From contig JBDOQK010000070.1 in NCBI GenBank assembly GCA_040437565.1, forward strand, positions 62,001 through 126,000: a stretch of DNA of 64,000 nucleotides. Direction: 5' to 3'. Made by a program: the position numbers and the translations under genes. Shown here piece after piece: positions 1 through 64,000 of this stretch; position 1 is the first letter of the stretch, and every line of letters starts with the position of its first letter. Under the pieces are notes generated by a model. It ran no database searches, was not told the origin of the DNA, and saw only the letters and a list, made by a program, of their open reading frames with translations. The DNA is from Albugo candida. Lineage: Eukaryota.

Positions 1-201
1 GACAATTCGAACGCGATAAACGCATTTCCAGATTTGAAAGACGTTGGATGCGATGTGGAGCCGGCATTTACGTACGTACTCATTGAGCTCTGAGCTTTTT
101 TNNNNNNNNNNNNNNNNNNNNNNNNNNNNNNNNNNNNNNNNNNNNNNNNNNNNNNNNNNNNNNNNNNNNNNNNNNNNNNNNNNNNNNNNNNNNNNNNNNN
201 N

Positions 202-2137
202 GCAGTAGATGTGATAATTTCCAGGCTTCCCATACCAAGCGCCTCAAGTGCTCCACCCGGGAAGCCGCAATCCTTCTTTGGTATCGTTTTACGCGCTGAT
301 GGAAGAGAGTGAGAAATCTCCAATGAGAAATTAAGCTTCTGAGTTGTTTCCTTCTTTTGTACGCACCGAATTGCTTCCGTTTTCGCTGAATTTGTACCCG
401 AAAAGCCCACGCAGCCAAAACCTTTCGACACGTTCGAATGGCATTTCTATTGCGTCTTCCATTGATCTCACGTCGCCTCCCGAAAATGTGTGTCCAGCGC
501 GTCCAAAACAACTTCAGAATAGTTGGAAACACGTTTCGGATGACCGTGCGCTCCTTTGCTTTACATTGCCACAATGTAAGAATTTCGCGCTTTTGGTACG
601 TATGAATGCGTTTCCAAACGGCTATACGCTCGTTATGTATTCGTTGACTGTTATTTCGATTCCAACGCATCGCATTGAAGCAATTGCGCAACAGATTTTG
701 AACATAAAGAGCTCTGGCGCTCACAGAGTGTGATTCCCATATGAAATGCTCATCTCGAAAGTGCTTCCACGCCTGAAAAACCTTTGCGCTTTGTACCGTT
801 CGACGTACTCTCTGTACGACAATTCGAACGCGATAAACGCATTTCCAGATTTGAAAGACGTTGGATGCGATGTGGAGCCGGCATTTACGTACGTACTCAT
901 TGAGCTCTGAGCTTTTTTCCCTGTGGTAATACTTCCAGGCCGTAAAGTTGCATGCAACCATTTGTCTCTGTCGCTGCCTGGAAACACGCACAACAGCTGT
1001 TTTAGTGCGTTCACAGGCCTCTGATACTATTCTCCAGCTCCATAAAAGTCGATGCAACCATTTGCGAGTGTGTACGTGCTTGTACCTGGAAAGCTTGCAT
1101 TCTCTGACTTCCCAAGCGGCTCTGACGAATTCATTCCATTCCAAGAAGAATCGTCGCTGGAAGGTATGTTCGTGAGCTCTACCAAGCCAACATATCTTCT
1201 TCTCTACATCTTTTCGATCGAGAACGTAAAGAGAGAGCGTATGAAGCACTTTGGATTGTATTCGAGTCGCTTGGAGCACACGTAAGTTTTCTAAGCGAAA
1301 ACGATGCATTTGTGAGATTTTAAGGACCTCTAGCCAGCAATGCAGCATCTGGCTCAGTTTCCAGCATTGATAGTGAGCCTGATTCTCGCTTGTTTTCATG
1401 CTTTGTTGTCTCTCGATACATTTAGACCCGAACACGCAATGTTCCCAGCGTTGAAGAGCTTCCATCCATAGCCCATAAAATCTTCGTGTATGCGTATCAG
1501 TGCATTTTACGCGTGCAATTCCAATCGTCAGCGCTTCATGTTCCCGCAAATGTGATGGTTGACGCACTTGAACGATTTTTTGGCTGTGAAATGGAGCAAC
1601 TTTATAACTTTTAGTATGAGGCTTTTCGGCCGGGCCTTTTGTATCACTCAACAAATCTCGAAAGCGATCTTTACCCGCTCCTCCAGTCTTTGTAATTGAT
1701 TTTATTGCATTCTCCGAAGTATTTTCATTGTCGCTATGTTCGATATCGTCTGCGCATCTTTGTACAATTCGTTGGATTCGTTCACGCCACGTATCTTGAG
1801 GCTTTTCAAGCGCCACGAGAAAAAGCAAATTCTGAAAGATTTTGGTCTCCTGCGGTCTTACTTTATATTTCCGAAAGACGGTGTGAGATGCGGCAATCAG
1901 ATCTGCAATGGAGAGGCTTTGCGGGCTTGTACGAGGAGTAGAAACGTCAAAAGACCTGGATTTGGTAGTGCAGGCTTGTTTCACAATTTCAGTCAGAATC
2001 AGTGATAGAAACTCTTGAGAGAGGTATACAGCCGCGTGGTACGAAGAGCATGCTCTACTGTCTATATTTGATCTGCTTTGAGGAGTGTGAGCTTTTCTCT
2101 TGGCTCTGTAATTTGCAGTCAAAGTTTGAAGTCTCAT
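202..2137 (-). CDS. Sfi1-like centrin-binding repeat protein (3' end beyond the gap/outside the window)
   Basis: Long Arg/Lys-rich ORF with recurrent F/L-x2-W-K/R units at roughly regular spacing (FFLEWN, LLWSWR, FTAWKY, FQIWKC, FQAWKH, LAAWAF, ISHWRF, WEAWKL), the pattern of Sfi1 repeats. It runs into the N gap at 102-201. Confidence 0.65.
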
Positions 2138-2264
2138 TCCATCGGCCGATTTCCATTTCGAACACGAAAGGACACACTCTTAAGTACGGATACGACTAAG
2201 TTTGGTTGGCAAAGTATTATATTATCCTAGTTTAACGTATGTCCACATAATGATCCACAAAGCG

Positions 2265-3557
2265 CTAAAAAGTGTTTTTTGTTGCGCGTAAAAGCGATTG
2301 AACCTTTTCCAGAGCGAATTCAGGCTTGATAGGCTTTCGTTCTATCGATACATCGTCTTTCATACTCGTCATAACCGATTCGAGAGCCTATACATGCACA
2401 CTGAAGCCGCGTTTGTGAAAAGACTTGCATGCGACGTACCTGAACGCATTGCTTCCATCCAGGTTGTCTTTCATCGCCGATACCCTCTCCTTGTCGGACC
2501 CACGCACAAAACCAGCGATGATCTCGGCAATGGGTCAGGAATCGATCGCTATTAGTGCACGAGCGCTTGGCCTCTCTCTGTGGCTCAACCGCCTTCATCA
2601 TCCGCTGTAAGGGATCGCTTATGTCATCAGACTTGACATTTTTGTCCAATAATTGACGACGATTGCAATAGGAGCACCAGAGATAAGAAATACCTCCACG
2701 TTGGTGAGAATCGTCTGCTACCCGTTGAAGCTTCCAGCCATGCAGAACCAGTAGAAACGCTTTCGTCTGGATCGAGGTGTTGTCGGGAACTGGAGACTTG
2801 GTGTCCGGGTTTTGCTTTTCGATAGAGAGCACCCACTGCGATACGGTGGACCACACTGTATCGGTAAAGTCCCATTGGTTTGGAGCAAGAAACCATTCCA
2901 ACCACTTGTTCGATTCGTTTTGATCAGATATAAATTGCATAACTGTTGTTGATATTTCAAACACATCAGTTACGAGTTGTCGTACTCGTTCTGTGGCAGT
3001 GAGCACAGGAAGCTAATGCGAAAGAAAGCTTCAACGTCGCCAGTGATTATATAAACTGATTCTACTGACCATAGTGAACGCGGATGGAGACGGATTATCT
3101 CGCCATGGACAATGCTGATGATGTCCGTTTATCAGCAACTTTGCAAATTGCGCTGCAACACGGTGGATTCCTTCTTGTGTGAGTGTGGTATCAATAGAAA
3201 AACAAAGTGTTGCGTGACAACTGCACACAAAACGCGTTATAAAATGGTACGATTGGGACACGATTGGTCGTACCAGCTGCAAGTTAAGATATCAGTTATA
3301 GAATTAACCCAACCGTGACGAGCCGCCTGGTACACATCGATTGGTGGAGGCTTGGCACACCACGTTGCGATCGAAAATGTAGCAACGCGTTCGAGAAAAA
3401 AGTTGTGATTCAACGGATCGCATCGAAGGGATGTCGATGAGGTATCGGTAGATGAGTTTCGTGCCGTCAATGCGATTTCCACAGAGCATGTGGCGCTTTT
3501 CCATTCGGACAATGTATTCCGATACATTTCGTCCATATTGAGATCTTTACAGTGCAT
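2265..3557 (-). CDS. NIPA/Rsm1-like C3HC zinc-finger protein (multi-exon)
   Basis: CDPLNHNFFLERVATF..W.AKP...AARHGW....L.C and HHQHCPWRDNPSP (C3HC finger) plus LHGW, CSYCNRR and HRWFCAWV (Rsm1-like second finger), spread over ORFs 3237-3563, 3031-3282 and 2320-3006 and joined by short GT-AG introns. Boundaries are approximate. Confidence 0.8.
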
Positions 3558-3944
3558 ATCCAACTATGTCCGAATCTTATCATATCGAAGTTATAGTTAA
3601 GTATAATCAAGGTCTATTATAGCATTATCAAAGCCCCTTTCATGGAAGCCGATGAGCTCCTTCCTTCTCAGCCAGCAGGATTGCCTCTTTGACGGTCTGT
3701 TACCAAATGATACCCAGAGACCTCCACCCTCATCCTACTACCTCTCCTCATCCATCAAACGCTTTCATCTGCTCACAAATGAGCCCAACATTATAAAAAG
3801 GCCCAGGCTCCTCGTATCAAACCTACTCCAATTCCCAAGCCCATCTAAGAAGCCTCCACCCGCCCGACCCCACCCCACCTATATCCTCACCTCCCCACCT
3901 ATATCCTCACCTCCCACACCATTCTCCACGTCCCATTTCCCTCT

Positions 3945-6900
3945 CTATTCCTTTGTAAACCGCTCACAAAAAACCTTTGCATTCTGAAACATTCGCATCC
4001 ACGGACTCGTTGAATGTTGCTTGAATGTATTCGGTTGCCACGGCCATTGGAACTTTTCAAAAGATCTTTCGGGGTGCGGCATCATGCACAAATGACGTCC
4101 ATCTGCGGACATTAGCGACGCAATTCCATTCTCCGACCCATTGGGATTGAAAGGGTAGCGTTCCGTGATGCTATTCACATCATCTACATACCTCACTGGC
4201 GCTAAATCTCTCTCCAAAATGACTTTAGACACCTCAGGCTCCAGCCTGACCCGCCCTTCCCCGTGAGACACCCAAACACCAAAATGACTGCCAGCCATCC
4301 CCTCCAGCAATACGGCTTTCGACGGGAGGATCCCAATCGACACAAATCTCGACTCGTGGCGTCCTGAAGCGTTCTCTACGAACCGAGGTCGTTCGAGGCT
4401 TTTTTCCCCGGGGACATCGACCCAACCCAAAAGCGCCATCAGCTGACATCCATTACACACACCTAAACTGAAGGTATCCTCACGCTGTCGAAATGCTTCA
4501 AATTGCAGCAGTAAAGTCGCATCAAAGTGAATGGATGCCGCCCATCCTTTCCCGGAGCCCAAGACATCCGCAAAGGCGAATCCGCCCACAAATGCGACAC
4601 CAGAGAACCGATTATCCAAAGAGATACGACCTGCAACAAGATCCGACATGGTCACATCCCACACCTGAAAGCCTGCGTGATAGAATGCAGCATGCATTTC
4701 ACGCTCGCCATTGCTTCCTTCCTCTCTGATAATTGCAATGTGATGCAAATGACGCGTTTGTAAATGCCTTTCCAACGTGTTCGAAGGTGTGAATGAGAGA
4801 TTCCATTGAGGGATTTCACGTGACGACAGTGAGAGCTCTTCCGCGTCGACGCATTCCTTACGACACTGTCGACGTTCCAATGCAAAACTCGTGGCTTCCC
4901 ATACTTTCCAAAGCGCAATCATATCGTCTTCCAAAACACTTGTGCCATTCACTGCGACGCGAATACGCTTTTGAGGTGTCACACGACCGATTTCAAGGAA
5001 TGGAACATCGAGCGATTGGAAAATCTCTTTGAATGCGACAATATCGCTATCGGCGACCTGATACACCAATCCAATTTCCTCCGCGAAAAGAGCCTCGAGA
5101 ATCGATTTATTACAAGCAGGAATATCGACGTGGAAGCCACAATGACCGCTAAACGCCATTTCCAATAGTGTCACCAATAAGCCTCCATCACTACGATCAT
5201 GACCCGCGAGGATCAACTGTTGATGCACCGCTATTTGTGTCGCTCGGAATGCCCGAATGAAGAGCTGAGGATCGTCGATCGTTGGACATGTATCTCCGAG
5301 GTAATTGTACACTGTTGTGAGCGCGGATCCACCGATACGATACGCTCCTTGGCCGATATCCACATACAAAATGGAACTCGAGACGTCAGAGACGAAATTC
5401 GGTGTCACTGCGATTTCGACATTATCACACGCCGCATACATTGTGATAACAAGCGTTCCGGGAGCTTGGACGTGGTCATTTTCGACTTGTACGGCCATCG
5501 ATAACGAGTCTTTCCCGCCGTCAATTGCAACACCAATTTCTTTCATAAATGACGTCATCGAAACACAACAATCGACCATTTCGGCAGCTTGGCCGGGAAG
5601 CTTCGCAGCCCACATCCAATTCGCAGAGCATTTACAATCATGGAGATCACCCGATAAGGAAGCCCAAACGAGATTCGTAAGCGCTTCCCCGACCGTCTGA
5701 CGAGCCATTGCTTTGGGATCCAAAAGCCCTTTAATCGGTTGTTCACCGATCGATGTCGCTACACCGGAGAGAATTCCATTGGGAGAACGATATGAAGTCG
5801 CGACAATCGCACAATTCGAAAGACTCAATTGCATGGGACCGATTGTCTGTTGTTGCGCCACGAGACCTCCGACACTTCGATCGACTTTGGTGGTGAGAAA
5901 TCGTTTCGAGCCAACGGATACGAGTCGAAGGACACGATCGAGTGCTTCCTGAACGGGAACATCAAGTGGAAATGTATCGATATATCGTGGAAAATGATGA
6001 TCTCGAAAGGTTTTTCGAGGCATTTCTCCAAGCACAAGCGCTAAATCGAGATCCACAGCAACTTGATCGTTCTGTGAATCGAACAGCACCACGCGTCCAT
6101 CGCCAGTGACAGTCCCAAGAAATGCAAATGGACATCGTTCACGTCGACAAATTCGCTCCAATACATTTCGATCCGCCTCACGAATGAGAATCGCATTGTT
6201 TTCTTGATATTCAGCGCCCCAAATCTCTAAAACCGAAAGCGAAGTATCACCGACGAGGATCTTTCGGACATCATACCGAGCTCCACCGCCATTTGCATCG
6301 TACACAATCTCTTTGAGAACATTCCCATTCCCTCCAGCGCCTTGGTCGTGTATCGATACAATTGGATTCGTATCGCCCATTTCGATACACGCGCGAATCA
6401 CTTTATTCATTTTCGACTCCATTTCCGCATCGCCGCGTTGAACGGCATTGAAATCGATTTGAGCGGTTGATGGATCGGATACGCGACTGGAAGCTGCACC
6501 TCCACCCATTCCAATGCGATACGCTGGTCCTCCAAGCTTGACGACCCACATATCGACCTGAGGTGCGAGTTTCTCGCAATGACGCGCGTCGATGGATCCA
6601 ATTCCCGCGGAAAACATTATCGGCTTTACATATTCTCTTCGATTCTCATCGAGTTGCATGCCAAAACTTCGTGCGAAACCCGCGATCACAGGCTCACCAA
6701 ATTTATTCCCGTAATCGGAGGCGCCATTGGATGCTTGAAGAAGGATTTCCAGCGGTGTCGCGAGGTTCGACGGGTACACAGCGTCAGTATTTTCCCATGG
6801 AAGAACGTATTCGTCCATCAACAGATTACCGACTGCATACCCAGCAACTCCAGCAATCACGTGAGCGCCTCGACCGGTAGCTTGTACGTCTCGAATACGA

Positions 6901-7949
6901 CCTCCCGTGCCGGTTTCTGCGCCTGGAAATGGAGCTACCGCACACGGAAAGTTGTGTGTTTCGGCTGTGAGGAGAAGATGCATTTCAGTGGTGCTTTCGA
7001 TAAGGACAGAGCACGTGGTGGGATCGGAAGCTGTAAGATGAGTGATCGGATATGGAGCGCCACGTATGACGGAAGAATTGTCGTGGAATGCAACGATACT
7101 GTTTTCGAAAGCGCGTGGCGTAAGTGTCGATTTTACCATTTGGAAAAGTGTCTGTGGAAGCGTTTCTCCATCGATGATGAGCTCTCCACTGAAGAACCAA
7201 TGTCGCGAATGCTCGGAATTGCTTTGCGCCATATCGAAACACTCGACAGTCGTGGGATTTCGTTTCATTTTGTCTTTGAAAAGTGTGTAATAGAAATGAA
7301 GATCCCATTCATCAAAGCCCAAATGAAGCAATTCATTCACTTTGGCAAGCGCTTGTGGTCCTTGTTCCATGATGGGAACTTCTGTGACCGGAGGAATGGC
7401 AGTTTGTGGCGGTGTGAGGCGATTCAATTGCGTGGAAAACATTTGTTGGGTCATTCGATCACATTCACGCGATAAGAGTGCAGCGGTTGTAAGGGATTTT
7501 GTCGTCAAAGTAAATGGAGATTTACAGTGGATGAGGTACCGAATGGAGCGTTCGAGACGCGTGATGAGATTGAGACCACAGGCGTGACAGATGGACACGG
7601 CATTCGACGACCATGCGGTTGTGAAACTGAGGCGAGGTCCGATTTCTATGAGATGGGAATTTGGAGTGAGATGAGAGCCGATGAACGAAGCGGAATCGCG
7701 TGTTTGAGAGCGTTCGAATGTCTCACTGAGAAGCCAATGAACCACTTGGGATTGGGACGCCGTTAGTGAATCGATGGATGGTGCCAATTCGATGTAAAAA
7801 CAGAATTCCGTGTCGAGGCCCACGATCTGAATATTGTTTTTAATGAGATTTTCGTCATTTTGGAGTGATGTTAACAGCTTTTCAGACTGATACGATGAAA
7901 GAGCGGGTGTTCGAAAGTATGTGACGAGTTTCCCGCTTTCGATTGTCAT
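3945..7949 (-). CDS. PFAS: Phosphoribosylformylglycinamidine synthase (large PurL type)
   Basis: QSNSEHSRHWFF, ETHNFP, GAETGTGGRIRD, IHDQGAGG, GGKDSLSM, HDRSDGGL, glutaminase GVCNGCQ and MMPHPER. Probable start is MTIESGK at 7949. Intronless. Confidence 0.97.
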   Translation of the reverse strand: MTIESGKLVTYFRTPALSSYQSEKLLTSLQNDENLIKNNIQIVGLDTEFCFYIELAPSIDSLTASQSQVVHWLLSETFERSQTRDSASFIGSHLTPNSHLIEIGPRLSFTTAWSSNAVSICHACGLNLITRLERSIRYLIHCKSPFTLTTKSLTTAALLSRECDRMTQQMFSTQLNRLTPPQTAIPPVTEVPIMEQGPQALAKVNELLHLGFDEWDLHFYYTLFKDKMKRNPTTVECFDMAQSNSEHSRHWFFSGELIIDGETLPQTLFQMVKSTLTPRAFENSIVAFHDNSSVIRGAPYPITHLTASDPTTCSVLIESTTEMHLLLTAETHNFPCAVAPFPGAETGTGGRIRDVQATGRGAHVIAGVAGYAVGNLLMDEYVLPWENTDAVYPSNLATPLEILLQASNGASDYGNKFGEPVIAGFARSFGMQLDENRREYVKPIMFSAGIGSIDARHCEKLAPQVDMWVVKLGGPAYRIGMGGGAASSRVSDPSTAQIDFNAVQRGDAEMESKMNKVIRACIEMGDTNPIVSIHDQGAGGNGNVLKEIVYDANGGGARYDVRKILVGDTSLSVLEIWGAEYQENNAILIREADRNVLERICRRERCPFAFLGTVTGDGRVVLFDSQNDQVAVDLDLALVLGEMPRKTFRDHHFPRYIDTFPLDVPVQEALDRVLRLVSVGSKRFLTTKVDRSVGGLVAQQQTIGPMQLSLSNCAIVATSYRSPNGILSGVATSIGEQPIKGLLDPKAMARQTVGEALTNLVWASLSGDLHDCKCSANWMWAAKLPGQAAEMVDCCVSMTSFMKEIGVAIDGGKDSLSMAVQVENDHVQAPGTLVITMYAACDNVEIAVTPNFVSDVSSSILYVDIGQGAYRIGGSALTTVYNYLGDTCPTIDDPQLFIRAFRATQIAVHQQLILAGHDRSDGGLLVTLLEMAFSGHCGFHVDIPACNKSILEALFAEEIGLVYQVADSDIVAFKEIFQSLDVPFLEIGRVTPQKRIRVAVNGTSVLEDDMIALWKVWEATSFALERRQCRKECVDAEELSLSSREIPQWNLSFTPSNTLERHLQTRHLHHIAIIREEGSNGEREMHAAFYHAGFQVWDVTMSDLVAGRISLDNRFSGVAFVGGFAFADVLGSGKGWAASIHFDATLLLQFEAFRQREDTFSLGVCNGCQLMALLGWVDVPGEKSLERPRFVENASGRHESRFVSIGILPSKAVLLEGMAGSHFGVWVSHGEGRVRLEPEVSKVILERDLAPVRYVDDVNSITERYPFNPNGSENGIASLMSADGRHLCMMPHPERSFEKFQWPWQPNTFKQHSTSPWMRMFQNAKVFCERFTKE

Positions 7950-8120
7950 TGTGTGCTTGGAATTACGACACGAAATGAATGAGCTTTTGACGTCGGAATT
8001 TGAGGTTTTGTGGCCAACCAACTGAGCGTTGTTGATTGGTTGATATTGCGCATTTATGTACCAATGAGGGATGAGAATCAGTGAAATTAATAACCAATCC
8101 GATTCGTTGGAACGGACGAA

Positions 8121-9155
8121 ATGCAAGCCCAATGGAAGCGTAACGCATTCCGAAATGCGTCGCGTTCTATCGTTAGAACGCGTGCGTTTTGGCGCCCAGC
8201 GACGCCTTTATGTACGAAATGGTCAATCAAAATGTCGATTAGGGATGTAATACTTCCTATAAAAGTACGTGGCTCTCTGTATATCGTTTTCAATTTGCAA
8301 AGTGTTGTGTTTGTAGCGATTGCCTGTGCCATTGCTCACCACAATTGCATATAGTGCGTTTTACACAAATACCGCTGCGAGTGAGACCATACGGCCATTG
8401 TCTTCGATTCGATTGTACCAATTCGCGCCGTGTCCGTACTGTTGCAAAGTGCGGGCCATTTTGGATTATTATAAGGTACCGTATGAGATTGTGGAGGTAA
8501 ATCCTGTCACGAAAAAGGAACTTAAGGATATAACAACGTACCGTAAAGTCCCAGTGTGCCAGATTGAAGGTGACATTGTGACTGGCTCTAGTGTCATTGT
8601 GAATCAGATCGCGTCACGTGTACGTTCACAAACTGGGACGATTGATGGAACGGAGACAGAATGGTGTCACTGGGTCGATACTATACTGGTACGTACCATT
8701 TGACTCCCATGCGATCAAACTCATTGTGACAACAACCTCAGATCCCGCTTCTTCCACTCAATATATATCGCTCTTTCTCTGAAGCGTGTGATGCGTTTGA
8801 ATATTGTCTCACCGAAGGCAACTTTACACCTCTTGAACGACAAGTATCAAAGTATTTCGGTGCGATTGTCATGTACGGCGTAAGCAAACGCAAGAAAAAA
8901 ACAAAAGGGATCCAAGAAGAAAGGCAAGCGTTGTATGATGCCGTGAATGAATGGATCCGAGCTTTAGACGATCATGCATTTCTTGGCGGTGATACTCCCA
9001 ATCTGGCTGACCTTTCAGTCTTTGGTGTGCTTCGATCCATCCAATCATTAGCCACCTTTGAAGACTTGAAGCGTAACACATCCATTGTTCCATGGTACGA
9101 TCGCATGCGGGACGTGGTTGGGTCATCGGCGGGACGACCCGCCGTCAGCACATAA
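8121..9155 (+). CDS. PTGES2: Prostaglandin E synthase 2-like (glutaredoxin/GST-fold) protein
   Basis: LYQFAPCPYCCKVRAILDY..VEVNPV..YRKVP, then NIYRSFSEA..AFEY and FLGGDTPNLADLSVFGVLRSI. Introns at about 8265-8316 and 8689-8740. The N-terminus looks like a mitochondrial targeting peptide. Confidence 0.9.
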
Positions 9156-9172
9156 GTGTAATAAAAGAAAAT

Positions 9173-10326
9173 CTATTTGTAGACTTGAATTAAGGATCCA
9201 ATGGATCGAATGAGTTTTTTTTCATCACGTTGTGCTTCTCGTATAGCGCGTACCAGGTTTCTGATCTTGGCAATATGCTTTTGTTCAGCTTGCATTTTTT
9301 TCTCGGTATTGGCAACTTTTTGCCAATGTTCAGGATCGCCTGACTGTTCCGCATAGTATTGAAGCTGGCGTAGTTGTCGTTTCAATCGTTCCATTTCTTC
9401 TCGTTGGCTTCGTGTAGTGGCCTAGTCACTCGTACTTGAGTGAATGGTTCATTTCGATAGTATACATACCTTTTTACGCTTTCGGTAGCGTCTCGAGGCT
9501 TCCTGCATCCTCACACGCCGCTTTAGATCTTCAAAATCATTCTCGCTCATACCGATATCCTCGAGCTCTGATTGGTCTTTTATCGATTTCTCCGTCTCAA
9601 GTCCGTCAAGAGTGTTGTTTTTATGGCAGTGTGCTTGCCTGCTCTTAACAGCTCATCATGATAACAGTAACGAAACGTTTGCGCAATGGAAATGGACGCA
9701 CCGAATGTCTGTTATCAATTTGGCCACTTCTTTCTGATACAATTGTTCCGAATTTTGATCTATAGAATCGATCAATATGGTTATATAACAAGTATATCAG
9801 CGGGTACAACGTCCGTCTTGCTGTTGCATTGGGCTTGTCACTCCCGCTTTTAGCTTTTCGGATTCTATTGTACGAGCGAATAAGATGAGGTGGCATTTTG
9901 TGACATGCATACCACGCATGACCTGTTTCAGTCCGTTCACGACACGCGTCCTCTACCACAACTGAATCAATCGGTTGACCATCTCGTAATACGCTCAGAA
10001 TATCATCCATCATTTCCTTATCTGCTGGTTGCAGTCCATGATACAGACTGATCCACACTTGACGATACAATGTAGAAAACATACGATACGGTCATGCATT
10101 GCATGCAATGGACCAACAGCAGTGAAAAAGATTGAAACATTGAAACTGTATGTGAGACTGACGGCAGAACCGAACAATATGCGACAAGTGGTTGGTTGTG
10201 GGATGTCGAGGTTGCGATAGGGAAGGGGATCCTAAATTGCTTTGAAATTTGGAGAAAAATATTATGACAATCACTCCTTCGCTCGTAAAGGTTTTGGTCG
10301 TGTGACGCGGGGATAACTGTCATCAT
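9173..10326 (-). CDS. bZIP-type transcription factor with an uncharacterised N-terminal domain (5' end uncertain)
   Basis: An exon not listed in the ORF track (about 9645-9471) reads DLKRRVRMQEASRRYRKRKK. After an intron (9470-9422) it continues ATTRSQREEMERLKRQLRQLQ, giving a basic region plus heptads. The upstream ORF 9645-10082 can be joined through a GTGCGT..TAAG intron. Confidence 0.7.
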
Positions 10327-10601
10327 AACATGTACATGAAAACAGTGCTCGTACCGAATTTGTCATTGTCCCGCCAAGCGACAGTCCGAGAAAGTGCGTT
10401 TGAGTCACCACACATCCTTTTATGAGAATTTCAATCAAGTCGGAGAGAAAGCCGGGACAAATGAGATAACCGTCTCACTCTTACACAACCAAAACGCATC
10501 TTTTTTTTTCAAACAAAAATGTATTTTTAACCAATGGAAAATGACAAAACAGTGTTTCTACGCGCAAACGCGTTCACGATGCAATATTTGCACCAATCGC
10601 C

Positions 10602-11081
10602 TTACGACTCGATCACGAGTCCGAGAATACTCAACAAAATGAGAAAGATGATGTACAAAAGGCTGACGACGATTTCCAGTAGTAAGTGATGCTTTTCAAA
10701 GATAAGGAAACGCGCAAATGGGAATCCCGGGTGTTTTTCTTCGACGCGAGCTTTGACAGAATCGAACAAGGCGTGGATGTACACACTGATATCATGCTCC
10801 TCCTTGATTTCCGCGATGAATTCGGGTTTGAACTTTTTGGCAACAAATTCTTTGATCTTTTTGATAAGTTTTCCGTGCTTCAAGTCGGGCATTTCGAAAT
10901 CAGGAAATTGTTTGTGAAACCAAAGCATCGGTGCGAGTTTTGCGTGAGATTGCACGTTAGGATCGACACGATCCTCCATAACTTGTTGAGAGGCAACGAT
11001 TTCGTATTGTTCCACACGACCACCGAGAATGGAAGGGAGGAAAGTGAGGAGGAGAATGATTGAGGATAAAGTGGTCTTCAT
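10602..11081 (-). CDS. Orphan secreted/membrane-anchored protein, candidate effector (paralogue A, 159 aa)
   Basis: Signal peptide MKTTLSSIILLLTFLPSILG and a hydrophobic C-terminal tail. Clearly homologous to 11870-12604. Confidence 0.75.
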   Translation of the reverse strand: MKTTLSSIILLLTFLPSILGGRVEQYEIVASQQVMEDRVDPNVQSHAKLAPMLWFHKQFPDFEMPDLKHGKLIKKIKEFVAKKFKPEFIAEIKEEHDISVYIHALFDSVKARVEEKHPGFPFARFLIFEKHHLLLEIVVSLLYIIFLILLSILGLVIES

Positions 11082-11120
11082 TGGCTTGGTGTTTTGTTGA
11101 AAGGATGCGTATTGGAGAAT

Positions 11121-11136
11121 GTAAATTCGAGAGTGA
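11121..11136 (-). promoter_or_regulatory. Oomycete Inr+FPR core promoter element
   Basis: The minus strand reads TCACTCTCGAATTTAC (Inr TCAYTY plus FPR MWTTTNC), 40 nt upstream of the ATG at 11081. Confidence 0.55.
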
Positions 11137-11869
11137 GAATCGGTGGTGAGTCAAATTAGCTGCCTTCCTGCCACTCGGCAATTTTTTAATCGCTTCCTGG
11201 CTTTTTGCAATTAGTCGGAAGGAGGGAAGATTTGACTTCGTAGCCATTGTGCCAACTTTTAGTGAATGGATACGCAGAAAGTTTGTTTTCACTTTTTTAG
11301 TCGAAAACTTCACTTTCTGCCTGATTGAAAAATACTCTGGCTGTGATACAGGTCGACTGATACAAATGAGTGGAAGTTAACCGACTGCTTTCGTATACTG
11401 CGTTGGTTATAAAAAGAACTGCAGGATGCATCGGCTTTCAACCAATCATGGTCGAGAGCTTGATTTTTAGTATACATACTCAATGCAAGCCGATCACCAA
11501 ATACTGATCAGTCATATACAAATTTGCCGTATAGTGGGCCTTGATCTATACGATCAACAGCCAGGAAAATAAAAATCAACTGTGCGCACGGAAATCACAG
11601 GACAGTCGCCGTGTGCTATTGCGCACAAGCTATCATGATCACTCGGACATGCGCTGCATTCAATGAAAAAGCAGATTCGGATCTTTATGTGATGTAAGAG
11701 GCAGTGACACTTAAATTTAAGTTTGTGACCAACATTCACGTGGAATATATCGACATCGCTGTATTTTATGGGTTTACTTCTTCAATCACGGTAAACTATC
11801 TGTAATATTCAAACATTAATGCAATAGTTGAAAGTAGAACCAACGAGTTTATTTACGTGACTCACGACA

Positions 11870-12604
11870 TTAATGTTCCTGTTTTAAACCAATCAAATAG
11901 CTGAGGAAAATAAGGTGCATTGTATATAGAGTTTTGATCACAAACGGATGGTCTTCCGAATGGAAAATTTTCAAAAATCGATCGAAAGGAAATCCTGGGA
12001 ATCTTCTTTCCGTGTATTGCCGAGTGGACTGTAAAAGTCCTTTCAAGTACATTTCCATATCGCCTTCTTCCGGTGCATTGCGATAGAAATCCGGTGGAAA
12101 ACGTTCTTTTACGAATTTTTTCACACGATTAAGGAAAGACGGGTGCCTCAATAATGATCCATCGTTGTGAGGGATTCCTGAAAACTCTTTTGTAAACCAA
12201 AGCACAGGCGCATGCATCGAGTTGGACTGCACGTTTGGCTCGACTTTGTTCTGGAGAGTTTGCTGGACAGCAGTTTTGTCGTATTCCGTCCCGCTGTTCT
12301 CATCGAATGCNNNNNNNNNNNNNNNNNNNNNNNNNNNNNNNNNNNNNNNNNNNNNNNNNNNNNNNNNNNNNNNNNNNNNNNNNNNNNNNNNNNNNNNNNN
12401 NNNNNNNNNNTTGTGAGGGATTCCTGAAAACTCTTTTGTAAACCAAAGCACAGGCGCATGCATCGAGTTGGACTGCACGTTTGGCTCGACTTTGTTCTGG
12501 AGAGTTTGCTGGACAGCAGTTTTGTCGTATTCCGTCCCGCTGTTCTCATCGAATGCAACTGAAAGTAGCGCTGTGCATAAGAGTGCGACAATATATTTCA
12601 ACAT
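11870..12604 (-). CDS. Orphan secreted protein, candidate effector (paralogue B, 162 aa after removing the gap duplication)
   Basis: Signal peptide MLKYIVALLCTALLSVA. 12165-12310 is repeated identically at 12411-12556 across the gap. Shares PNVQS..AP.LWF and PGFPF.RFL with 10602-11081. Confidence 0.75.
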   Translation of the reverse strand: MLKYIVALLCTALLSVAFDENSGTEYDKTAVQQTLQNKVEPNVQSNSMHAPVLWFTKEFSGIPHXXXXXXXXXXXXXXXXXXXXXXXXXXXXXXXXXXAFDENSGTEYDKTAVQQTLQNKVEPNVQSNSMHAPVLWFTKEFSGIPHNDGSLLRHPSFLNRVKKFVKERFPPDFYRNAPEEGDMEMYLKGLLQSTRQYTERRFPGFPFDRFLKIFHSEDHPFVIKTLYTMHLIFLSYLIGLKQEH

Positions 12605-12623
12605 TTTTCTTAACAGTCGGAAG

Positions 12624-12639
12624 AAAATTGATAAATGAG
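12624..12639 (-). promoter_or_regulatory. Oomycete Inr+FPR core promoter element
   Basis: The minus strand reads CTCATTTATCAATTTT, one mismatch to CTCATTYYNCAWTTT, 20 nt upstream of the ATG at 12604. Confidence 0.6.
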
Positions 12640-13050
12640 GAGAAAGTGAAGCTTGAGTCAAAACGCTTCTATTTTTTATTTGACTGTTAGCTCAGCGAGC
12701 GTCGTGGCAATGTTATTGGGACTGACTATAGAATGAGTGAAGGGATCCGAGGTGACTAAAGGTACGGAAAAGTTGATGCCTCACACGATATGAAGTTGGG
12801 TTACTATTGCAATAAAATGTCTCTAGGGCAATATGGCAATTCATATATGAATTGTGAACAGATACTGCCGTAATGACTTGGGACCGAAGGAATTCATAGC
12901 CACAACTACTCGGTCAAGAGCGTTTGACGGGCGAGTGCAGTCATTCGTCAAAATAAGTAAAGTTGATAGAAAGAATCCCAACACGTCAAAATTACAGTTT
13001 TGCTCGATTTTAGCTTACGTGTATACCTCATAGCAAGTATCAAAATGTAA

Positions 13051-14049
13051 TTATTCCGCTTTCTTACGTGCTTCTGCAAACATGAAATCGTAATCTTGAA
13101 TTTGACTCTTAAGTGCATCTCTTTCTTGTTCCAGCGTTGTCAAATCTTTTGCTTGCTTGCGAATCGTTTCTTCCTTCACCGACAGCTTTTTCTCTGTATC
13201 TTTTGTCACCAACAGAGTTTTTTCTTCCAGCAATTGCATGAACGCCGAGTTTTGACCATTTGCCTGTTTTTGTAATATCTCGACTTGACGTTTCAACTGC
13301 TCCCTTTCTTTTTCTACCAATTGCAATTGTGTTTGAAAAGTACTATTTTCATCCAATAATCGCTCTAATATCGGTTTGCCCTCGGAATCTTTTTCTTGAT
13401 CGCTTGTATCGGATTTTATCAAGCTCGTCAGCTTTTGCATTTTTACTTTGGCCACCTCTTGCTCTTCCAGCAGAGATTTGAATCCTGCAGACGCGCCTTC
13501 TGCTTGTTTCCGCATAGCCTGCAAGCTTTTGTCCAGGCGTATGTTGGTCTCAATAGAATGATACACCAAACGCAAGAGCCTAAAATAATGTAAAAACGAG
13601 TTGACTGGGAATCAAATGCAATCGTACAAGAATAGGAAGAGGCTGAATCCGGTGATGTATAGATCACGTTGCGCTGTGAGCAATCGAATACGCATCCCAT
13701 CGCTTAACATTGCATCCGACATGTAATAACTCGCGCACGTGTGCGCATTTGCTGCAGAAAAGATAAGTTTTCATGAATGCGCTATAGATAGTGTACGTAC
13801 ACAGAAACAAAATGACGACGACAGCAAGTATGATATTGCTAGTGTACAAACACGAATTTAGGCGTGAATATGAGCATATTCGAACGGTACGTACGCAGTA
13901 TTACTGGCAATCGAATTCTTGCCGCCCAGGTGACACGATAAGAATTGAACGATTCTCTGCGCTCCAGTTTTCCCAAACGGCAAGCTCAACAGGAGACAGA
14001 TCATTGCCTCCAAGCACATTAGCCAAAACATGAGATAATTTAGCAACAT
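13051..14049 (-). CDS. BAP29/BAP31 family ER membrane protein (multi-exon)
   Basis: MLLNYLMFWLMCLEAMICLLLSLPF, a QRDLYITGFSLFL-type third TM, a C-terminal coiled coil and a KKAE* di-lysine ER-retrieval signal. Confidence 0.85.
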
Positions 14050-14219
14050 TGCTGTAGCAAAGTGAGTCGAATGAATTTCCAATCACGTTCTTTTAATTCT
14101 TAGGTTCGATACTTAAGTATTCTCCAGTTGCGATTCATGTGCGAAAAACCCTACCCACATTAATACAAAGTACTAATTAAGGAACCTATCCAACGTCTTC
14201 GCACTTATGCAAAGTTTGT

Positions 14220-15899
14220 TTATAAATCCAGCAACATTCGTGTCGGATCCTCGATAGTTTCCGCGATAAACTTTAAAAAAAGAACAGCTTCACGTCCATC
14301 GATAATACGATGATCGTACGTAAGCGCTAAGTACATCATCGGTCGTGCCACAATCTTGCCATCCAATACAACAGGTCGCATTTTCGTCGCATGCATTCCT
14401 AAAATTCCAGACTGAGGAAGATTGATTATCGGTGTACCCATCAAGGAGCCAAATACGCCACCATTCGAAATGGTGAAATTTCCGCCAGTCATTTCCTCCA
14501 GTGTGATTTTTCCTGTGCGCGCGCGCTCCGCTAATTCTGTCAATTGCTTCTCAATTTCTGCAAAGGTCAAAGACTCGGTATTTCGGATCACTGGCGTCAC
14601 TAATCCTTTCGGCGTTGAGACGGCCACATTCACATCCACAAAGTCGCGATAAATAATCTCTTGATTCTCGTCGTCGATCATTGCATTCACGCCTGGAATG
14701 TAGAGTAGTGCATGCGATGCTGCTTTCACGAATGCCGACATGAAACCCAGTTTTACTCCGTGTTTGGACTCGAATGCTTCTTTGTATTGCTTTCGTAATT
14801 GCATAAGATTCGTCATGTCCACTTCTTGGAATGTTGTCAGGCTCGCAGCAGTATTTTGTGATTCTTTTAGTCGCTCTGCGGTACGAATTCGCATACGACT
14901 CATTTTTTCACGACGAGTCGAACGTTCAGGTGATTTGTACAGTGGGGTCACAGTGTTTTTCTCAATAGGAGCAGGTTTTGGATCGTTTTCCTTTGGTTCT
15001 GGAGCTTTGGATGGAGCAGTGTGTGTGTTTGTTTCGGGTGGCGGGGCGCTTTGTTTGAGCTCCTGCTGTGTTTCTTCATGTGGCGATTGATCGTTTGAAG
15101 GAGATATTCGAAACAATGGAGCGTCTATCTGCACCATTTCATCCACTTTAGCCAGCATCTCTTCAAGTATGCCCGATTTCGGAGATCGAATGTCCACACT
15201 CACCTTATCCGTTTCGATAACCACGACCACTTCATCCTTTTTGACGTGGTCTCCTTTCTCCTTGACCCACTGGACGATGGTTCCCTCCGAAATGGAATCG
15301 CCCATGGATGGTACACGTACGACTTCGGCCGCATTCCGATTCGTTTCCTGATTCTGAGAATTTGGATGCGCCTCCTTTGAGACTTCCTGATCTGATTTCT
15401 GATTCTGATCAGAGCGTTCAGAATTCTGATTCTTGTCAGATTCGATGCTTTTTGGATCGCTTTCCACTGAACGATCCGGATTCGTATTTAGCTGAAATAA
15501 GGGTGCTCCAACATTGACATTTTGGTCAATAGTGGCCAATTGTTTTTCCAAAATGCCAGAAATAGGAGAGCGTACATCCACACTCACTTTATCGGTTTCT
15601 AGAATGACTATCACTTCATCTTGTTCCACGCTTTCACCGCATTTTTTTACCCATTCAACTACGGTTCCTTCTGATATAGAATCTCCCATAGAAGGAACGT
15701 TGATCGTCTCAGTAGAAAACGTCCTGTTGTAAGGTCTTGATGAAGCACCGGATTGAGACAATGAAGTGAGATACATTTGACCAGAAGGACGAGATGCGTA
15801 GCGATGTTGCAGTAAATCAACTCTGTGGGATGTAGTGTATCTACGAAGAGAAAAAGGTCTCCATACCGTCACACGTAACATTTTCGGAAAGCGTTGCAT
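14220..15899 (-). CDS. DLST: Dihydrolipoamide succinyltransferase (E2 of 2-oxoglutarate dehydrogenase), mitochondrial, two lipoyl domains
   Basis: Transit peptide; two VPSMGDSISEGT..ETDKVSVD lipoyl domains; catalytic domain with FTISNGGVFGSLMGTPIINLPQ and YLALTYDHRIIDGREAV. Confidence 0.96.
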   Translation of the reverse strand: MQRFPKMLRVTVWRPFSLRRYTTSHRVDLLQHRYASRPSGQMYLTSLSQSGASSRPYNRTFSTETINVPSMGDSISEGTVVEWVKKCGESVEQDEVIVILETDKVSVDVRSPISGILEKQLATIDQNVNVGAPLFQLNTNPDRSVESDPKSIESDKNQNSERSDQNQKSDQEVSKEAHPNSQNQETNRNAAEVVRVPSMGDSISEGTIVQWVKEKGDHVKKDEVVVVIETDKVSVDIRSPKSGILEEMLAKVDEMVQIDAPLFRISPSNDQSPHEETQQELKQSAPPPETNTHTAPSKAPEPKENDPKPAPIEKNTVTPLYKSPERSTRREKMSRMRIRTAERLKESQNTAASLTTFQEVDMTNLMQLRKQYKEAFESKHGVKLGFMSAFVKAASHALLYIPGVNAMIDDENQEIIYRDFVDVNVAVSTPKGLVTPVIRNTESLTFAEIEKQLTELAERARTGKITLEEMTGGNFTISNGGVFGSLMGTPIINLPQSGILGMHATKMRPVVLDGKIVARPMMYLALTYDHRIIDGREAVLFLKFIAETIEDPTRMLLDL

Positions 15900-16000
15900 C
15901 CGAAGAGTGAGATATTCGAATTTGGCGTCGGATTTGTATCGTACTTAAACGAGTGGATAGGAAAATTACGGTCATTTACGGTAATTCTTACAATCAAAAA

Positions 16001-16953
16001 ATGAGTTTTCGGATGCATTTCGGCTCTAAAGCGAATAAAAAGTCGTCAAAAAGTGAAAAAAAGTTCGGTTTATTCAAACCATTCGATACAACCAAATCAG
16101 ATGATTCAAAGGATACTAGCAACGCGCTAAATACGGCAAGTACGTCCTCACGTTCTCTATCAAATCCAAAATTTACTGTCCCGGCGTCTAAATCGATCAC
16201 AACGCACCATAAACGCATGCATGAAGAAGCTCTGGCACAAGATCCTTCGATTTTTGACTACGATGCCGTCTACGACACCATACACGCACCTAAACCATTA
16301 AATACCTCCCAGAAGCTGTCTTCCACACAAAAGGTACACAAGCACATCGTTGCTAACTGCAACCTAACACTTTCTAACAGAAGCCAAAGTATATTAACGC
16401 AATAATGGAAAAAGCCAAAATTCGTGAAATGGAACACGAGCGTATCCGAGAGCGACGATTACAGCGTGAAAGAGAGGAAGAAGAGGAGCAATATGGTGAG
16501 AAAGAGAAGCTGATTTCCGCCTCGTACAAACGTAAACTCATGGAACGAAAGGAATGGGAATTGGAAGACATGCGACTCGAGAAGCAAGAACAGACACAAG
16601 ACGTTCGTCTACGAGGTGAAGAAGGAATGGCTGCATTTTACGCGAATCTCACGACCAAAAATATCGCTTTGGGTGGTAATATTGAAGCTGCTACGAGTGC
16701 TTATACGGTGAAAGAAGCTGATGAGACAAATGACAAAAAGGAGAACGTTGAGGTCAAAAGGAAGCGAGCGGCAGAAATGGAGGACGCCGAGATCAAACAG
16801 AACCCATCAGAAGAAAACGAGACTGAATTTACATCATTATTGGCAGACGAGCCTTCATCCGTTAAAAGGAAGAAAGAAGTGGAGAAACGGAGTGAAGACG
16901 TTATTGCTGCGGCTAAAGCACGTTTCCTGGCGAGAAAATCCGAGCGTCAATAG
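16001..16953 (+). CDS. NSRP1: Nuclear speckle splicing regulatory protein 1 / CCDC55 (DUF2040)
   Basis: EALAQDPSIFDYDAVYD, intron 16334-16380, KPKYINAIMEKAKIREMEHE..ER.LQRERE..EQYGEKEKLISASYKRKL, and C-terminal AAKARFLARK. Confidence 0.85.
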
Positions 16954-16986
16954 GTTCCGCGATACGAATAGATCGTTGTCTATTTC

Positions 16987-18219
16987 TCAGTCATTGCGCA
17001 CTCTATCGCAATAATGTGATAATGGAATGGATTGTTGGTTTAGTCGAAGTAGGGAGCACACTGCCAAAACTTCCAAATCCTGAAATCGATCACATTTTTC
17101 ATTCTTCCTCAGCATTGACGATTTTGGATGACACGTAGCAAAGCACTCGTTTGAGTTGATAGAACTGGGTTGCGGATACTTTGGTTCCAAAGAGATGTCA
17201 TTTCTCGATATTAAGTGGGAGATGGGGGCCAATGGACGTGTCAATGGACGCTTTCGATTCAGAATATTGAGATTACATTGCGGGCTCCAGGCGAAGTTTG
17301 GAGAGGATGCGTTTGATTCGATGTGGGTATCTGTATTTGGAGTGTGTACATGAAATGAGGATATATTATTCTTCTTCGGTTTCGGCGTTTGACTTTGAAT
17401 TGAAGACGATATGAGATTTTCGGCAAGTGTTGTGTACACATGAGGGAAGGATTCATTGTGATGATTCGATATCGGCGTGGATACATTTATCAGAGGCGTG
17501 TCATTGTGATCCGAATGTGAATTGTCTTCGTGGATCGAGGAGGAGTTGTGAGGTTGTAGAGGTATTGAGGACGTGCTAGCATTTGCGAGAATATCCACGG
17601 GTGGGTTTCCACCTCGAGGACCACCTCGACCCGTCGATAGAAATCGCTTGACTTCAACACCCGACTGGCGTAATACGGGTTGCCATAACCGTTTTCGCGC
17701 ATTTGTAAACCAGTTCGATAACTGTTTCATGTCAATTCCCGTCTCATTGACCAGTTTTTCCTTTTCTTCCTCATTCGGGTACGGATGAATGAAATGTTCT
17801 GGAGAAAACATCCATGCTTTCAAGATATTTTTGGCTTGCGCGTTGAGGGTGCCTCGTCGCGTCCCCTTTTTTTTGAACGAAGAATCATCCGAATGAAGTG
17901 CAGAAGGATTCAAGGCGGAATGTTTCGGTGGCGTTATCACTTTAACGTCGGGCGACGTGAGGGGACACGACTTGGGTTCTGATTGTGAGGCTGAATGAGG
18001 TGTCTCACAGAAGGACGGTGTGATCGTGTATACAGTATACTTTTCATCAGGTGCTTGTGGCAGTATACAATGAGTTGGTGCGCTTTCTGCTGTGAAAAAA
18101 TCCGGTGCGTCGGTTTGTGTGCGTACTCTGTTCAAAAGATTGACCCGATTCGGTGACGACGTCATGGAGGGTGCAATTGAGAGCATGAGATTTGAGTATC
18201 TGGCCGGAGCACTTGACAT
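16987..18219 (-). CDS. TALE-class homeodomain transcription factor
   Basis: RRGTLNAQAKNILKAWMF..HPYPNEEEKEKL..ETGIDMKQLSNWFTNARKRLWQP. The first in-frame ATG is at 18219. Confidence 0.9.
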   Translation of the reverse strand: MSSAPARYSNLMLSIAPSMTSSPNRVNLLNRVRTQTDAPDFFTAESAPTHCILPQAPDEKYTVYTITPSFCETPHSASQSEPKSCPLTSPDVKVITPPKHSALNPSALHSDDSSFKKKGTRRGTLNAQAKNILKAWMFSPEHFIHPYPNEEEKEKLVNETGIDMKQLSNWFTNARKRLWQPVLRQSGVEVKRFLSTGRGGPRGGNPPVDILANASTSSIPLQPHNSSSIHEDNSHSDHNDTPLINVSTPISNHHNESFPHVYTTLAENLISSSIQSQTPKPKKNNISSFHVHTPNTDTHIESNASSPNFAWSPQCNLNILNRKRPLTRPLAPISHLISRNDISLEPKYPQPSSINSNECFATCHPKSSMLRKNEKCDRFQDLEVLAVCSLLRLNQQSIPLSHYCDRVRND

Positions 18220-18828
18220 GTGCTTGCAACCGGTTCTGTTCAATTCACTTGTCAATGCTGGCTTGAAAGTGAGACGCGGGGAAGAAGAAGCGAGGTGAAA
18301 GTTCGTGACACGTTTTGACGTTGAGTGCAGTGAGAAATGCTTCAACCCGTTTCCTTTGTCAAAGTCTCTTGGCGTGGGTCCGTCTTATCAATTCAAAAAT
18401 CAGATATGAAAAGCATTGAATAGCCTTGTGAGCCGTTGCCATCACTGTTACTTTCAAGTTTCTGTTATTTGATTGTTGAGGTGGCGTTGATGAGGCTTCA
18501 AGGTTCTGCCCTTTGAGGGTTCGACTCTTCAACTTGATATGCAAATCACACATTTGGTACTGATTGGGTTCCGTTACCAGAACAGTAATTTAATAAGGCG
18601 CTACATGATCCGCCAATCAAAATAGGATTTCCATGGCAAATCATTACAATGATAATTTCACAAGTTTGCGTAGACAAGTATAGCGTCGCGTCAGCTCGTC
18701 ATGTATACTACGACGCGATCCGAATCAACAGTCGTGTATAGTATGAGGCTTGTTACATGAGAAAATTGACTTGTCCCCTTCTTGTATTCACTAACTTAAC
18801 AAAAGTTCGATCCTTAACACGAGTCGTC

Positions 18829-19298
18829 TTAGTTTTTGCGAGAAGCAGCCAAGGACTTCTTGACAAGAGTCGATTTTTGTTTCCGTGCAATCATGGTCTT
18901 GAACCGGTCAAAGTCATTGCACTGAGCTCGAGTAACCTTTTTGCTCAGTTTCTTTGCCCACGCGGTATTGTTCCATTTCTCCACGATCGATCCCTTCTGC
19001 AGGGCTTGTTTCAAGGTTTTCTCACGCGGTTGACGAGGTACTTGGACGACAAGATCGGTCAATGCAAGCCGTTTGAAAGGAATCACTTGACGTCTGACAC
19101 CGGTTACTGATTCCGGTCCGTCTATAAGTGCTTTATTTTCATCCAATACATCGATGATGGTCGCGATTTTGCCACAGTCAGGTCCGTAATTTACTAGCGC
19201 AACACGTCCAATAGTTACAAATCGGGTAAAAGTCTATAGTGAACACAAGTGTTGTAAACAACGGAGCGCATCAGCAACGTGACATAACTTCCTACCAT
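18829..19298 (-). CDS. RPL14: 60S ribosomal protein L14 (eL14)
   Basis: The coding part of exon 1 is ATG only (19298-19296), then intron 19295-19234, then TFTRFVTIGRVALVNYGPDCGKIATIIDVLDENKALIDGP...NDFDRFK. Confidence 0.95.
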
Positions 19299-19499
19299 TT
19301 TTGTCTGCGCCCAATCAAGTTACTAAGTTTTCGTTGCGCACCACCCACTGGTTCACCTACACCTTTACCGATCTTATCCAATGATCATGTCTAAACCATC
19401 AAACGTACCAGATCTTAAGTTCGTAATAGTCTGCTGCAAAATCGCAACGCTTTCAGTGGCTGCTAACAGTTTCATTCTGCGCTCTTTTCTTACTCAGCC

Positions 19500-20405
19500 A
19501 TGACGTTTGTTAAGGTCACCAAGAACAAAGCTTATTTCAAACGATATCAGGTCAAATATCGCCGTCGTCGTGAAGGAAAGACGGATTATCGTGCCCGAAA
19601 ACGACTCATCACGCAAGATAAAAACAAATACAACTCACCAAAATATCGTTTAGTGGTTCGTATCACAAACACTAAAGTTATTTGTCAAATTGCGTACGCG
19701 GAAATTGATGGTGACAAGATTCTCGCTGAAGCGACATCAACCGAGTTGCCTCGCTACGGGCTCAAAGTCGGATTCAAAAACTATTCGGCTGCATATGCAA
19801 CAGGTTTATTGCTTGGTCGACGAGTTCTCCAAACACTTGGACTCGATGAAAAGTACGAAGGCAACACTGAAGTTGATGCTGAAGTTGTGAAAACGGAAGT
19901 AAACGGGCGAACTTACTACGTGAATGAAGTTGCAGACGACGGTCGTCCGTTCCGCTGTTATTTGGATGTTGGTCTTCGTACGACCACAACGGGAAACCGT
20001 GTGTTTGGTGCACTCAAGGGAGCAATTGACGCCGGTTTGGACATTCCACACAGTGTGAAACGCTTTCCAGGATACGATCGTGAAAGCGATAAGTACGATG
20101 CCGAAGTTCACCGCGACCGCATCTTTGGCATTCACATCAGCGACCACATGAAAGAGCTGGCAGAAGATGATCCAGAGATGTTGAAGACCCAATACGCGGG
20201 TTACGTCAAAGCTGAAATCGACCCGGATGACATGGAAGATCTGTACACTCAGGTGCACCAAGCCATTCGTGAAGATCCGTCGCGTGCACCTAAAACGGAG
20301 ATGCAATTCGACAAAAAGTACAAACGACCTGCGAAACGTTCCCGCCAACAACGCGCAGCTAGAGTCGCGCAGAAAAAAGCGTACGCTAAGAGTAAGGAAG
20401 AATGA
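19500..20405 (+). CDS. RPL5: 60S ribosomal protein L5 (uL18)
   Basis: [36 protein letters not shown]...[21 protein letters not shown]. Confidence 0.98.
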
Positions 20406-20575
20406 AATTTGGGTCTCTGACGCTAATTTTTGATAAGAAAAGAGCCGTTCTTGTAATTTTCATAATGTGATGTGTTGAGACATTTGGGACGGGTGAGAGT
20501 GTCTCATGGATACCGGGAGGCTGTTGACAACTTGTTTTTCCCAGTTGTGATTGATTCAACGCAAGTTGGGAAAAA

Positions 20576-21533
20576 TGTTGCTAAACTACGTATTGCTTGC
20601 GATTTTGGGAGCCGAAGCGCTGATCAGTATTTTATTGAGTATTCCGTATGGAAATCGGTTGGCGCAACATTCTGTGCAGTTTGTGTCGTATCAAGTGCGA
20701 AATAATTACTCCGTGGCGGTGTTTGCGTGCGTACATTTTCCTTTATGTCACGCTGCTTCGAACTTAGTGAGTTTTGTGATCAGAAATGTTGTCTTGGCGC
20801 TCATCGCAATCCTATGCTTATGTACGTTGTTGGTGTCGGATGTTGGCTGATTGAGATATTAATCAGAGCGATGAACAGCAAATCTCAACACGTGTTGGAG
20901 CTATCNNNNNNNNNNNNNNNNNNNNNNNNNNNNNNNNNNNNNNNNNNNNNNNNNNNNNNNNNNNNNNNNNNNNNNNNNNNNNNNNNNNNNNNNNNNNNNN
21001 NNNNNATGTCACGCTGCTTCGAACTTAGTGAGTTTTGTGATCAGAAATGTTGTCTTGGCGCTCATCGCAATCCTATGCTTATGTACGTTGTTGGTGTCGG
21101 ATGTTGGCTGATTGAGATATTAATCAGAGCGATGAACAGCAAATCTCAACACGTGTTGGAGCTATCGTCAGGAAACGGTGCTCAGTGATGGCTTGCGCAT
21201 ACGTCATCTGACAGCACAACGTGATTTATGCATCACTGGATTTACACTGTTCTTGATGTTGTACGTTTGTATCACATTGTGTTCAAAGCGCTTGCATCTT
21301 CCTCATCGTTATATAGATTGCTGCGATTGGTCTATAATTTGATCGAAATCAATTTACAACTGGAAGAGAAAGTAAATGCTGGAAGCAGTGCAAAGGAACA
21401 ATGCAGTATGTAGCGCTTTGTTTCCGAAGGTTACATATATGCGCTAACTGTTATCTCAGAAGCAAAAACTTTAGTAAACGAAATGCAAGTGGATGATTTA
21501 CTTGCAGGAAAGAGTTCGGCAGCGACACAGTGA
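20576..21533 (+). CDS. Second BAP31-like protein (short tail; 3' end uncertain; gap duplication inside)
   Basis: MLLNYVLLAILGAEALISILLSIPYG and LRIRHLTAQRDLCITGFTLFLML..LLRLVYNLIEINLQLEEK match the 13051-14049 gene. 20745-20905 is duplicated after the gap. Confidence 0.7.
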
Positions 21534-21700
21534 TGTGATTTGGTTGTGTCTAGTCATTGCTAAATGATTGAATGAATTTCTACCACCTTATTGTAAAAAC
21601 CGGTGTGATCAAAACCATGACTATTACGAGTAAACTTACTTAATCGAGACAAAAAAGTGCGTTCTCATCAGAACGCCTTTTTCGAAAAAGTTCAGACGCA

Positions 21701-24166
21701 ATGTTGTTCGGAAAAGAACTTCGTGAAGCATATCAAGCACTATCGATTTTACAACGTGAGCTGCGAGAAGAGAAAGAAAAAAACTCACAACTACAGCAGC
21801 AGATTACAGAGATACAGACAAGAGATTCCGCAATGACAGCACCTGCGGACTCTCTGGAATCAGACTCTGACTCAGATCTGATCGATCCTGCCTCCAACAT
21901 AAAAAATAGTACTAGCGATATCCAACATGCACATAAGCATGCAAAGAAAGCGCGCGATAGTCCGTCTCGTCATTTTAAACAACCGGACGCATTTCTCTCG
22001 AATCAGAATAATCACCTATACTCAGAATCAGAATTACAAGACCTGGAATTTTTCCATTTGAAATCTGATCCCAGTGAATTTGCGTCCGAGGAACTGCTTG
22101 CGCAATTCCATATACAATCAAGACAACTGATTCGGGAAAAGGAGGCTAACGCCGAAAAGATAAATGCAATGCAGCAACAGCTCCTTCAAAGTGAATATCG
22201 CGTTCTCCAGTCACAACACGAGCAAGCTGAGGTTAAACAAGTTTGTGCCCAATTGCTGGAACAATTGAACGCGTCCAAGCACTCGAACGTGATGCAATTA
22301 TCAGATCTTGAGTCGCATAAAATACGGTGGGAGCAAAACGAATCTAATCGTGAGCAACAACTTGTTTGGCAACATCGAATTAAATTAACACGATACAAAC
22401 AACAGAATGCGCAACTCGGTCGAAAAAATAGCGCATTGAAGCAAACTTTGGAGCACGTATTGTGTAAGGTGGAAGATTGTGAAGGAAATTGGATGCGCAC
22501 TTTGCAAACATTGGGAGATTGTATGCGAGCGAATAAGCAGTTAGAAGAGCGTTTGAAGCAGAGTTGTAAAAAGGAAGACATACTGACTCAAAACTGGCGG
22601 AAAGTGGAATCAGAATCCTCGAAATGGAAAACACGTGTTTATCGTCTTCAGGAGGAGGTGGCAACACTTTATCAGAATCGCATTCATTTGGAAGAAATTG
22701 AGAGAAATAAAATGTTTGTGGAGGAACTCACACAAAATAACTTTTTGAGTGCACAAACAAAACGCGCTAGTTTGTCAGAGTTAAATACGTTGCGGAAAGA
22801 AATGAAAATAATGGTGGAAAAATATGCAATTCTGGAAGGTAGTCGATTGAGTGAATCCGTATCGATTAAAAACGAAAGGAAATTGACAGATACCATCAAA
22901 CAATTAAGCGAACGCTCACATCAAACAGAAGAACGTCTTACGCGTGTGACGTGCGAAAATGAAAAAATAATAAGTGATTTGACGCGTTTGAAAAGCGAAA
23001 ATTTGCAGTTGAGAAATACGCTTAGCGAGTCGAACGAAACGTTAAGAAAGTATCAATGCGAGCAGAACGATCGATGTCAAAATTGGGATTCAGAATCGCG
23101 CAATTTGAAAAAGAATTTGGAATTGGTGATTGAGAAAAAGAACGATCTTTTATTGGAAGAAGAATCGTTACGAACACAATGGATGGAAGCCACCGAATCG
23201 CTTGAACAACTGAGTGTGGAACACATCTACGCGATTGCGACGATGGAAGTTCGTACAGAGTCTTTGGAACGACAGCTCTTATCGGCAGAGGAGACTCCAA
23301 CATCTGAGAATTGGACCGAATCAAATACCATGGGAGCGATACAACAGTTTAGCGTGCAAATTCCTTTGCTACAAGCATTTCTCAAGGATGTAAAAGCTGT
23401 CATTCGCTTATTTCAATCCCACAAACATATCATCCGGCAATTGTGTGACCACACTATTAAATTAAAAGATGTGGACAGTCGAGCGATTTGGCAATTATTG
23501 AAGTGGTCGAACGCAATTATGAAAGCGAGTGAACCGTTCCTAACAGCTTTATCAACAAGCGGGAAACGCTCATTGGCTCACGTAAAGGGTGATTTGGTCC
23601 GTCTTGTGAGCATATGGCATTCTTACAATGTATACGAATCAGAGTGCGAAGAAGAATTGCCTCCAGTTCCGCCATTTACAATCAAGTCGCAAGAGTGTGT
23701 GATGATTTTGCAGAATTGGACTTCAGATCGGAAAAAGCAAGCGCGTGTTCAGCGTTGGCTGTATAAAGTTTCGACAGAGTCATTGGAGGAATTTGGACGC
23801 ACTTCAAACACGATACTATTGGACAATATGACGGAAGAAGTGAAGGATGCGTTTTGCATGCTTTTGATTCCAATTTTGAGGCAGAACTCTCGCATTCGGC
23901 TCAGCGTGTACACACGACAAAGACAGCTTGAACAGGAGAATCAGCGTGACGGGAGTAAATGGATACATTCCCTGGTGTGGGACATGAAAATTGGTATTTC
24001 TTGGAACGATACCAACACGATTGAGAGTGAGACTGAGATTAGTGCGCCTTTTTCACCAGCCAATTCGACTCATTCTTCCACATTATCGACATCATCCTCG
24101 TCTTCGATCCCCTCCGGCGTCATGTTGGGAATCATTGAAGCGCGATTGAAACAGTTGCAGTCGTAA
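21701..24166 (+). CDS. Large coiled-coil protein of unknown function
   Basis: 821-aa intact ORF, heptad-rich over most of its length, with a globular-looking C-terminal segment (ILQNWTSD..RWL..DAFCMLLIPIL). Confidence 0.75.
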   Translation: MLFGKELREAYQALSILQRELREEKEKNSQLQQQITEIQTRDSAMTAPADSLESDSDSDLIDPASNIKNSTSDIQHAHKHAKKARDSPSRHFKQPDAFLSNQNNHLYSESELQDLEFFHLKSDPSEFASEELLAQFHIQSRQLIREKEANAEKINAMQQQLLQSEYRVLQSQHEQAEVKQVCAQLLEQLNASKHSNVMQLSDLESHKIRWEQNESNREQQLVWQHRIKLTRYKQQNAQLGRKNSALKQTLEHVLCKVEDCEGNWMRTLQTLGDCMRANKQLEERLKQSCKKEDILTQNWRKVESESSKWKTRVYRLQEEVATLYQNRIHLEEIERNKMFVEELTQNNFLSAQTKRASLSELNTLRKEMKIMVEKYAILEGSRLSESVSIKNERKLTDTIKQLSERSHQTEERLTRVTCENEKIISDLTRLKSENLQLRNTLSESNETLRKYQCEQNDRCQNWDSESRNLKKNLELVIEKKNDLLLEEESLRTQWMEATESLEQLSVEHIYAIATMEVRTESLERQLLSAEETPTSENWTESNTMGAIQQFSVQIPLLQAFLKDVKAVIRLFQSHKHIIRQLCDHTIKLKDVDSRAIWQLLKWSNAIMKASEPFLTALSTSGKRSLAHVKGDLVRLVSIWHSYNVYESECEEELPPVPPFTIKSQECVMILQNWTSDRKKQARVQRWLYKVSTESLEEFGRTSNTILLDNMTEEVKDAFCMLLIPILRQNSRIRLSVYTRQRQLEQENQRDGSKWIHSLVWDMKIGISWNDTNTIESETEISAPFSPANSTHSSTLSTSSSSSIPSGVMLGIIEARLKQLQS

Positions 24167-24276
24167 TTTACAGTCAAAAGTTGTGAGTAAATTAATTGTG
24201 CCAAAATAATGGAACATATTAATAGAGCCATTTTTGCGGTACAATACATTTTAAGTGGTTCTTACTGATTAGCAAT

Positions 24277-26062
24277 ATGAGCCTAAAAAGTGTCGTGAAG
24301 CAAAAGAAGCCGCTTGCAGTCGCTAGTGATTTGTATCCGTTCGTGCACCAGTTCTTGGTGCAATGTGGCTTACGAAAGAGTGCATCTCAATTTCAAGAAG
24401 AAGCCAAATTGGTTCGTGAGCGGAGAAAGTGTTTGATCTTAGGGCGTTTACAAATTTCTATTCATGCTGTAGGATGCGACAACTCCTGTCCAATGGGAAC
24501 ACAATTTGCTTGCAATGTATGAGATGTATCTTTGTTCAAAGACTGAGACTCATTTGTCCAAAGAAGCAGTTGCTTCGGAGAATGTTAACAAAGTGAAATC
24601 AAACAGTAAGCCAGGAAAGCTACGTAAAGCAGTCGTAACCGCTGTGGAGTCTTCTTCTTCGTCGTCAACTTCCAGTGACTCGTCAGAATCAGAATCGGAA
24701 TCGGATAACGTTATTGAAAAGACCAAAGTGTCCAAAACGTCCAAAGTAAATGCGTGCAGATCAACCGTAAAGAAGGCGAGCACAAAGGGCGCTACAAAAA
24801 AAGCCAAAGCAGAGTCTTCTTCATCGTCTTCCGAATCAGAATCAGAGTCAAATGAGGGGAAGAAGGCCAGTAATAAGCGCGTCACAAAAAAAGCCAAAGC
24901 AGAGTCTTCTTCATCCGAATCAGAGTCAGACGTAAATGAGAAAAAAACGAAAATTGTTGAAACCAAGTCAAGCGCAAAGAAAACGACTACTAAGTGCAAT
25001 ACGAGCAAGGAGTCGTCGTCATCGTCATCGTCATCATCATCATCCGGATCAGAATCAGAATCAGAATCTCACGTAAATGCAAAGGTGAAAAAGCCAACCA
25101 AAACCGATTCAAGTACAGATGAAAGCTCGTCGTCCTCTGAGTCAGAAAGTGATACTAAGAAACCTGCACTGGCTGATACAAATAGCGGTAAAGCCAAAAA
25201 AGAATCGGATGCAGATTCTTCATCAGAATCAGAGATAGAAACCAAAACCAAAACCAAAACTGTGATGGTCAAAAATCTTGCAAAAGAAGTAAAAGCAAAA
25301 AAGAATTCAAGTAAACAATCAAACGTAGAATGTATGTCTTCATCCTCGTCCTCGTCGTCATCTTCAAGCTCGTCGTCTGAGTCGGAGGAAGAAGATGAAG
25401 GAAAACCCACGCGTGCAACCAATGGTAAAAAAGGCTCAAAAAGAGATTCATCAGCAGTACATCCAATCGATACGAGCGCAAACAAAAAGAAGCGGAAAAC
25501 CTCATCAAAAAAAGCTCCCACACAAGCCGAATCATCGAGTAGCAGCTCAAGTGATTCCAGCTCATCAGACTCTAGCTCCGACTCAGACTCAGATTCGAAT
25601 ACCCAATTTGATGCTCAAGAAGAAAAACGTCGTCTTCAGGCCGCTAAAGCCGCCCTCGAGTGGGTCCCAAAGAAGCTAGAAAAACCGGTACGCTTTCTCT
25701 TTCAGCGTGCTTAGCTCCATCATTGACTATTTCCTTCAGATCAAAAAAAACGATACGGTCACAGGAAATGCTCCTTTCCAGCGTGTGGACAAAGAAGTTT
25801 GGTCTTCTAAAATCGCGCACGATTCACTTCGGGATAATAGCTGTAAGCTTGCAATTGTGGTTGATCGCCTTCGTCTGACACTTCTGTCTCAATAATAGAC
25901 GACGCCAAATTCGGTAGCTCCGGCGTTGGTAGTAAAGCGAACCAAGTCCTCTCCAAGGTGCGGGGTAAAGATTTCACGCGTGAAAAGAACAAAAAGAAGC
26001 GGTCGACGTATATGTGTGGCAGCATTTCCATGGCATCCCATTCCTACAAATTTGACAATTAG
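24277..26062 (+). CDS. NOLC1: Nopp140/SRP40 nucleolar phosphoprotein
   Basis: N-terminal LisH (LYPFVHQFLVQCGLRKSASQFQEEA), alternating poly-Ser/acidic and Lys-rich blocks, and a C-terminal SRP40 domain (PFQRVD..KANQVLSKVRGKDFTREKNKKKRSTY.CGSI...SYKF). Three short introns. Confidence 0.9.
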
Positions 26063-26258
26063 AATTGTGACATTTTTGACCTCATTTTACGTACGTTTCC
26101 TGTTTTTACACCAATTCCGACTTTGACGACGTGATGGGTCATCGCCACGTCATATTGCAGGCATCGTTTTAAAGGCACTTTGTTTGCGTCACGAGCCGAG
26201 AACGTAGTGTCAGTACTTGATTTGCGCTTTTTCTGCGATTAACGAATTGCTCTTTTTG

Positions 26259-27708
26259 ATGAATTGGATAACGCAACTTTACTTTCTTCTTCTCATTCAT
26301 GCGCAACTTCTCGCCAACGCGCAACAGTTTCCCGAACTAGCAAAAGCCTATTGGATCGAACGCCTTGCATTTTTCCGCGTGAATGCGCTTCTGTATGCAG
26401 CCAGTGATATGAGATGTGTGTCGTGGAGCACAAGCTTGGAAGCACAAGCCGGAAATATCGCACACAATTGCTCGCAGCCAACTTCCTCTCAAGTGAACTT
26501 TATCCTTGTAGAGCAACACGATGACCCTTCGGAGTATGTGGATGCCGCGATCAAGGGATGGGTCGTAGATAAGCTCTTGGAAATAAAAAAAACTATTCCG
26601 CACCCGAAACAGAAAGCTGGATTTGGCACAGGCTTTTATAGCTCATACTCACTTATTGTGTGGGCCACAACGAATCAGGTTGGATGTGGTTATGGAAGTT
26701 GTGGTGACAAAACCGCGGTCGTCTGTCTGTACAATGGTGCGCCAAACACTGCAAAGAGTCCATGGTACACGCATGGAGCTCAAGCAAGCGCATGTCCATC
26801 TGGTACCAGCAGTGTAGGAGGGCTTTGCTCGATCGATAAGCAACGCTGTGCGAAAAATGCTGAGAAAATTCCACTTNNNNNNNNNNNNNNNNNNNNNNNN
26901 NNNNNNNNNNNNNNNNNNNNNNNNNNNNNNNNNNNNNNNNNNNNNNNNNNNNNNNNNNNNNNNNNNNNNNNNNNNNGGATGTGGTTATGGAAGTTGTGGT
27001 GACAAAACCGCGGTCGTCTGTCTGTACAATGGTGCGCCAAACACTGCAAAGAGTCCATGGTACACGCATGGAGCTCAAGCAAGCGCATGTCCATCTGGTA
27101 CCAGCAGTGTAGGAGGGCTTTGCTCGATCGATAAGCAACGCTGTGCGAAAAATGCTGAGAAAATTCCACTTGAAAAAGTGAGTGGTATATACTACAAGGG
27201 TCTGCTCCAAAGCATCCAAGATCAGGATAATGGCAAAGGACCACCAGTAAACGTAAACGCTCCGTCACCTCCCATAATACCAACGCCTGTCCTCTCAAGC
27301 GCGCGCACCGGGAAGGATGAGAATCCTCCCGAGAAGAAAGCGGACCTTGAAAACGAGAAAAAAGAGAATTCAAGTCGCCCAAAGTCTGTCGATTTGACTA
27401 AAGAAGAGCAACCAGAGTCTACGAACAAATCTTTGGGTAGTAAGCCTGATGAAACCGAGTCACAGCCTAATAAATTAGAACAACGTGATAGTGAGAAGAA
27501 TAGTCAAGAAGCAGGATCACCGGTGCAAACGGTTCAAAATCAAGCAATTTTCACCAAGAAAAATGGAAGTTTCTCTCCGGTTGCGATCACAGGACTAGTA
27601 GCAGTTGGGTGCCTCGTAGTGGTTGTCGCTGCTGTTCTTCTCCGATACAAGCAAAGCCAGAAACGGCAGCAAGAAATCGTGCGGGATGCTGCCTTGGATC
27701 CGCTCTAA
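26259..27708 (+). CDS. CAP/SCP (PR-1-like) protein with signal peptide, low-complexity stalk and C-terminal TM (384 aa after correction)
   Basis: ASDMRCVSWSTSLE.QA, IVWATTNQVGCGYGSC...VVCLY and TM ITGLVAVGCLVVVVAAVLL. Removing the 295-nt gap offset restores one open frame. Confidence 0.85.
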
Positions 27709-27778
27709 GCTATGCAAGCAACTTAGAAATTTTGTAAAGGATCAGTAGAAATAGAGTGGTTCACATTACATATCGACA

Positions 27779-28690
27779 ATGGTGTTGGCCTGTGTTCCTC
27801 GATATAATTTGCCAAAGTCTTGTTCTAACGTATACGAGCCAGCGGAGGACTCGTACCTGCTGTTAGACGCTTTGCTAGAAGAACAGTCATTTCTGAAAAG
27901 TCTGTGTCCTACCATCTGTGCTGAAATCGGGTACGTGGATATCATATACGCAAGTTGAGGTGGTAATACTGTCATTAGCTGCGGTACAGGAGTTATTTTC
28001 ACATACTTGGCAGCACTTCTCCATCAAAATGGCCAAAATGCATTGTTCTTTGCCACCGATATAAATCCAGAAGCAGCGCTTGTGGCATCGCAAACTGCAA
28101 CGCTCAACAAGGTTCCCTTCGTTGATATTATTCGTACGGATCTATTGTCTAGCCTCGACCATCGACTCGAGGTGAATCACCCACAATCATACGACCAGAA
28201 CTAATTCTCTTTGTGCGCAGCAAAGCATCGACGTTCTCATCTTTAATCCGCCATATGTTCCCACGCCGTCATACGAAATGAGATCACAGTACGTGACACA
28301 TGAATCCAGCCAAATTTCTCTTATGTTTGCACTATAGCGGAATTGAGGCTGCGTGGGCGGGTGGAGTCCATGGACGCGAAGTAATCGATCGCATGTTACC
28401 CAGAGTGAAGGTGCGTGATATGCAACGCATCCTTTCTTCTTTTCTTAACCGATATATACCAAGCAGAAGGTATTATCGCCGTCTGGCGTATTGTATATGA
28501 TCGTACTTGCAGAGAACCGACCGAAGGAAATAATACAAATTCTCCAGCGCGATCACCTCGAAACGACCGTGCGTAACCGAGTCATTCTAACAATGAATCT
28601 AACCTATGTTCACTATAGATTGTATTATCTAGAAAATGTAGCAATGAGAAATTGTTTGTACTAAAAGCTCAACGACGTCATGGAGCATAA
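27779..28690 (+). CDS. N6AMT1: HemK-family methyltransferase N6AMT1/Mtq2 (multi-exon)
   Basis: VYEPAEDSYLLLDAL, EIG|CGTG, ATDINPEA, IFNPPYVPT, AAWAGGVHGREVIDR, ENRPKEI, NEKLFVLK. Confidence 0.9.
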
Positions 28691-28960
28691 CAATGTGGGT
28701 TACATATCAGTTTTCAGAGTCACCATCCTAAAATTCGAATCCAACAATTTACAAAATTAACTCGCTTTCTCTTTTGAAGTCTGCCTGGGAGAGAAAGTGT
28801 CAAAAAGAAGTCAGGCAAAAAACCTGATTTCAAGTGACAATAAAACCTGATTCACGTGCAAAAACCAACACTCTTGCGCAGAAACAGAAACAAACGGCCG
28901 AAAGGAAACCCCGCACATAGCATTTCGTTTGTCATTACGCGACAACAAACACATTGAGGA

Positions 28961-31900
28961 ATGGCTTCCGCGGGTGGAATTGGGGCCCGTGTCGAAACGG
29001 GACGATCAGGGGGAATGGGCGTACGGTTTGGCTCCAAAGGAACCCGTCGACGGGGAAGTAGTCAAGACGACAGCGCGATAATCACGGAATCACAGCTTGG
29101 AGTCTCAACAAACAATTCCAATGGATACTTGGCGGGAAGGAATTCTATCGCAATTACCACAGCTACTTCAAAGTCATCGCCTTCTGCTTGCAGTACCGCA
29201 CGCACAGAAATAGATACCGGTTATGTGCCAAGTAAAACCGGTCTTTTAACGAAACGCGCCATGTCTTCTATGGGTGCATTTGCGAACTGGAAAGAGCGAT
29301 TTTTTGTATTGGCGGAAGGCCATTTATCATATTACAAACAGGGAGGCGGGTTTTTTACGACGGCAAAGGATGATGTTGCTCATCTGAAAGGAGAGCTACA
29401 GTTGACCTCGGATTCACTCGTGCGGAAGTGTTTGATTGACGATCGAGCCAATTGTTTTGAGGTTTGGACGCCAACCAAGAAGATGTTTGCACAAGCTTCG
29501 ACCGCCAAAGAGGTTGAAGATTGGATCAAGTCTATCAGAGCGCATATAAGTGCACTAAAACGATATCAATCGCGTGGAAGCTTTCAGGATCCTTCTACCA
29601 GTTCAAGTGCTTTGAATGTCACTACGAGTCGAGAAGATTACACACGTCCAAGTATGCTGGAAGAACACGAAATTGTTCGAGGAGCAGATAAATCATCAGA
29701 GCCAAAAGATATTGTGATCAAACAGTTATTGGAAGAGAATAGACAGCTTCGCGAACTGGTCGCTGCCAAAGATCAATACATTCACGAGCTGGAAATGAAT
29801 GGTGGACGAGCAAATCCAGATACAGCTTCAGTTGTACCGGGTGGAGTCACTAGTGGTGGTGCGCGTACTGGGCGTACGGCCGTGCCAAAACTGATATTAG
29901 ACCTTCGTGATTTGAAAAATAAACAAATCCAGCTCTTTGATGCAGCTGAAGTAGGAAATTGGCATCTTATTGCAACCTTATTGAGCGATAATGTTGTGGA
30001 CGTCAATGGAGTGGGAATCAATCAAACCACAGCATTACATGCTGCAGCCCAGAAAAACCATCCAAAAGCTGTGAAAGAACTAGTCGCACGCGGTGCAGAT
30101 CACACAGTTCGGAATGGAGATAGCCTAACGCCATTGCATGTGGCAACACAAGCTGGAAATCTAGAATGTGTTGAAGAGCTACTCAACGCTGGTGCTGATC
30201 CAAATATGACAGATTGTCAAGGTAATGCAGCCATCCATATGTCAGCTGAGATTGCCAACATCGCTATCGCAAAGAAGCTGATTGCAGCAGGTGCGAAAAC
30301 TGACGTTGCTAATGCAAGTGGGTCTCTACCGGTACACTTGTCTCCCATTGGACATCCGGTTCGTGTACTNNNNNNNNNNNNNNNNNNNNNNNNNNNNNNN
30401 NNNNNNNNNNNNNNNNNNNNNNNNNNNNNNNNNNNNNNNNNNNNNNNNNNNNNNNNNNNNNNNNNNNNNTCAACGCTGGTGCTGATCCAAATATGACAGA
30501 TTGTCAAGGTAATGCAGCCATCCATATGTCAGCTGAGATTGCCAACATCGCTATCGCAAAGAAGCTGATTGCAGCAGGTGCGAAAACTGACGTTGCTAAT
30601 GCAAGTGGGTCTCTACCGGTACACTTGTCTCCCATTGGACATCCGGTTCGTGTACTGTTGGGCAGTGGTTCTAACCTAGCTGCTACCAACCCGTCACAAC
30701 CTCCGAGATCAACAACAGTGCAGGAATCCGACATGCAAGGTAGACATATTGCGTTCAAGAACAAGTACCAAAAGGATCTCGCTCTTGGACCTCGCGATTT
30801 CGAGTTTGTTAAAGTTCTTGGTCGTGGAGCATTTGCAAAAGTATATCTAGTTCGAGGCAAAGGATCTAATCGCGATCAGTGGTTTGCACTTAAAGCATAC
30901 AACAAGCAGGCTATCGTGCAAAAGAATCAGGCGCAGTATATTCACACTGAAAAAGCGGCTTTACAAGCTTGTTCCGATCATCCTTACATCGTCACATTGT
31001 ACTATGCATTCCAGTCAAAGGATCGTCTTTTTCTGGTCATGGAGTACTGTGGAGGAGGGGATCTTTTGTCAGCTCTGACTCGACGAAAGGCTTTTACAGA
31101 GGCAGAAGCAGCTTTTTACATTGGAGAAATAGTGTTGGCTCTATCCCACCTTCATTCCAAGAATATTGTATTTCGCGATTTAAAGCCAGAAAACGTGGTC
31201 ATGGATTTAGATGGACATTGTCTCTTGACAGATTTCGGCATCTCAAAAGAAGGTATCAAAGATCACACTTCTGCCAATACGTTTTGTGGATCACCGATGT
31301 ACTTGGCTCCTGAAATGCTTTCAAGATCTGGGTAAGTGCTTGTGGATCAAGTTCTTTGAATGTTGTGGGCTCATTTACTGCACCTCAGGCACGGTTTTGC
31401 ATTGGATTGGTATTCAGTTGGAGCACTTTTATTCGAACTGTTGACCGGTCTTCCACCATTCTACACAAATGACAAGAAACAGCTCTTCCACAACATTTTA
31501 CGAGGACATTTAGTGATTCCAGACTATCTGTCACCCAACGCTCGGGATCTTATTCAGCGATTATTGCATCGTGACCCAGCACAAAGATTGGGATCAGGAA
31601 AGCTTGGCGACGCGGAAATTTTTGTACGTTTCGATCATAACGGTATTCATTCATTTGTATGACAATGTATGTATAGGAACATCCATTTTTCTCAGTGATT
31701 GACTGGGAAAAGCTGCGGAAACGCGAATTAGCACCTCCATTCAGGCCAAAAACAGCAGTTGATCCAACAGGAATACCCGACACATCAAACTTCCCGCAAG
31801 CTTTTACTGATCAAGAGATTTCAGATATTGAGCGTGGCTTCAACCATCAACCGAATTCCAGCGCTCAGCAATTACAACGAAAGAATTCGGACCGACGGCT

Positions 31901-32042
31901 TTTTAGCGATTTTGATTTTCTTCCAGAGCTGAATTTGGATCCTGATGCAAAGCAATTCGAACAGATGGCTCTGGATGCGAATAGCTATAAGAATCTTCCT
32001 ACACCCGATTTGGTAGAAGACTCTGAAGAAGTTGGCATTTAG
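28961..32042 (+). CDS. PH domain + ankyrin repeats + AGC Ser/Thr kinase (about 894 aa after correction)
   Basis: PH (GLLTKR..NWKERFFVL..EDWIKSI), ankyrin repeats (TALHAAA, TPLHVAT), kinase (LGRGAFAKV, FRDLKPEN, TDFG, TFCGSPMYLAPE) and AGC tail. Introns 31332-31388 and 31624-31676. The 287-nt gap offset (30183-30369 = 30470-30656) explains the split ORF. Confidence 0.92.
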
Positions 32043-33622
32043 GTCGAATGTGCATTGAAAGCATTTATCGATTCACACTGTATAAAGACGAAAAGATACT
32101 TAAGATATGTGGTTTGCAATTAGTGTCGTTGTACTCTTTCTCTTCCACAAGCAATGACACCAATGCATACATTCGGTGAGTCCATCTCACAGATACGCAG
32201 ATACACACAATCGAAAACGAATTGAGGCCTTCTCCTTCGATTATCAATTGCTATCACGTCGAGCTGTTCGCAATCCATTTATATTTTATATCCTATGATA
32301 TGGCAAGTCAGCTATTGAACTCGTTTGAGTGATTGCCAACTCTATGAATGATTGCGTCTCTTTGTAGGATTTTAGCCACCAAAGCGTTATCTATCGAGTG
32401 AATAAGTTGATCGACTAGAGCCCAATTGAATTATCGGAGGCGATGTGGACTTGACGACGGCGACATGAGAATACACCGAAATTACGCATTGGGACTTGAA
32501 TTGAGAATAGGAGCCGTAACACACAAATTGTCATTAGAGGGATGCATCCGACTCAGATGAAGGCGTTTCAGACAGGCCCTCGATCAGTTAGCCGAGAAAA
32601 ATGACCATTGTACCACCACGAGGATGTAACGAAATACTGGTCAATGCATTCGTGTGAATCGTATGGAAACGTGCCTGCTTCATGCGNNNNNNNNNNNNNN
32701 NNNNNNNNNNNNNNNNNNNNNNNNNNNNNNNNNNNNNNNNNNNNNNNNNNNNNNNNNNNNNNNNNNNNNNNNNNNNNNNNNNNNNNAGACAGGCCCTCGA
32801 TCAGTTAGCCGAGAAAAATGACCATTGTACCACCACGAGGATGTAACGAAATACTGGTCAATGCATTCGTGTGAATCGTATGGAAACGTGCCTGCTTCAT
32901 GCGTTACTTCCTGTTCTCCTAGACCGTCCCACTCTCAGTCAGGTGGCCCAACAGGTAATCAATAAACAAACGATCGTGCAATGAAGCTATAATGCGATAC
33001 TTTTGCCCAAAAACGATCAACTCTTGTGCTTTGACTTGTGAATTACAAGATTCTATCGATTTTATTCTAGCTTAACGGTCAGCGAGTGATGATCTATCTA
33101 TTGTGCTAAGGAGTAGGTGCCACTTTGCTCACCGCACACATTCATTTCTCGAGCGCCAATATTCGTAACCAGGGGTGTCAACCAGCAAACATTANNNNNN
33201 NNNNNNNNNNNNNNNNNNNNNNNNNNNNNNNNNNNNNNNNNNNNNNNNNNNNNNNNNNNNNNNNNNNNNNNNNNNNNNNNNNNNNNNNNNNNNNATGCGA
33301 TACTTTTGCCCAAAAACGATCAACTCTTGTGCTTTGACTTGTGAATTACAAGATTCTATCGATTTTATTCTAGCTTAACGGTCAGCGAGTGATGATCTAT
33401 CTATTGTGCTAAGGAGTAGGTGCCACTTTGCTCACCGCACACATTCATTTCTCGAGCGCCAATATTCGTAACCAGGGGTGTCAACCAGCAAACATTAGCG
33501 AACAACCATGCTTCTCTCTGAATCTTCAATTTTGATATGCTAGTGGCTTTTGCTCAATTGTTGATGGTGGGAGAAGGCGGAGCTAAGATTACAAACATTT
33601 CATGCACTCATACACTAAGAAA

Positions 33623-34153
33623 TTAATCTTTTCTGAACGGACAAAAAGACAGCAGATAAAGGGCAACATTCATTCTGTATTGCCCTATAAAATGAGATTG
33701 AGCGACAATTTTGAATCTGTACGACATATGTGGGAAATAATTGCGCAGAAGAAATTCCGATAGTTCTTTTTCACGCCAAGGTAGATTATTGAGTTTGAGA
33801 ACCTTTGCGATAACACCACGAACAAATGTGAAGTTTTTCTGCGATCCAGGTATTCCCAGCGCAACGAGGATTTCATTGAGAAAGGATACTAATGAATTGA
33901 CACAATATTTTCCTTGCTCAGGATCATTTGCATATTCATTGCAGTATGGTACAAGCTGTCCAATCGAATGTTTTTCCCCATTAGAATATTTTATCTTTGG
34001 ACAATCCACATTTTCCGGGCCTGATAGAAGCTTTCTTGCATGTTCCGGCCGATTTGATCGAATTGCTGACGAAGGATGATTAGTCCACTTCTGCGCATCG
34101 ACAATGCAAGCATTGAGGAGGAGTACGACGATGGAAGATTTCAGGTTGTGCAT
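33623..34153 (-). CDS. Orphan secreted protein, candidate effector (176 aa)
   Basis: Intact ORF in a gene-sparse region; signal peptide MHNLKSSIVVLLLNACIVDA; four Cys in the mature part. Confidence 0.65.
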   Translation of the reverse strand: MHNLKSSIVVLLLNACIVDAQKWTNHPSSAIRSNRPEHARKLLSGPENVDCPKIKYSNGEKHSIGQLVPYCNEYANDPEQGKYCVNSLVSFLNEILVALGIPGSQKNFTFVRGVIAKVLKLNNLPWREKELSEFLLRNYFPHMSYRFKIVAQSHFIGQYRMNVALYLLSFCPFRKD

Positions 34154-34590
34154 ATGCGATGCAGGTGGGGAATTGAATAGTGATATGAGGATGCAATGTA
34201 CTAGAATGCATTCTCACTACACTACTCTGGTAGAAGCGGGCATGCATAAACTAAATGCAAAGCAAACGATACACAAGTAACGACGTCTTGCGCCTGCTCC
34301 TATTCCTGGCTAGAAAGCGTCGGCGCTTCGACCATATGCAGTAAATCGAAAGCATGTGTTTTTGTCTGAAATATATGATCACAATTCGAGTAATATAACG
34401 ACTTGGAGCATACTCAAAGTCATCGGAACCTACTCATCATTGACATGGACCTATTGTTGAGCTTACTTTTTCGTCATTGTACCATTCACGACCTATTATG
34501 ACTCTAATTGGTGTTTGCTACTGATATCTAAACTCATTGGTAGTTGCCCTTCTTTGTCTTCTCGAAGTCTGTGTGCCAGCGCGACAATAT

Positions 34591-36982
34591 ATTACGGTAA
34601 TATATTACTGACTATTTCCCGCATCTCAACCGTTCCACAGAAAAAAGCCGTCCTTATCAATTGCTACGGCCGATTGACTTGACCATTGCATGCTCGGCAG
34701 TGTACAAGCCGATTCCGGAATTTTGTAGCGAAATGACTAAATTTTAATTATGGGATGGAAGGCGTTACTCTTCCTTGCATTATCCTTATTGATACGTTTA
34801 CTTGTGACAATACAGTAGAATACCGAGAAGGCAATGCTCTTCATACCGATGTGCGTTTTCTATCACAGACTTTTCACGCGATAGATCGAGGCCATGTATC
34901 ATTACAGACTTGTTGAACTTCTACCGTTCCAAATAGAATTGAAAAGGAAGCGTTACACTGACTGGGTGGTCTGTTCTTCTCCCAGCCCTACTTTGAGTGT
35001 GATGTGTACGACCTCACAGATTTGTACAGCAGCAAGCCAATTTAGAAGGTACAGTATCAGCCTTTTTCCGCTGGCAATATTTTAACGTACTTCTAGTTGG
35101 TGCTCTCCTAAAAGTATCGCCTTTGAGTGGCTATGTCTTTTTAATGCCTTTCGTTTAAGAAGGTATGTTAAATCTTACAGTTTCGTAATCGGTTGACTAA
35201 GTATTGACAATTCTTCTACATCCGACCTAATACCCATTTTGTTGTTTAAACACAACACTGCTTACTTCCGCCTGACCTGATCAGAGATTCGACCTAAGTA
35301 CTTGCCAGCCGGGATTCCAATAAGAGATAGCAAAGACTGGCGAGTTCTGATTTGACTTGTTTGCATGTAAATAAGAAAAGATAGTTGTATGCTTGGCTCT
35401 GATCCGATATTCATCGATATTTGCAATTGCGCTGTGATTATCCACGAAAATCTATATGGCTTTCCCTGAAGGGCTTCTTTTCTTATAGTAATTGTACGAT
35501 ACATATCATTTCCTGAGCACTAACATGCATTCCATGTGTTTTGCTTCGCTGAGCTAATTGTAATATTCCTATATGCTGTCACTTATGGACAACCAGAGTA
35601 TCATTTGCATGGTCATGAACTCTGGCGTTGACCGTCGATCATCTGATAACTCACAAATTCTTGGCTTTGATAACCACGTTTGCATCCTACTGTTGACTGA
35701 CAAGCCAATTGACGAAATGGTCTCACAATATCTATANNNNNNNNNNNNNNNNNNNNNNNNNNNNNNNNNNNNNNNNNNNNNNNNNNNNNNNNNNNNNNNN
35801 NNNNNNNNNNNNNNNNNNNNNNNNNNNNNNNNNNNNATTACGGTAATATATTACTGACTATTTCCCGCATCTCAACCGTTCCACAGAAAAAAGCCGTCCT
35901 TATCAATTGCTACGGCCGATTGACTTGACCGTTGGATGCTCGGCAGTGTACAAGCCGATTCCGGAATTTTTAGCGAAATGACTAAATTTTGGTCATGGGA
36001 TGGAAGGCGTTGATCTTCCTTGCATTATCCTTATTGATACGTTTACTTGGGACAATACAGTAGAATACCGAGAAGGCAATGCTCTTCATACCGATGTGCG
36101 TTTTCTATCACAGACTTTTCACGCGATAGATCGAGGTCATGTATCATTACTTCCTTGTTGAACTTCTACCGTTCCAAGAAGAATTGAAAGGAAGCGTTAC
36201 ACTTGACTGGGTGGTCTGTTCTTCTCCCAACCCCACTTTGAGTGTGATGCATACAACCTCACAGATTTGTACAGCAAGCCAATTTAGAAGGTACAGTATC
36301 AGCCTTTTTCCGCTTGCAATATTTTAACGTAGTTCTAGTTGGTGCCCTCCGAGTAGTATCGCCTTTGAGTGACTATGTCCTTCTAATGCCTTTCGTTTAA
36401 GAAGGTATCTTAAATCTTACAGTTTCGTAATCGGTTGACTAACTAAGTATTGACAATTCTTCTACATCCGACCTTAGTACCCATTTTGTTGTTTGATAAA
36501 CAACACTGCTTACTTCCGCCTGACCTGATCAGAGATTCGACCTAGTAGTTGCCAGCCGGGATTCCAATAAGGAATAGCAAAGACTGGTGAGTTCTGATTT
36601 GACTTGTTTGCATGTAAATAATAAAAGATAGTTATATGCTTGGCTCTGATCTGATATTCATAGATATTTGCAATTGCGCTGTGATTATCCACGAAAATCT
36701 ATATGGCTTACCCTGAAGGACTTCTTTTCTTATAGTAGTTGTACGATACATATCATTTCCTGAGCACTAATATGCATTCCATGTGTTTTGCTTCGCTGAG
36801 CTAATTGTAACATTCTTATATGCTGTTACTTATGGACAACCAGAGTGTCATTTGCATGGTCATGAACTCTGGCGTTGACCGTCGATCATCTGATTACTCA
36901 CAAATTCTTGGCTTTGATAACCACGTTTGCATCCTACTGTTGACTGACAAGCCGAGTGACGAAATGGTCTCACAATATCTAT
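34591..36982. repeat. Diverged direct duplication of about 1.15 kb across a gap (34591-35736 vs 35837-36982)
   Basis: The two copies are collinear but differ by scattered substitutions and small indels (for example gtcatgggatgg vs attatgggatgg, and gactaactaag vs gactaag). Confidence 0.9.
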
Positions 36983-39900
36983 GAACTTAAATCATACATT
37001 CTCCTCTTCCTGGCTCAGAGTTACAGAAGTAGACTTAGTTTACATGCAGGAATGCTACATTTTGTCAGGTTTCGTGATCATTGCAAGCTGAGAAAGATCT
37101 AGCTGATGTACAACTTAAGTCGCTATATATTCATCTCAGCGTGCTATAAACGTGAGGAAGCTTCATAGATCGGCCACGGAGCTGATCTATTTGTGAGAAA
37201 GAATTATGATGCCTTCACTGTTGTACGATAATACATTCTCAAACTTCATCACGAATAGTTTCTTCATAGTAAAAACTATCTCGATTTGTGTCCTGACACC
37301 CGTACCTTTGGTTCATTTTATTGAATTCAAAAGTCCATTAACATACATCGCAATGTACGTAGAGGCGAACAAGGATGAAAGAATTCGATAGCCATTACTC
37401 GAGCTCCTGCTAAGATTTTCTGCGGCTCGCATGCTCGATCGGTTTAGCTTCGAATCATGGTAGATGTCACGCATATACATCTTATAAGTGCACATTAGGA
37501 AATGCTGTACACAATCATATTGGTAAAACCGTGGGTGACTTGCACGCAAACTGAGTATTAGTAAAATTGAACCTTTGCTTGTTGCTGGTGTCGTTTGTTG
37601 TATAATTAATTAGTTCTGTTGTCGAACGTTTTGAGTACTCACTCGCGCTATCTCGTTTTATTTTAACAACCCATTCGAACGGATAACTATCACGCATGCC
37701 CAACCGACTAGTTTCCAGGTCTTCTTGCCATCCCATTATCTAAATTCTTTCACGGTCGCATATTTCACCGTACAGCTTCATCGTCGAAACACTCAAAACA
37801 TCACGTTCAGTAATTTAGGCGCAAGCCGTAACCTCTTTGATTTCTACTCGCTTTTTCACGATCGATGGGACATGTAGTCAAAGTCGTGACAAGGGCGTGC
37901 CTACAGTCACCAGTTGGCAAGCTCCGTCGGTAGCGATTTGAGAGCCATCAGTTTGCGATCTCTACTCCAGGATCATTTCCTTCTCCAATTTGTTATCGTA
38001 ACATCACTAAACACCTTGTGTCCATGATCATGACGGTCTTCTTATATGTAGAAGGAACATTCTCGCTGTCAAGCTGGGCTGCAATCAAGGGCTCCGAACC
38101 ATGTGGTACTATTTGATCGACACTCATCGGTTCTGCACCTTGTTGTAACTTGACAACCTTCAGAAATTCAGAAGGTCAAATTCGTTTTAGGAAGCGCCAT
38201 TTACGTCCAAGCAATCCAAGCAACGCCATGTACGATAATCTTTCAAATCGTCTGAATTTCTTATATTATGACATCCTGTGCTGTCTCATTCAGCTGTTTG
38301 CGTCTTCGTTTGTCCATTTGACTAGAAGCATTGCAATAATAAATCTGTGCTCGACGCACATTTGAAGAATGAACATGAAAATCACGGTAGAAGCTAATGG
38401 TGCTTCCACATGCATGTCAAATCAAACCGCTAAACATCAACTACCATCCTAATGAAGGGAATAATAAACAGCAAATGAAGAAAAATACAAAGAGTAATGA
38501 ACACTGCTAATTTTGCACCTTCGCACCGTCGTAAGATAAGTCAAAGACACACATAAGTTTTCGGTGCTGATGAGTTAGGAGTCGCTTAATGAAGAGCTAA
38601 ATTGGTTGCACCTGCAGACCAAAGCACGTCATACTTAACATGCATGATTTGATGCGACGGCGAGTCGATCTATATTACGATTGTACGCCTTGACGAATGT
38701 AAAGAAGGTACTTCGAGGCCAGGAAGTGCGGGGCTTTTGGTTGTCATCCAGTCGAGAAATGAAACGCTTTCACGGATTTATCACTCAGACTTTTGACTTC
38801 AAAGTCACTTATATCAATCGCTAAATGTTTCCAGGCATTATCCCTCCTGGAGGTCTTCCTAAGATCAGAAATACATCATACCAAGCTTTCTCATTATCCA
38901 AAGTTCCTACTTTGAAAACGTTTGGGCCATTTCGCATAAACCCGTAGATCCAGCACAACATGTCGCTTGGCAACAAGTATTTTGTCTGTCTCTCCGCAAA
39001 TCTATCCGAATAAAAGCAAATTCATCTCTCCTCGATATCGCATTCTTTCAATGAAAGTCGAATAATTCTACTGATTAGCCTGAGAAGAACTTAGTGAGTA
39101 AACCAAAGAACGGAGATGTCTCGTTTTGCAAATACGCTTAGCGGAAACAGCTCTATATTTTCGCTGTGGATCAAATGTACGCAAGCGAGCTCCGAGGGAA
39201 ATTGGACGACTGGATGGCTGATTAATGAGCAAGGATGAACATATATTATATATGATAGAATGCGTTTTGTGCATTCAAATCGAAGAAAGTGTTGTGAAAA
39301 AGGTGAACGGGGTCTCACTTAACGTTTTCGTCTCTTTTTTTCGACGGATGGCTTCAGAAATCAATCGTAGCTGCGCGATTGCGATGAAAGAAGGCGTGCG
39401 AACTTGACTTCCGCGATGACGTTGCCACATCATTTTTCATTTCGGATAAGATTGGTGTAGGTGCCCAAGTAGTATGTGTCTAGAATGTTCAGCTTGAGAA
39501 TTTTATTCTACACATNNNNNNNNNNNNNNNNNNNNNNNNNNNNNNNNNNNNNNNNNNNNNNNNNNNNNNNNNNNNNNNNNNNNNNNNNNNNNNNNNNNNN
39601 NNNNNNNNNNNNNNNTCTAAGACGTCCTTCACGTACTTGATACTAGATCGAGACTGGCGCACTTGCTCAGTATTTTCACGGCAATGCATAGAAACGAAGC
39701 TATCATGTCATTTGATTTGGTTCTACTAGTGATGGTGACAAGCAGTATGTCTAGTTATACAAGTCACCTTCTCGTCATGAAGTGACCTGACTGAACAAGC
39801 TTTTCGATCAGCGTTATTCAAATGAATCATTCCAGATCTGTTGAGAAATAGGCATTTTCTACAGCATCTTGTAGCTGTTTTGTGACGGTGAGAGGCCTTG

Positions 39901-42900
39901 AGACAGCATATGCTACACGATTAACCGTGACGAGAACAGATGGGTGTCATTGACCGTCACGTTGAGATGCTTGGTAATTGAAAGGAGTACGGTCACGGAG
40001 TAGGATCTTCCCGTGCAAAGACGCTTGATGGCAACCGAAATAAAAGCTAAAAGAAGGAAAATCTGGCACCATGACGTGAAGAGATCGTCGAGGCTACACA
40101 GGAGGTGTCGCAAAGATTACTAGGTGGGTTACGGCAAAAGGCGATCATCCAAAGCGTCGGAAGCAACGCACTCCGCGAATAAGCCTTGCATGCAGGGGTA
40201 AAGTAAATATTACTCAGATATGTCAAGAATGAGTTAATTGTGTTTGTAGAAGGTTCATTCCGTATNNNNNNNNNNNNNNNNNNNNNNNNNNNNNNNNNNN
40301 NNNNNNNNNNNNNNNNNNNNNNNNNNNNNNNNNNNNNNNNNNNNNNNNNNNNNNNNNNNNNNNNNCAAATCACATCAAAGAGGCGGTACTCCAGATTCTG
40401 ATAATTTCCCTGGCATTGGCCCTCATTAATTCAGCAAAAATAGCAGCTGAACTTTTGTGTGGCATTGGACGCGTTTGAAGATGGAAATCGAAGAGCCTTC
40501 CACAGCATTGATGTCGTTGCTATACAGGAGGTGTCGCAAAGATTACTAGGTGGGTTACGGCACAAGGCGATCATCTAAAGCATCGGAAGAAACGCACTCC
40601 ACGAATAAGCCTGACATGCAGGGGTAAAGTAATACCACTCAGATATGTCAAGAATGAGTTAATTGTGTTTGTAGAAGGTTCATTCCGTATACTAGGGCAA
40701 GTGACTAGGACATGAGGACATCGATAAGGTTATCACCACCGTTTATGCTTCGCTGGGACTCTTCTCAACTGATCCAGGAAAATGTAAGTATAGGATTGTA
40801 TCGTTGAGGGAGGCATTTGTGCACGATATCGTAAAATAAAAGAACGTTCCTGCACACAAGCTGGAAGTAGTTGAGTTATACTCAATATAATCGCTTCGCT
40901 ATAGACCCATCCTTTTTTGTACCAAATGCACGCATGTAATAGGGACTGGTGTCGATTAGTGCATCATCTTTTGAAAGCACGCTAGGTTTTTCTACAAAGA
41001 AGTGATTTTGCAAAGTATATTACCAATCTTTACTGTCGTACCCACGAGCAACCCCCTTTTTATCCACTTTTCCCTCATACAATATCGGCACCTGCATCAT
41101 TTCACACCGTACTGCCTCTTCTGTCGCCTGCTGGACTTCATCATCAAACTCTGTCAGAATTGGTACCGAGACGGCGAGAGACCGGGCAACATCCCACTCG
41201 ATCAGATACCATCTTCCAGCAACATCGTGCACCAAACCATACATACGTTCCTTTTTCTTGCTAATGAGACTTCTTCATTCATTAATAACGTGTCGTACAC
41301 ATCTTCAATAGACCGCTACATAATCTACTAGAACAACATTCTGGGAGGCCATAAGCCAGGGATAATTATATAGTATAGAATAGGATAGAACGTAACAACA
41401 GGGAGTTGCAAGAACGATACTGATGCAAACAATACGGATTATCCAGAATGCTCGAGTCGATTACAGCATTTAAAGAGCGCCACGTACAAAGATAGCGAGA
41501 AGATCATCTTGTAGAACCTCGGCTTTATAACATTTTGTCCATATACATGAATTAACGCATAGTGTCACAAGTATAAATACTACAGCCGCAGGATGAAGGC
41601 TATGAGAATAATGCGTAGAGTCAAAATTATATTCAGCAGAGGAGGCAGTACCTTCACATCACTAGTTTGGGTGCTGATCGCTAGTTCTCACTGTATACCC
41701 CCTCACCAAGTTGGTCATTGAACATGCTTTGTAGACACACGTAGAGTTTGCAACACTTTCGAGTAACGTATTTTGTGGTGTTCCGCATTGGCATAAAATG
41801 CTTTTATGTTGATGCATCTGTCTGCTGTGGAATTGGCTGAATAATATAGATTCGAAGGTTTGCACACGTGNNNNNNNNNNNNNNNNNNNNNNNNNNNNNN
41901 NNNNNNNNNNNNNNNNNNNNNNNNNNNNNNNNNNNNNNNNNNNNNNNNNNNNNNNNNNNNNNNNNNNNNNTAACGTATTTTGTGGTGTTCCGCATTGGCA
42001 TAAAATGCTTTTATGTTGATGCATCTGTCTGCTGTGGAATTGGCTGAATAATATAGATTCGAAGGTTTGCACACGTGTTGGGTAAAATACTTGCACGTGA
42101 CGCCCCTGTGATATTCATCGTTTAGTCTAGTCGGGTTTTTCTGCAATCTACCTTTTAACTTCGTCTTTCTCGGTGATTGTCTACCTTTGCGACAGGTAGC
42201 ATTACGAGTACATTATAAATTACTCAGGATGGACCGCAATGATGATTTATACTACGCAGAGCCCATCCGAGCGCTCGCTGACATCTTAATTGAAATCTTC
42301 TAAACCCAGTGTCAATTTACCATCTAGGCATTGTACCGTGCAGAACATCAATAAGCTACAACATTTGCTTACAAAGTCTGATTCTGTGCCTCCGTAGAAG
42401 GTATTGTGGGCTTCGATGACCTTAGCTAATGGCCTTCCCTATTCCATTCACGCCTTTTGAGCAATACTATGATTCCGATCATCAACGGCGCTATTATCGA
42501 AAAGCTCTCCTCCCAAGATCTCAGGCAATTAAAAAAGTTTCTTAACATCTTGTATACAATAAGCTCACTGTAAAATATCGTGTTGTAAAACAGATTACGA
42601 CCCTTCTGGGCCCCTGATCACACAAAGCTTGCATTCCGCGGCGTGATATACTATGCACCATATCGGCTTCGAAAGTGATTCTCACAATCTCTTTGTCACT
42701 AATCAGTTACGAGATACGTCAATGATAAGTCAGAGACAAATTTTTGAACAGACTAACCATATAAGCGAGACTCCAGCAATTTTTTTAAGACACAACCTGC
42801 CACATCTCGTCCGACCAACTGGCCATACATACCCTTGACAAAGTATAAAGTGATTCTATACAATACATTCTTACGCTCTTAATGAAAGTCATCGTATTGT

Positions 42901-44914
42901 GGATTGGTGAGTTGATTACGATGAACTTTGTTCCAATCTTCTCGGTAAACTTGTCTCGATCGCAGCCCTGGATGTAGCGTGCTGTTTGCACCCAATAATA
43001 TCTATCTAATTCCCTTCTATGCTGCTCAAATTTATCCATTGAATGAATATCTTCAGATTCTCCATTACCGATGCTCAGCGCCAAGCTGTTCAGGCCCAGA
43101 GGTAAATGAACATTGTGGAGATCTTTCAGGAAGAGGAATACATAGCGAGTTCATAAACTATCTTCGAAGTTCCTCAATACAAATTTACAAGCTGTTGCTC
43201 TTAAAGGAAATACTGTGCAGTCATATCAGCCATTTGGACCGAAGGCATCAAGCCAGTCACCATAATGTCGAGGCATTTGCGCTTTGCAGAGATTTAGCTT
43301 GGAGAAGGGAGGGATGCCATTTTCACCGCGTATTTATACATCTAGCACTACAGAAGAACAACGCCCTATTTAGCATATCGATGAGACTTCTGTTTACTTG
43401 ACCAAATTCTAGGCGTTTATCTTGCAGTCTTATCGTCGTTTCAGCTCAAATTCTAATAACAAGAAAATTGTGGATTGGCGTACGCAGAAGACGGCGGATG
43501 TTACTGTTAAAAGTATTCGAAATGCACTTGTTGCAATAGAGGTATGTTAACACTACAACAGGCACGTGCAACGGCATTACAAACTTTACTATGTCACGTT
43601 TCACATGACGTCCGTCTGGTACCACGTGGTGACCGTATCTCTTGGTCCCATCTGTCACGTTGTCACCAAACNNNNNNNNNNNNNNNNNNNNNNNNNNNNN
43701 NNNNNNNNNNNNNNNNNNNNNNNNNNNNNNNNNNNNNNNNNNNNNNNNNNNNNNNNNNNNNNNNNNNNNNNTGACGTCCGTCTGGTACCACGTGGTGACC
43801 GTATCTCTTGGTCCCATCTGTCACGTTGTCACCAAACAGCCGTTCATGTGAGGTAGGACTTTGCATGTGATGGGTGTTGCAGTTGACGCGCAAACCCTTG
43901 AGGAACTGTCAGGAAACGATCTCTTTTAACAGTGACAGCCGCAAAAATCACTTCCGAAGTTCCATCCTCCGTTCGGCGTTACCTAATTGGAGGATGTCTC
44001 AGCCATATACCGGCACGTCCTCGATCATTTTGCCTTTGATAGATTCTCGCTGGCTCGACTTACATTCTGATCAGCTTGATGATGTCGTCATTTGGCCAGG
44101 GTGAGAGCCAGGGCCATGCATCGTAGTCAATACTTTATTACAAGTCTATGATCTGGTGGCGACCTACTCACCAGCACAACACATCAGGAGTTATTGCCAT
44201 ATGTTGTAACCTGGAATTGAAGAAGACGAATAGAGGCAGTGGATCCCACACGAGTCCGTTGCATTCTTGAAGCCAGTCAAATCATGAAAGCAATAGTTTT
44301 TCCTGACAAGGCATTATAACAGAGATGAAGTTAAGTGCTGCTTGTGAACAACACCACCGTTTCAGAGAAAAATTATCTGTGACAGCCCGGCAAAAATTTG
44401 ACTTCTATAAAATGCAACTAATTTTGGAAGCTAATGAACTCTTGCTCTTACTGTGTTCGAGAAACAACTTTATTCATTTTTCGGTAGTATACATCTTAGT
44501 TGAGATAGAAATTATAAATGTTCTGCTCAAGTATAGCTTATTCATGTAAGCGATTATCCAGCAATTATAAGCATTTTGGCCGAGATGAATATGTCGGCCA
44601 GCTAAAATCTTACATTATCAGTTTGTTCGGTCAGAAATATCTCGGACTGTTCCTAACCAATAATGATGTTGACCTAGTTCAAATCAATCTGGCGTCACAT
44701 TCTTCATTCACTCAAGAAGATCGTAGTGAATTCACGATATTTTGTATTGATCAAAGTGTGTGGTCGATTATTTGACTACCTTCAAGATCAAGAAAACAAC
44801 GTAAAATTTATCAATTATACTATTTATGTTTTTACACATTTGTTACTAATGCACTTAAAAATGTATCTACTAATTGACTACCCTGGATGCCTAGGCTATC
44901 CTAACAACAGATAT

Positions 44915-47146
44915 GGGAACATGAGGATTTTCTACCACTTTTTTCAAGAAACTTGATTTGTATACCAGAATTTTAAAAACAGTAAAAAAATTACCAATTC
45001 GCACAACTCCAATGTTAAACAACAAAAAATATGGTCTGTGTACCTCCATAGTTTGGAAAATATGAAAACTATACCAAAAAGTCTAAAGTCTACACATTCT
45101 TGAGTGCCTCACCGCTGGTACATTCGCATCTGTCGACTATGATGACTGTGGACAATGAAGGCTACGTTAAAGAGATACACGAGTCAAGTGACGACTGATG
45201 TCGAGAGGACCGGACAGACGGGCGGAAATATTTCTACTCACGTGACTACGCCAGTCGCGACGACATATCAAGTGCGGTAATTAAATACAACGAAAAACTC
45301 GGACGGGCGTTTCGCATCATATCGAGTGACCACAGACGCTACAAAGCGTTGTGTTTCGATCCAGAGTGCAGCTTCGCAGTCGCTTTTCCGTATGGAAGGC
45401 GATTTGAGTCGCCTCATACGTTTCTACCGCATACATGCGAGGCTACGAGGGTTGACTTGGCTTCGTACAAAGCGAGTGGTGGGACAAGACTTCATACGTC
45501 ACTTTGATTGATCCATCCCTTCAGTTCTTTGTTGATAACGGTCGTGAATCCAGTCCAGAGGAGCGGCAGAAGAAGCTAACGGCTGATGAGCGTCGATTGA
45601 CGTACCAGACTTTTTGTGGCGACGCGCCCATCCGGCTCAAAGCGAGACTCTTCGATGAAGATCGCACGAAGGATCAGTTCATCTTGCCACAAGTACACGA
45701 AATGAACAAGCGCGGACACAAGGACAATGTCGCGTTGCCTGTGAACAAAACTTTTCGGGTCATCATCGTATACAAGCCCGATACTCATGTGCTTCGCGCA
45801 TTTGCAGATCGCGGTATCAATCTGGATGGCACGTTTATAAAGCACAAGTATGGCGTACTCTTTCTTGTCGCTTGCCTCAGAAGCAGCAACAATGAGATTC
45901 AAATTGCCGTGGTCGCTCGGATGTCAGGTGAGATTAAGATAATTGGTCATAATTCCTGCAATCACTGCTACGCTTTATAAAATTGCCACCATTCTTCATC
46001 TCCATCCGTGATAAGGGTCTCGTTCCGGCGATCCGAGTTAAAGCAAGTGAAATCTCTCGCTTCGTTTGTGTTTGTCACATGCTCGCGAACATTAGGGTCA
46101 AGGTTCACGATGCGACACTGAAGGACCAGGAATGGAAGCTGGCCAACTCATTGACGGTTGCGTCTTTCGAAAGTCAAGCCAGTGAGCTGAAGTAAAAAAA
46201 TGCAAAAGCCTGCAATGGCTACTCGATGCAGACAAGCTCAAATGGCTTGCCGCGTATTGTCTACGTCCACCATTTGGGACCATGACGAGCAGCAATGTGG
46301 AGTCTGTTAATAACTTCTTGCTAAAACCTAGAGAGAAGCCACTTCTGGACTGTCTCTTGATGGTGGAAAAGTAAGAAGGGATCAAGTGGGTTAAGTTCGT
46401 TGCCAGATCGGCTTCTTGGGGGGAGCTCACGGCGTTAGGAATTCGAGCGCAAGCGCTTTATCTCTGTTGTTGACAAGATAGAAAATATCCCGAGTTGACT
46501 ATCGTCGTTGGTGGTCAAGCTGAGGAAAGATGGAGAGCTGCGTGTCGAGTATTCTGTCGACCTAGATAATTATGAAAATTTGTGTTCTTGTGGCTACTTT
46601 GGCTACATGAAAAGGCCATGTTCTCATTCCTATGCGGATTTTCGGTCCGTCAACAAGCTCTCGCTACTCAAGCCTTCCTGCGATTTGTCGTGGACCAAAG
46701 AGGTGTACCAGCGTGCTTACGACCCCTTGGTGAATATTATTGCATGCGTGATGACGGATGAATTGACGCGTTTCGAAAAGCTTCGTCCGCTCGCGGTGCC
46801 GAAGAAGCGTGGCCGGACGAAGAAGTCGAAGCAAATCTATCCTCAGATTGCCACAGAAAGCCTTGAAGAAGCGCACCAACAAATGCACTATATGCGGTAA
46901 CTACGACCACAACAAGCACACCTACAAGGGCTAATCTCTCACTTGTGATACCCCGATATATATTGCATATATTAATGCGATCTGGATGGTATATTTTTCA
47001 TATATTTACAATTTCGCCCGTAAGAATTTCATTTTGGTGTAAATTCCATATTGGCAAAATGAACGAAGTGGTATATATTTCAAAGTTTTAAACTTTCGGT
47101 ACACAAATCAGACTATCCAAAAGTTGTAGAAAGTCCCAAGGTCCTC
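44915..47146 (+). mobile_element. Mutator-like DNA transposon (MULE), degenerate, with TIRs and a 9-bp TSD
   Basis: Imperfect ~160-bp TIRs (44915-45076 and 46987-47146) flanked by AACAGATAT/AACATATAT, enclosing a broken transposase. Confidence 0.88.
45140..46933 (+). pseudogene. MULE transposase pseudogene
   Basis: INLDGTFIKHKYG, FISIRDKGL..CVCHMLANI, SSNVESVN, SWIM finger CSCGYFGYMKRPCSH, KKRGR and a terminal CxxC-x3-H knuckle remnant. Multiple frameshifts and stops. Confidence 0.88.
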
Positions 47147-47189
47147 AACATATATATCTAAAAATTCTTCCTGAAAATACCTGTGAGAG

Positions 47190-50100
47190 ATGATGGAATG
47201 TCTTTTTAATCATACTCTTGTGTCGCGGTAGCCTCAAAACCGCAACCGCTCAATACGAAACTGTGTCCAGCGTGTCAATGTTTCAAAGTTGTAAATTTGT
47301 ATAAATGTCCAGAATTACCGTGTTTTGCAAAGTGGTACGCGCACACTACAGTGAACAGAGCCATTCAACTTGGAGTAGGATTCGGGTTGCACATGCAGTT
47401 CTACTTTCCAGTGTCGGACCCGCAGCAATGATCGTCGACTTTTAAAAAAAGTCCACCAAATGCTCGTTGCTTTGCGAGTTGATCCAACATATTTGCAAGC
47501 CGAATGCGTTTCTCTTGATCGTAATACCGTCTTCGGAAGTACAGAACGTGGGCACTAAACTTGGTGCAGATCACGGAAAGTGCTGGAACTGTTGGAGTCG
47601 CTGATCGCTGATCGAACAAACGATGATTCCTATCTTTCATGACGAAGTGCAGCTACACCTCTTGCAATGCAAGCCATGAATCTGACATAATTTGTTGATA
47701 ATCCTTCCATGCTGGCCGTAGCGTCGGCACAATTACACATGTAATATGCCGCCAGCATAGTCGAGAGGAAAAAACTAATCCCAACTAGGAAGAATCTCCT
47801 TCCTTAATCGAGCCGTGTGATCGCACTCGAGAAAGAAATGCTGGTCGAATTCCACTGCGCCACACGAAGGCTGCGTGCACAATATAATGTTAGGCTATAT
47901 GTCCTTTAAAAGCCAGAAACTAGATCGAANNNNNNNNNNNNNNNNNNNNNNNNNNNNNNNNNNNNNNNNNNNNNNNNNNNNNNNNNNNNNNNNNNNNNNN
48001 NNNNNNNNNNNNNNNNNNNNNNNNNNNNNGCTGATCGCTGATCGAACAAACGATGATTCCTATCTTTCATGACGAAGTGCAGCTACACCTCTTGCAATGC
48101 AAGCCATGAATCTGACATAATTTGTTGATAATCCTTCCATGCTGGCCGTAGCGTCGGCACAATTACACATGTAATATGCCGCCAGCATAGTCGAGAGGAA
48201 AAAACTAATCCCAACTAGGAAGAATCTCCTTCCTTAATCGAGCCGTGTGATCGCACTCGAGAAAGAAATGCTGGTCGAATTCCACTGCGCCACACGAAGG
48301 CTGCGTGCACAATATAATGTTAGGCTATATGTCCTTTAAAAGCCAGAAACTAGATCGAAGTGGCAACATCCGAAAGGCCAGACGAAACTTTATATCTTTG
48401 AAAATGGATAGGAGAAGTTTCCGAATATGTCGTGATGTAGTCATAAATGTCTCAACTCGTTGGGAATCCAGTGCGTCCGATCTCTCCCGGGAAGACCGAT
48501 GTGTCAACATCGGATGACTCTTGGTTGTTTTGGGAGGTTCCCAGACGATTCGTGTGAATGGAGCGCGTGAAATCAATGGGGAAGAATACTCTCCTTGCTT
48601 TATACTCTCACATAAAACAACATGCCACTTTCGTTTGGTTGGGGACCTAGTGATGAGACATCGAGTGGATACGCTCTAGTATTTAAGTGACTTCACTGTA
48701 AAGGCGACTAAGCAACCATTCTTCAGCCATATCCGATGTATTCGGCATTTCGTCGTTGTAGGCTGCGAATCTCGGAAAGCGTAGCAAGCGATTTTCGTTA
48801 TGTGCGATGTGGTTCGTTCACCATTCCAAGATGGTACAAAGGATTTGCGTACTCGGATTACGAGTAGGAGCTTCATAATGTAATTCTTGGGAAAATTCAA
48901 ATCCGTGATTGTGATGCCCCACTTCATCTGATGCTGCACTTTAAATTCTTGTTTCCACCAAGATGTGCTACTCCATTGTTAAAAAAATATATACAGCATC
49001 GTGGTTGTCTACTTCATTTTTTGTGACTAGTATTGCACGAAGTCAGGTTCAAGTCCTGTACATTTATTCTTTGCAAAAGTATATGTGAAAGTAAAGATGG
49101 ATTCGAAGGACAGCGCGGCGCTATTTTTTTCCACCGCACATATACATTACATGGAGCGTTGCCTTAAATAAATATGAAAATAACTTCACCAACTGGCAAA
49201 TTTATCAAATGCAATTTCGAGCACTACACTATCGAAGGACATACGGATTGCATACCGTTTTCTTTATAGAATGAGATGATGGTGAAACATGGGTTCAGTT
49301 TATCTAATCCCAAAAAGCTTTCCTCATATTTATAGATGATAAAGGCGAAAATACTGTCAAGACAAACTCAAAATAGTCAAAAAAGAGCTTAACATCCTCA
49401 CTTACCAGTGGAAAAAACATGTGTCATATAAAGCTTCACGGAGGAAATGAAGTAATCGGTTAAAATGCCAAAAATTCTTTGCAAGACTGACTTTCAAAAC
49501 ATTTTACGCCCTAGATAAGAAAAGTTTGCTCGTGGCATATGCCCAACATCTGAGGACTCAGGCAACTCGACAGCTATCACTGCCCTCTTTCCGACATCGT
49601 ACGTCGATAGATTGGGAAAGGTCTCTGCTGCGACGCCAATGTCATTTGCTGACACAAACAAGATGAAAGGATTGAGTCGGCGGCGGGCGTAGCTTCACAA
49701 GTGTGGCTTAAGGTTCTGCGTGTACATTAAAAATGGCACATATTTTGTGGAAGTGGTATAAGATCATTACATGGTTCGCACCAGGAGTACTTTTCCACGA
49801 TTGATGGTCAATCATCGGACAAGCATATGATACATAGAGAGAAGTTGAATAAGCTCTTTCCCAAATCAACAATGACTGCGTCGAATAGGAGCAGACACCC
49901 TGAGACCACTTTAAGGAAAGTAGCCTGATCGGAACTACATAGTTGTCGTCATGTCGTTCAGCCAAAACATCACAGACGATAAATAATATCAAACTAAACA
50001 CTGTTCAGAGCTATGTCGACGTGATAATTTTCAACGTGTTGTGTATGACGAAGCTTTGTGCTTTATCTCTAAAAAAAGCACCATGTGAATGGCAACATTT

Positions 50101-50700
50101 CAGCAGATAGAGTTGGCACAAGGAGAATTAAGCATAATAATCTTGTCGAATTGCCGTGTGCAACCTCTGGGTATTCTATTTGATTTTCTACTCTATTCCC
50201 TCTGGCTATCACGCAATGAGTAATATATCAGACACAATCCAAGCCACCAAACATAGAACGCTTGGATTTGTGGTGAGGAAGAACAACAAGGGGCAACTTG
50301 ATGTCGACTTCGAGTTCTTACTGTCACTATCGCTAATAAAATAGAGCATAATCTGGATAGTATGGTTGCAGCAAACCGATAGTAGTAGTCATCACCATAA
50401 AGAGTGCTTGAAAGTCTTTGCTGGTTTTCAAGGGCCTGTTTCTTCTCGCATGACGGAACAGCGCTTGGTGACTATGTTGCCATGGGCAATAAAATGAAGT
50501 TGAAAAACGCAATATGTGAGGGACAATCTTCAGCTGATGCTCTCACGAAACTTTTCTTACACTTTATCGATGTGAAGTCGAATGTGCCGCATCTATCTGA
50601 CTCCTACAAAGCTTCGGAATTTGATAATAACATAAGTGGCCAAAGTAAGGTTTGATCTGGTCTAACGTCAAGAACCAGTTTGGTAGACACTTGCCGTCTT
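47190..50700 (+). pseudogene. Possible decayed CCG/CHxC-like effector gene
   Basis: Signal-peptide-like WNVFLIILLCRGS at 47194, followed by FQSCKF(frameshift)CI, and downstream CWNC (47581), FRICRDV (48419), FRRCRLR (48748) and KECLKVFAG (50405). No intact ORF. Extent uncertain. Confidence 0.35.
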
Positions 50701-51741
50701 GATCTTCTAAACCTCTTCGTATTGATTATGCGTGATCATAAGCCTTTACTCTCATTTAATAAAGCTTTTAGTGATAAATGCGGCGATGCTCACGCATTTT
50801 ACACAATTTATCAGTATCATGTGGCAAAGGGTAGCGTTTAGGTCGGAGTTAAGCAGCATCTAGAAACGGCAGTGGGTATTTCTAGGGCTGTATAATATAT
50901 CATCAAACAGGAACAAATCTAGAATGATTAAGCTCAGTTGTGGTTGCTGAAGCGTAAACATTACTGGTTAGTCCTATGTAAAAATCAAACAGATTGGCAT
51001 TGCTAGTATGCGCTGGACAGCTGTAGTGATTTGCACAGACGATACCGAATTTTGTACAACGAAACAGTTATATACCTACATAAGAAAGGACGAACTGGGC
51101 AATGTCCACAATGTTCCGACGATTCTAGAATAATGTACACTTGCCAGGTAGCTAAAATACGTATTTTGTATGAATTCAATAAAAGCTGCGAAGACAAAAG
51201 CATGTAAATGGGTTCTTAGCTCAAGGTGCGCCGCCGTACTTAAGAACAATTCAGAAAGCCCGCTGTTTACCTAATCAAACATTGCGCCTGATTTTTTTGA
51301 GATAAAGAATGTCGTTCTGCTTTCTTTATCTACAAATTCTCCGCTCCAGCACGTAGAAAGAGTTCAACGCACGTATTCTATAATATCAAATGTTGTAACT
51401 TGCTAGGTTTAAGGGAAAGCATGCCCCCGCACGTCTTTCTGTGCTCTATAAGTGCTGCGCTTCCGTATGTGTGAACAACGCAGGAGCACACTTCTTACAC
51501 TATTGGATTTTTCTTCTATTTATCACTTTCGAGTTTGAGCATGCTCCCGCACATCCTTTTGCCCTTTTCATCTATATATGATGCACTCCCTACTTATAAA
51601 GAATGCATCCTTTTGCATTTTCTAATAGCTAACCTATTCGGTCGCTAGGTTTCAAGGTAAAGCATAATATTGCGGGCGGAGATACACGCTTCTAGATCCT
51701 GAAAGTCCGTAATTATTGAAAGCCAACCAAACTCATACAAC

Positions 51742-52847
51742 ATGAAAGTACTCGCTCTGAAGGCGTACGTTGTTCTTATGCTTGGTGTGCCACCAGCGTG
51801 CCGTCACTTTGTGGACGCTATAATAGGGTTGAAAGTTTATATACACCCGAAAATCGTCAGCAACAAAGGCCATTTGTTGCTTGAATCGATTGAATTGAGT
51901 GAGAAGTATACTGTCTCGATTGCGTCTTGTACTAGCATGCTGCGAAATGTGGTAGCTAAGAAACTAATGAAGCCTAAACCTCAAAGAATCCGTTTTCGAA
52001 GCTGAAAGATTTCTTTTTGACAAGCCGTTATGGTCGGAGCTCATTGACACAATTCGAAGGCGAGTCATCGACAAGCCTGCTTCGAAATTCAGATAGTACA
52101 GATGAAGATATGAGAGAAATTTCAGAGGACACAAATGATATGTGGGAATTGCCATATGATTCTACGGTGGTGTCGGTCGGCTCTGCTTCATATACAGCAC
52201 ATTGGAATATGGATGGAGAGTCTCTGAAAAGATGGTTCCAAAAAGAACTGCTGTACGCTTCCAGGTCGAAAATAATGATGAATGCTCAAGCTTATGCGAA
52301 AAGACATCGAGGAGTTTATACTTATGAGTGGACAGCAAAGAAAGGCTACGTGTTCAATCTCGGACGTCCAGAAGTGACCCTGGTAAACCCCGTCGAAATA
52401 GAACAAGATGAATTGCTGGGTGTGATATTTGCCGAATCGATGGGTCAGAGAAATGTGCGAATAGATTTTGATATAGAAGCTATCAGGATTCCATCATCAA
52501 ATTATGCAACCGTCCAATCTACTCTCAGTGATCAAAATATTCATACAGTACGAGATGGAAATGGGCGCGTTCACTTCAAAGGAAAATGCTCCGATTTTGA
52601 CTCACTCCAGAAACGCTCTACCTCTCGCAGCATAATGACGCTAAGGCTATCAAAAGGAACATCAAGAGGATACTTCCAAATCGATCCCAACGCATACACC
52701 ATAATAACTGATGAAATTTGTACGGTCCCAATTGAAGCTTCTGGGGATGAGACAATAATACTGGGTACTCCATTATTGAAAGCCTACTCTGTCATTTTCG
52801 AAAACACGAGAGACAAATTGATTTTTTTCCTGCTTCCCAAAGAATAG
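51742..52847 (+). pseudogene. Secreted pepsin-like (A1) homologue lacking the catalytic DTG motifs, split by one frameshift
   Basis: Signal-like MKVLALKAYVVLMLGV. The C-terminal F.IDPNAY.I...C...I...IILGTPLLKAYSVIFE...LIFF matches the pepsin-family C-terminus. The two ORFs are in different frames, both open over about 51978-52002. Confidence 0.6.
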
Positions 52848-54841
52848 CAATTGCTGAAAATGCTTCTCAACTATAAGTAATCATCAGTTTGCTGAGGTGC
52901 AACACAAATGAGACGTAACAGTTGGTTCAGGGCGATAACATAAAAATAAATAATGGGTTACAAGATTAGTTTGATTGTTTTCGAGAACAAAAAGTGGTTA
53001 GTTGTGGCATAATGCTTAGAGCTGAGAGTTTGGGTAGCTCGAGAGCTAAGGCCTCCAAACTTATTGTACTGATAATAGCCTCCGCTCGGATACATCATAG
53101 CAAAGTCCGCTGCAAGCCAAACCATGGAGGGGATTCAGCCGTCGGGAACGAATGTCAGACGCTAAAAAATGACCATGATATTGATGATATCTTGCATTCA
53201 CTCTTGCTTTCTTGGTTTGATCATTGCTTGTTCAAGGCTCTGAAAAATACATGCATCGACATAGCTGTCTTGTTGCCTTACATTTAGATAATGAAATGAT
53301 TCAGACGTAAATTGTGTGCTTTCTCTTCTCCATAAACATTGACAAGATCACTGATGAATGCACCACGCGTTAAGTAAGAAAATCATGCAAGAGATTTTAT
53401 CAAAGCGCGTTGAATGCGGCGCACCCAACAAGTCATCACACCGCCGGGTTATATTCGAATCGGGGGTGAAGTATAGAGCATTATGAGCCGTACATAAATA
53501 AAGTGATGACGTGGTTGGTACCAGAGATCCTTTTTCAACATCTAAAGCTAATTGTCGAAACAGTAACGCTCAAGCAATCTCCCTTTTCAATCCCAGAAGA
53601 TAACAAATGCATAGATAAAAGTAACGAAGCCCGAGTTTAAAAAATCTCAACAATCTTTATCTCTGTCAAGCAGAAGAAACTCTAACCAGCGATGAAAACG
53701 ATGATATAAAGTTGCCTAAAGTATGAGCGTCCAAATGATCTTCAACATCTCGTGTCCAATGGTTCCTAGCTTTCTCAGCAAATTTTGAGCAGGATTGTAT
53801 GGTAGATTGTCAACCAATTGCGCATGGTGAATCCATGCAGCAATTGCAAGGGCTCAGTTGAATGTGTCTATATTACGAAAATTATCTTTAAAAAAAGATA
53901 TACAATCAATTGCGAAACGACTCAACTCAGATACAAATTGGGTGTTATCAGTAATTGGTCTTGCATCGTTAGCTCTGCAGGAAGCAACTCCGTGACCCGA
54001 GTGATGAAAGTCGGCGCTGTAAATTCACAAATTGAAATTATCGATCACCTCTTTCGAATATTTTCAATGACACTGAGCGCAAAGTGGAGTCAATGTCGCA
54101 NNNNNNNNNNNNNNNNNNNNNNNNNNNNNNNNNNNNNNNNNNNNNNNNNNNNNNNNNNNNNNNNNNNNNNNNNNNNNNNNNNNNNNNNNNNNNNNNNNNN
54201 TGCGAAACGACTCAACTCAGATACAAATTGGGTGTTATCAGTAATTGGTCTTGCATCGTTAGCTCTGCAGGAAGCAACTCCGTGACCCGAGTGATGAAAG
54301 TCGGCGCTGTAAATTCACAAATTGAAATTATCGATCACCTCTTTCGAATATTTTCAATGACACTGAGCGCAAAGTGGAGTCAATGTCGCATGTGAAATCA
54401 AACAATGCTTACTTTCTGATCAACTCCAATTGTTTCTTAGTAGTACGACACAGCAGCTGATCAAGGTCCAGGTAGATATTCACCAAGCCGCCTATATCCT
54501 TGACGTATCCTGCATAAAGACTGATAAAAAATAGACCGAACTAAATTATCGCAAACACCTTTGATCGTTCAAAGTAGAGCCACTTTTTTTAGGATTGTTT
54601 GCTATAGTTTTACAAACAAGCTTGTTTAGTCTCTTTCTCCTTCGTACAATTCCGATCAGACAATACAGTGTGATCGGGGAGTCACAGTCTGCAGAAGGTA
54701 AAGTATTCCGATTTTCGGTGATCTTTTTTTTTTTTGAGAGAGTTAGATGGCGGTGTGGTGTAGTTGCCAGCCGTCTTGACACGTCAGAAGCTTTACATAA
54801 GTTGGATGGTATTCACGAGGAGGATATTTTCTCCGACGAGG

Positions 54842-54990
54842 TGTTGAAAGAACCTAACAATGTGGTCTAGGTTTCTAGTCGCACTTGAAATTTAGTTTAA
54901 ACGATTGGTTAGGATTTTAATTTTCTAAAAAAGAAAACCTCAGTTTTGGGAAGTTTCCTGGAACACCGCATCTTCGCTCACCTGCCAACA
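54842..54990 (+). repeat. 5' LTR
   Basis: Matches 56253-56401 with about 11 differences by manual comparison. Confidence 0.92.
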
Positions 54991-56252
54991 AATTATGAGC
55001 CCAACCAAGATTCCACCAGCCAAGACCATGGAAGAATCCGACGGATCAGATGAGTCGAAGATGGACCGAATGATGATGCTGCTGGATACACTCGGAAATC
55101 GACTGGACAAGATAGAAACCGAGCGGAGCGTCGGTTTGCCCGTACCAGCACCACCCGCGCGAGCGGAGAGCTTATTTGCTGGGTCGCGAAACCAAGGACA
55201 GGGTTTGACAATGTCATCCCTGGATGCAAAACCAATGCAGCATCGTGGAAGCGGGATGAGGAGAAGCTTTGTCTATGCCATGCAACATAATGCGCTGGAC
55301 GGGCTAAACCGAGTGAGATTCCCAGCAANNNNNNNNNNNNNNNNNNNNNNNNNNNNNNNNNNNNNNNNNNNNNNNNNNNNNNNNNNNNNNNNNNNNNNNN
55401 NNNNNNNNNNNNNNNNNNNNNNNNNNNNAATGGATGAAGCGCATCCGGTTCTCACGCCTATCGGTCAGGACTACAGTGATAGTACAACATCAAACTCGGA
55501 CTGCTTGGGGATAAGTTCAGTCAAGAAGCCAACTATCAAGAAGTTACAGTCTTTGGCGGGCAGCCTTTTGTGGATTGCGCGCTGCACGCGTCCAGACATA
55601 AGTTTTGCTGTGCATAAGCTGACGAGACGTACTCATGCACCAACAAAAGCCGATTGGGCGTTAGGTGTCAGAGTGGTGAAGTATCTTCAGGGTACAAAAA
55701 GTCTGAAGCTCTATTTGGGTGGTGAAGTATGCACGAATTCCAGAGAAGTCACTCTGGAAGCTTTTTCGGATGCTGATTACGCACCAGATGATGTAACGAG
55801 AAAGAGCATATCTGGTACAGCATTCACTTTGAATGGAATGACGATCAGCTGGTCATGCAAGAAGCAGCACTCAGTAGCATTATCGACGATAGAAGCAGAG
55901 TTTGTAGCAGCATCGAAGGCATCGCAGGAATTATTCAGCGAGTTAATAGCCAAAGTGAAGGAGCCAATGATCTAGTGGATGGATAACCAGACGGCTATCA
56001 GTCAATTTTTCAACGAAGCTACTTCAATCAAGGCAAAACATATCGACGTCCGACTAAAATTCGTCAGAGCTAACGTGGTCAGAAAAATAATCGCACCTAG
56101 GTACGTACATACGTCGAAGATGATGGCCGACTTGCAGACGAAGGCGTTTTCGACGCCAAGATTTCTTCAGCTAAGGGAGTTATGGCAGTTAAGGGATCGG
56201 ACAATGCAAGTTAAAGGTGACACAACTTCAAGTGCAACCGGAAAGGAAGGAG

Positions 56253-56401
56253 TGTTGAAAGAACTTAAACATGTGTTCTAGGTTTCTAGTCGGACTTGGA
56301 ACTTAGTTTGAACGATTGGTTAGGATTTTAATTTTCTAAAAAATAAAACCTCAGTTTTGGCAAGTTTCCTGGAAGACCGCATCTTCGCTCACCTGCCAAC
56401 A
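56253..56401 (+). repeat. 3' LTR
   Basis: Preceded by a polypurine tract; has TG..CA termini. Confidence 0.92.
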
Positions 56402-57383
56402 CGCGGGGCCCCATCAGTCCTGTCGGGCTTATCTTAGACGGTAGAGCATCGGTCTGAGCCCACGGAAGCAGAAGCTTGGTTGATATCTGCTTCCCTAGGT
56501 TCGAAGCAAGACTTGAGTGAAATTCACACGGTGAAGGGCTAATGGTACGATAAGTAAGGTAGCTAAAGAATCAGACAGAGAGTGTAGTGAAATTCTGCAA
56601 TAACTTGTTCAGATTTTGGTCACGGGCATAGACTTGCACGAAAATGCTGGTCACGATCTATGCTAGTATACAAATTGAAGTGTGTCTCAGACCCATGAAA
56701 ATGCCTTGCGAGTCGAAGTTGCGATATTGGCGATACCTGGCTTCAGGGTTTCACCATGCGATTGCGCAATAATGGTCGCTGATGCGAGCAAGAGTTCTGG
56801 ACAATAGCAATCAAAGGGCTTACAAAGTACACCCACGTAAACGAGTATCCATGATGGCAGTCGACACGACAGGGTTGATATAACAGCCGTAAATTTGCGT
56901 GGAAACCTTTGAAAGAATTATTACTTTTTTTCGTTGTTGGTGCAATACAAAAAAATTGTAAGCTAATAAGCTTTTTATGCACGACCCAGTTGCATCATCC
57001 ACGATTAGCGTGCTGCTACAGAAACCATCCTTACGTAGAAAAATTGCCGGACAATCTGTTAGAGTATACATAGAACTGATACGAAGCATACAATATTTTG
57101 AAAGATGTAATTATCTAGGTGAGCCAAGCCCGTAGGGGATCGTCACACTAGTTGAGCAACACTATAATTGTTCACGACGATACTAAGAGTTTATAGGATT
57201 AAGGTTACGAAATGAGCAACGAGTCCGTTTCAACTTTTACATGCAACCATTACCGTTAATAATGAAGCGATCATTCTAATGGGAATAAAAGAGATAATGG
57301 AATGCTAAAACTCGTAACTGCAAACATCAGTTACGGAAATAAATACCACACGAACCGGTGGAAATAGAGCAACGCACTGACTT

Positions 57384-59474
57384 ATGAGTGACAAAAAAAG
57401 CAGCGAGTATTCCCGACTTTCTCATTCGATAAACGAGCCAAAACTGTCTCCGCGCTTATCAAATTCTCCAAGTGAACGTCTTGTTATACAAACGACTTCT
57501 ATCGTAGCTTTGAAGTGCGCTGTCCAGAAAAATATTCATTCTTTTTGGTCTCAGCTTTGGAAGGACACAGCTGGAAAGGGATATCATCGATTGAAAAAAG
57601 CACAAAAAGACATTGTAAAGCCCTCATACCGCTTGGAATGGAGAAATGTCGGCACTGAGTGCTGGTCCAACGTGAACTTTTATCGAAATAACTGGAAATG
57701 CCTCCAACAAGAAATTCTGTGTGGAATTGCTGCGACACTCTTACAAATTCCGGAAACCATAGCATTCAGTTATGTGGCCAACTTGGATCCGCTTATTGGC
57801 TTGCACGCGACGGGAATCCTTGCCATTGTCATAGCTGTGCTTGGGGGTGTTCCTGGAACAATTGCTGGTGCAGCTGGAGCTCTCGCGGTCGTGATGCCTC
57901 AACTTACTGGAAGTTCAGGCGATCTGAGTGAGTATTCGTACTCGGTTCGCGTTTCTCATTTGTACGTGGCTGTTCTACTGGCTGGAATCATGCAATTCTT
58001 CTTTGGCGTGTTCCATTTGTCCAAGTTTTTTTCGATGATTCCAAGAACAGCCCATATTGGTTTTCTAAATGGTTTGGCAATAATGATGCTCAAATCTCAA
58101 TCGACTACTATCAAAAGATGCAAAAATATCTCTGCAAGCGATGCGAAACGGCTCTTTGCAGAATGTGAAGTAGCTGGTGAGTTGGAATGGATGCACATCA
58201 CTGATTTACACCTGATCACGACGCTATTTACGGTTCTGGCGACCATGTGTATCATGCATTTTTTCCCCAAAATACCAAGAATCGGTTCTCTGGTTCCGCC
58301 AACGCTTGTTGTTGCGATTTTTGGAATAGGTTTTGAATTTGGAATCAATCGTCCGCTGTTCAAGTATGACGTCCGAACAATTGGGGATACCTCTTCAATC
58401 TCCGGTGGCTTTCCTTCCTACCATACCCCACAGCTACACGCGATTCATAACTGGTCTGCAGTGATCTCTTGCGCCGCCAGTCTTGCTGCGATTGGAATTT
58501 TTGAATCGATCATGACACTTCAAGCAATCGTCGATCTTCGAAAATCCCGACTTACCTTGCAGGCTTGTCGTAAAGAATCCATCGCTCAAGGTATTGGAAA
58601 TATTCTTTGCGGCTTTTTCCACGGAATGGGTGGGTGTTCCATGATCGCACAATCAACCGGAAACATTATAAATGGAGCTCAGTACCGATTGTCCGGCTTT
58701 ATGTGTGGTATTACAACCTTCATAATTGTGTGTTTTGCCAGTCCGATCATGGAATTAGTGCCTGTAGCTTGTCTTTCGGGCATTCTATTCGTCATTATTG
58801 CGCATACATTTCACTGGAAATCATTGATTTTGATATTTCACATTCGGCTTTGCGATGGATTTACGATCGTTCTTGTGACTCTTCTCGCCGCCACACTCAA
58901 TTTGGCTGTAGCTGTAATCGCTGGCGTCATTTGGCATTCTCTTGTGAACGGATGGGACTCAGGAAAACAGCTTTCCTGTCGAGAGGAAGACGTTCCTCTG
59001 GATCAATTTCTGAGTCAGATTTCACAAGATGCAGGTGTTGGAGACAATTTGGCGCAAGGAATCAAGGAATCGCTACCGGCGTTGATCAAGGTGTATCGCT
59101 TGCAAGGCACACTACTTTATTCCTCGGTAATGCGCTTTCGAGGCTTCTTTCACTCGATCTATCAAGATCCAGCGCTTGTGGTTCTGGACATTTCGCATTG
59201 TCATCTCTCTGATTTCTCAGCTACTGCAGCGCTACAGGAAGTGGCAACTCTTTACTATGATCAGCACAAACTTATGTTACTCGTTCATTTTGCTGACATG
59301 GAATCCTTCGACCTCGTGGTTAATAAGGATATCGGTTGGAATGTCCTGCGGACGCATTCAGATATAGTAGAGGCGATACAAATCTATGTCCATCAAGGTC
59401 AAGACGAATATCTAGAAATGAAAAGTCCGCACGCAGGAAGCGAATCTTTCCTTTTGACCGAAAACGCAAAATAG
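57384..59474 (+). CDS. SulP/SLC26 anion transporter with STAS domain
   Basis: LLQIPETIAFSYVANLDPLIGL, GGVPGTIAGAAGA, GFLNGLAI, ESIAQGIGN..GMGGCSMIAQS, and C-terminal STAS (YRLQGTLLYSS..VVLDISH..DFSA..AL). Confidence 0.93.
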   Translation: MSDKKSSEYSRLSHSINEPKLSPRLSNSPSERLVIQTTSIVALKCAVQKNIHSFWSQLWKDTAGKGYHRLKKAQKDIVKPSYRLEWRNVGTECWSNVNFYRNNWKCLQQEILCGIAATLLQIPETIAFSYVANLDPLIGLHATGILAIVIAVLGGVPGTIAGAAGALAVVMPQLTGSSGDLSEYSYSVRVSHLYVAVLLAGIMQFFFGVFHLSKFFSMIPRTAHIGFLNGLAIMMLKSQSTTIKRCKNISASDAKRLFAECEVAGELEWMHITDLHLITTLFTVLATMCIMHFFPKIPRIGSLVPPTLVVAIFGIGFEFGINRPLFKYDVRTIGDTSSISGGFPSYHTPQLHAIHNWSAVISCAASLAAIGIFESIMTLQAIVDLRKSRLTLQACRKESIAQGIGNILCGFFHGMGGCSMIAQSTGNIINGAQYRLSGFMCGITTFIIVCFASPIMELVPVACLSGILFVIIAHTFHWKSLILIFHIRLCDGFTIVLVTLLAATLNLAVAVIAGVIWHSLVNGWDSGKQLSCREEDVPLDQFLSQISQDAGVGDNLAQGIKESLPALIKVYRLQGTLLYSSVMRFRGFFHSIYQDPALVVLDISHCHLSDFSATAALQEVATLYYDQHKLMLLVHFADMESFDLVVNKDIGWNVLRTHSDIVEAIQIYVHQGQDEYLEMKSPHAGSESFLLTENAK

Positions 59475-59671
59475 TCGCCCGCTCGGTCGACCACTTTCGA
59501 TTGGCTGAGACAAATGCTTTAATGTCCACTCAAAATATATCTGTGCGTTTATGTCTGACACGCAATTTGCGGTCATCAAGGTAGCCATTTCGTAACGTAT
59601 ATCTTCATCCTTTATTTGTGGCTCAAATTTGGACTTTCCTATCTCCCATCGATCCCCCCTTTCACGCGCCA

Positions 59672-61333
59672 ATGACTGTAACAGACTCGTTCAACACCTT
59701 TGTTTCTCAAACAACGCAAGAGCCTCAACATCTCAATGGAGAAATACTCTTGCGTGGTTTCTTGTATAAACGACCAGAGCAAAATTCACTTCTTTGGAAG
59801 AAACGTTATTGTGTGATCATAAAAAACTCCCTTCAGATCGTTTATTACGAAAACGAAGAGGATTTTGAAAAAGGAAACATTCGTGGTAAAATCCCTTTTG
59901 CCTCAGTGCATAAATGGGATGGAAAACCGAACGGATTTCAATTTTATACTCCTACCAACCAGTGTTATCGCGTGTACACAGATACACCTAAAGAACACGA
60001 AGATTGGGTGTCGATCATGCAAACTCAAATCGATGCGGCGCCAGAGAAGGAAGATGTGGCTTCTATGACGTACGCACGTCCAATCGCGTCGTCACCGACC
60101 TATTCAACAGGGAAAGGTTGTGGACTTACTCGAACAGCTTCCTGGCAAGAGGAGGAGGCCGATATGTCAGCAATGGTGCAGGAGTTAGAGGATCTTCGAT
60201 CAGAGGTTACTACACTTCGTGCCGAATTGGCTTCTTATGAGAAGACTCAGCAGCGGTATAAAATGAAAAGTTTTGCGGGGACCCGACGGGGGAGTATATT
60301 GGAGGATGGTACGGCGGTCAATATTGAACCGCTTGAGATGGAACGGATGCGTGCAATTTTCAATCTTTTCGATACGCAAGGACATGGATACATAAGCGCG
60401 ACTGATTTGATCGATCTCCATTCAAAATTGGGCGAGCCGATTTCGAAAGAAGATGCTGCTGAAGCTATAGCACACATGCAAAAGAACGACGGTCAGATCA
60501 ATTTTGACTCATTCATCAAGTGGTGGAACGAAGATCATTCTGCTCCGAATCAAACGGAAGCAATGAAGAGGTATCAAGCAAAGTTCAAGTTCATCAAAGC
60601 TCGTATTGCAAACCCGGCAATCGGTAATATTGAGACAGTTGCTGTTGGACCTTTTCCGTCTTTCGAGTTCCGTCTGAATTTCTATTACAATGGACCGAAT
60701 GGATCACGTGTACAAATCTCTCCTTGGCACGATATTCCATTATACAATGCGGATGGATCTGTCAACTTTATTTGTGAGATTCCCAAATGGACACGAAAAA
60801 AGATGGAGATCGCCACCGGAGAACCATTCAATCCGATCAAGCAAGATACAAAGAACGGAAAGCTTCGCGAGTATACTTGGGGAGAAATGATGTTCAACTA
60901 CGGTGCATTACCTCAGACATGGGAAGATCCTTCTCACGTTACCGATGGAACGGGCTGCCCAGGTGACAATGATCCTATTGATGTTGTAGAGATCGGGACC
61001 AAGCAATGGCGCACTGGTTCAGTCGTTCAAGTAAAAATTCTTGGGGTTTTGGCGCTTATTGACAGCAACGAAACAGATTGGAAAGTGATTTGTATCAATG
61101 TGGAGGATCACTACGCGTCTAAATTGCACGATGTCTCGGATATTGAGGCTCACATGCCAGGCTGTATCATGGCTATTCACGACTGGTTACGTGATTACAA
61201 GCTTCCGTCGGTCAACAAATACGGCTACGAAGGAAAGTGTATGGGAAGAGATTTTGCTGAATGCGTGGTTGCTGAAACTCATGAATTCTGGAAGCATTTA
61301 ATCGAAGCTCGTGGAGGGCAAGCCACTGTATAA
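59672..61333 (+). CDS. PH domain + EF-hand pair + family I soluble inorganic pyrophosphatase fusion
   Basis: PH (RGFLYKRP..WKKRYCVI..EDWVSIM), coiled coil, EF hands (FDTQGHGYISATDL; KNDGQINFDSF) and PPase (SPWHDIPL, EIPKWTRKKMEI, NPIKQD, NYGALPQTWEDP, GDNDPIDV, ETDWK). Single ORF with no gap. Confidence 0.92.
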   Translation: MTVTDSFNTFVSQTTQEPQHLNGEILLRGFLYKRPEQNSLLWKKRYCVIIKNSLQIVYYENEEDFEKGNIRGKIPFASVHKWDGKPNGFQFYTPTNQCYRVYTDTPKEHEDWVSIMQTQIDAAPEKEDVASMTYARPIASSPTYSTGKGCGLTRTASWQEEEADMSAMVQELEDLRSEVTTLRAELASYEKTQQRYKMKSFAGTRRGSILEDGTAVNIEPLEMERMRAIFNLFDTQGHGYISATDLIDLHSKLGEPISKEDAAEAIAHMQKNDGQINFDSFIKWWNEDHSAPNQTEAMKRYQAKFKFIKARIANPAIGNIETVAVGPFPSFEFRLNFYYNGPNGSRVQISPWHDIPLYNADGSVNFICEIPKWTRKKMEIATGEPFNPIKQDTKNGKLREYTWGEMMFNYGALPQTWEDPSHVTDGTGCPGDNDPIDVVEIGTKQWRTGSVVQVKILGVLALIDSNETDWKVICINVEDHYASKLHDVSDIEAHMPGCIMAIHDWLRDYKLPSVNKYGYEGKCMGRDFAECVVAETHEFWKHLIEARGGQATV

Positions 61334-62239
61334 TTTGATACCACAGCTGTCTTGAGAAAAAATCTATGTTTCTACCACTTTGCGTTGCATTTACCATACT
61401 GAGCATCATTTGAATCTGTTGCCACGACTCAAATTAAATTCTAAGCTTGAAGGTTTTGGCTGCTGTATATAGCCGCTAGTATCATTTTCAATGTTACATG
61501 AGCCTTGAAGAAGACAGCATGGTCGGGCTCAGTTAAGAAACCCGCTAGATGATTTATATATTAAAATGACTATGTTACTGCAAGAGAACACTAGAAGTCT
61601 ACGAGTTGAACTTCATCCTCGTTAGTATGACTTCTATCGGTAGTATCTAGGCTGCAAGACATCGGATCAAGCACAAAGAATTAGCAAGTACTTGTCACTT
61701 TCTTTTCGAGTAGAGGAGTCTCAAGTTCGCTATTCGGCACATGCGAAACGAAGAAAAACACCGTAGTCAGAGAAAGGTTGTAAAAGGTCCTCCAGCGTAA
61801 GACAGAAGATAAAATCGTAACCGACTATTTTGTCTGCAATGAACACGACAAGCGACTGTAGAATGCAGTGGTAAAATTGAACGCGTTGACTGGTTGTATG
61901 TAGCACATTTAAATTTAGATGAAGCTATCCTGTGCCATCTGACGTCGCCTAAAAAACCTGTAAGTTGGCTGACTATAATAATACATGTCACGCATTACTA
62001 AAATCGGCTCGGTGAGCTCGGAACGAAGGTTAATTACGTTTTTGTATCAACGTCAAGAGTGTTAAACCCTTACAGTCGTCACACGCATGTGAGCTTTTAA
62101 ATGTTTAATACCCATTTAGCTTCCGTCGTTCTGCTAAAAAGACGATTGTAGCCCACCTTCCTGCGCCAAAAGGATTATGTAATCAAGTTCAGTTTCGCAC
62201 ATGAATCAACGCAACAGACTTGGCTGAGTTCGAGTTGCG

Positions 62240-62452
62240 TCAAAACACCATTTGGTGTCTCTGAAAGCAATCTCGAATTGTCCGCAATGATAATCCAGTT
62301 GCGACAGTCGTGCCATTAATCCAAATGCCATGTTCTTCATGTTGACGAAGTAAATTTCCCAAAGGTTCGATCGTCATCAGAAAAAGTAATGCTGAGAGAG
62401 GATCACCTTGTTTCACTCCACGTTGTGGTGTAATGGACGGTGTGATATTTCC
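62240..62452 (-). mobile_element. Non-LTR (LINE) reverse transcriptase fragment
   Basis: RGVKQGDPLSALLFLMTIEPL..L...GI motif, truncated by a gap and frameshifted afterwards. Confidence 0.85.
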
Positions 62453-64000
62453 NNNNNNNNNNNNNNNNNNNNNNNNNNNNNNNNNNNNNNNNNNNNNNNN
62501 NNNNNNNNNNNNNNNNNNNNNNNNNNNNNNNNNNNNNNNNNNNNNNNNNNNNCAACGCCACTGCAATTTTGAGTTTGTTAGAGAAAAGCACAGTTGTGGT
62601 CAGTGACAAACATTTTGTGCTACATTTTTGAATGTAATGTAAACGGATATTATATTAGTTGGCTGTGATCGTGAAACTTGGTTTCTTGAAAGAAAACAGC
62701 GATAGGACGTGGTCGATAAATAGATTACCATATTGATGAATTCTATCAACATCCACCTTGAGTGGTGAGATTTGTTCCACGCTGATATCGTCAGGAGTCC
62801 TTGTGAATCCGAATGTGAATGGTCACGCTGAAATGAACCAGCAGTATATCTTGTTGCACCATCGTCAGGTCATAGATGTATAGTCGAAAAATCCTCCGGG
62901 TTTTACAGGTAGTGATCGAAAGCTCCTCAATATTATAGAAGAGTAGTTATGCCGCCAGCCTTCAAACCACTGTGACCAACAGTTTGCTCGCACCTCGGAG
63001 CGAAACAGTGAAATGTATACATTCGCTGGTATAATCGGCAGTAACGGGGGGGGAATCCAAATCACTGACGCATGGATGATATACTGAGCCAAATGATCGT
63101 CTGTGTATATAGTAGCTCCCGTAGTTCGGGTCAAATCAGCCAAGTCTGGTGGGGTGGTTCTCCACCATAAAATTAGTGTCTCAAAAGTCGTTTGGTAGAG
63201 ATCTTTTCACCCACGTGACGTATCCATCGAGTTCCAAATCCTACGTCTTCACCAATCGTGAACAGCAAATACCCGATATATCATCTAGTGCAGGGGTCAC
63301 TTCCTTCCATGCAGTCCGGTAGCATTCCAGTCATAGTTGTGGGATGTGCTTCGTCTGCTTCAATGCTTCTGTAGGGCCTGGTACAAAACTGAATAATTTT
63401 TCGCGCATGTGTTTCATATACGTCTGAAACTGGATCAGTTTCTCAGGGTGACGTTGTTAAAGCCAGTTTTCGGGGTCGACTTCCATAAGCTCACCAACTT
63501 CACTAGCCCTTGTCAGATGCTCAAGTTGAGTACCGAATTGTTTTCGTTCGTGCTGCATGATACAGTACGACGCACCTATGACGAGGCAGTAGTAGCAGCA
63601 AAGGAACCATCTGTACCGCCTGTGCCATTCTGGAGCATCACACACGCGGTGAGAAACTTTCCATGTCATCACAGATGTGATGGCTCATTCACAATCATGC
63701 ATTTAACCAATTCTGGTGAATTTTCAGGGATTCCACGTAATCACAACCGGCCGCTGACACCCTGAGTTGTGTCGGGATTTCGACTTGAACCATTGTTTTC
63801 GAGAGGAGAGAGTTGAAAAAAGTTGTTTCTGACTTGTATGTATTAAATTGGTGGGTTATGCAGTAGCCGGAAAATCGAGAGGTCGGGCCCTTATAGCTCA
63901 GTTGAACGTGACTATGATACTAGAATTAGGCTTCTCTAATGCCTAAGCTACAATACTATTCTAAAATACATGCAAGTTTGATATATAAAAATCTACACCT

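Follow-up and report, generated by a model that had tools for sequence, protein, structure and literature searches.

A VSP1-like family I pyrophosphatase with an N-terminal PH domain and a degenerate EF-hand pair, conserved in oomycetes

The window analyzed here is a 64-kb stretch of Albugo candida DNA. Positions 59672..61333 of its plus strand hold a complete, intronless coding sequence of 553 amino acids plus stop, identified by an ORF scan, by full-length collinear orthologues and by tblastn. The frame opens with the first ATG downstream of a stop codon and is stop-free over 1659 nt, so that its description as uninterrupted in the first-pass annotation was correct for all 553 codons. In a six-frame scan of 58500-62500 it is one of only three ORFs of at least 80 residues, and no minus-strand ORF of that size lies beneath it. 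The protein, which we call PH-PPase, is encoded only once in the window according to tblastn.

Overlapping high-depth contigs of sequencing run X1 form a chain that outlines a transcript-like unit at 59646..61677 (plus strand), the run being RNA-like by guess. One contig covers 59646-60392 at depth 1198 and another 60434-61677 at depth 939, with short bubble contigs at 60363-60463 between the two. Upstream of the gene a contig of depth 66 ends at 59571, and no contig of this run extends past ~61881. Since runs X1, X5 and X6 were labeled RNA by guess, and runs X1-X18 are only presumed RNA, we regard this layout as a weak hint of a single transcript, not as proof. A DNA-like run, X19, covers 56500-62237 with a single flat contig of depth 15.7. 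The contigs of the four runs compared contain no skipped segment inside 59646-61677, and the frame is therefore gap-free in the DNA as well, as had been proposed. A tandem repeat finder returned 0 rows for the high-copy stretch downstream. The upstream neighbor of the gene is a sulfate permease; this neighbor is absent at the one distant PH-PPase locus examined, where a kinase-like ORF is found instead.

From N- to C-terminus, and throughout on the plus strand, the protein consists of a PH domain (residues 25-122, 59744..60037; PF00169, predicted structure, Foldseek and phmmer), a disordered Ser/Pro-rich linker (residues 127-162, 60050..60157; pLDDT <50) whose length and sequence vary between orthologues, a coiled-coil helix (residues 165-195, 60164..60256), a conserved motif G-T-R-R-G-S-I-L-E-D-G-T (residues 203-214, 60278..60313), an EF-hand pair (residues 220-290, 60329..60541; EF-hand_7, four model helices and alignment to the EF-hands of the trypanosomatid pyrophosphatase VSP1), a conserved connecting helix seen in the predicted structure (residues 296-312, RYQAKFKFIKARIANP, 60557..60607) and a family I pyrophosphatase (PPase) domain (residues 320-547, 60629..61312; PF00719, structural superposition and 13 catalytic positions). 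Pfam and the predicted structure thus bear out the four-part architecture of PH domain, coiled coil, EF pair and PPase put forward in the first-pass annotation. For the placement of the domains relative to each other, the full-length predicted structure is unreliable (pTM 0.58; rmsd 14-20 Å to full VSP1 chains).

The segments between the globular domains are conserved to different degrees. We compared 82 sequences, made up of 22 PH-bearing proteins (18 from oomycetes and 4 distant ones) and 60 PH-less relatives. The coiled coil, which had been called short, is confirmed as such by a predicted helix of 3.5 heptads with hydrophobic residues at 168, 172, 175, 179, 182, 186 and 189 (spacing 4-3-4-3-4-3) and by conservation at its a and d positions: V179, L182 and L186 are invariant in the 17 aligned orthologues and L175 is at least 90% conserved. 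A complex prediction with two copies of residues 160-320 (score 0.11, mark 0.32) has no bearing on self-association either way. The motif that follows matches an R-R-x-S consensus of the basophilic-kinase type and reads R-R-G-S in 16, R-R-G-T in one and R-H/K/Q-G-S in five of the 22 PH-bearing proteins; in 17 sequences G207 is invariant and S208 at least 90% conserved, which makes S208 a candidate, and only a candidate, phosphorylation site. In the connecting helix, R300, Y301, K304, F305, K306, F307, K309 and A310 are invariant in 17/17 orthologues, and Y301 and F305 in all 82 relatives.

The PPase domain is the best-preserved part of the protein. PF00719 matches residues 367-541 over profile positions 2-153 of 153, with 131.3 bits (cut-off 23.5; E 3.3e-38). 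The two catalytic motifs that had been reported as intact, GDNDPID (residues 431-437) and ETDWK (residues 467-471), are indeed so, and all 13 catalytic residues are present. Eleven of these (E369, K377, E379, R399, Y410, D432, D434, D437, D464, D469, K471) are invariant in 82/82 sequences, and Y509 and K510 are kept in 81/82. We take the yeast equivalents to be E48, K56, E58, R78, Y93, D115, D117, D120, D147, D152, K154, Y192 and K193; the PDB titles of fold matches name yeast-type variants at E48, R78, Y93, D115, D117, D120 and D152. The predicted domain (residues 320-547; pLDDT mostly 89-97, with one 10-residue block at 75) superimposes on the catalytic domain of T. cruzi VSP1 (5cux) with an rmsd of 1.4 Å over 241 columns and on the yeast and human enzymes with 1.5-2.4 Å, the range becoming 1.4-2.4 Å with VSP1 and the Toxoplasma enzyme included. 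Judged by its intact active site, the protein is predicted to be a soluble family I PPase that depends on Mg2+ and is competent in catalysis. To our knowledge, family I PPases consist of a single domain in nearly every case. Yeast IPP1 and human PPA1 (1wgi, 1e6a, 6c45) share the fold of the PH-PPase and all 13 of its active-site residues, identically spaced, and phmmer matches to cytosolic family I PPases have E-values of 1e-55 to 8e-62. Yet these two enzymes are single-domain proteins of ~285 residues, whereas the window protein has ~320 additional N-terminal residues and, between the R399 and Y410 equivalents, a loop that is four residues shorter.

Among solved structures, the top four relatives by sequence and the top nine chains by fold (Foldseek) are all VSP1. 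The match to 5cuu_A (E 2.9e-73) aligns residues 222-544 to chain residues 76-406 and thereby spans EF pair and PPase in one collinear stretch, which upholds the earlier suggestion of kinship with VSP1. By alignment and fold, the EF+PPase core is clearly homologous to this trypanosomatid acidocalcisomal PPase. VSP1 is associated with acidocalcisomes, is active on polyphosphate (polyP) and forms tetramers through its EF-hands. Its structures (5c5v, 5cuu, 5cuv, 5cuy) have the EF-hand pair fused N-terminally to a eukaryotic family I PPase, and in the two VSP1 sequences aligned here the EF loops are non-canonical too, position 12 of EF1 being Lys. In contrast to the window protein, VSP1 has no PH domain, coiled coil or R-R-G-S motif, and its own N-terminal extension is unrelated. 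An excerpt of PMC5507929 describes VSP as hydrolysing PPi or polyP according to the metal present, Mg2+ or Zn2+, and VSP1 as a protein that has been explored as a drug target.

The EF-hand pair is recognizable mainly as a fold. EF-hand_7 (PF13499) matches residues 224-284 (E 5.3e-7), at 30.3 bits barely over its cut-off of 30; of the single-hand profiles, EF-hand_6 scores just above its cut-off (25.4 against 25) and EF-hand_1 (22.5 against 25.4) and EF-hand_8 (21.8 against 28) score below. The predicted structure nevertheless has four helices at residues 220-290. PS00018 describes the canonical loop as 12 residues long, with Gly at position 6 and oxygen ligands at 1, 3, 5 and 12; neither loop of the window protein matches it. 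The EF1 loop (residues 234-245, 60371-60406), D-T-Q-G-H-G-Y-I-S-A-T-D, carries Gln3, His5 and Asp12 and departs from the pattern at 3 and 5, although metal coordination by Gln, His and Asp side chains is conceivable in principle. The EF2 loop (residues 269-280, 60476-60511) has 11 residues, Gln and Ser occupying positions 1 and 12, and in 22/22 PH-bearing proteins it is one residue short and lacks both the position-1 and the position-12 acid. Only four of these 22 proteins fit PS00018 anywhere, namely in EF1 of the four Saprolegniales sequences. Among the PH-less relatives, 26/60 have at least one canonical loop and 34/60 have no match, PS00018 being a strict pattern that many of them miss as well. 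From the 26 relatives with a canonical loop we infer that the ancestral EF module probably bound Ca2+. Given the degeneration of both loops, canonical Ca2+ sensing by the EF pair of the window protein is unlikely, and the enzyme's proposed regulation by Ca2+ finds no support here.

The PH domain is well defined. PF00169 matches residues 27-119 with 40.6 bits (cut-off 25.1; E 3.9e-10), and the models (pLDDT ~90-98; 91 for the PH domain alone) show seven strands and a C-terminal helix. Foldseek found 239 PDB matches at E ≤0.001, and all among the matches listed are PH domains; the best are Akt, PLEKHA7, PLEKHA5 and PEPP (TM 0.73-0.78), and phmmer detected the second PH domain of Myosin-X (1.4e-7) and PLEKHA5 (1.5e-6). 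The fold is the same as in PLEKHA5, Myosin-X PH2, Akt/PKB, PLEKHA7, PEPP1 and GRP1, but sequence identity to these is only 19-26%, and the PH domain is here joined to a metabolic hydrolase, where in Akt, GRP1, Myosin-X and others it is joined to a kinase, GEF, motor or adaptor. Most of the fold neighbors were solved with inositol phosphates bound, such as Ins(1,3,4,5)P4 in Akt, GRP1 and ARAP3, and InsP5 in the C-terminal PH domain of pleckstrin.

Phosphoinositide-binding PH domains characteristically carry a K-Xn-(K/R)-X-R signature where β1 ends and β2 begins, although most PH domains do not bind lipids tightly. The window protein has this signature in K33...K43-K44-R45 (strands 25-33 and 43-50), sharing with PLEKHA5 and Myosin-X PH2 both the β1 lysine and a β2 that starts with WKKR[W/Y]. 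Across the 22 PH-bearing proteins, K33 is Lys in 16, position 43 is Lys in 18 and Arg in two, and R45 is kept in 20; the full K...K/R-x-R signature is retained in 16/22, including the window protein. The β1 lysine is replaced by Asn in the four Saprolegniales proteins and by Ile in two distant ones, and K-x-R is degraded in the four distant proteins (WRSSY, WRTSY, WASRF, WQVRF). The residues that are invariant in 22/22, W42, W82, G84, K85 and G88, together with K73 (21/22), all lie outside the signature, and for this reason the role of the domain that is conserved throughout the clade may differ from canonical phosphoinositide binding. Targeting to membranes or inositol phosphates is plausible, since the window protein keeps K...K-x-R and its nearest PH relatives bind inositol phosphates. 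The earlier view of a phosphoinositide-binding PH domain draws support from the signature of this protein and from the ligands of its relatives, but the signature is not uniform across the clade.

Orthologues of 541-561 residues align with the window protein end to end (query coverage 95-100%). PF00169 and PF00719 occur together in 23/120 proteins among the matches listed, including 10 named oomycete species from 7 genera. PH-bearing orthologues come from Albugo, Pythium, Globisporangium, Phytophthora, Hyaloperonospora, Achlya, Thraustotheca and Aphanomyces, and from a sister lineage; A. candida and A. laibachii fall into one 90% cluster, and the distant form is a single ORF at two metagenome loci. 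By these alignments, the PH-bearing form is a conserved oomycete orthologue, with the same layout in all oomycetes sampled, and outside oomycetes the PH architecture appears to be confined to one sister lineage. The rarity implied by the first-pass annotation was therefore mistaken: this is the standard oomycete orthologue, already deposited and annotated generically, with "inorganic diphosphatase" as its only database name. Among the best 120 of 4479 matches to shorter proteins, most of which carry no species name, we found no plain single-domain PPase from a named oomycete.

In a quick IQ-TREE phylogeny of the EF+PPase region only, the 18 oomycete proteins, the four distant PH-bearing proteins and P0028 form one clade (SH-aLRT 98). 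P0028 (also P0134) is a truncated gene model that begins with the last strand and the helix of the PH domain. The PH clade nests within algal and protist EF-hand PPases, such as those of Emiliania huxleyi and Symbiodinium ('PPA6'), which share the EF+PPase core but differ in having no PH domain, and none of the 60 PH-less relatives has residues that align to the PH core. On this tree, the EF+PPase core is older than the PH addition. Our literature search found no description of a PH-bearing PPase, in keeping with the earlier remark that no characterized enzyme is known to carry one; the combination may be included among the 273 novel multidomain proteins of oomycetes listed in the supplement of PMC2705460, or in the domain-centric analysis by Seidl et al. 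(2011). The PH-PPase gene is real and intact and, though conserved across oomycetes, has apparently never been studied.

The window protein has neither a signal peptide nor a TM segment (maximum Kyte-Doolittle mean over 19 residues, 1.13). It is therefore expected to face the cytosol and not a lumen, with any membrane contact on the cytosolic face, and its proposed placement at acidocalcisome-like vacuoles is not supported as written.

The reading we favor, with somewhat better than even confidence, is that of a conserved oomycete VSP1-like EF-hand PPase whose PH domain and short coiled coil were gained once, in the ancestor of oomycetes and their sister lineage, and which is cytosolic, targeted by its PH domain and no longer uses its EF pair for sensing. 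The enzyme would be cytosolic or cytosol-facing and would hydrolyse PPi, perhaps also short-chain polyP as VSP1 does. Its PH domain would either enrich it at membranes that contain phosphoinositides, on their cytosolic side, or bind soluble inositol phosphates, and PPi removal might so be placed beside membrane-bound producers or consumers of PPi, for example glucan and cellulose synthesis or an H+-PPase; PPi demand at oomycete membranes is put forward as a hypothesis in an excerpt of PMC11210485. The EF pair, no longer a canonical Ca2+ sensor, would serve together with the coiled coil as a structural or oligomerization module, and the R-R-G-S site between the two could act as a phosphorylation switch.

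Several other readings draw on the same observations. That the enzyme is a plain housekeeping cytosolic PPase of oomycetes, its PH domain, coiled coil and EF-hands serving only protein contacts or oligomerization without lipid or second-messenger input, we consider unlikely, if worth keeping in mind. It would fit PH residues that are invariant in the clade but not classically lipid-binding, a K-x-R that decays in the distant lineage, and the depth of 939-1300 over the gene in run X1 against 66 for its neighbor, depth being a poor measure of expression. PPases are also more abundant in growing Saprolegnia mycelium, according to an excerpt of PMC5768655 that leaves their architecture unstated, and the lack of a named oomycete single-domain enzyme among the best 120 of 4479 matches, most of them nameless, adds a weak argument. 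Against this reading stand the full K...K/R-x-R in 16/22 proteins, the window protein included, the lipid or inositol-phosphate binders among the closest PH relatives, and the existence of another oomycete PPase domain, in an ATP sulfurylase-APS kinase-PPase fusion (PMC2705460, excerpt). Less probable still is the integration of phosphoinositide signals (PH) and Ca2+ signals (EF) for PPi or polyP turnover at acidocalcisome-like vacuoles, as first proposed. Both loops are non-canonical here, EF2 is degenerate in all 22 PH-bearing proteins, and a protein with no signal peptide or TM segment has no evident route into a vacuole lumen; these points weigh more with us than the reality of the three domains in Pfam, the deposition of the nearest characterized relatives as 'acidocalcisomal pyrophosphatase', the action of VSP on PPi or polyP by Mg2+/Zn2+ (PMC5507929, excerpt), or the canonical loops in EF1 of the Saprolegniales (4/22) and in 26/60 PH-less relatives.

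We give little credence to the PH domain being a sensor of soluble inositol poly- and pyrophosphates (InsP4-InsP7) that, with the R-R-G-S site, couples phosphate-status signaling to the hydrolysis of PPi and short-chain polyP. Compatible with it are the many nearest PH structures that contain soluble inositol phosphates and the clade-invariant residues, which differ from the lipid signature; if it is true, this lineage would govern phosphate metabolism through a PH domain much as fungi, plants and trypanosomes do through SPX domains. The fusion itself is almost certainly no artefact, be it chance read-through of a PH gene and an EF-PPase gene or an assembly chimera. Beyond the general possibility, only some split or truncated public models (P0019, P0021, P0022, P0027, P0028) could be cited for it, and the truncated ones still hold PH remnants. 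Against it we have the single stop-free frame of 1659 nt, the same collinear layout in 23/120 proteins among the matches listed, from independent genomes and transcript assemblies, and at the two metagenome loci, the X19 contig that spans the gene, and the X1 contigs that chain over the PH-PPase junction with uniform depth.

The favored reading, a PH-targeted cytosolic enzyme, has analogues in other multidomain proteins. PI-PLCs of the delta type have the same N-to-C order of PH tether, EF-hands and catalytic domain, a layout also described in some oomycete PI-PLCs (PMC9694693, excerpt), but the resemblance goes no further than analogy: the catalytic domains are unrelated and, according to our tree, the EF+PPase core of PH-PPases predates the gain of the PH domain. 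The oomycete ATP sulfurylase-APS kinase-PPase is likewise a lineage-typical fusion, in which the PPase sits beside a PPi-producing activity (PMC2705460, excerpt); it differs in its partners, which suggest substrate channelling as opposed to the targeting or regulatory domains seen here.

No cell can do without the removal of PPi, and a lineage-wide PPase with PH domain, coiled coil and decayed EF-hands would mean that in oomycetes the hydrolysis of PPi is spatially organized or placed under signaling control. The group includes major pathogens of plants and fish, and the apparent restriction of PH-PPase to oomycetes and a sister lineage, together with the interest in VSP1 as a drug target, makes it a candidate lineage-specific target. 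It also offers a tractable system for the grafting of regulatory domains onto a housekeeping enzyme. The EF-hands of PLC-delta have a mainly structural role. Across PH-PPases and their PH-less relatives, the EF-hands form a series consistent with the loss of Ca2+ sites after the arrival of a new regulatory domain: many algal relatives have canonical loops, the Saprolegniales proteins keep them by half, and those of Albugo, Pythium and Phytophthora have degenerate ones.

The six-frame ORF scan of positions 58500-62500 yielded just three ORFs of at least 80 aa, among them the 553-codon ORF at 59672..61333 (+), which starts at the first ATG past a stop and lies opposite a minus strand without any ORF of that length. 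These are exactly the coordinates of the first-pass annotation, and its description of an uninterrupted ORF joining a PH domain, a coiled coil, an EF-hand pair and a family I pyrophosphatase (PPase) with the GDNDPID (residues 431-437) and ETDWK (467-471) motifs was confirmed by the scan, by Pfam and by a structural model. Pfam assigned the pyrophosphatase domain (PF00719) to residues 367-541 (E 3.3e-38, 131 bits, cut-off 23.5), the PH domain (PF00169) to residues 27-119 (E 3.9e-10, 40.6 bits, cut-off 25.1) and the EF-hand pair (PF13499) to residues 224-284, the last barely over threshold (30.3 bits, cut-off 30). The AlphaFold2 model of the full-length protein (mean pLDDT 82, pTM 0.58), for which 82 sequences were aligned, comprises a PH sandwich with its helix (residues 25-122), a disordered linker (127-162), a single long helix (165-195), four EF helices (220-290), a connecting helix (296-312) and the PPase barrel (320-547). 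Since the long helix has a conserved core of hydrophobic residues at 168, 172, 175, 179, 182, 186 and 189 (spacing 4-3-4-3-4-3), "short coiled coil" is a fair label for it. The connecting helix carries one of the best-conserved non-catalytic segments, R-Y-Q-A-K-F-K-F-I-K-A-R (300-311). Between coiled coil and EF pair lies the motif R-R-G-S-[I/V]-L-[D/E]-D-G-T (203-214), which begins with R-R-G-S in 16 of the 22 PH-bearing rows of the alignment, with R-R-G-T in one and with R-H/K/Q-G-S in five; R-R-G-S matches the basophilic-kinase consensus, from which we infer possible phosphoregulation.

The protein aligns end to end with orthologues of 541-561 aa, and the contigs of no sequencing run skip a segment within the gene. 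In run X19, which is DNA-like, one contig of flat depth 15.7 spans 56500-62237. In run X1, an upstream contig of depth 66 ends at 59571, within the 197-nt intergenic gap, and a chain of contigs overlapping by ~30 nt covers 59646-61677 at depths of 939-1300, with none placed past about 61881. This pattern resembles an abundant unspliced mRNA spanning PH through PPase, a weak hint only, because the RNA label of X1 is a guess. X1 also contains a small assembly bubble at 60363-60463, whose major (depth 1110-1300) and minor (9.7-93) contigs differ by 1-2 letters and overlap the EF1-loop codons (60371-60406); a strain variant or minor allele is the probable cause.

The best relatives of the protein among solved structures belong to VSP1, the trypanosomatid pyrophosphatase called "acidocalcisomal" or vacuolar soluble, and a single alignment with VSP1 chain 5cuu_A (E 2.9e-73) extends over residues 222-544, spanning the EF and catalytic domains. 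In Foldseek searches with the model the top nine chains were all VSP1, the catalytic domain superimposing on 5cux at 1.4 Å. The rmsd to full-length VSP1 chains was 14-20 Å, so the EF/PPase arrangement in the model either differs from that of VSP1 or is not fixed by the model. All 13 catalytic positions are kept (E369, K377, E379, R399, Y410, D432, D434, D437, D464, D469, K471, Y509, K510), with a spacing equal to that in yeast PPase; seven of these residues are named in the titles of matched PDB entries. Across the 82 relatives, 11 of the positions are invariant and two are conserved in 81. All sequence and fold criteria applied place the protein in family I and in its VSP1-like EF-hand subfamily, which establishes its identity and homology, and because of the complete catalytic set and the kinship to VSP1 we take it to be an active enzyme.

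For the EF-hand pair, we used the strict PROSITE pattern PS00018 to detect canonical Ca2+ loops. It has at least one match in 26 of the 60 PH-less relatives, and the wider family includes textbook loops such as D-S-T-G-D-G-Y-I-N-A-T-E and D-S-S-R-S-G-A-V-N-F-E-D. In the PH clade, EF1 fits the pattern in four of 22 rows, all from Saprolegniales, and EF2 is one residue short, other residues standing in 22/22 in place of both the Asp of position 1 and the Glu/Asp of position 12; the distant PH-bearing group has long insertions in EF2. EF1 of the window protein and of the Albugo laibachii copy has the sequence D-T-Q-G-H-G-Y-I-S-A-[T/S]-D, in which positions 3, 5 and 12 are Gln, His and Asp; PS00018 has no match anywhere in the window protein. 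With no match here and a short EF2 lacking both acids throughout the clade, the Ca2+ regulation originally proposed fails and should be dropped. In view of the strictness of PS00018 and of the capacity of unusual ligands to bind metal, we go no further than to call Ca2+ binding itself unlikely. The loops of the two aligned VSP1 sequences are likewise degenerate, with Lys at EF1 position 12, and the VSP1 pair has been reported as a structural or oligomerisation module; we read the pair in the window protein in the same way.

A model of the PH domain only (pLDDT 91) had as nearest folds those of Akt/PKB, PLEKHA7, PLEKHA5, PEPP-3, PEPP1, SKAP55, GRP1 and ARAP3 (TM 0.73-0.78, E ~1e-6), many of them solved with inositol phosphates bound. 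The best sequence matches were Myosin-X (1.4e-7) and PLEKHA5 (1.5e-6), which have in common with the window protein a Lys ending β1 and W-K-K-R-[W/Y] opening β2. Lipid-binding PH domains have the signature K-Xn-(K/R)-X-R, and the window protein displays both their fold and this signature, as K33...K43-K44-R45 on model strands 25-33 and 43-50. Among the 22 PH-bearing rows, position 33 is Lys in 16, Asn in four Saprolegniales and Ile in two distant sequences. Twenty rows have K or R at position 43, and 20 have Arg at position 45. W42, W82, G84, K85 and G88 are invariant and K73 is kept in 21. Given the signature, the PH relatives and the good if incomplete conservation, binding of a lipid or inositol phosphate by the window protein is plausible, with a chance slightly better than even, and may not be the function common to the whole clade.

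The homologue search returned 6838 candidates, 1485 of them with E ≤0.001, and PF00169 and PF00719 occur together in 23 of the 120 matches listed. The species include Pythium oligandrum, P. insidiosum, Globisporangium splendens, [Pythium] brassicae, Hyaloperonospora arabidopsidis, Phytophthora cactorum, Achlya hypogyna, Thraustotheca clavata, Aphanomyces invadans and A. stellatus. A deposited NCBI protein is letter for letter the same as the window protein, whose 90% cluster also includes Albugo candida CCI11474.1 and A. laibachii CCA27157.1 ("inorganic pyrophosphatase putative"). A distant group (P0023-P0026; 615-641 aa, 44-46% identity) has the same order of PH, coiled coil, EF-like region and PPase, and two metagenome loci match this form over query residues 27-553, one of them (L001) as a single 618-aa ORF. 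That the fusion is an artefact, for example of one assembly, is very unlikely, because the identical layout recurs in many independent assemblies.

In a quick IQ-TREE search on the shared EF+PPase region, the 18 oomycete and four distant PH-bearing rows and P0028 fall into a single clade (SH-aLRT 98) that lies within the PH-less EF-PPases from algae and other protists. The sole apparently PH-less member, P0028/P0134, lacks both ends as a gene model, and the longer member of its cluster opens with the final strand and helix of a PH domain. The PH-bearing PPase is ancient within oomycetes, and the simplest history would be a single gain of PH domain and coiled coil in the common ancestor. Truncated or internally gapped orthologue models (P0019, P0021, P0022, P0027, P0028/P0134) come from Peronospora destructor, Phytophthora cactorum (without GDNDPID), a second Hyaloperonospora entry, Aphanomyces euteiches and one further contig, and look like annotation errors, not biology. 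Three further long PPase-containing proteins (P0084, P0042, P0032) may be additional PPase fusions or chimeric models: an EukProt transcript of 824 aa in which aspartyl-protease domains (PF14543, PF00026) accompany PF00719, one from Hydra vulgaris (640 aa) and one of 766 aa.

A hydropathy scan (Kyte-Doolittle, 19-residue windows; highest mean 1.13, hydrophilic N-terminus) indicated neither a signal peptide nor a membrane span. The suggested acidocalcisome role thus has no support as far as placement inside the lumen is concerned, and any membrane association would be peripheral, on the cytosolic face. Judged from sequence, the protein would be an active cytosolic Mg2+-PPase, possibly with the short-chain polyphosphatase activity described for VSP (PMC5507929). 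Its PH domain could gather the enzyme at phosphoinositide-bearing membranes or be responsive to inositol phosphates in solution. Quaternary structure could be determined, through oligomerisation, by the coiled coil and decayed EF pair, and the conserved Ser might serve as a switch. One rationale for PH targeting is offered by the hypothesis, printed in a 2024 review of microbial PPases, that oomycete wall synthesis yields membrane-proximal PPi (PMC11210485). The same review nowhere mentions EF-hands, VSP1 or PH domains. PH-bearing PPase sequences are already public with generic annotation; our literature search found no description of them, although the supplementary list of Morris et al. 2009 or Seidl et al. 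2011 may list the pair. The only PPase fusion described in the main text of Morris et al. is ATP sulfurylase-APS kinase-PPase (PMC2705460).

On the same strand, 197 nt upstream of the PPase gene, a 696-aa ORF (57384-59474, +) encodes a transporter of the sulfate permease family (PF00916, E 2.8e-41). The adjacency is suggestive, because sulfate activation yields PPi; in run X1, contig depth is 66 for the permease and about 940-1300 for the PPase gene, and at L001, the one distant locus checked, a kinase-like neighbor takes the place of the permease. On this GC-rich metagenome contig, two ORFs (93-2024, −, and 2052-3908, +) stand head to head with start codons 27 nt apart, the partner of the PH-PPase homologue being a 643-aa Ser/Thr-kinase-like protein (HRDLK and DFG by eye). 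Further upstream in the window, the ORFs at 54995-55975 (+, 326 aa) and 53824-54285 (+, 153 aa) matched no Pfam family at E ≤0.001. Downstream, at about 62116-62817, an AT-rich stretch (GC 0.31-0.37) contains no ORF of at least 60 aa, and many contigs break or end loose there. The tandem repeat finder returned no rows for it, ruling out a tandem array, and with a depth in run X19 of 2874-8673 against 13.7-15.7 on its flanks, it is a high-copy dispersed repeat.
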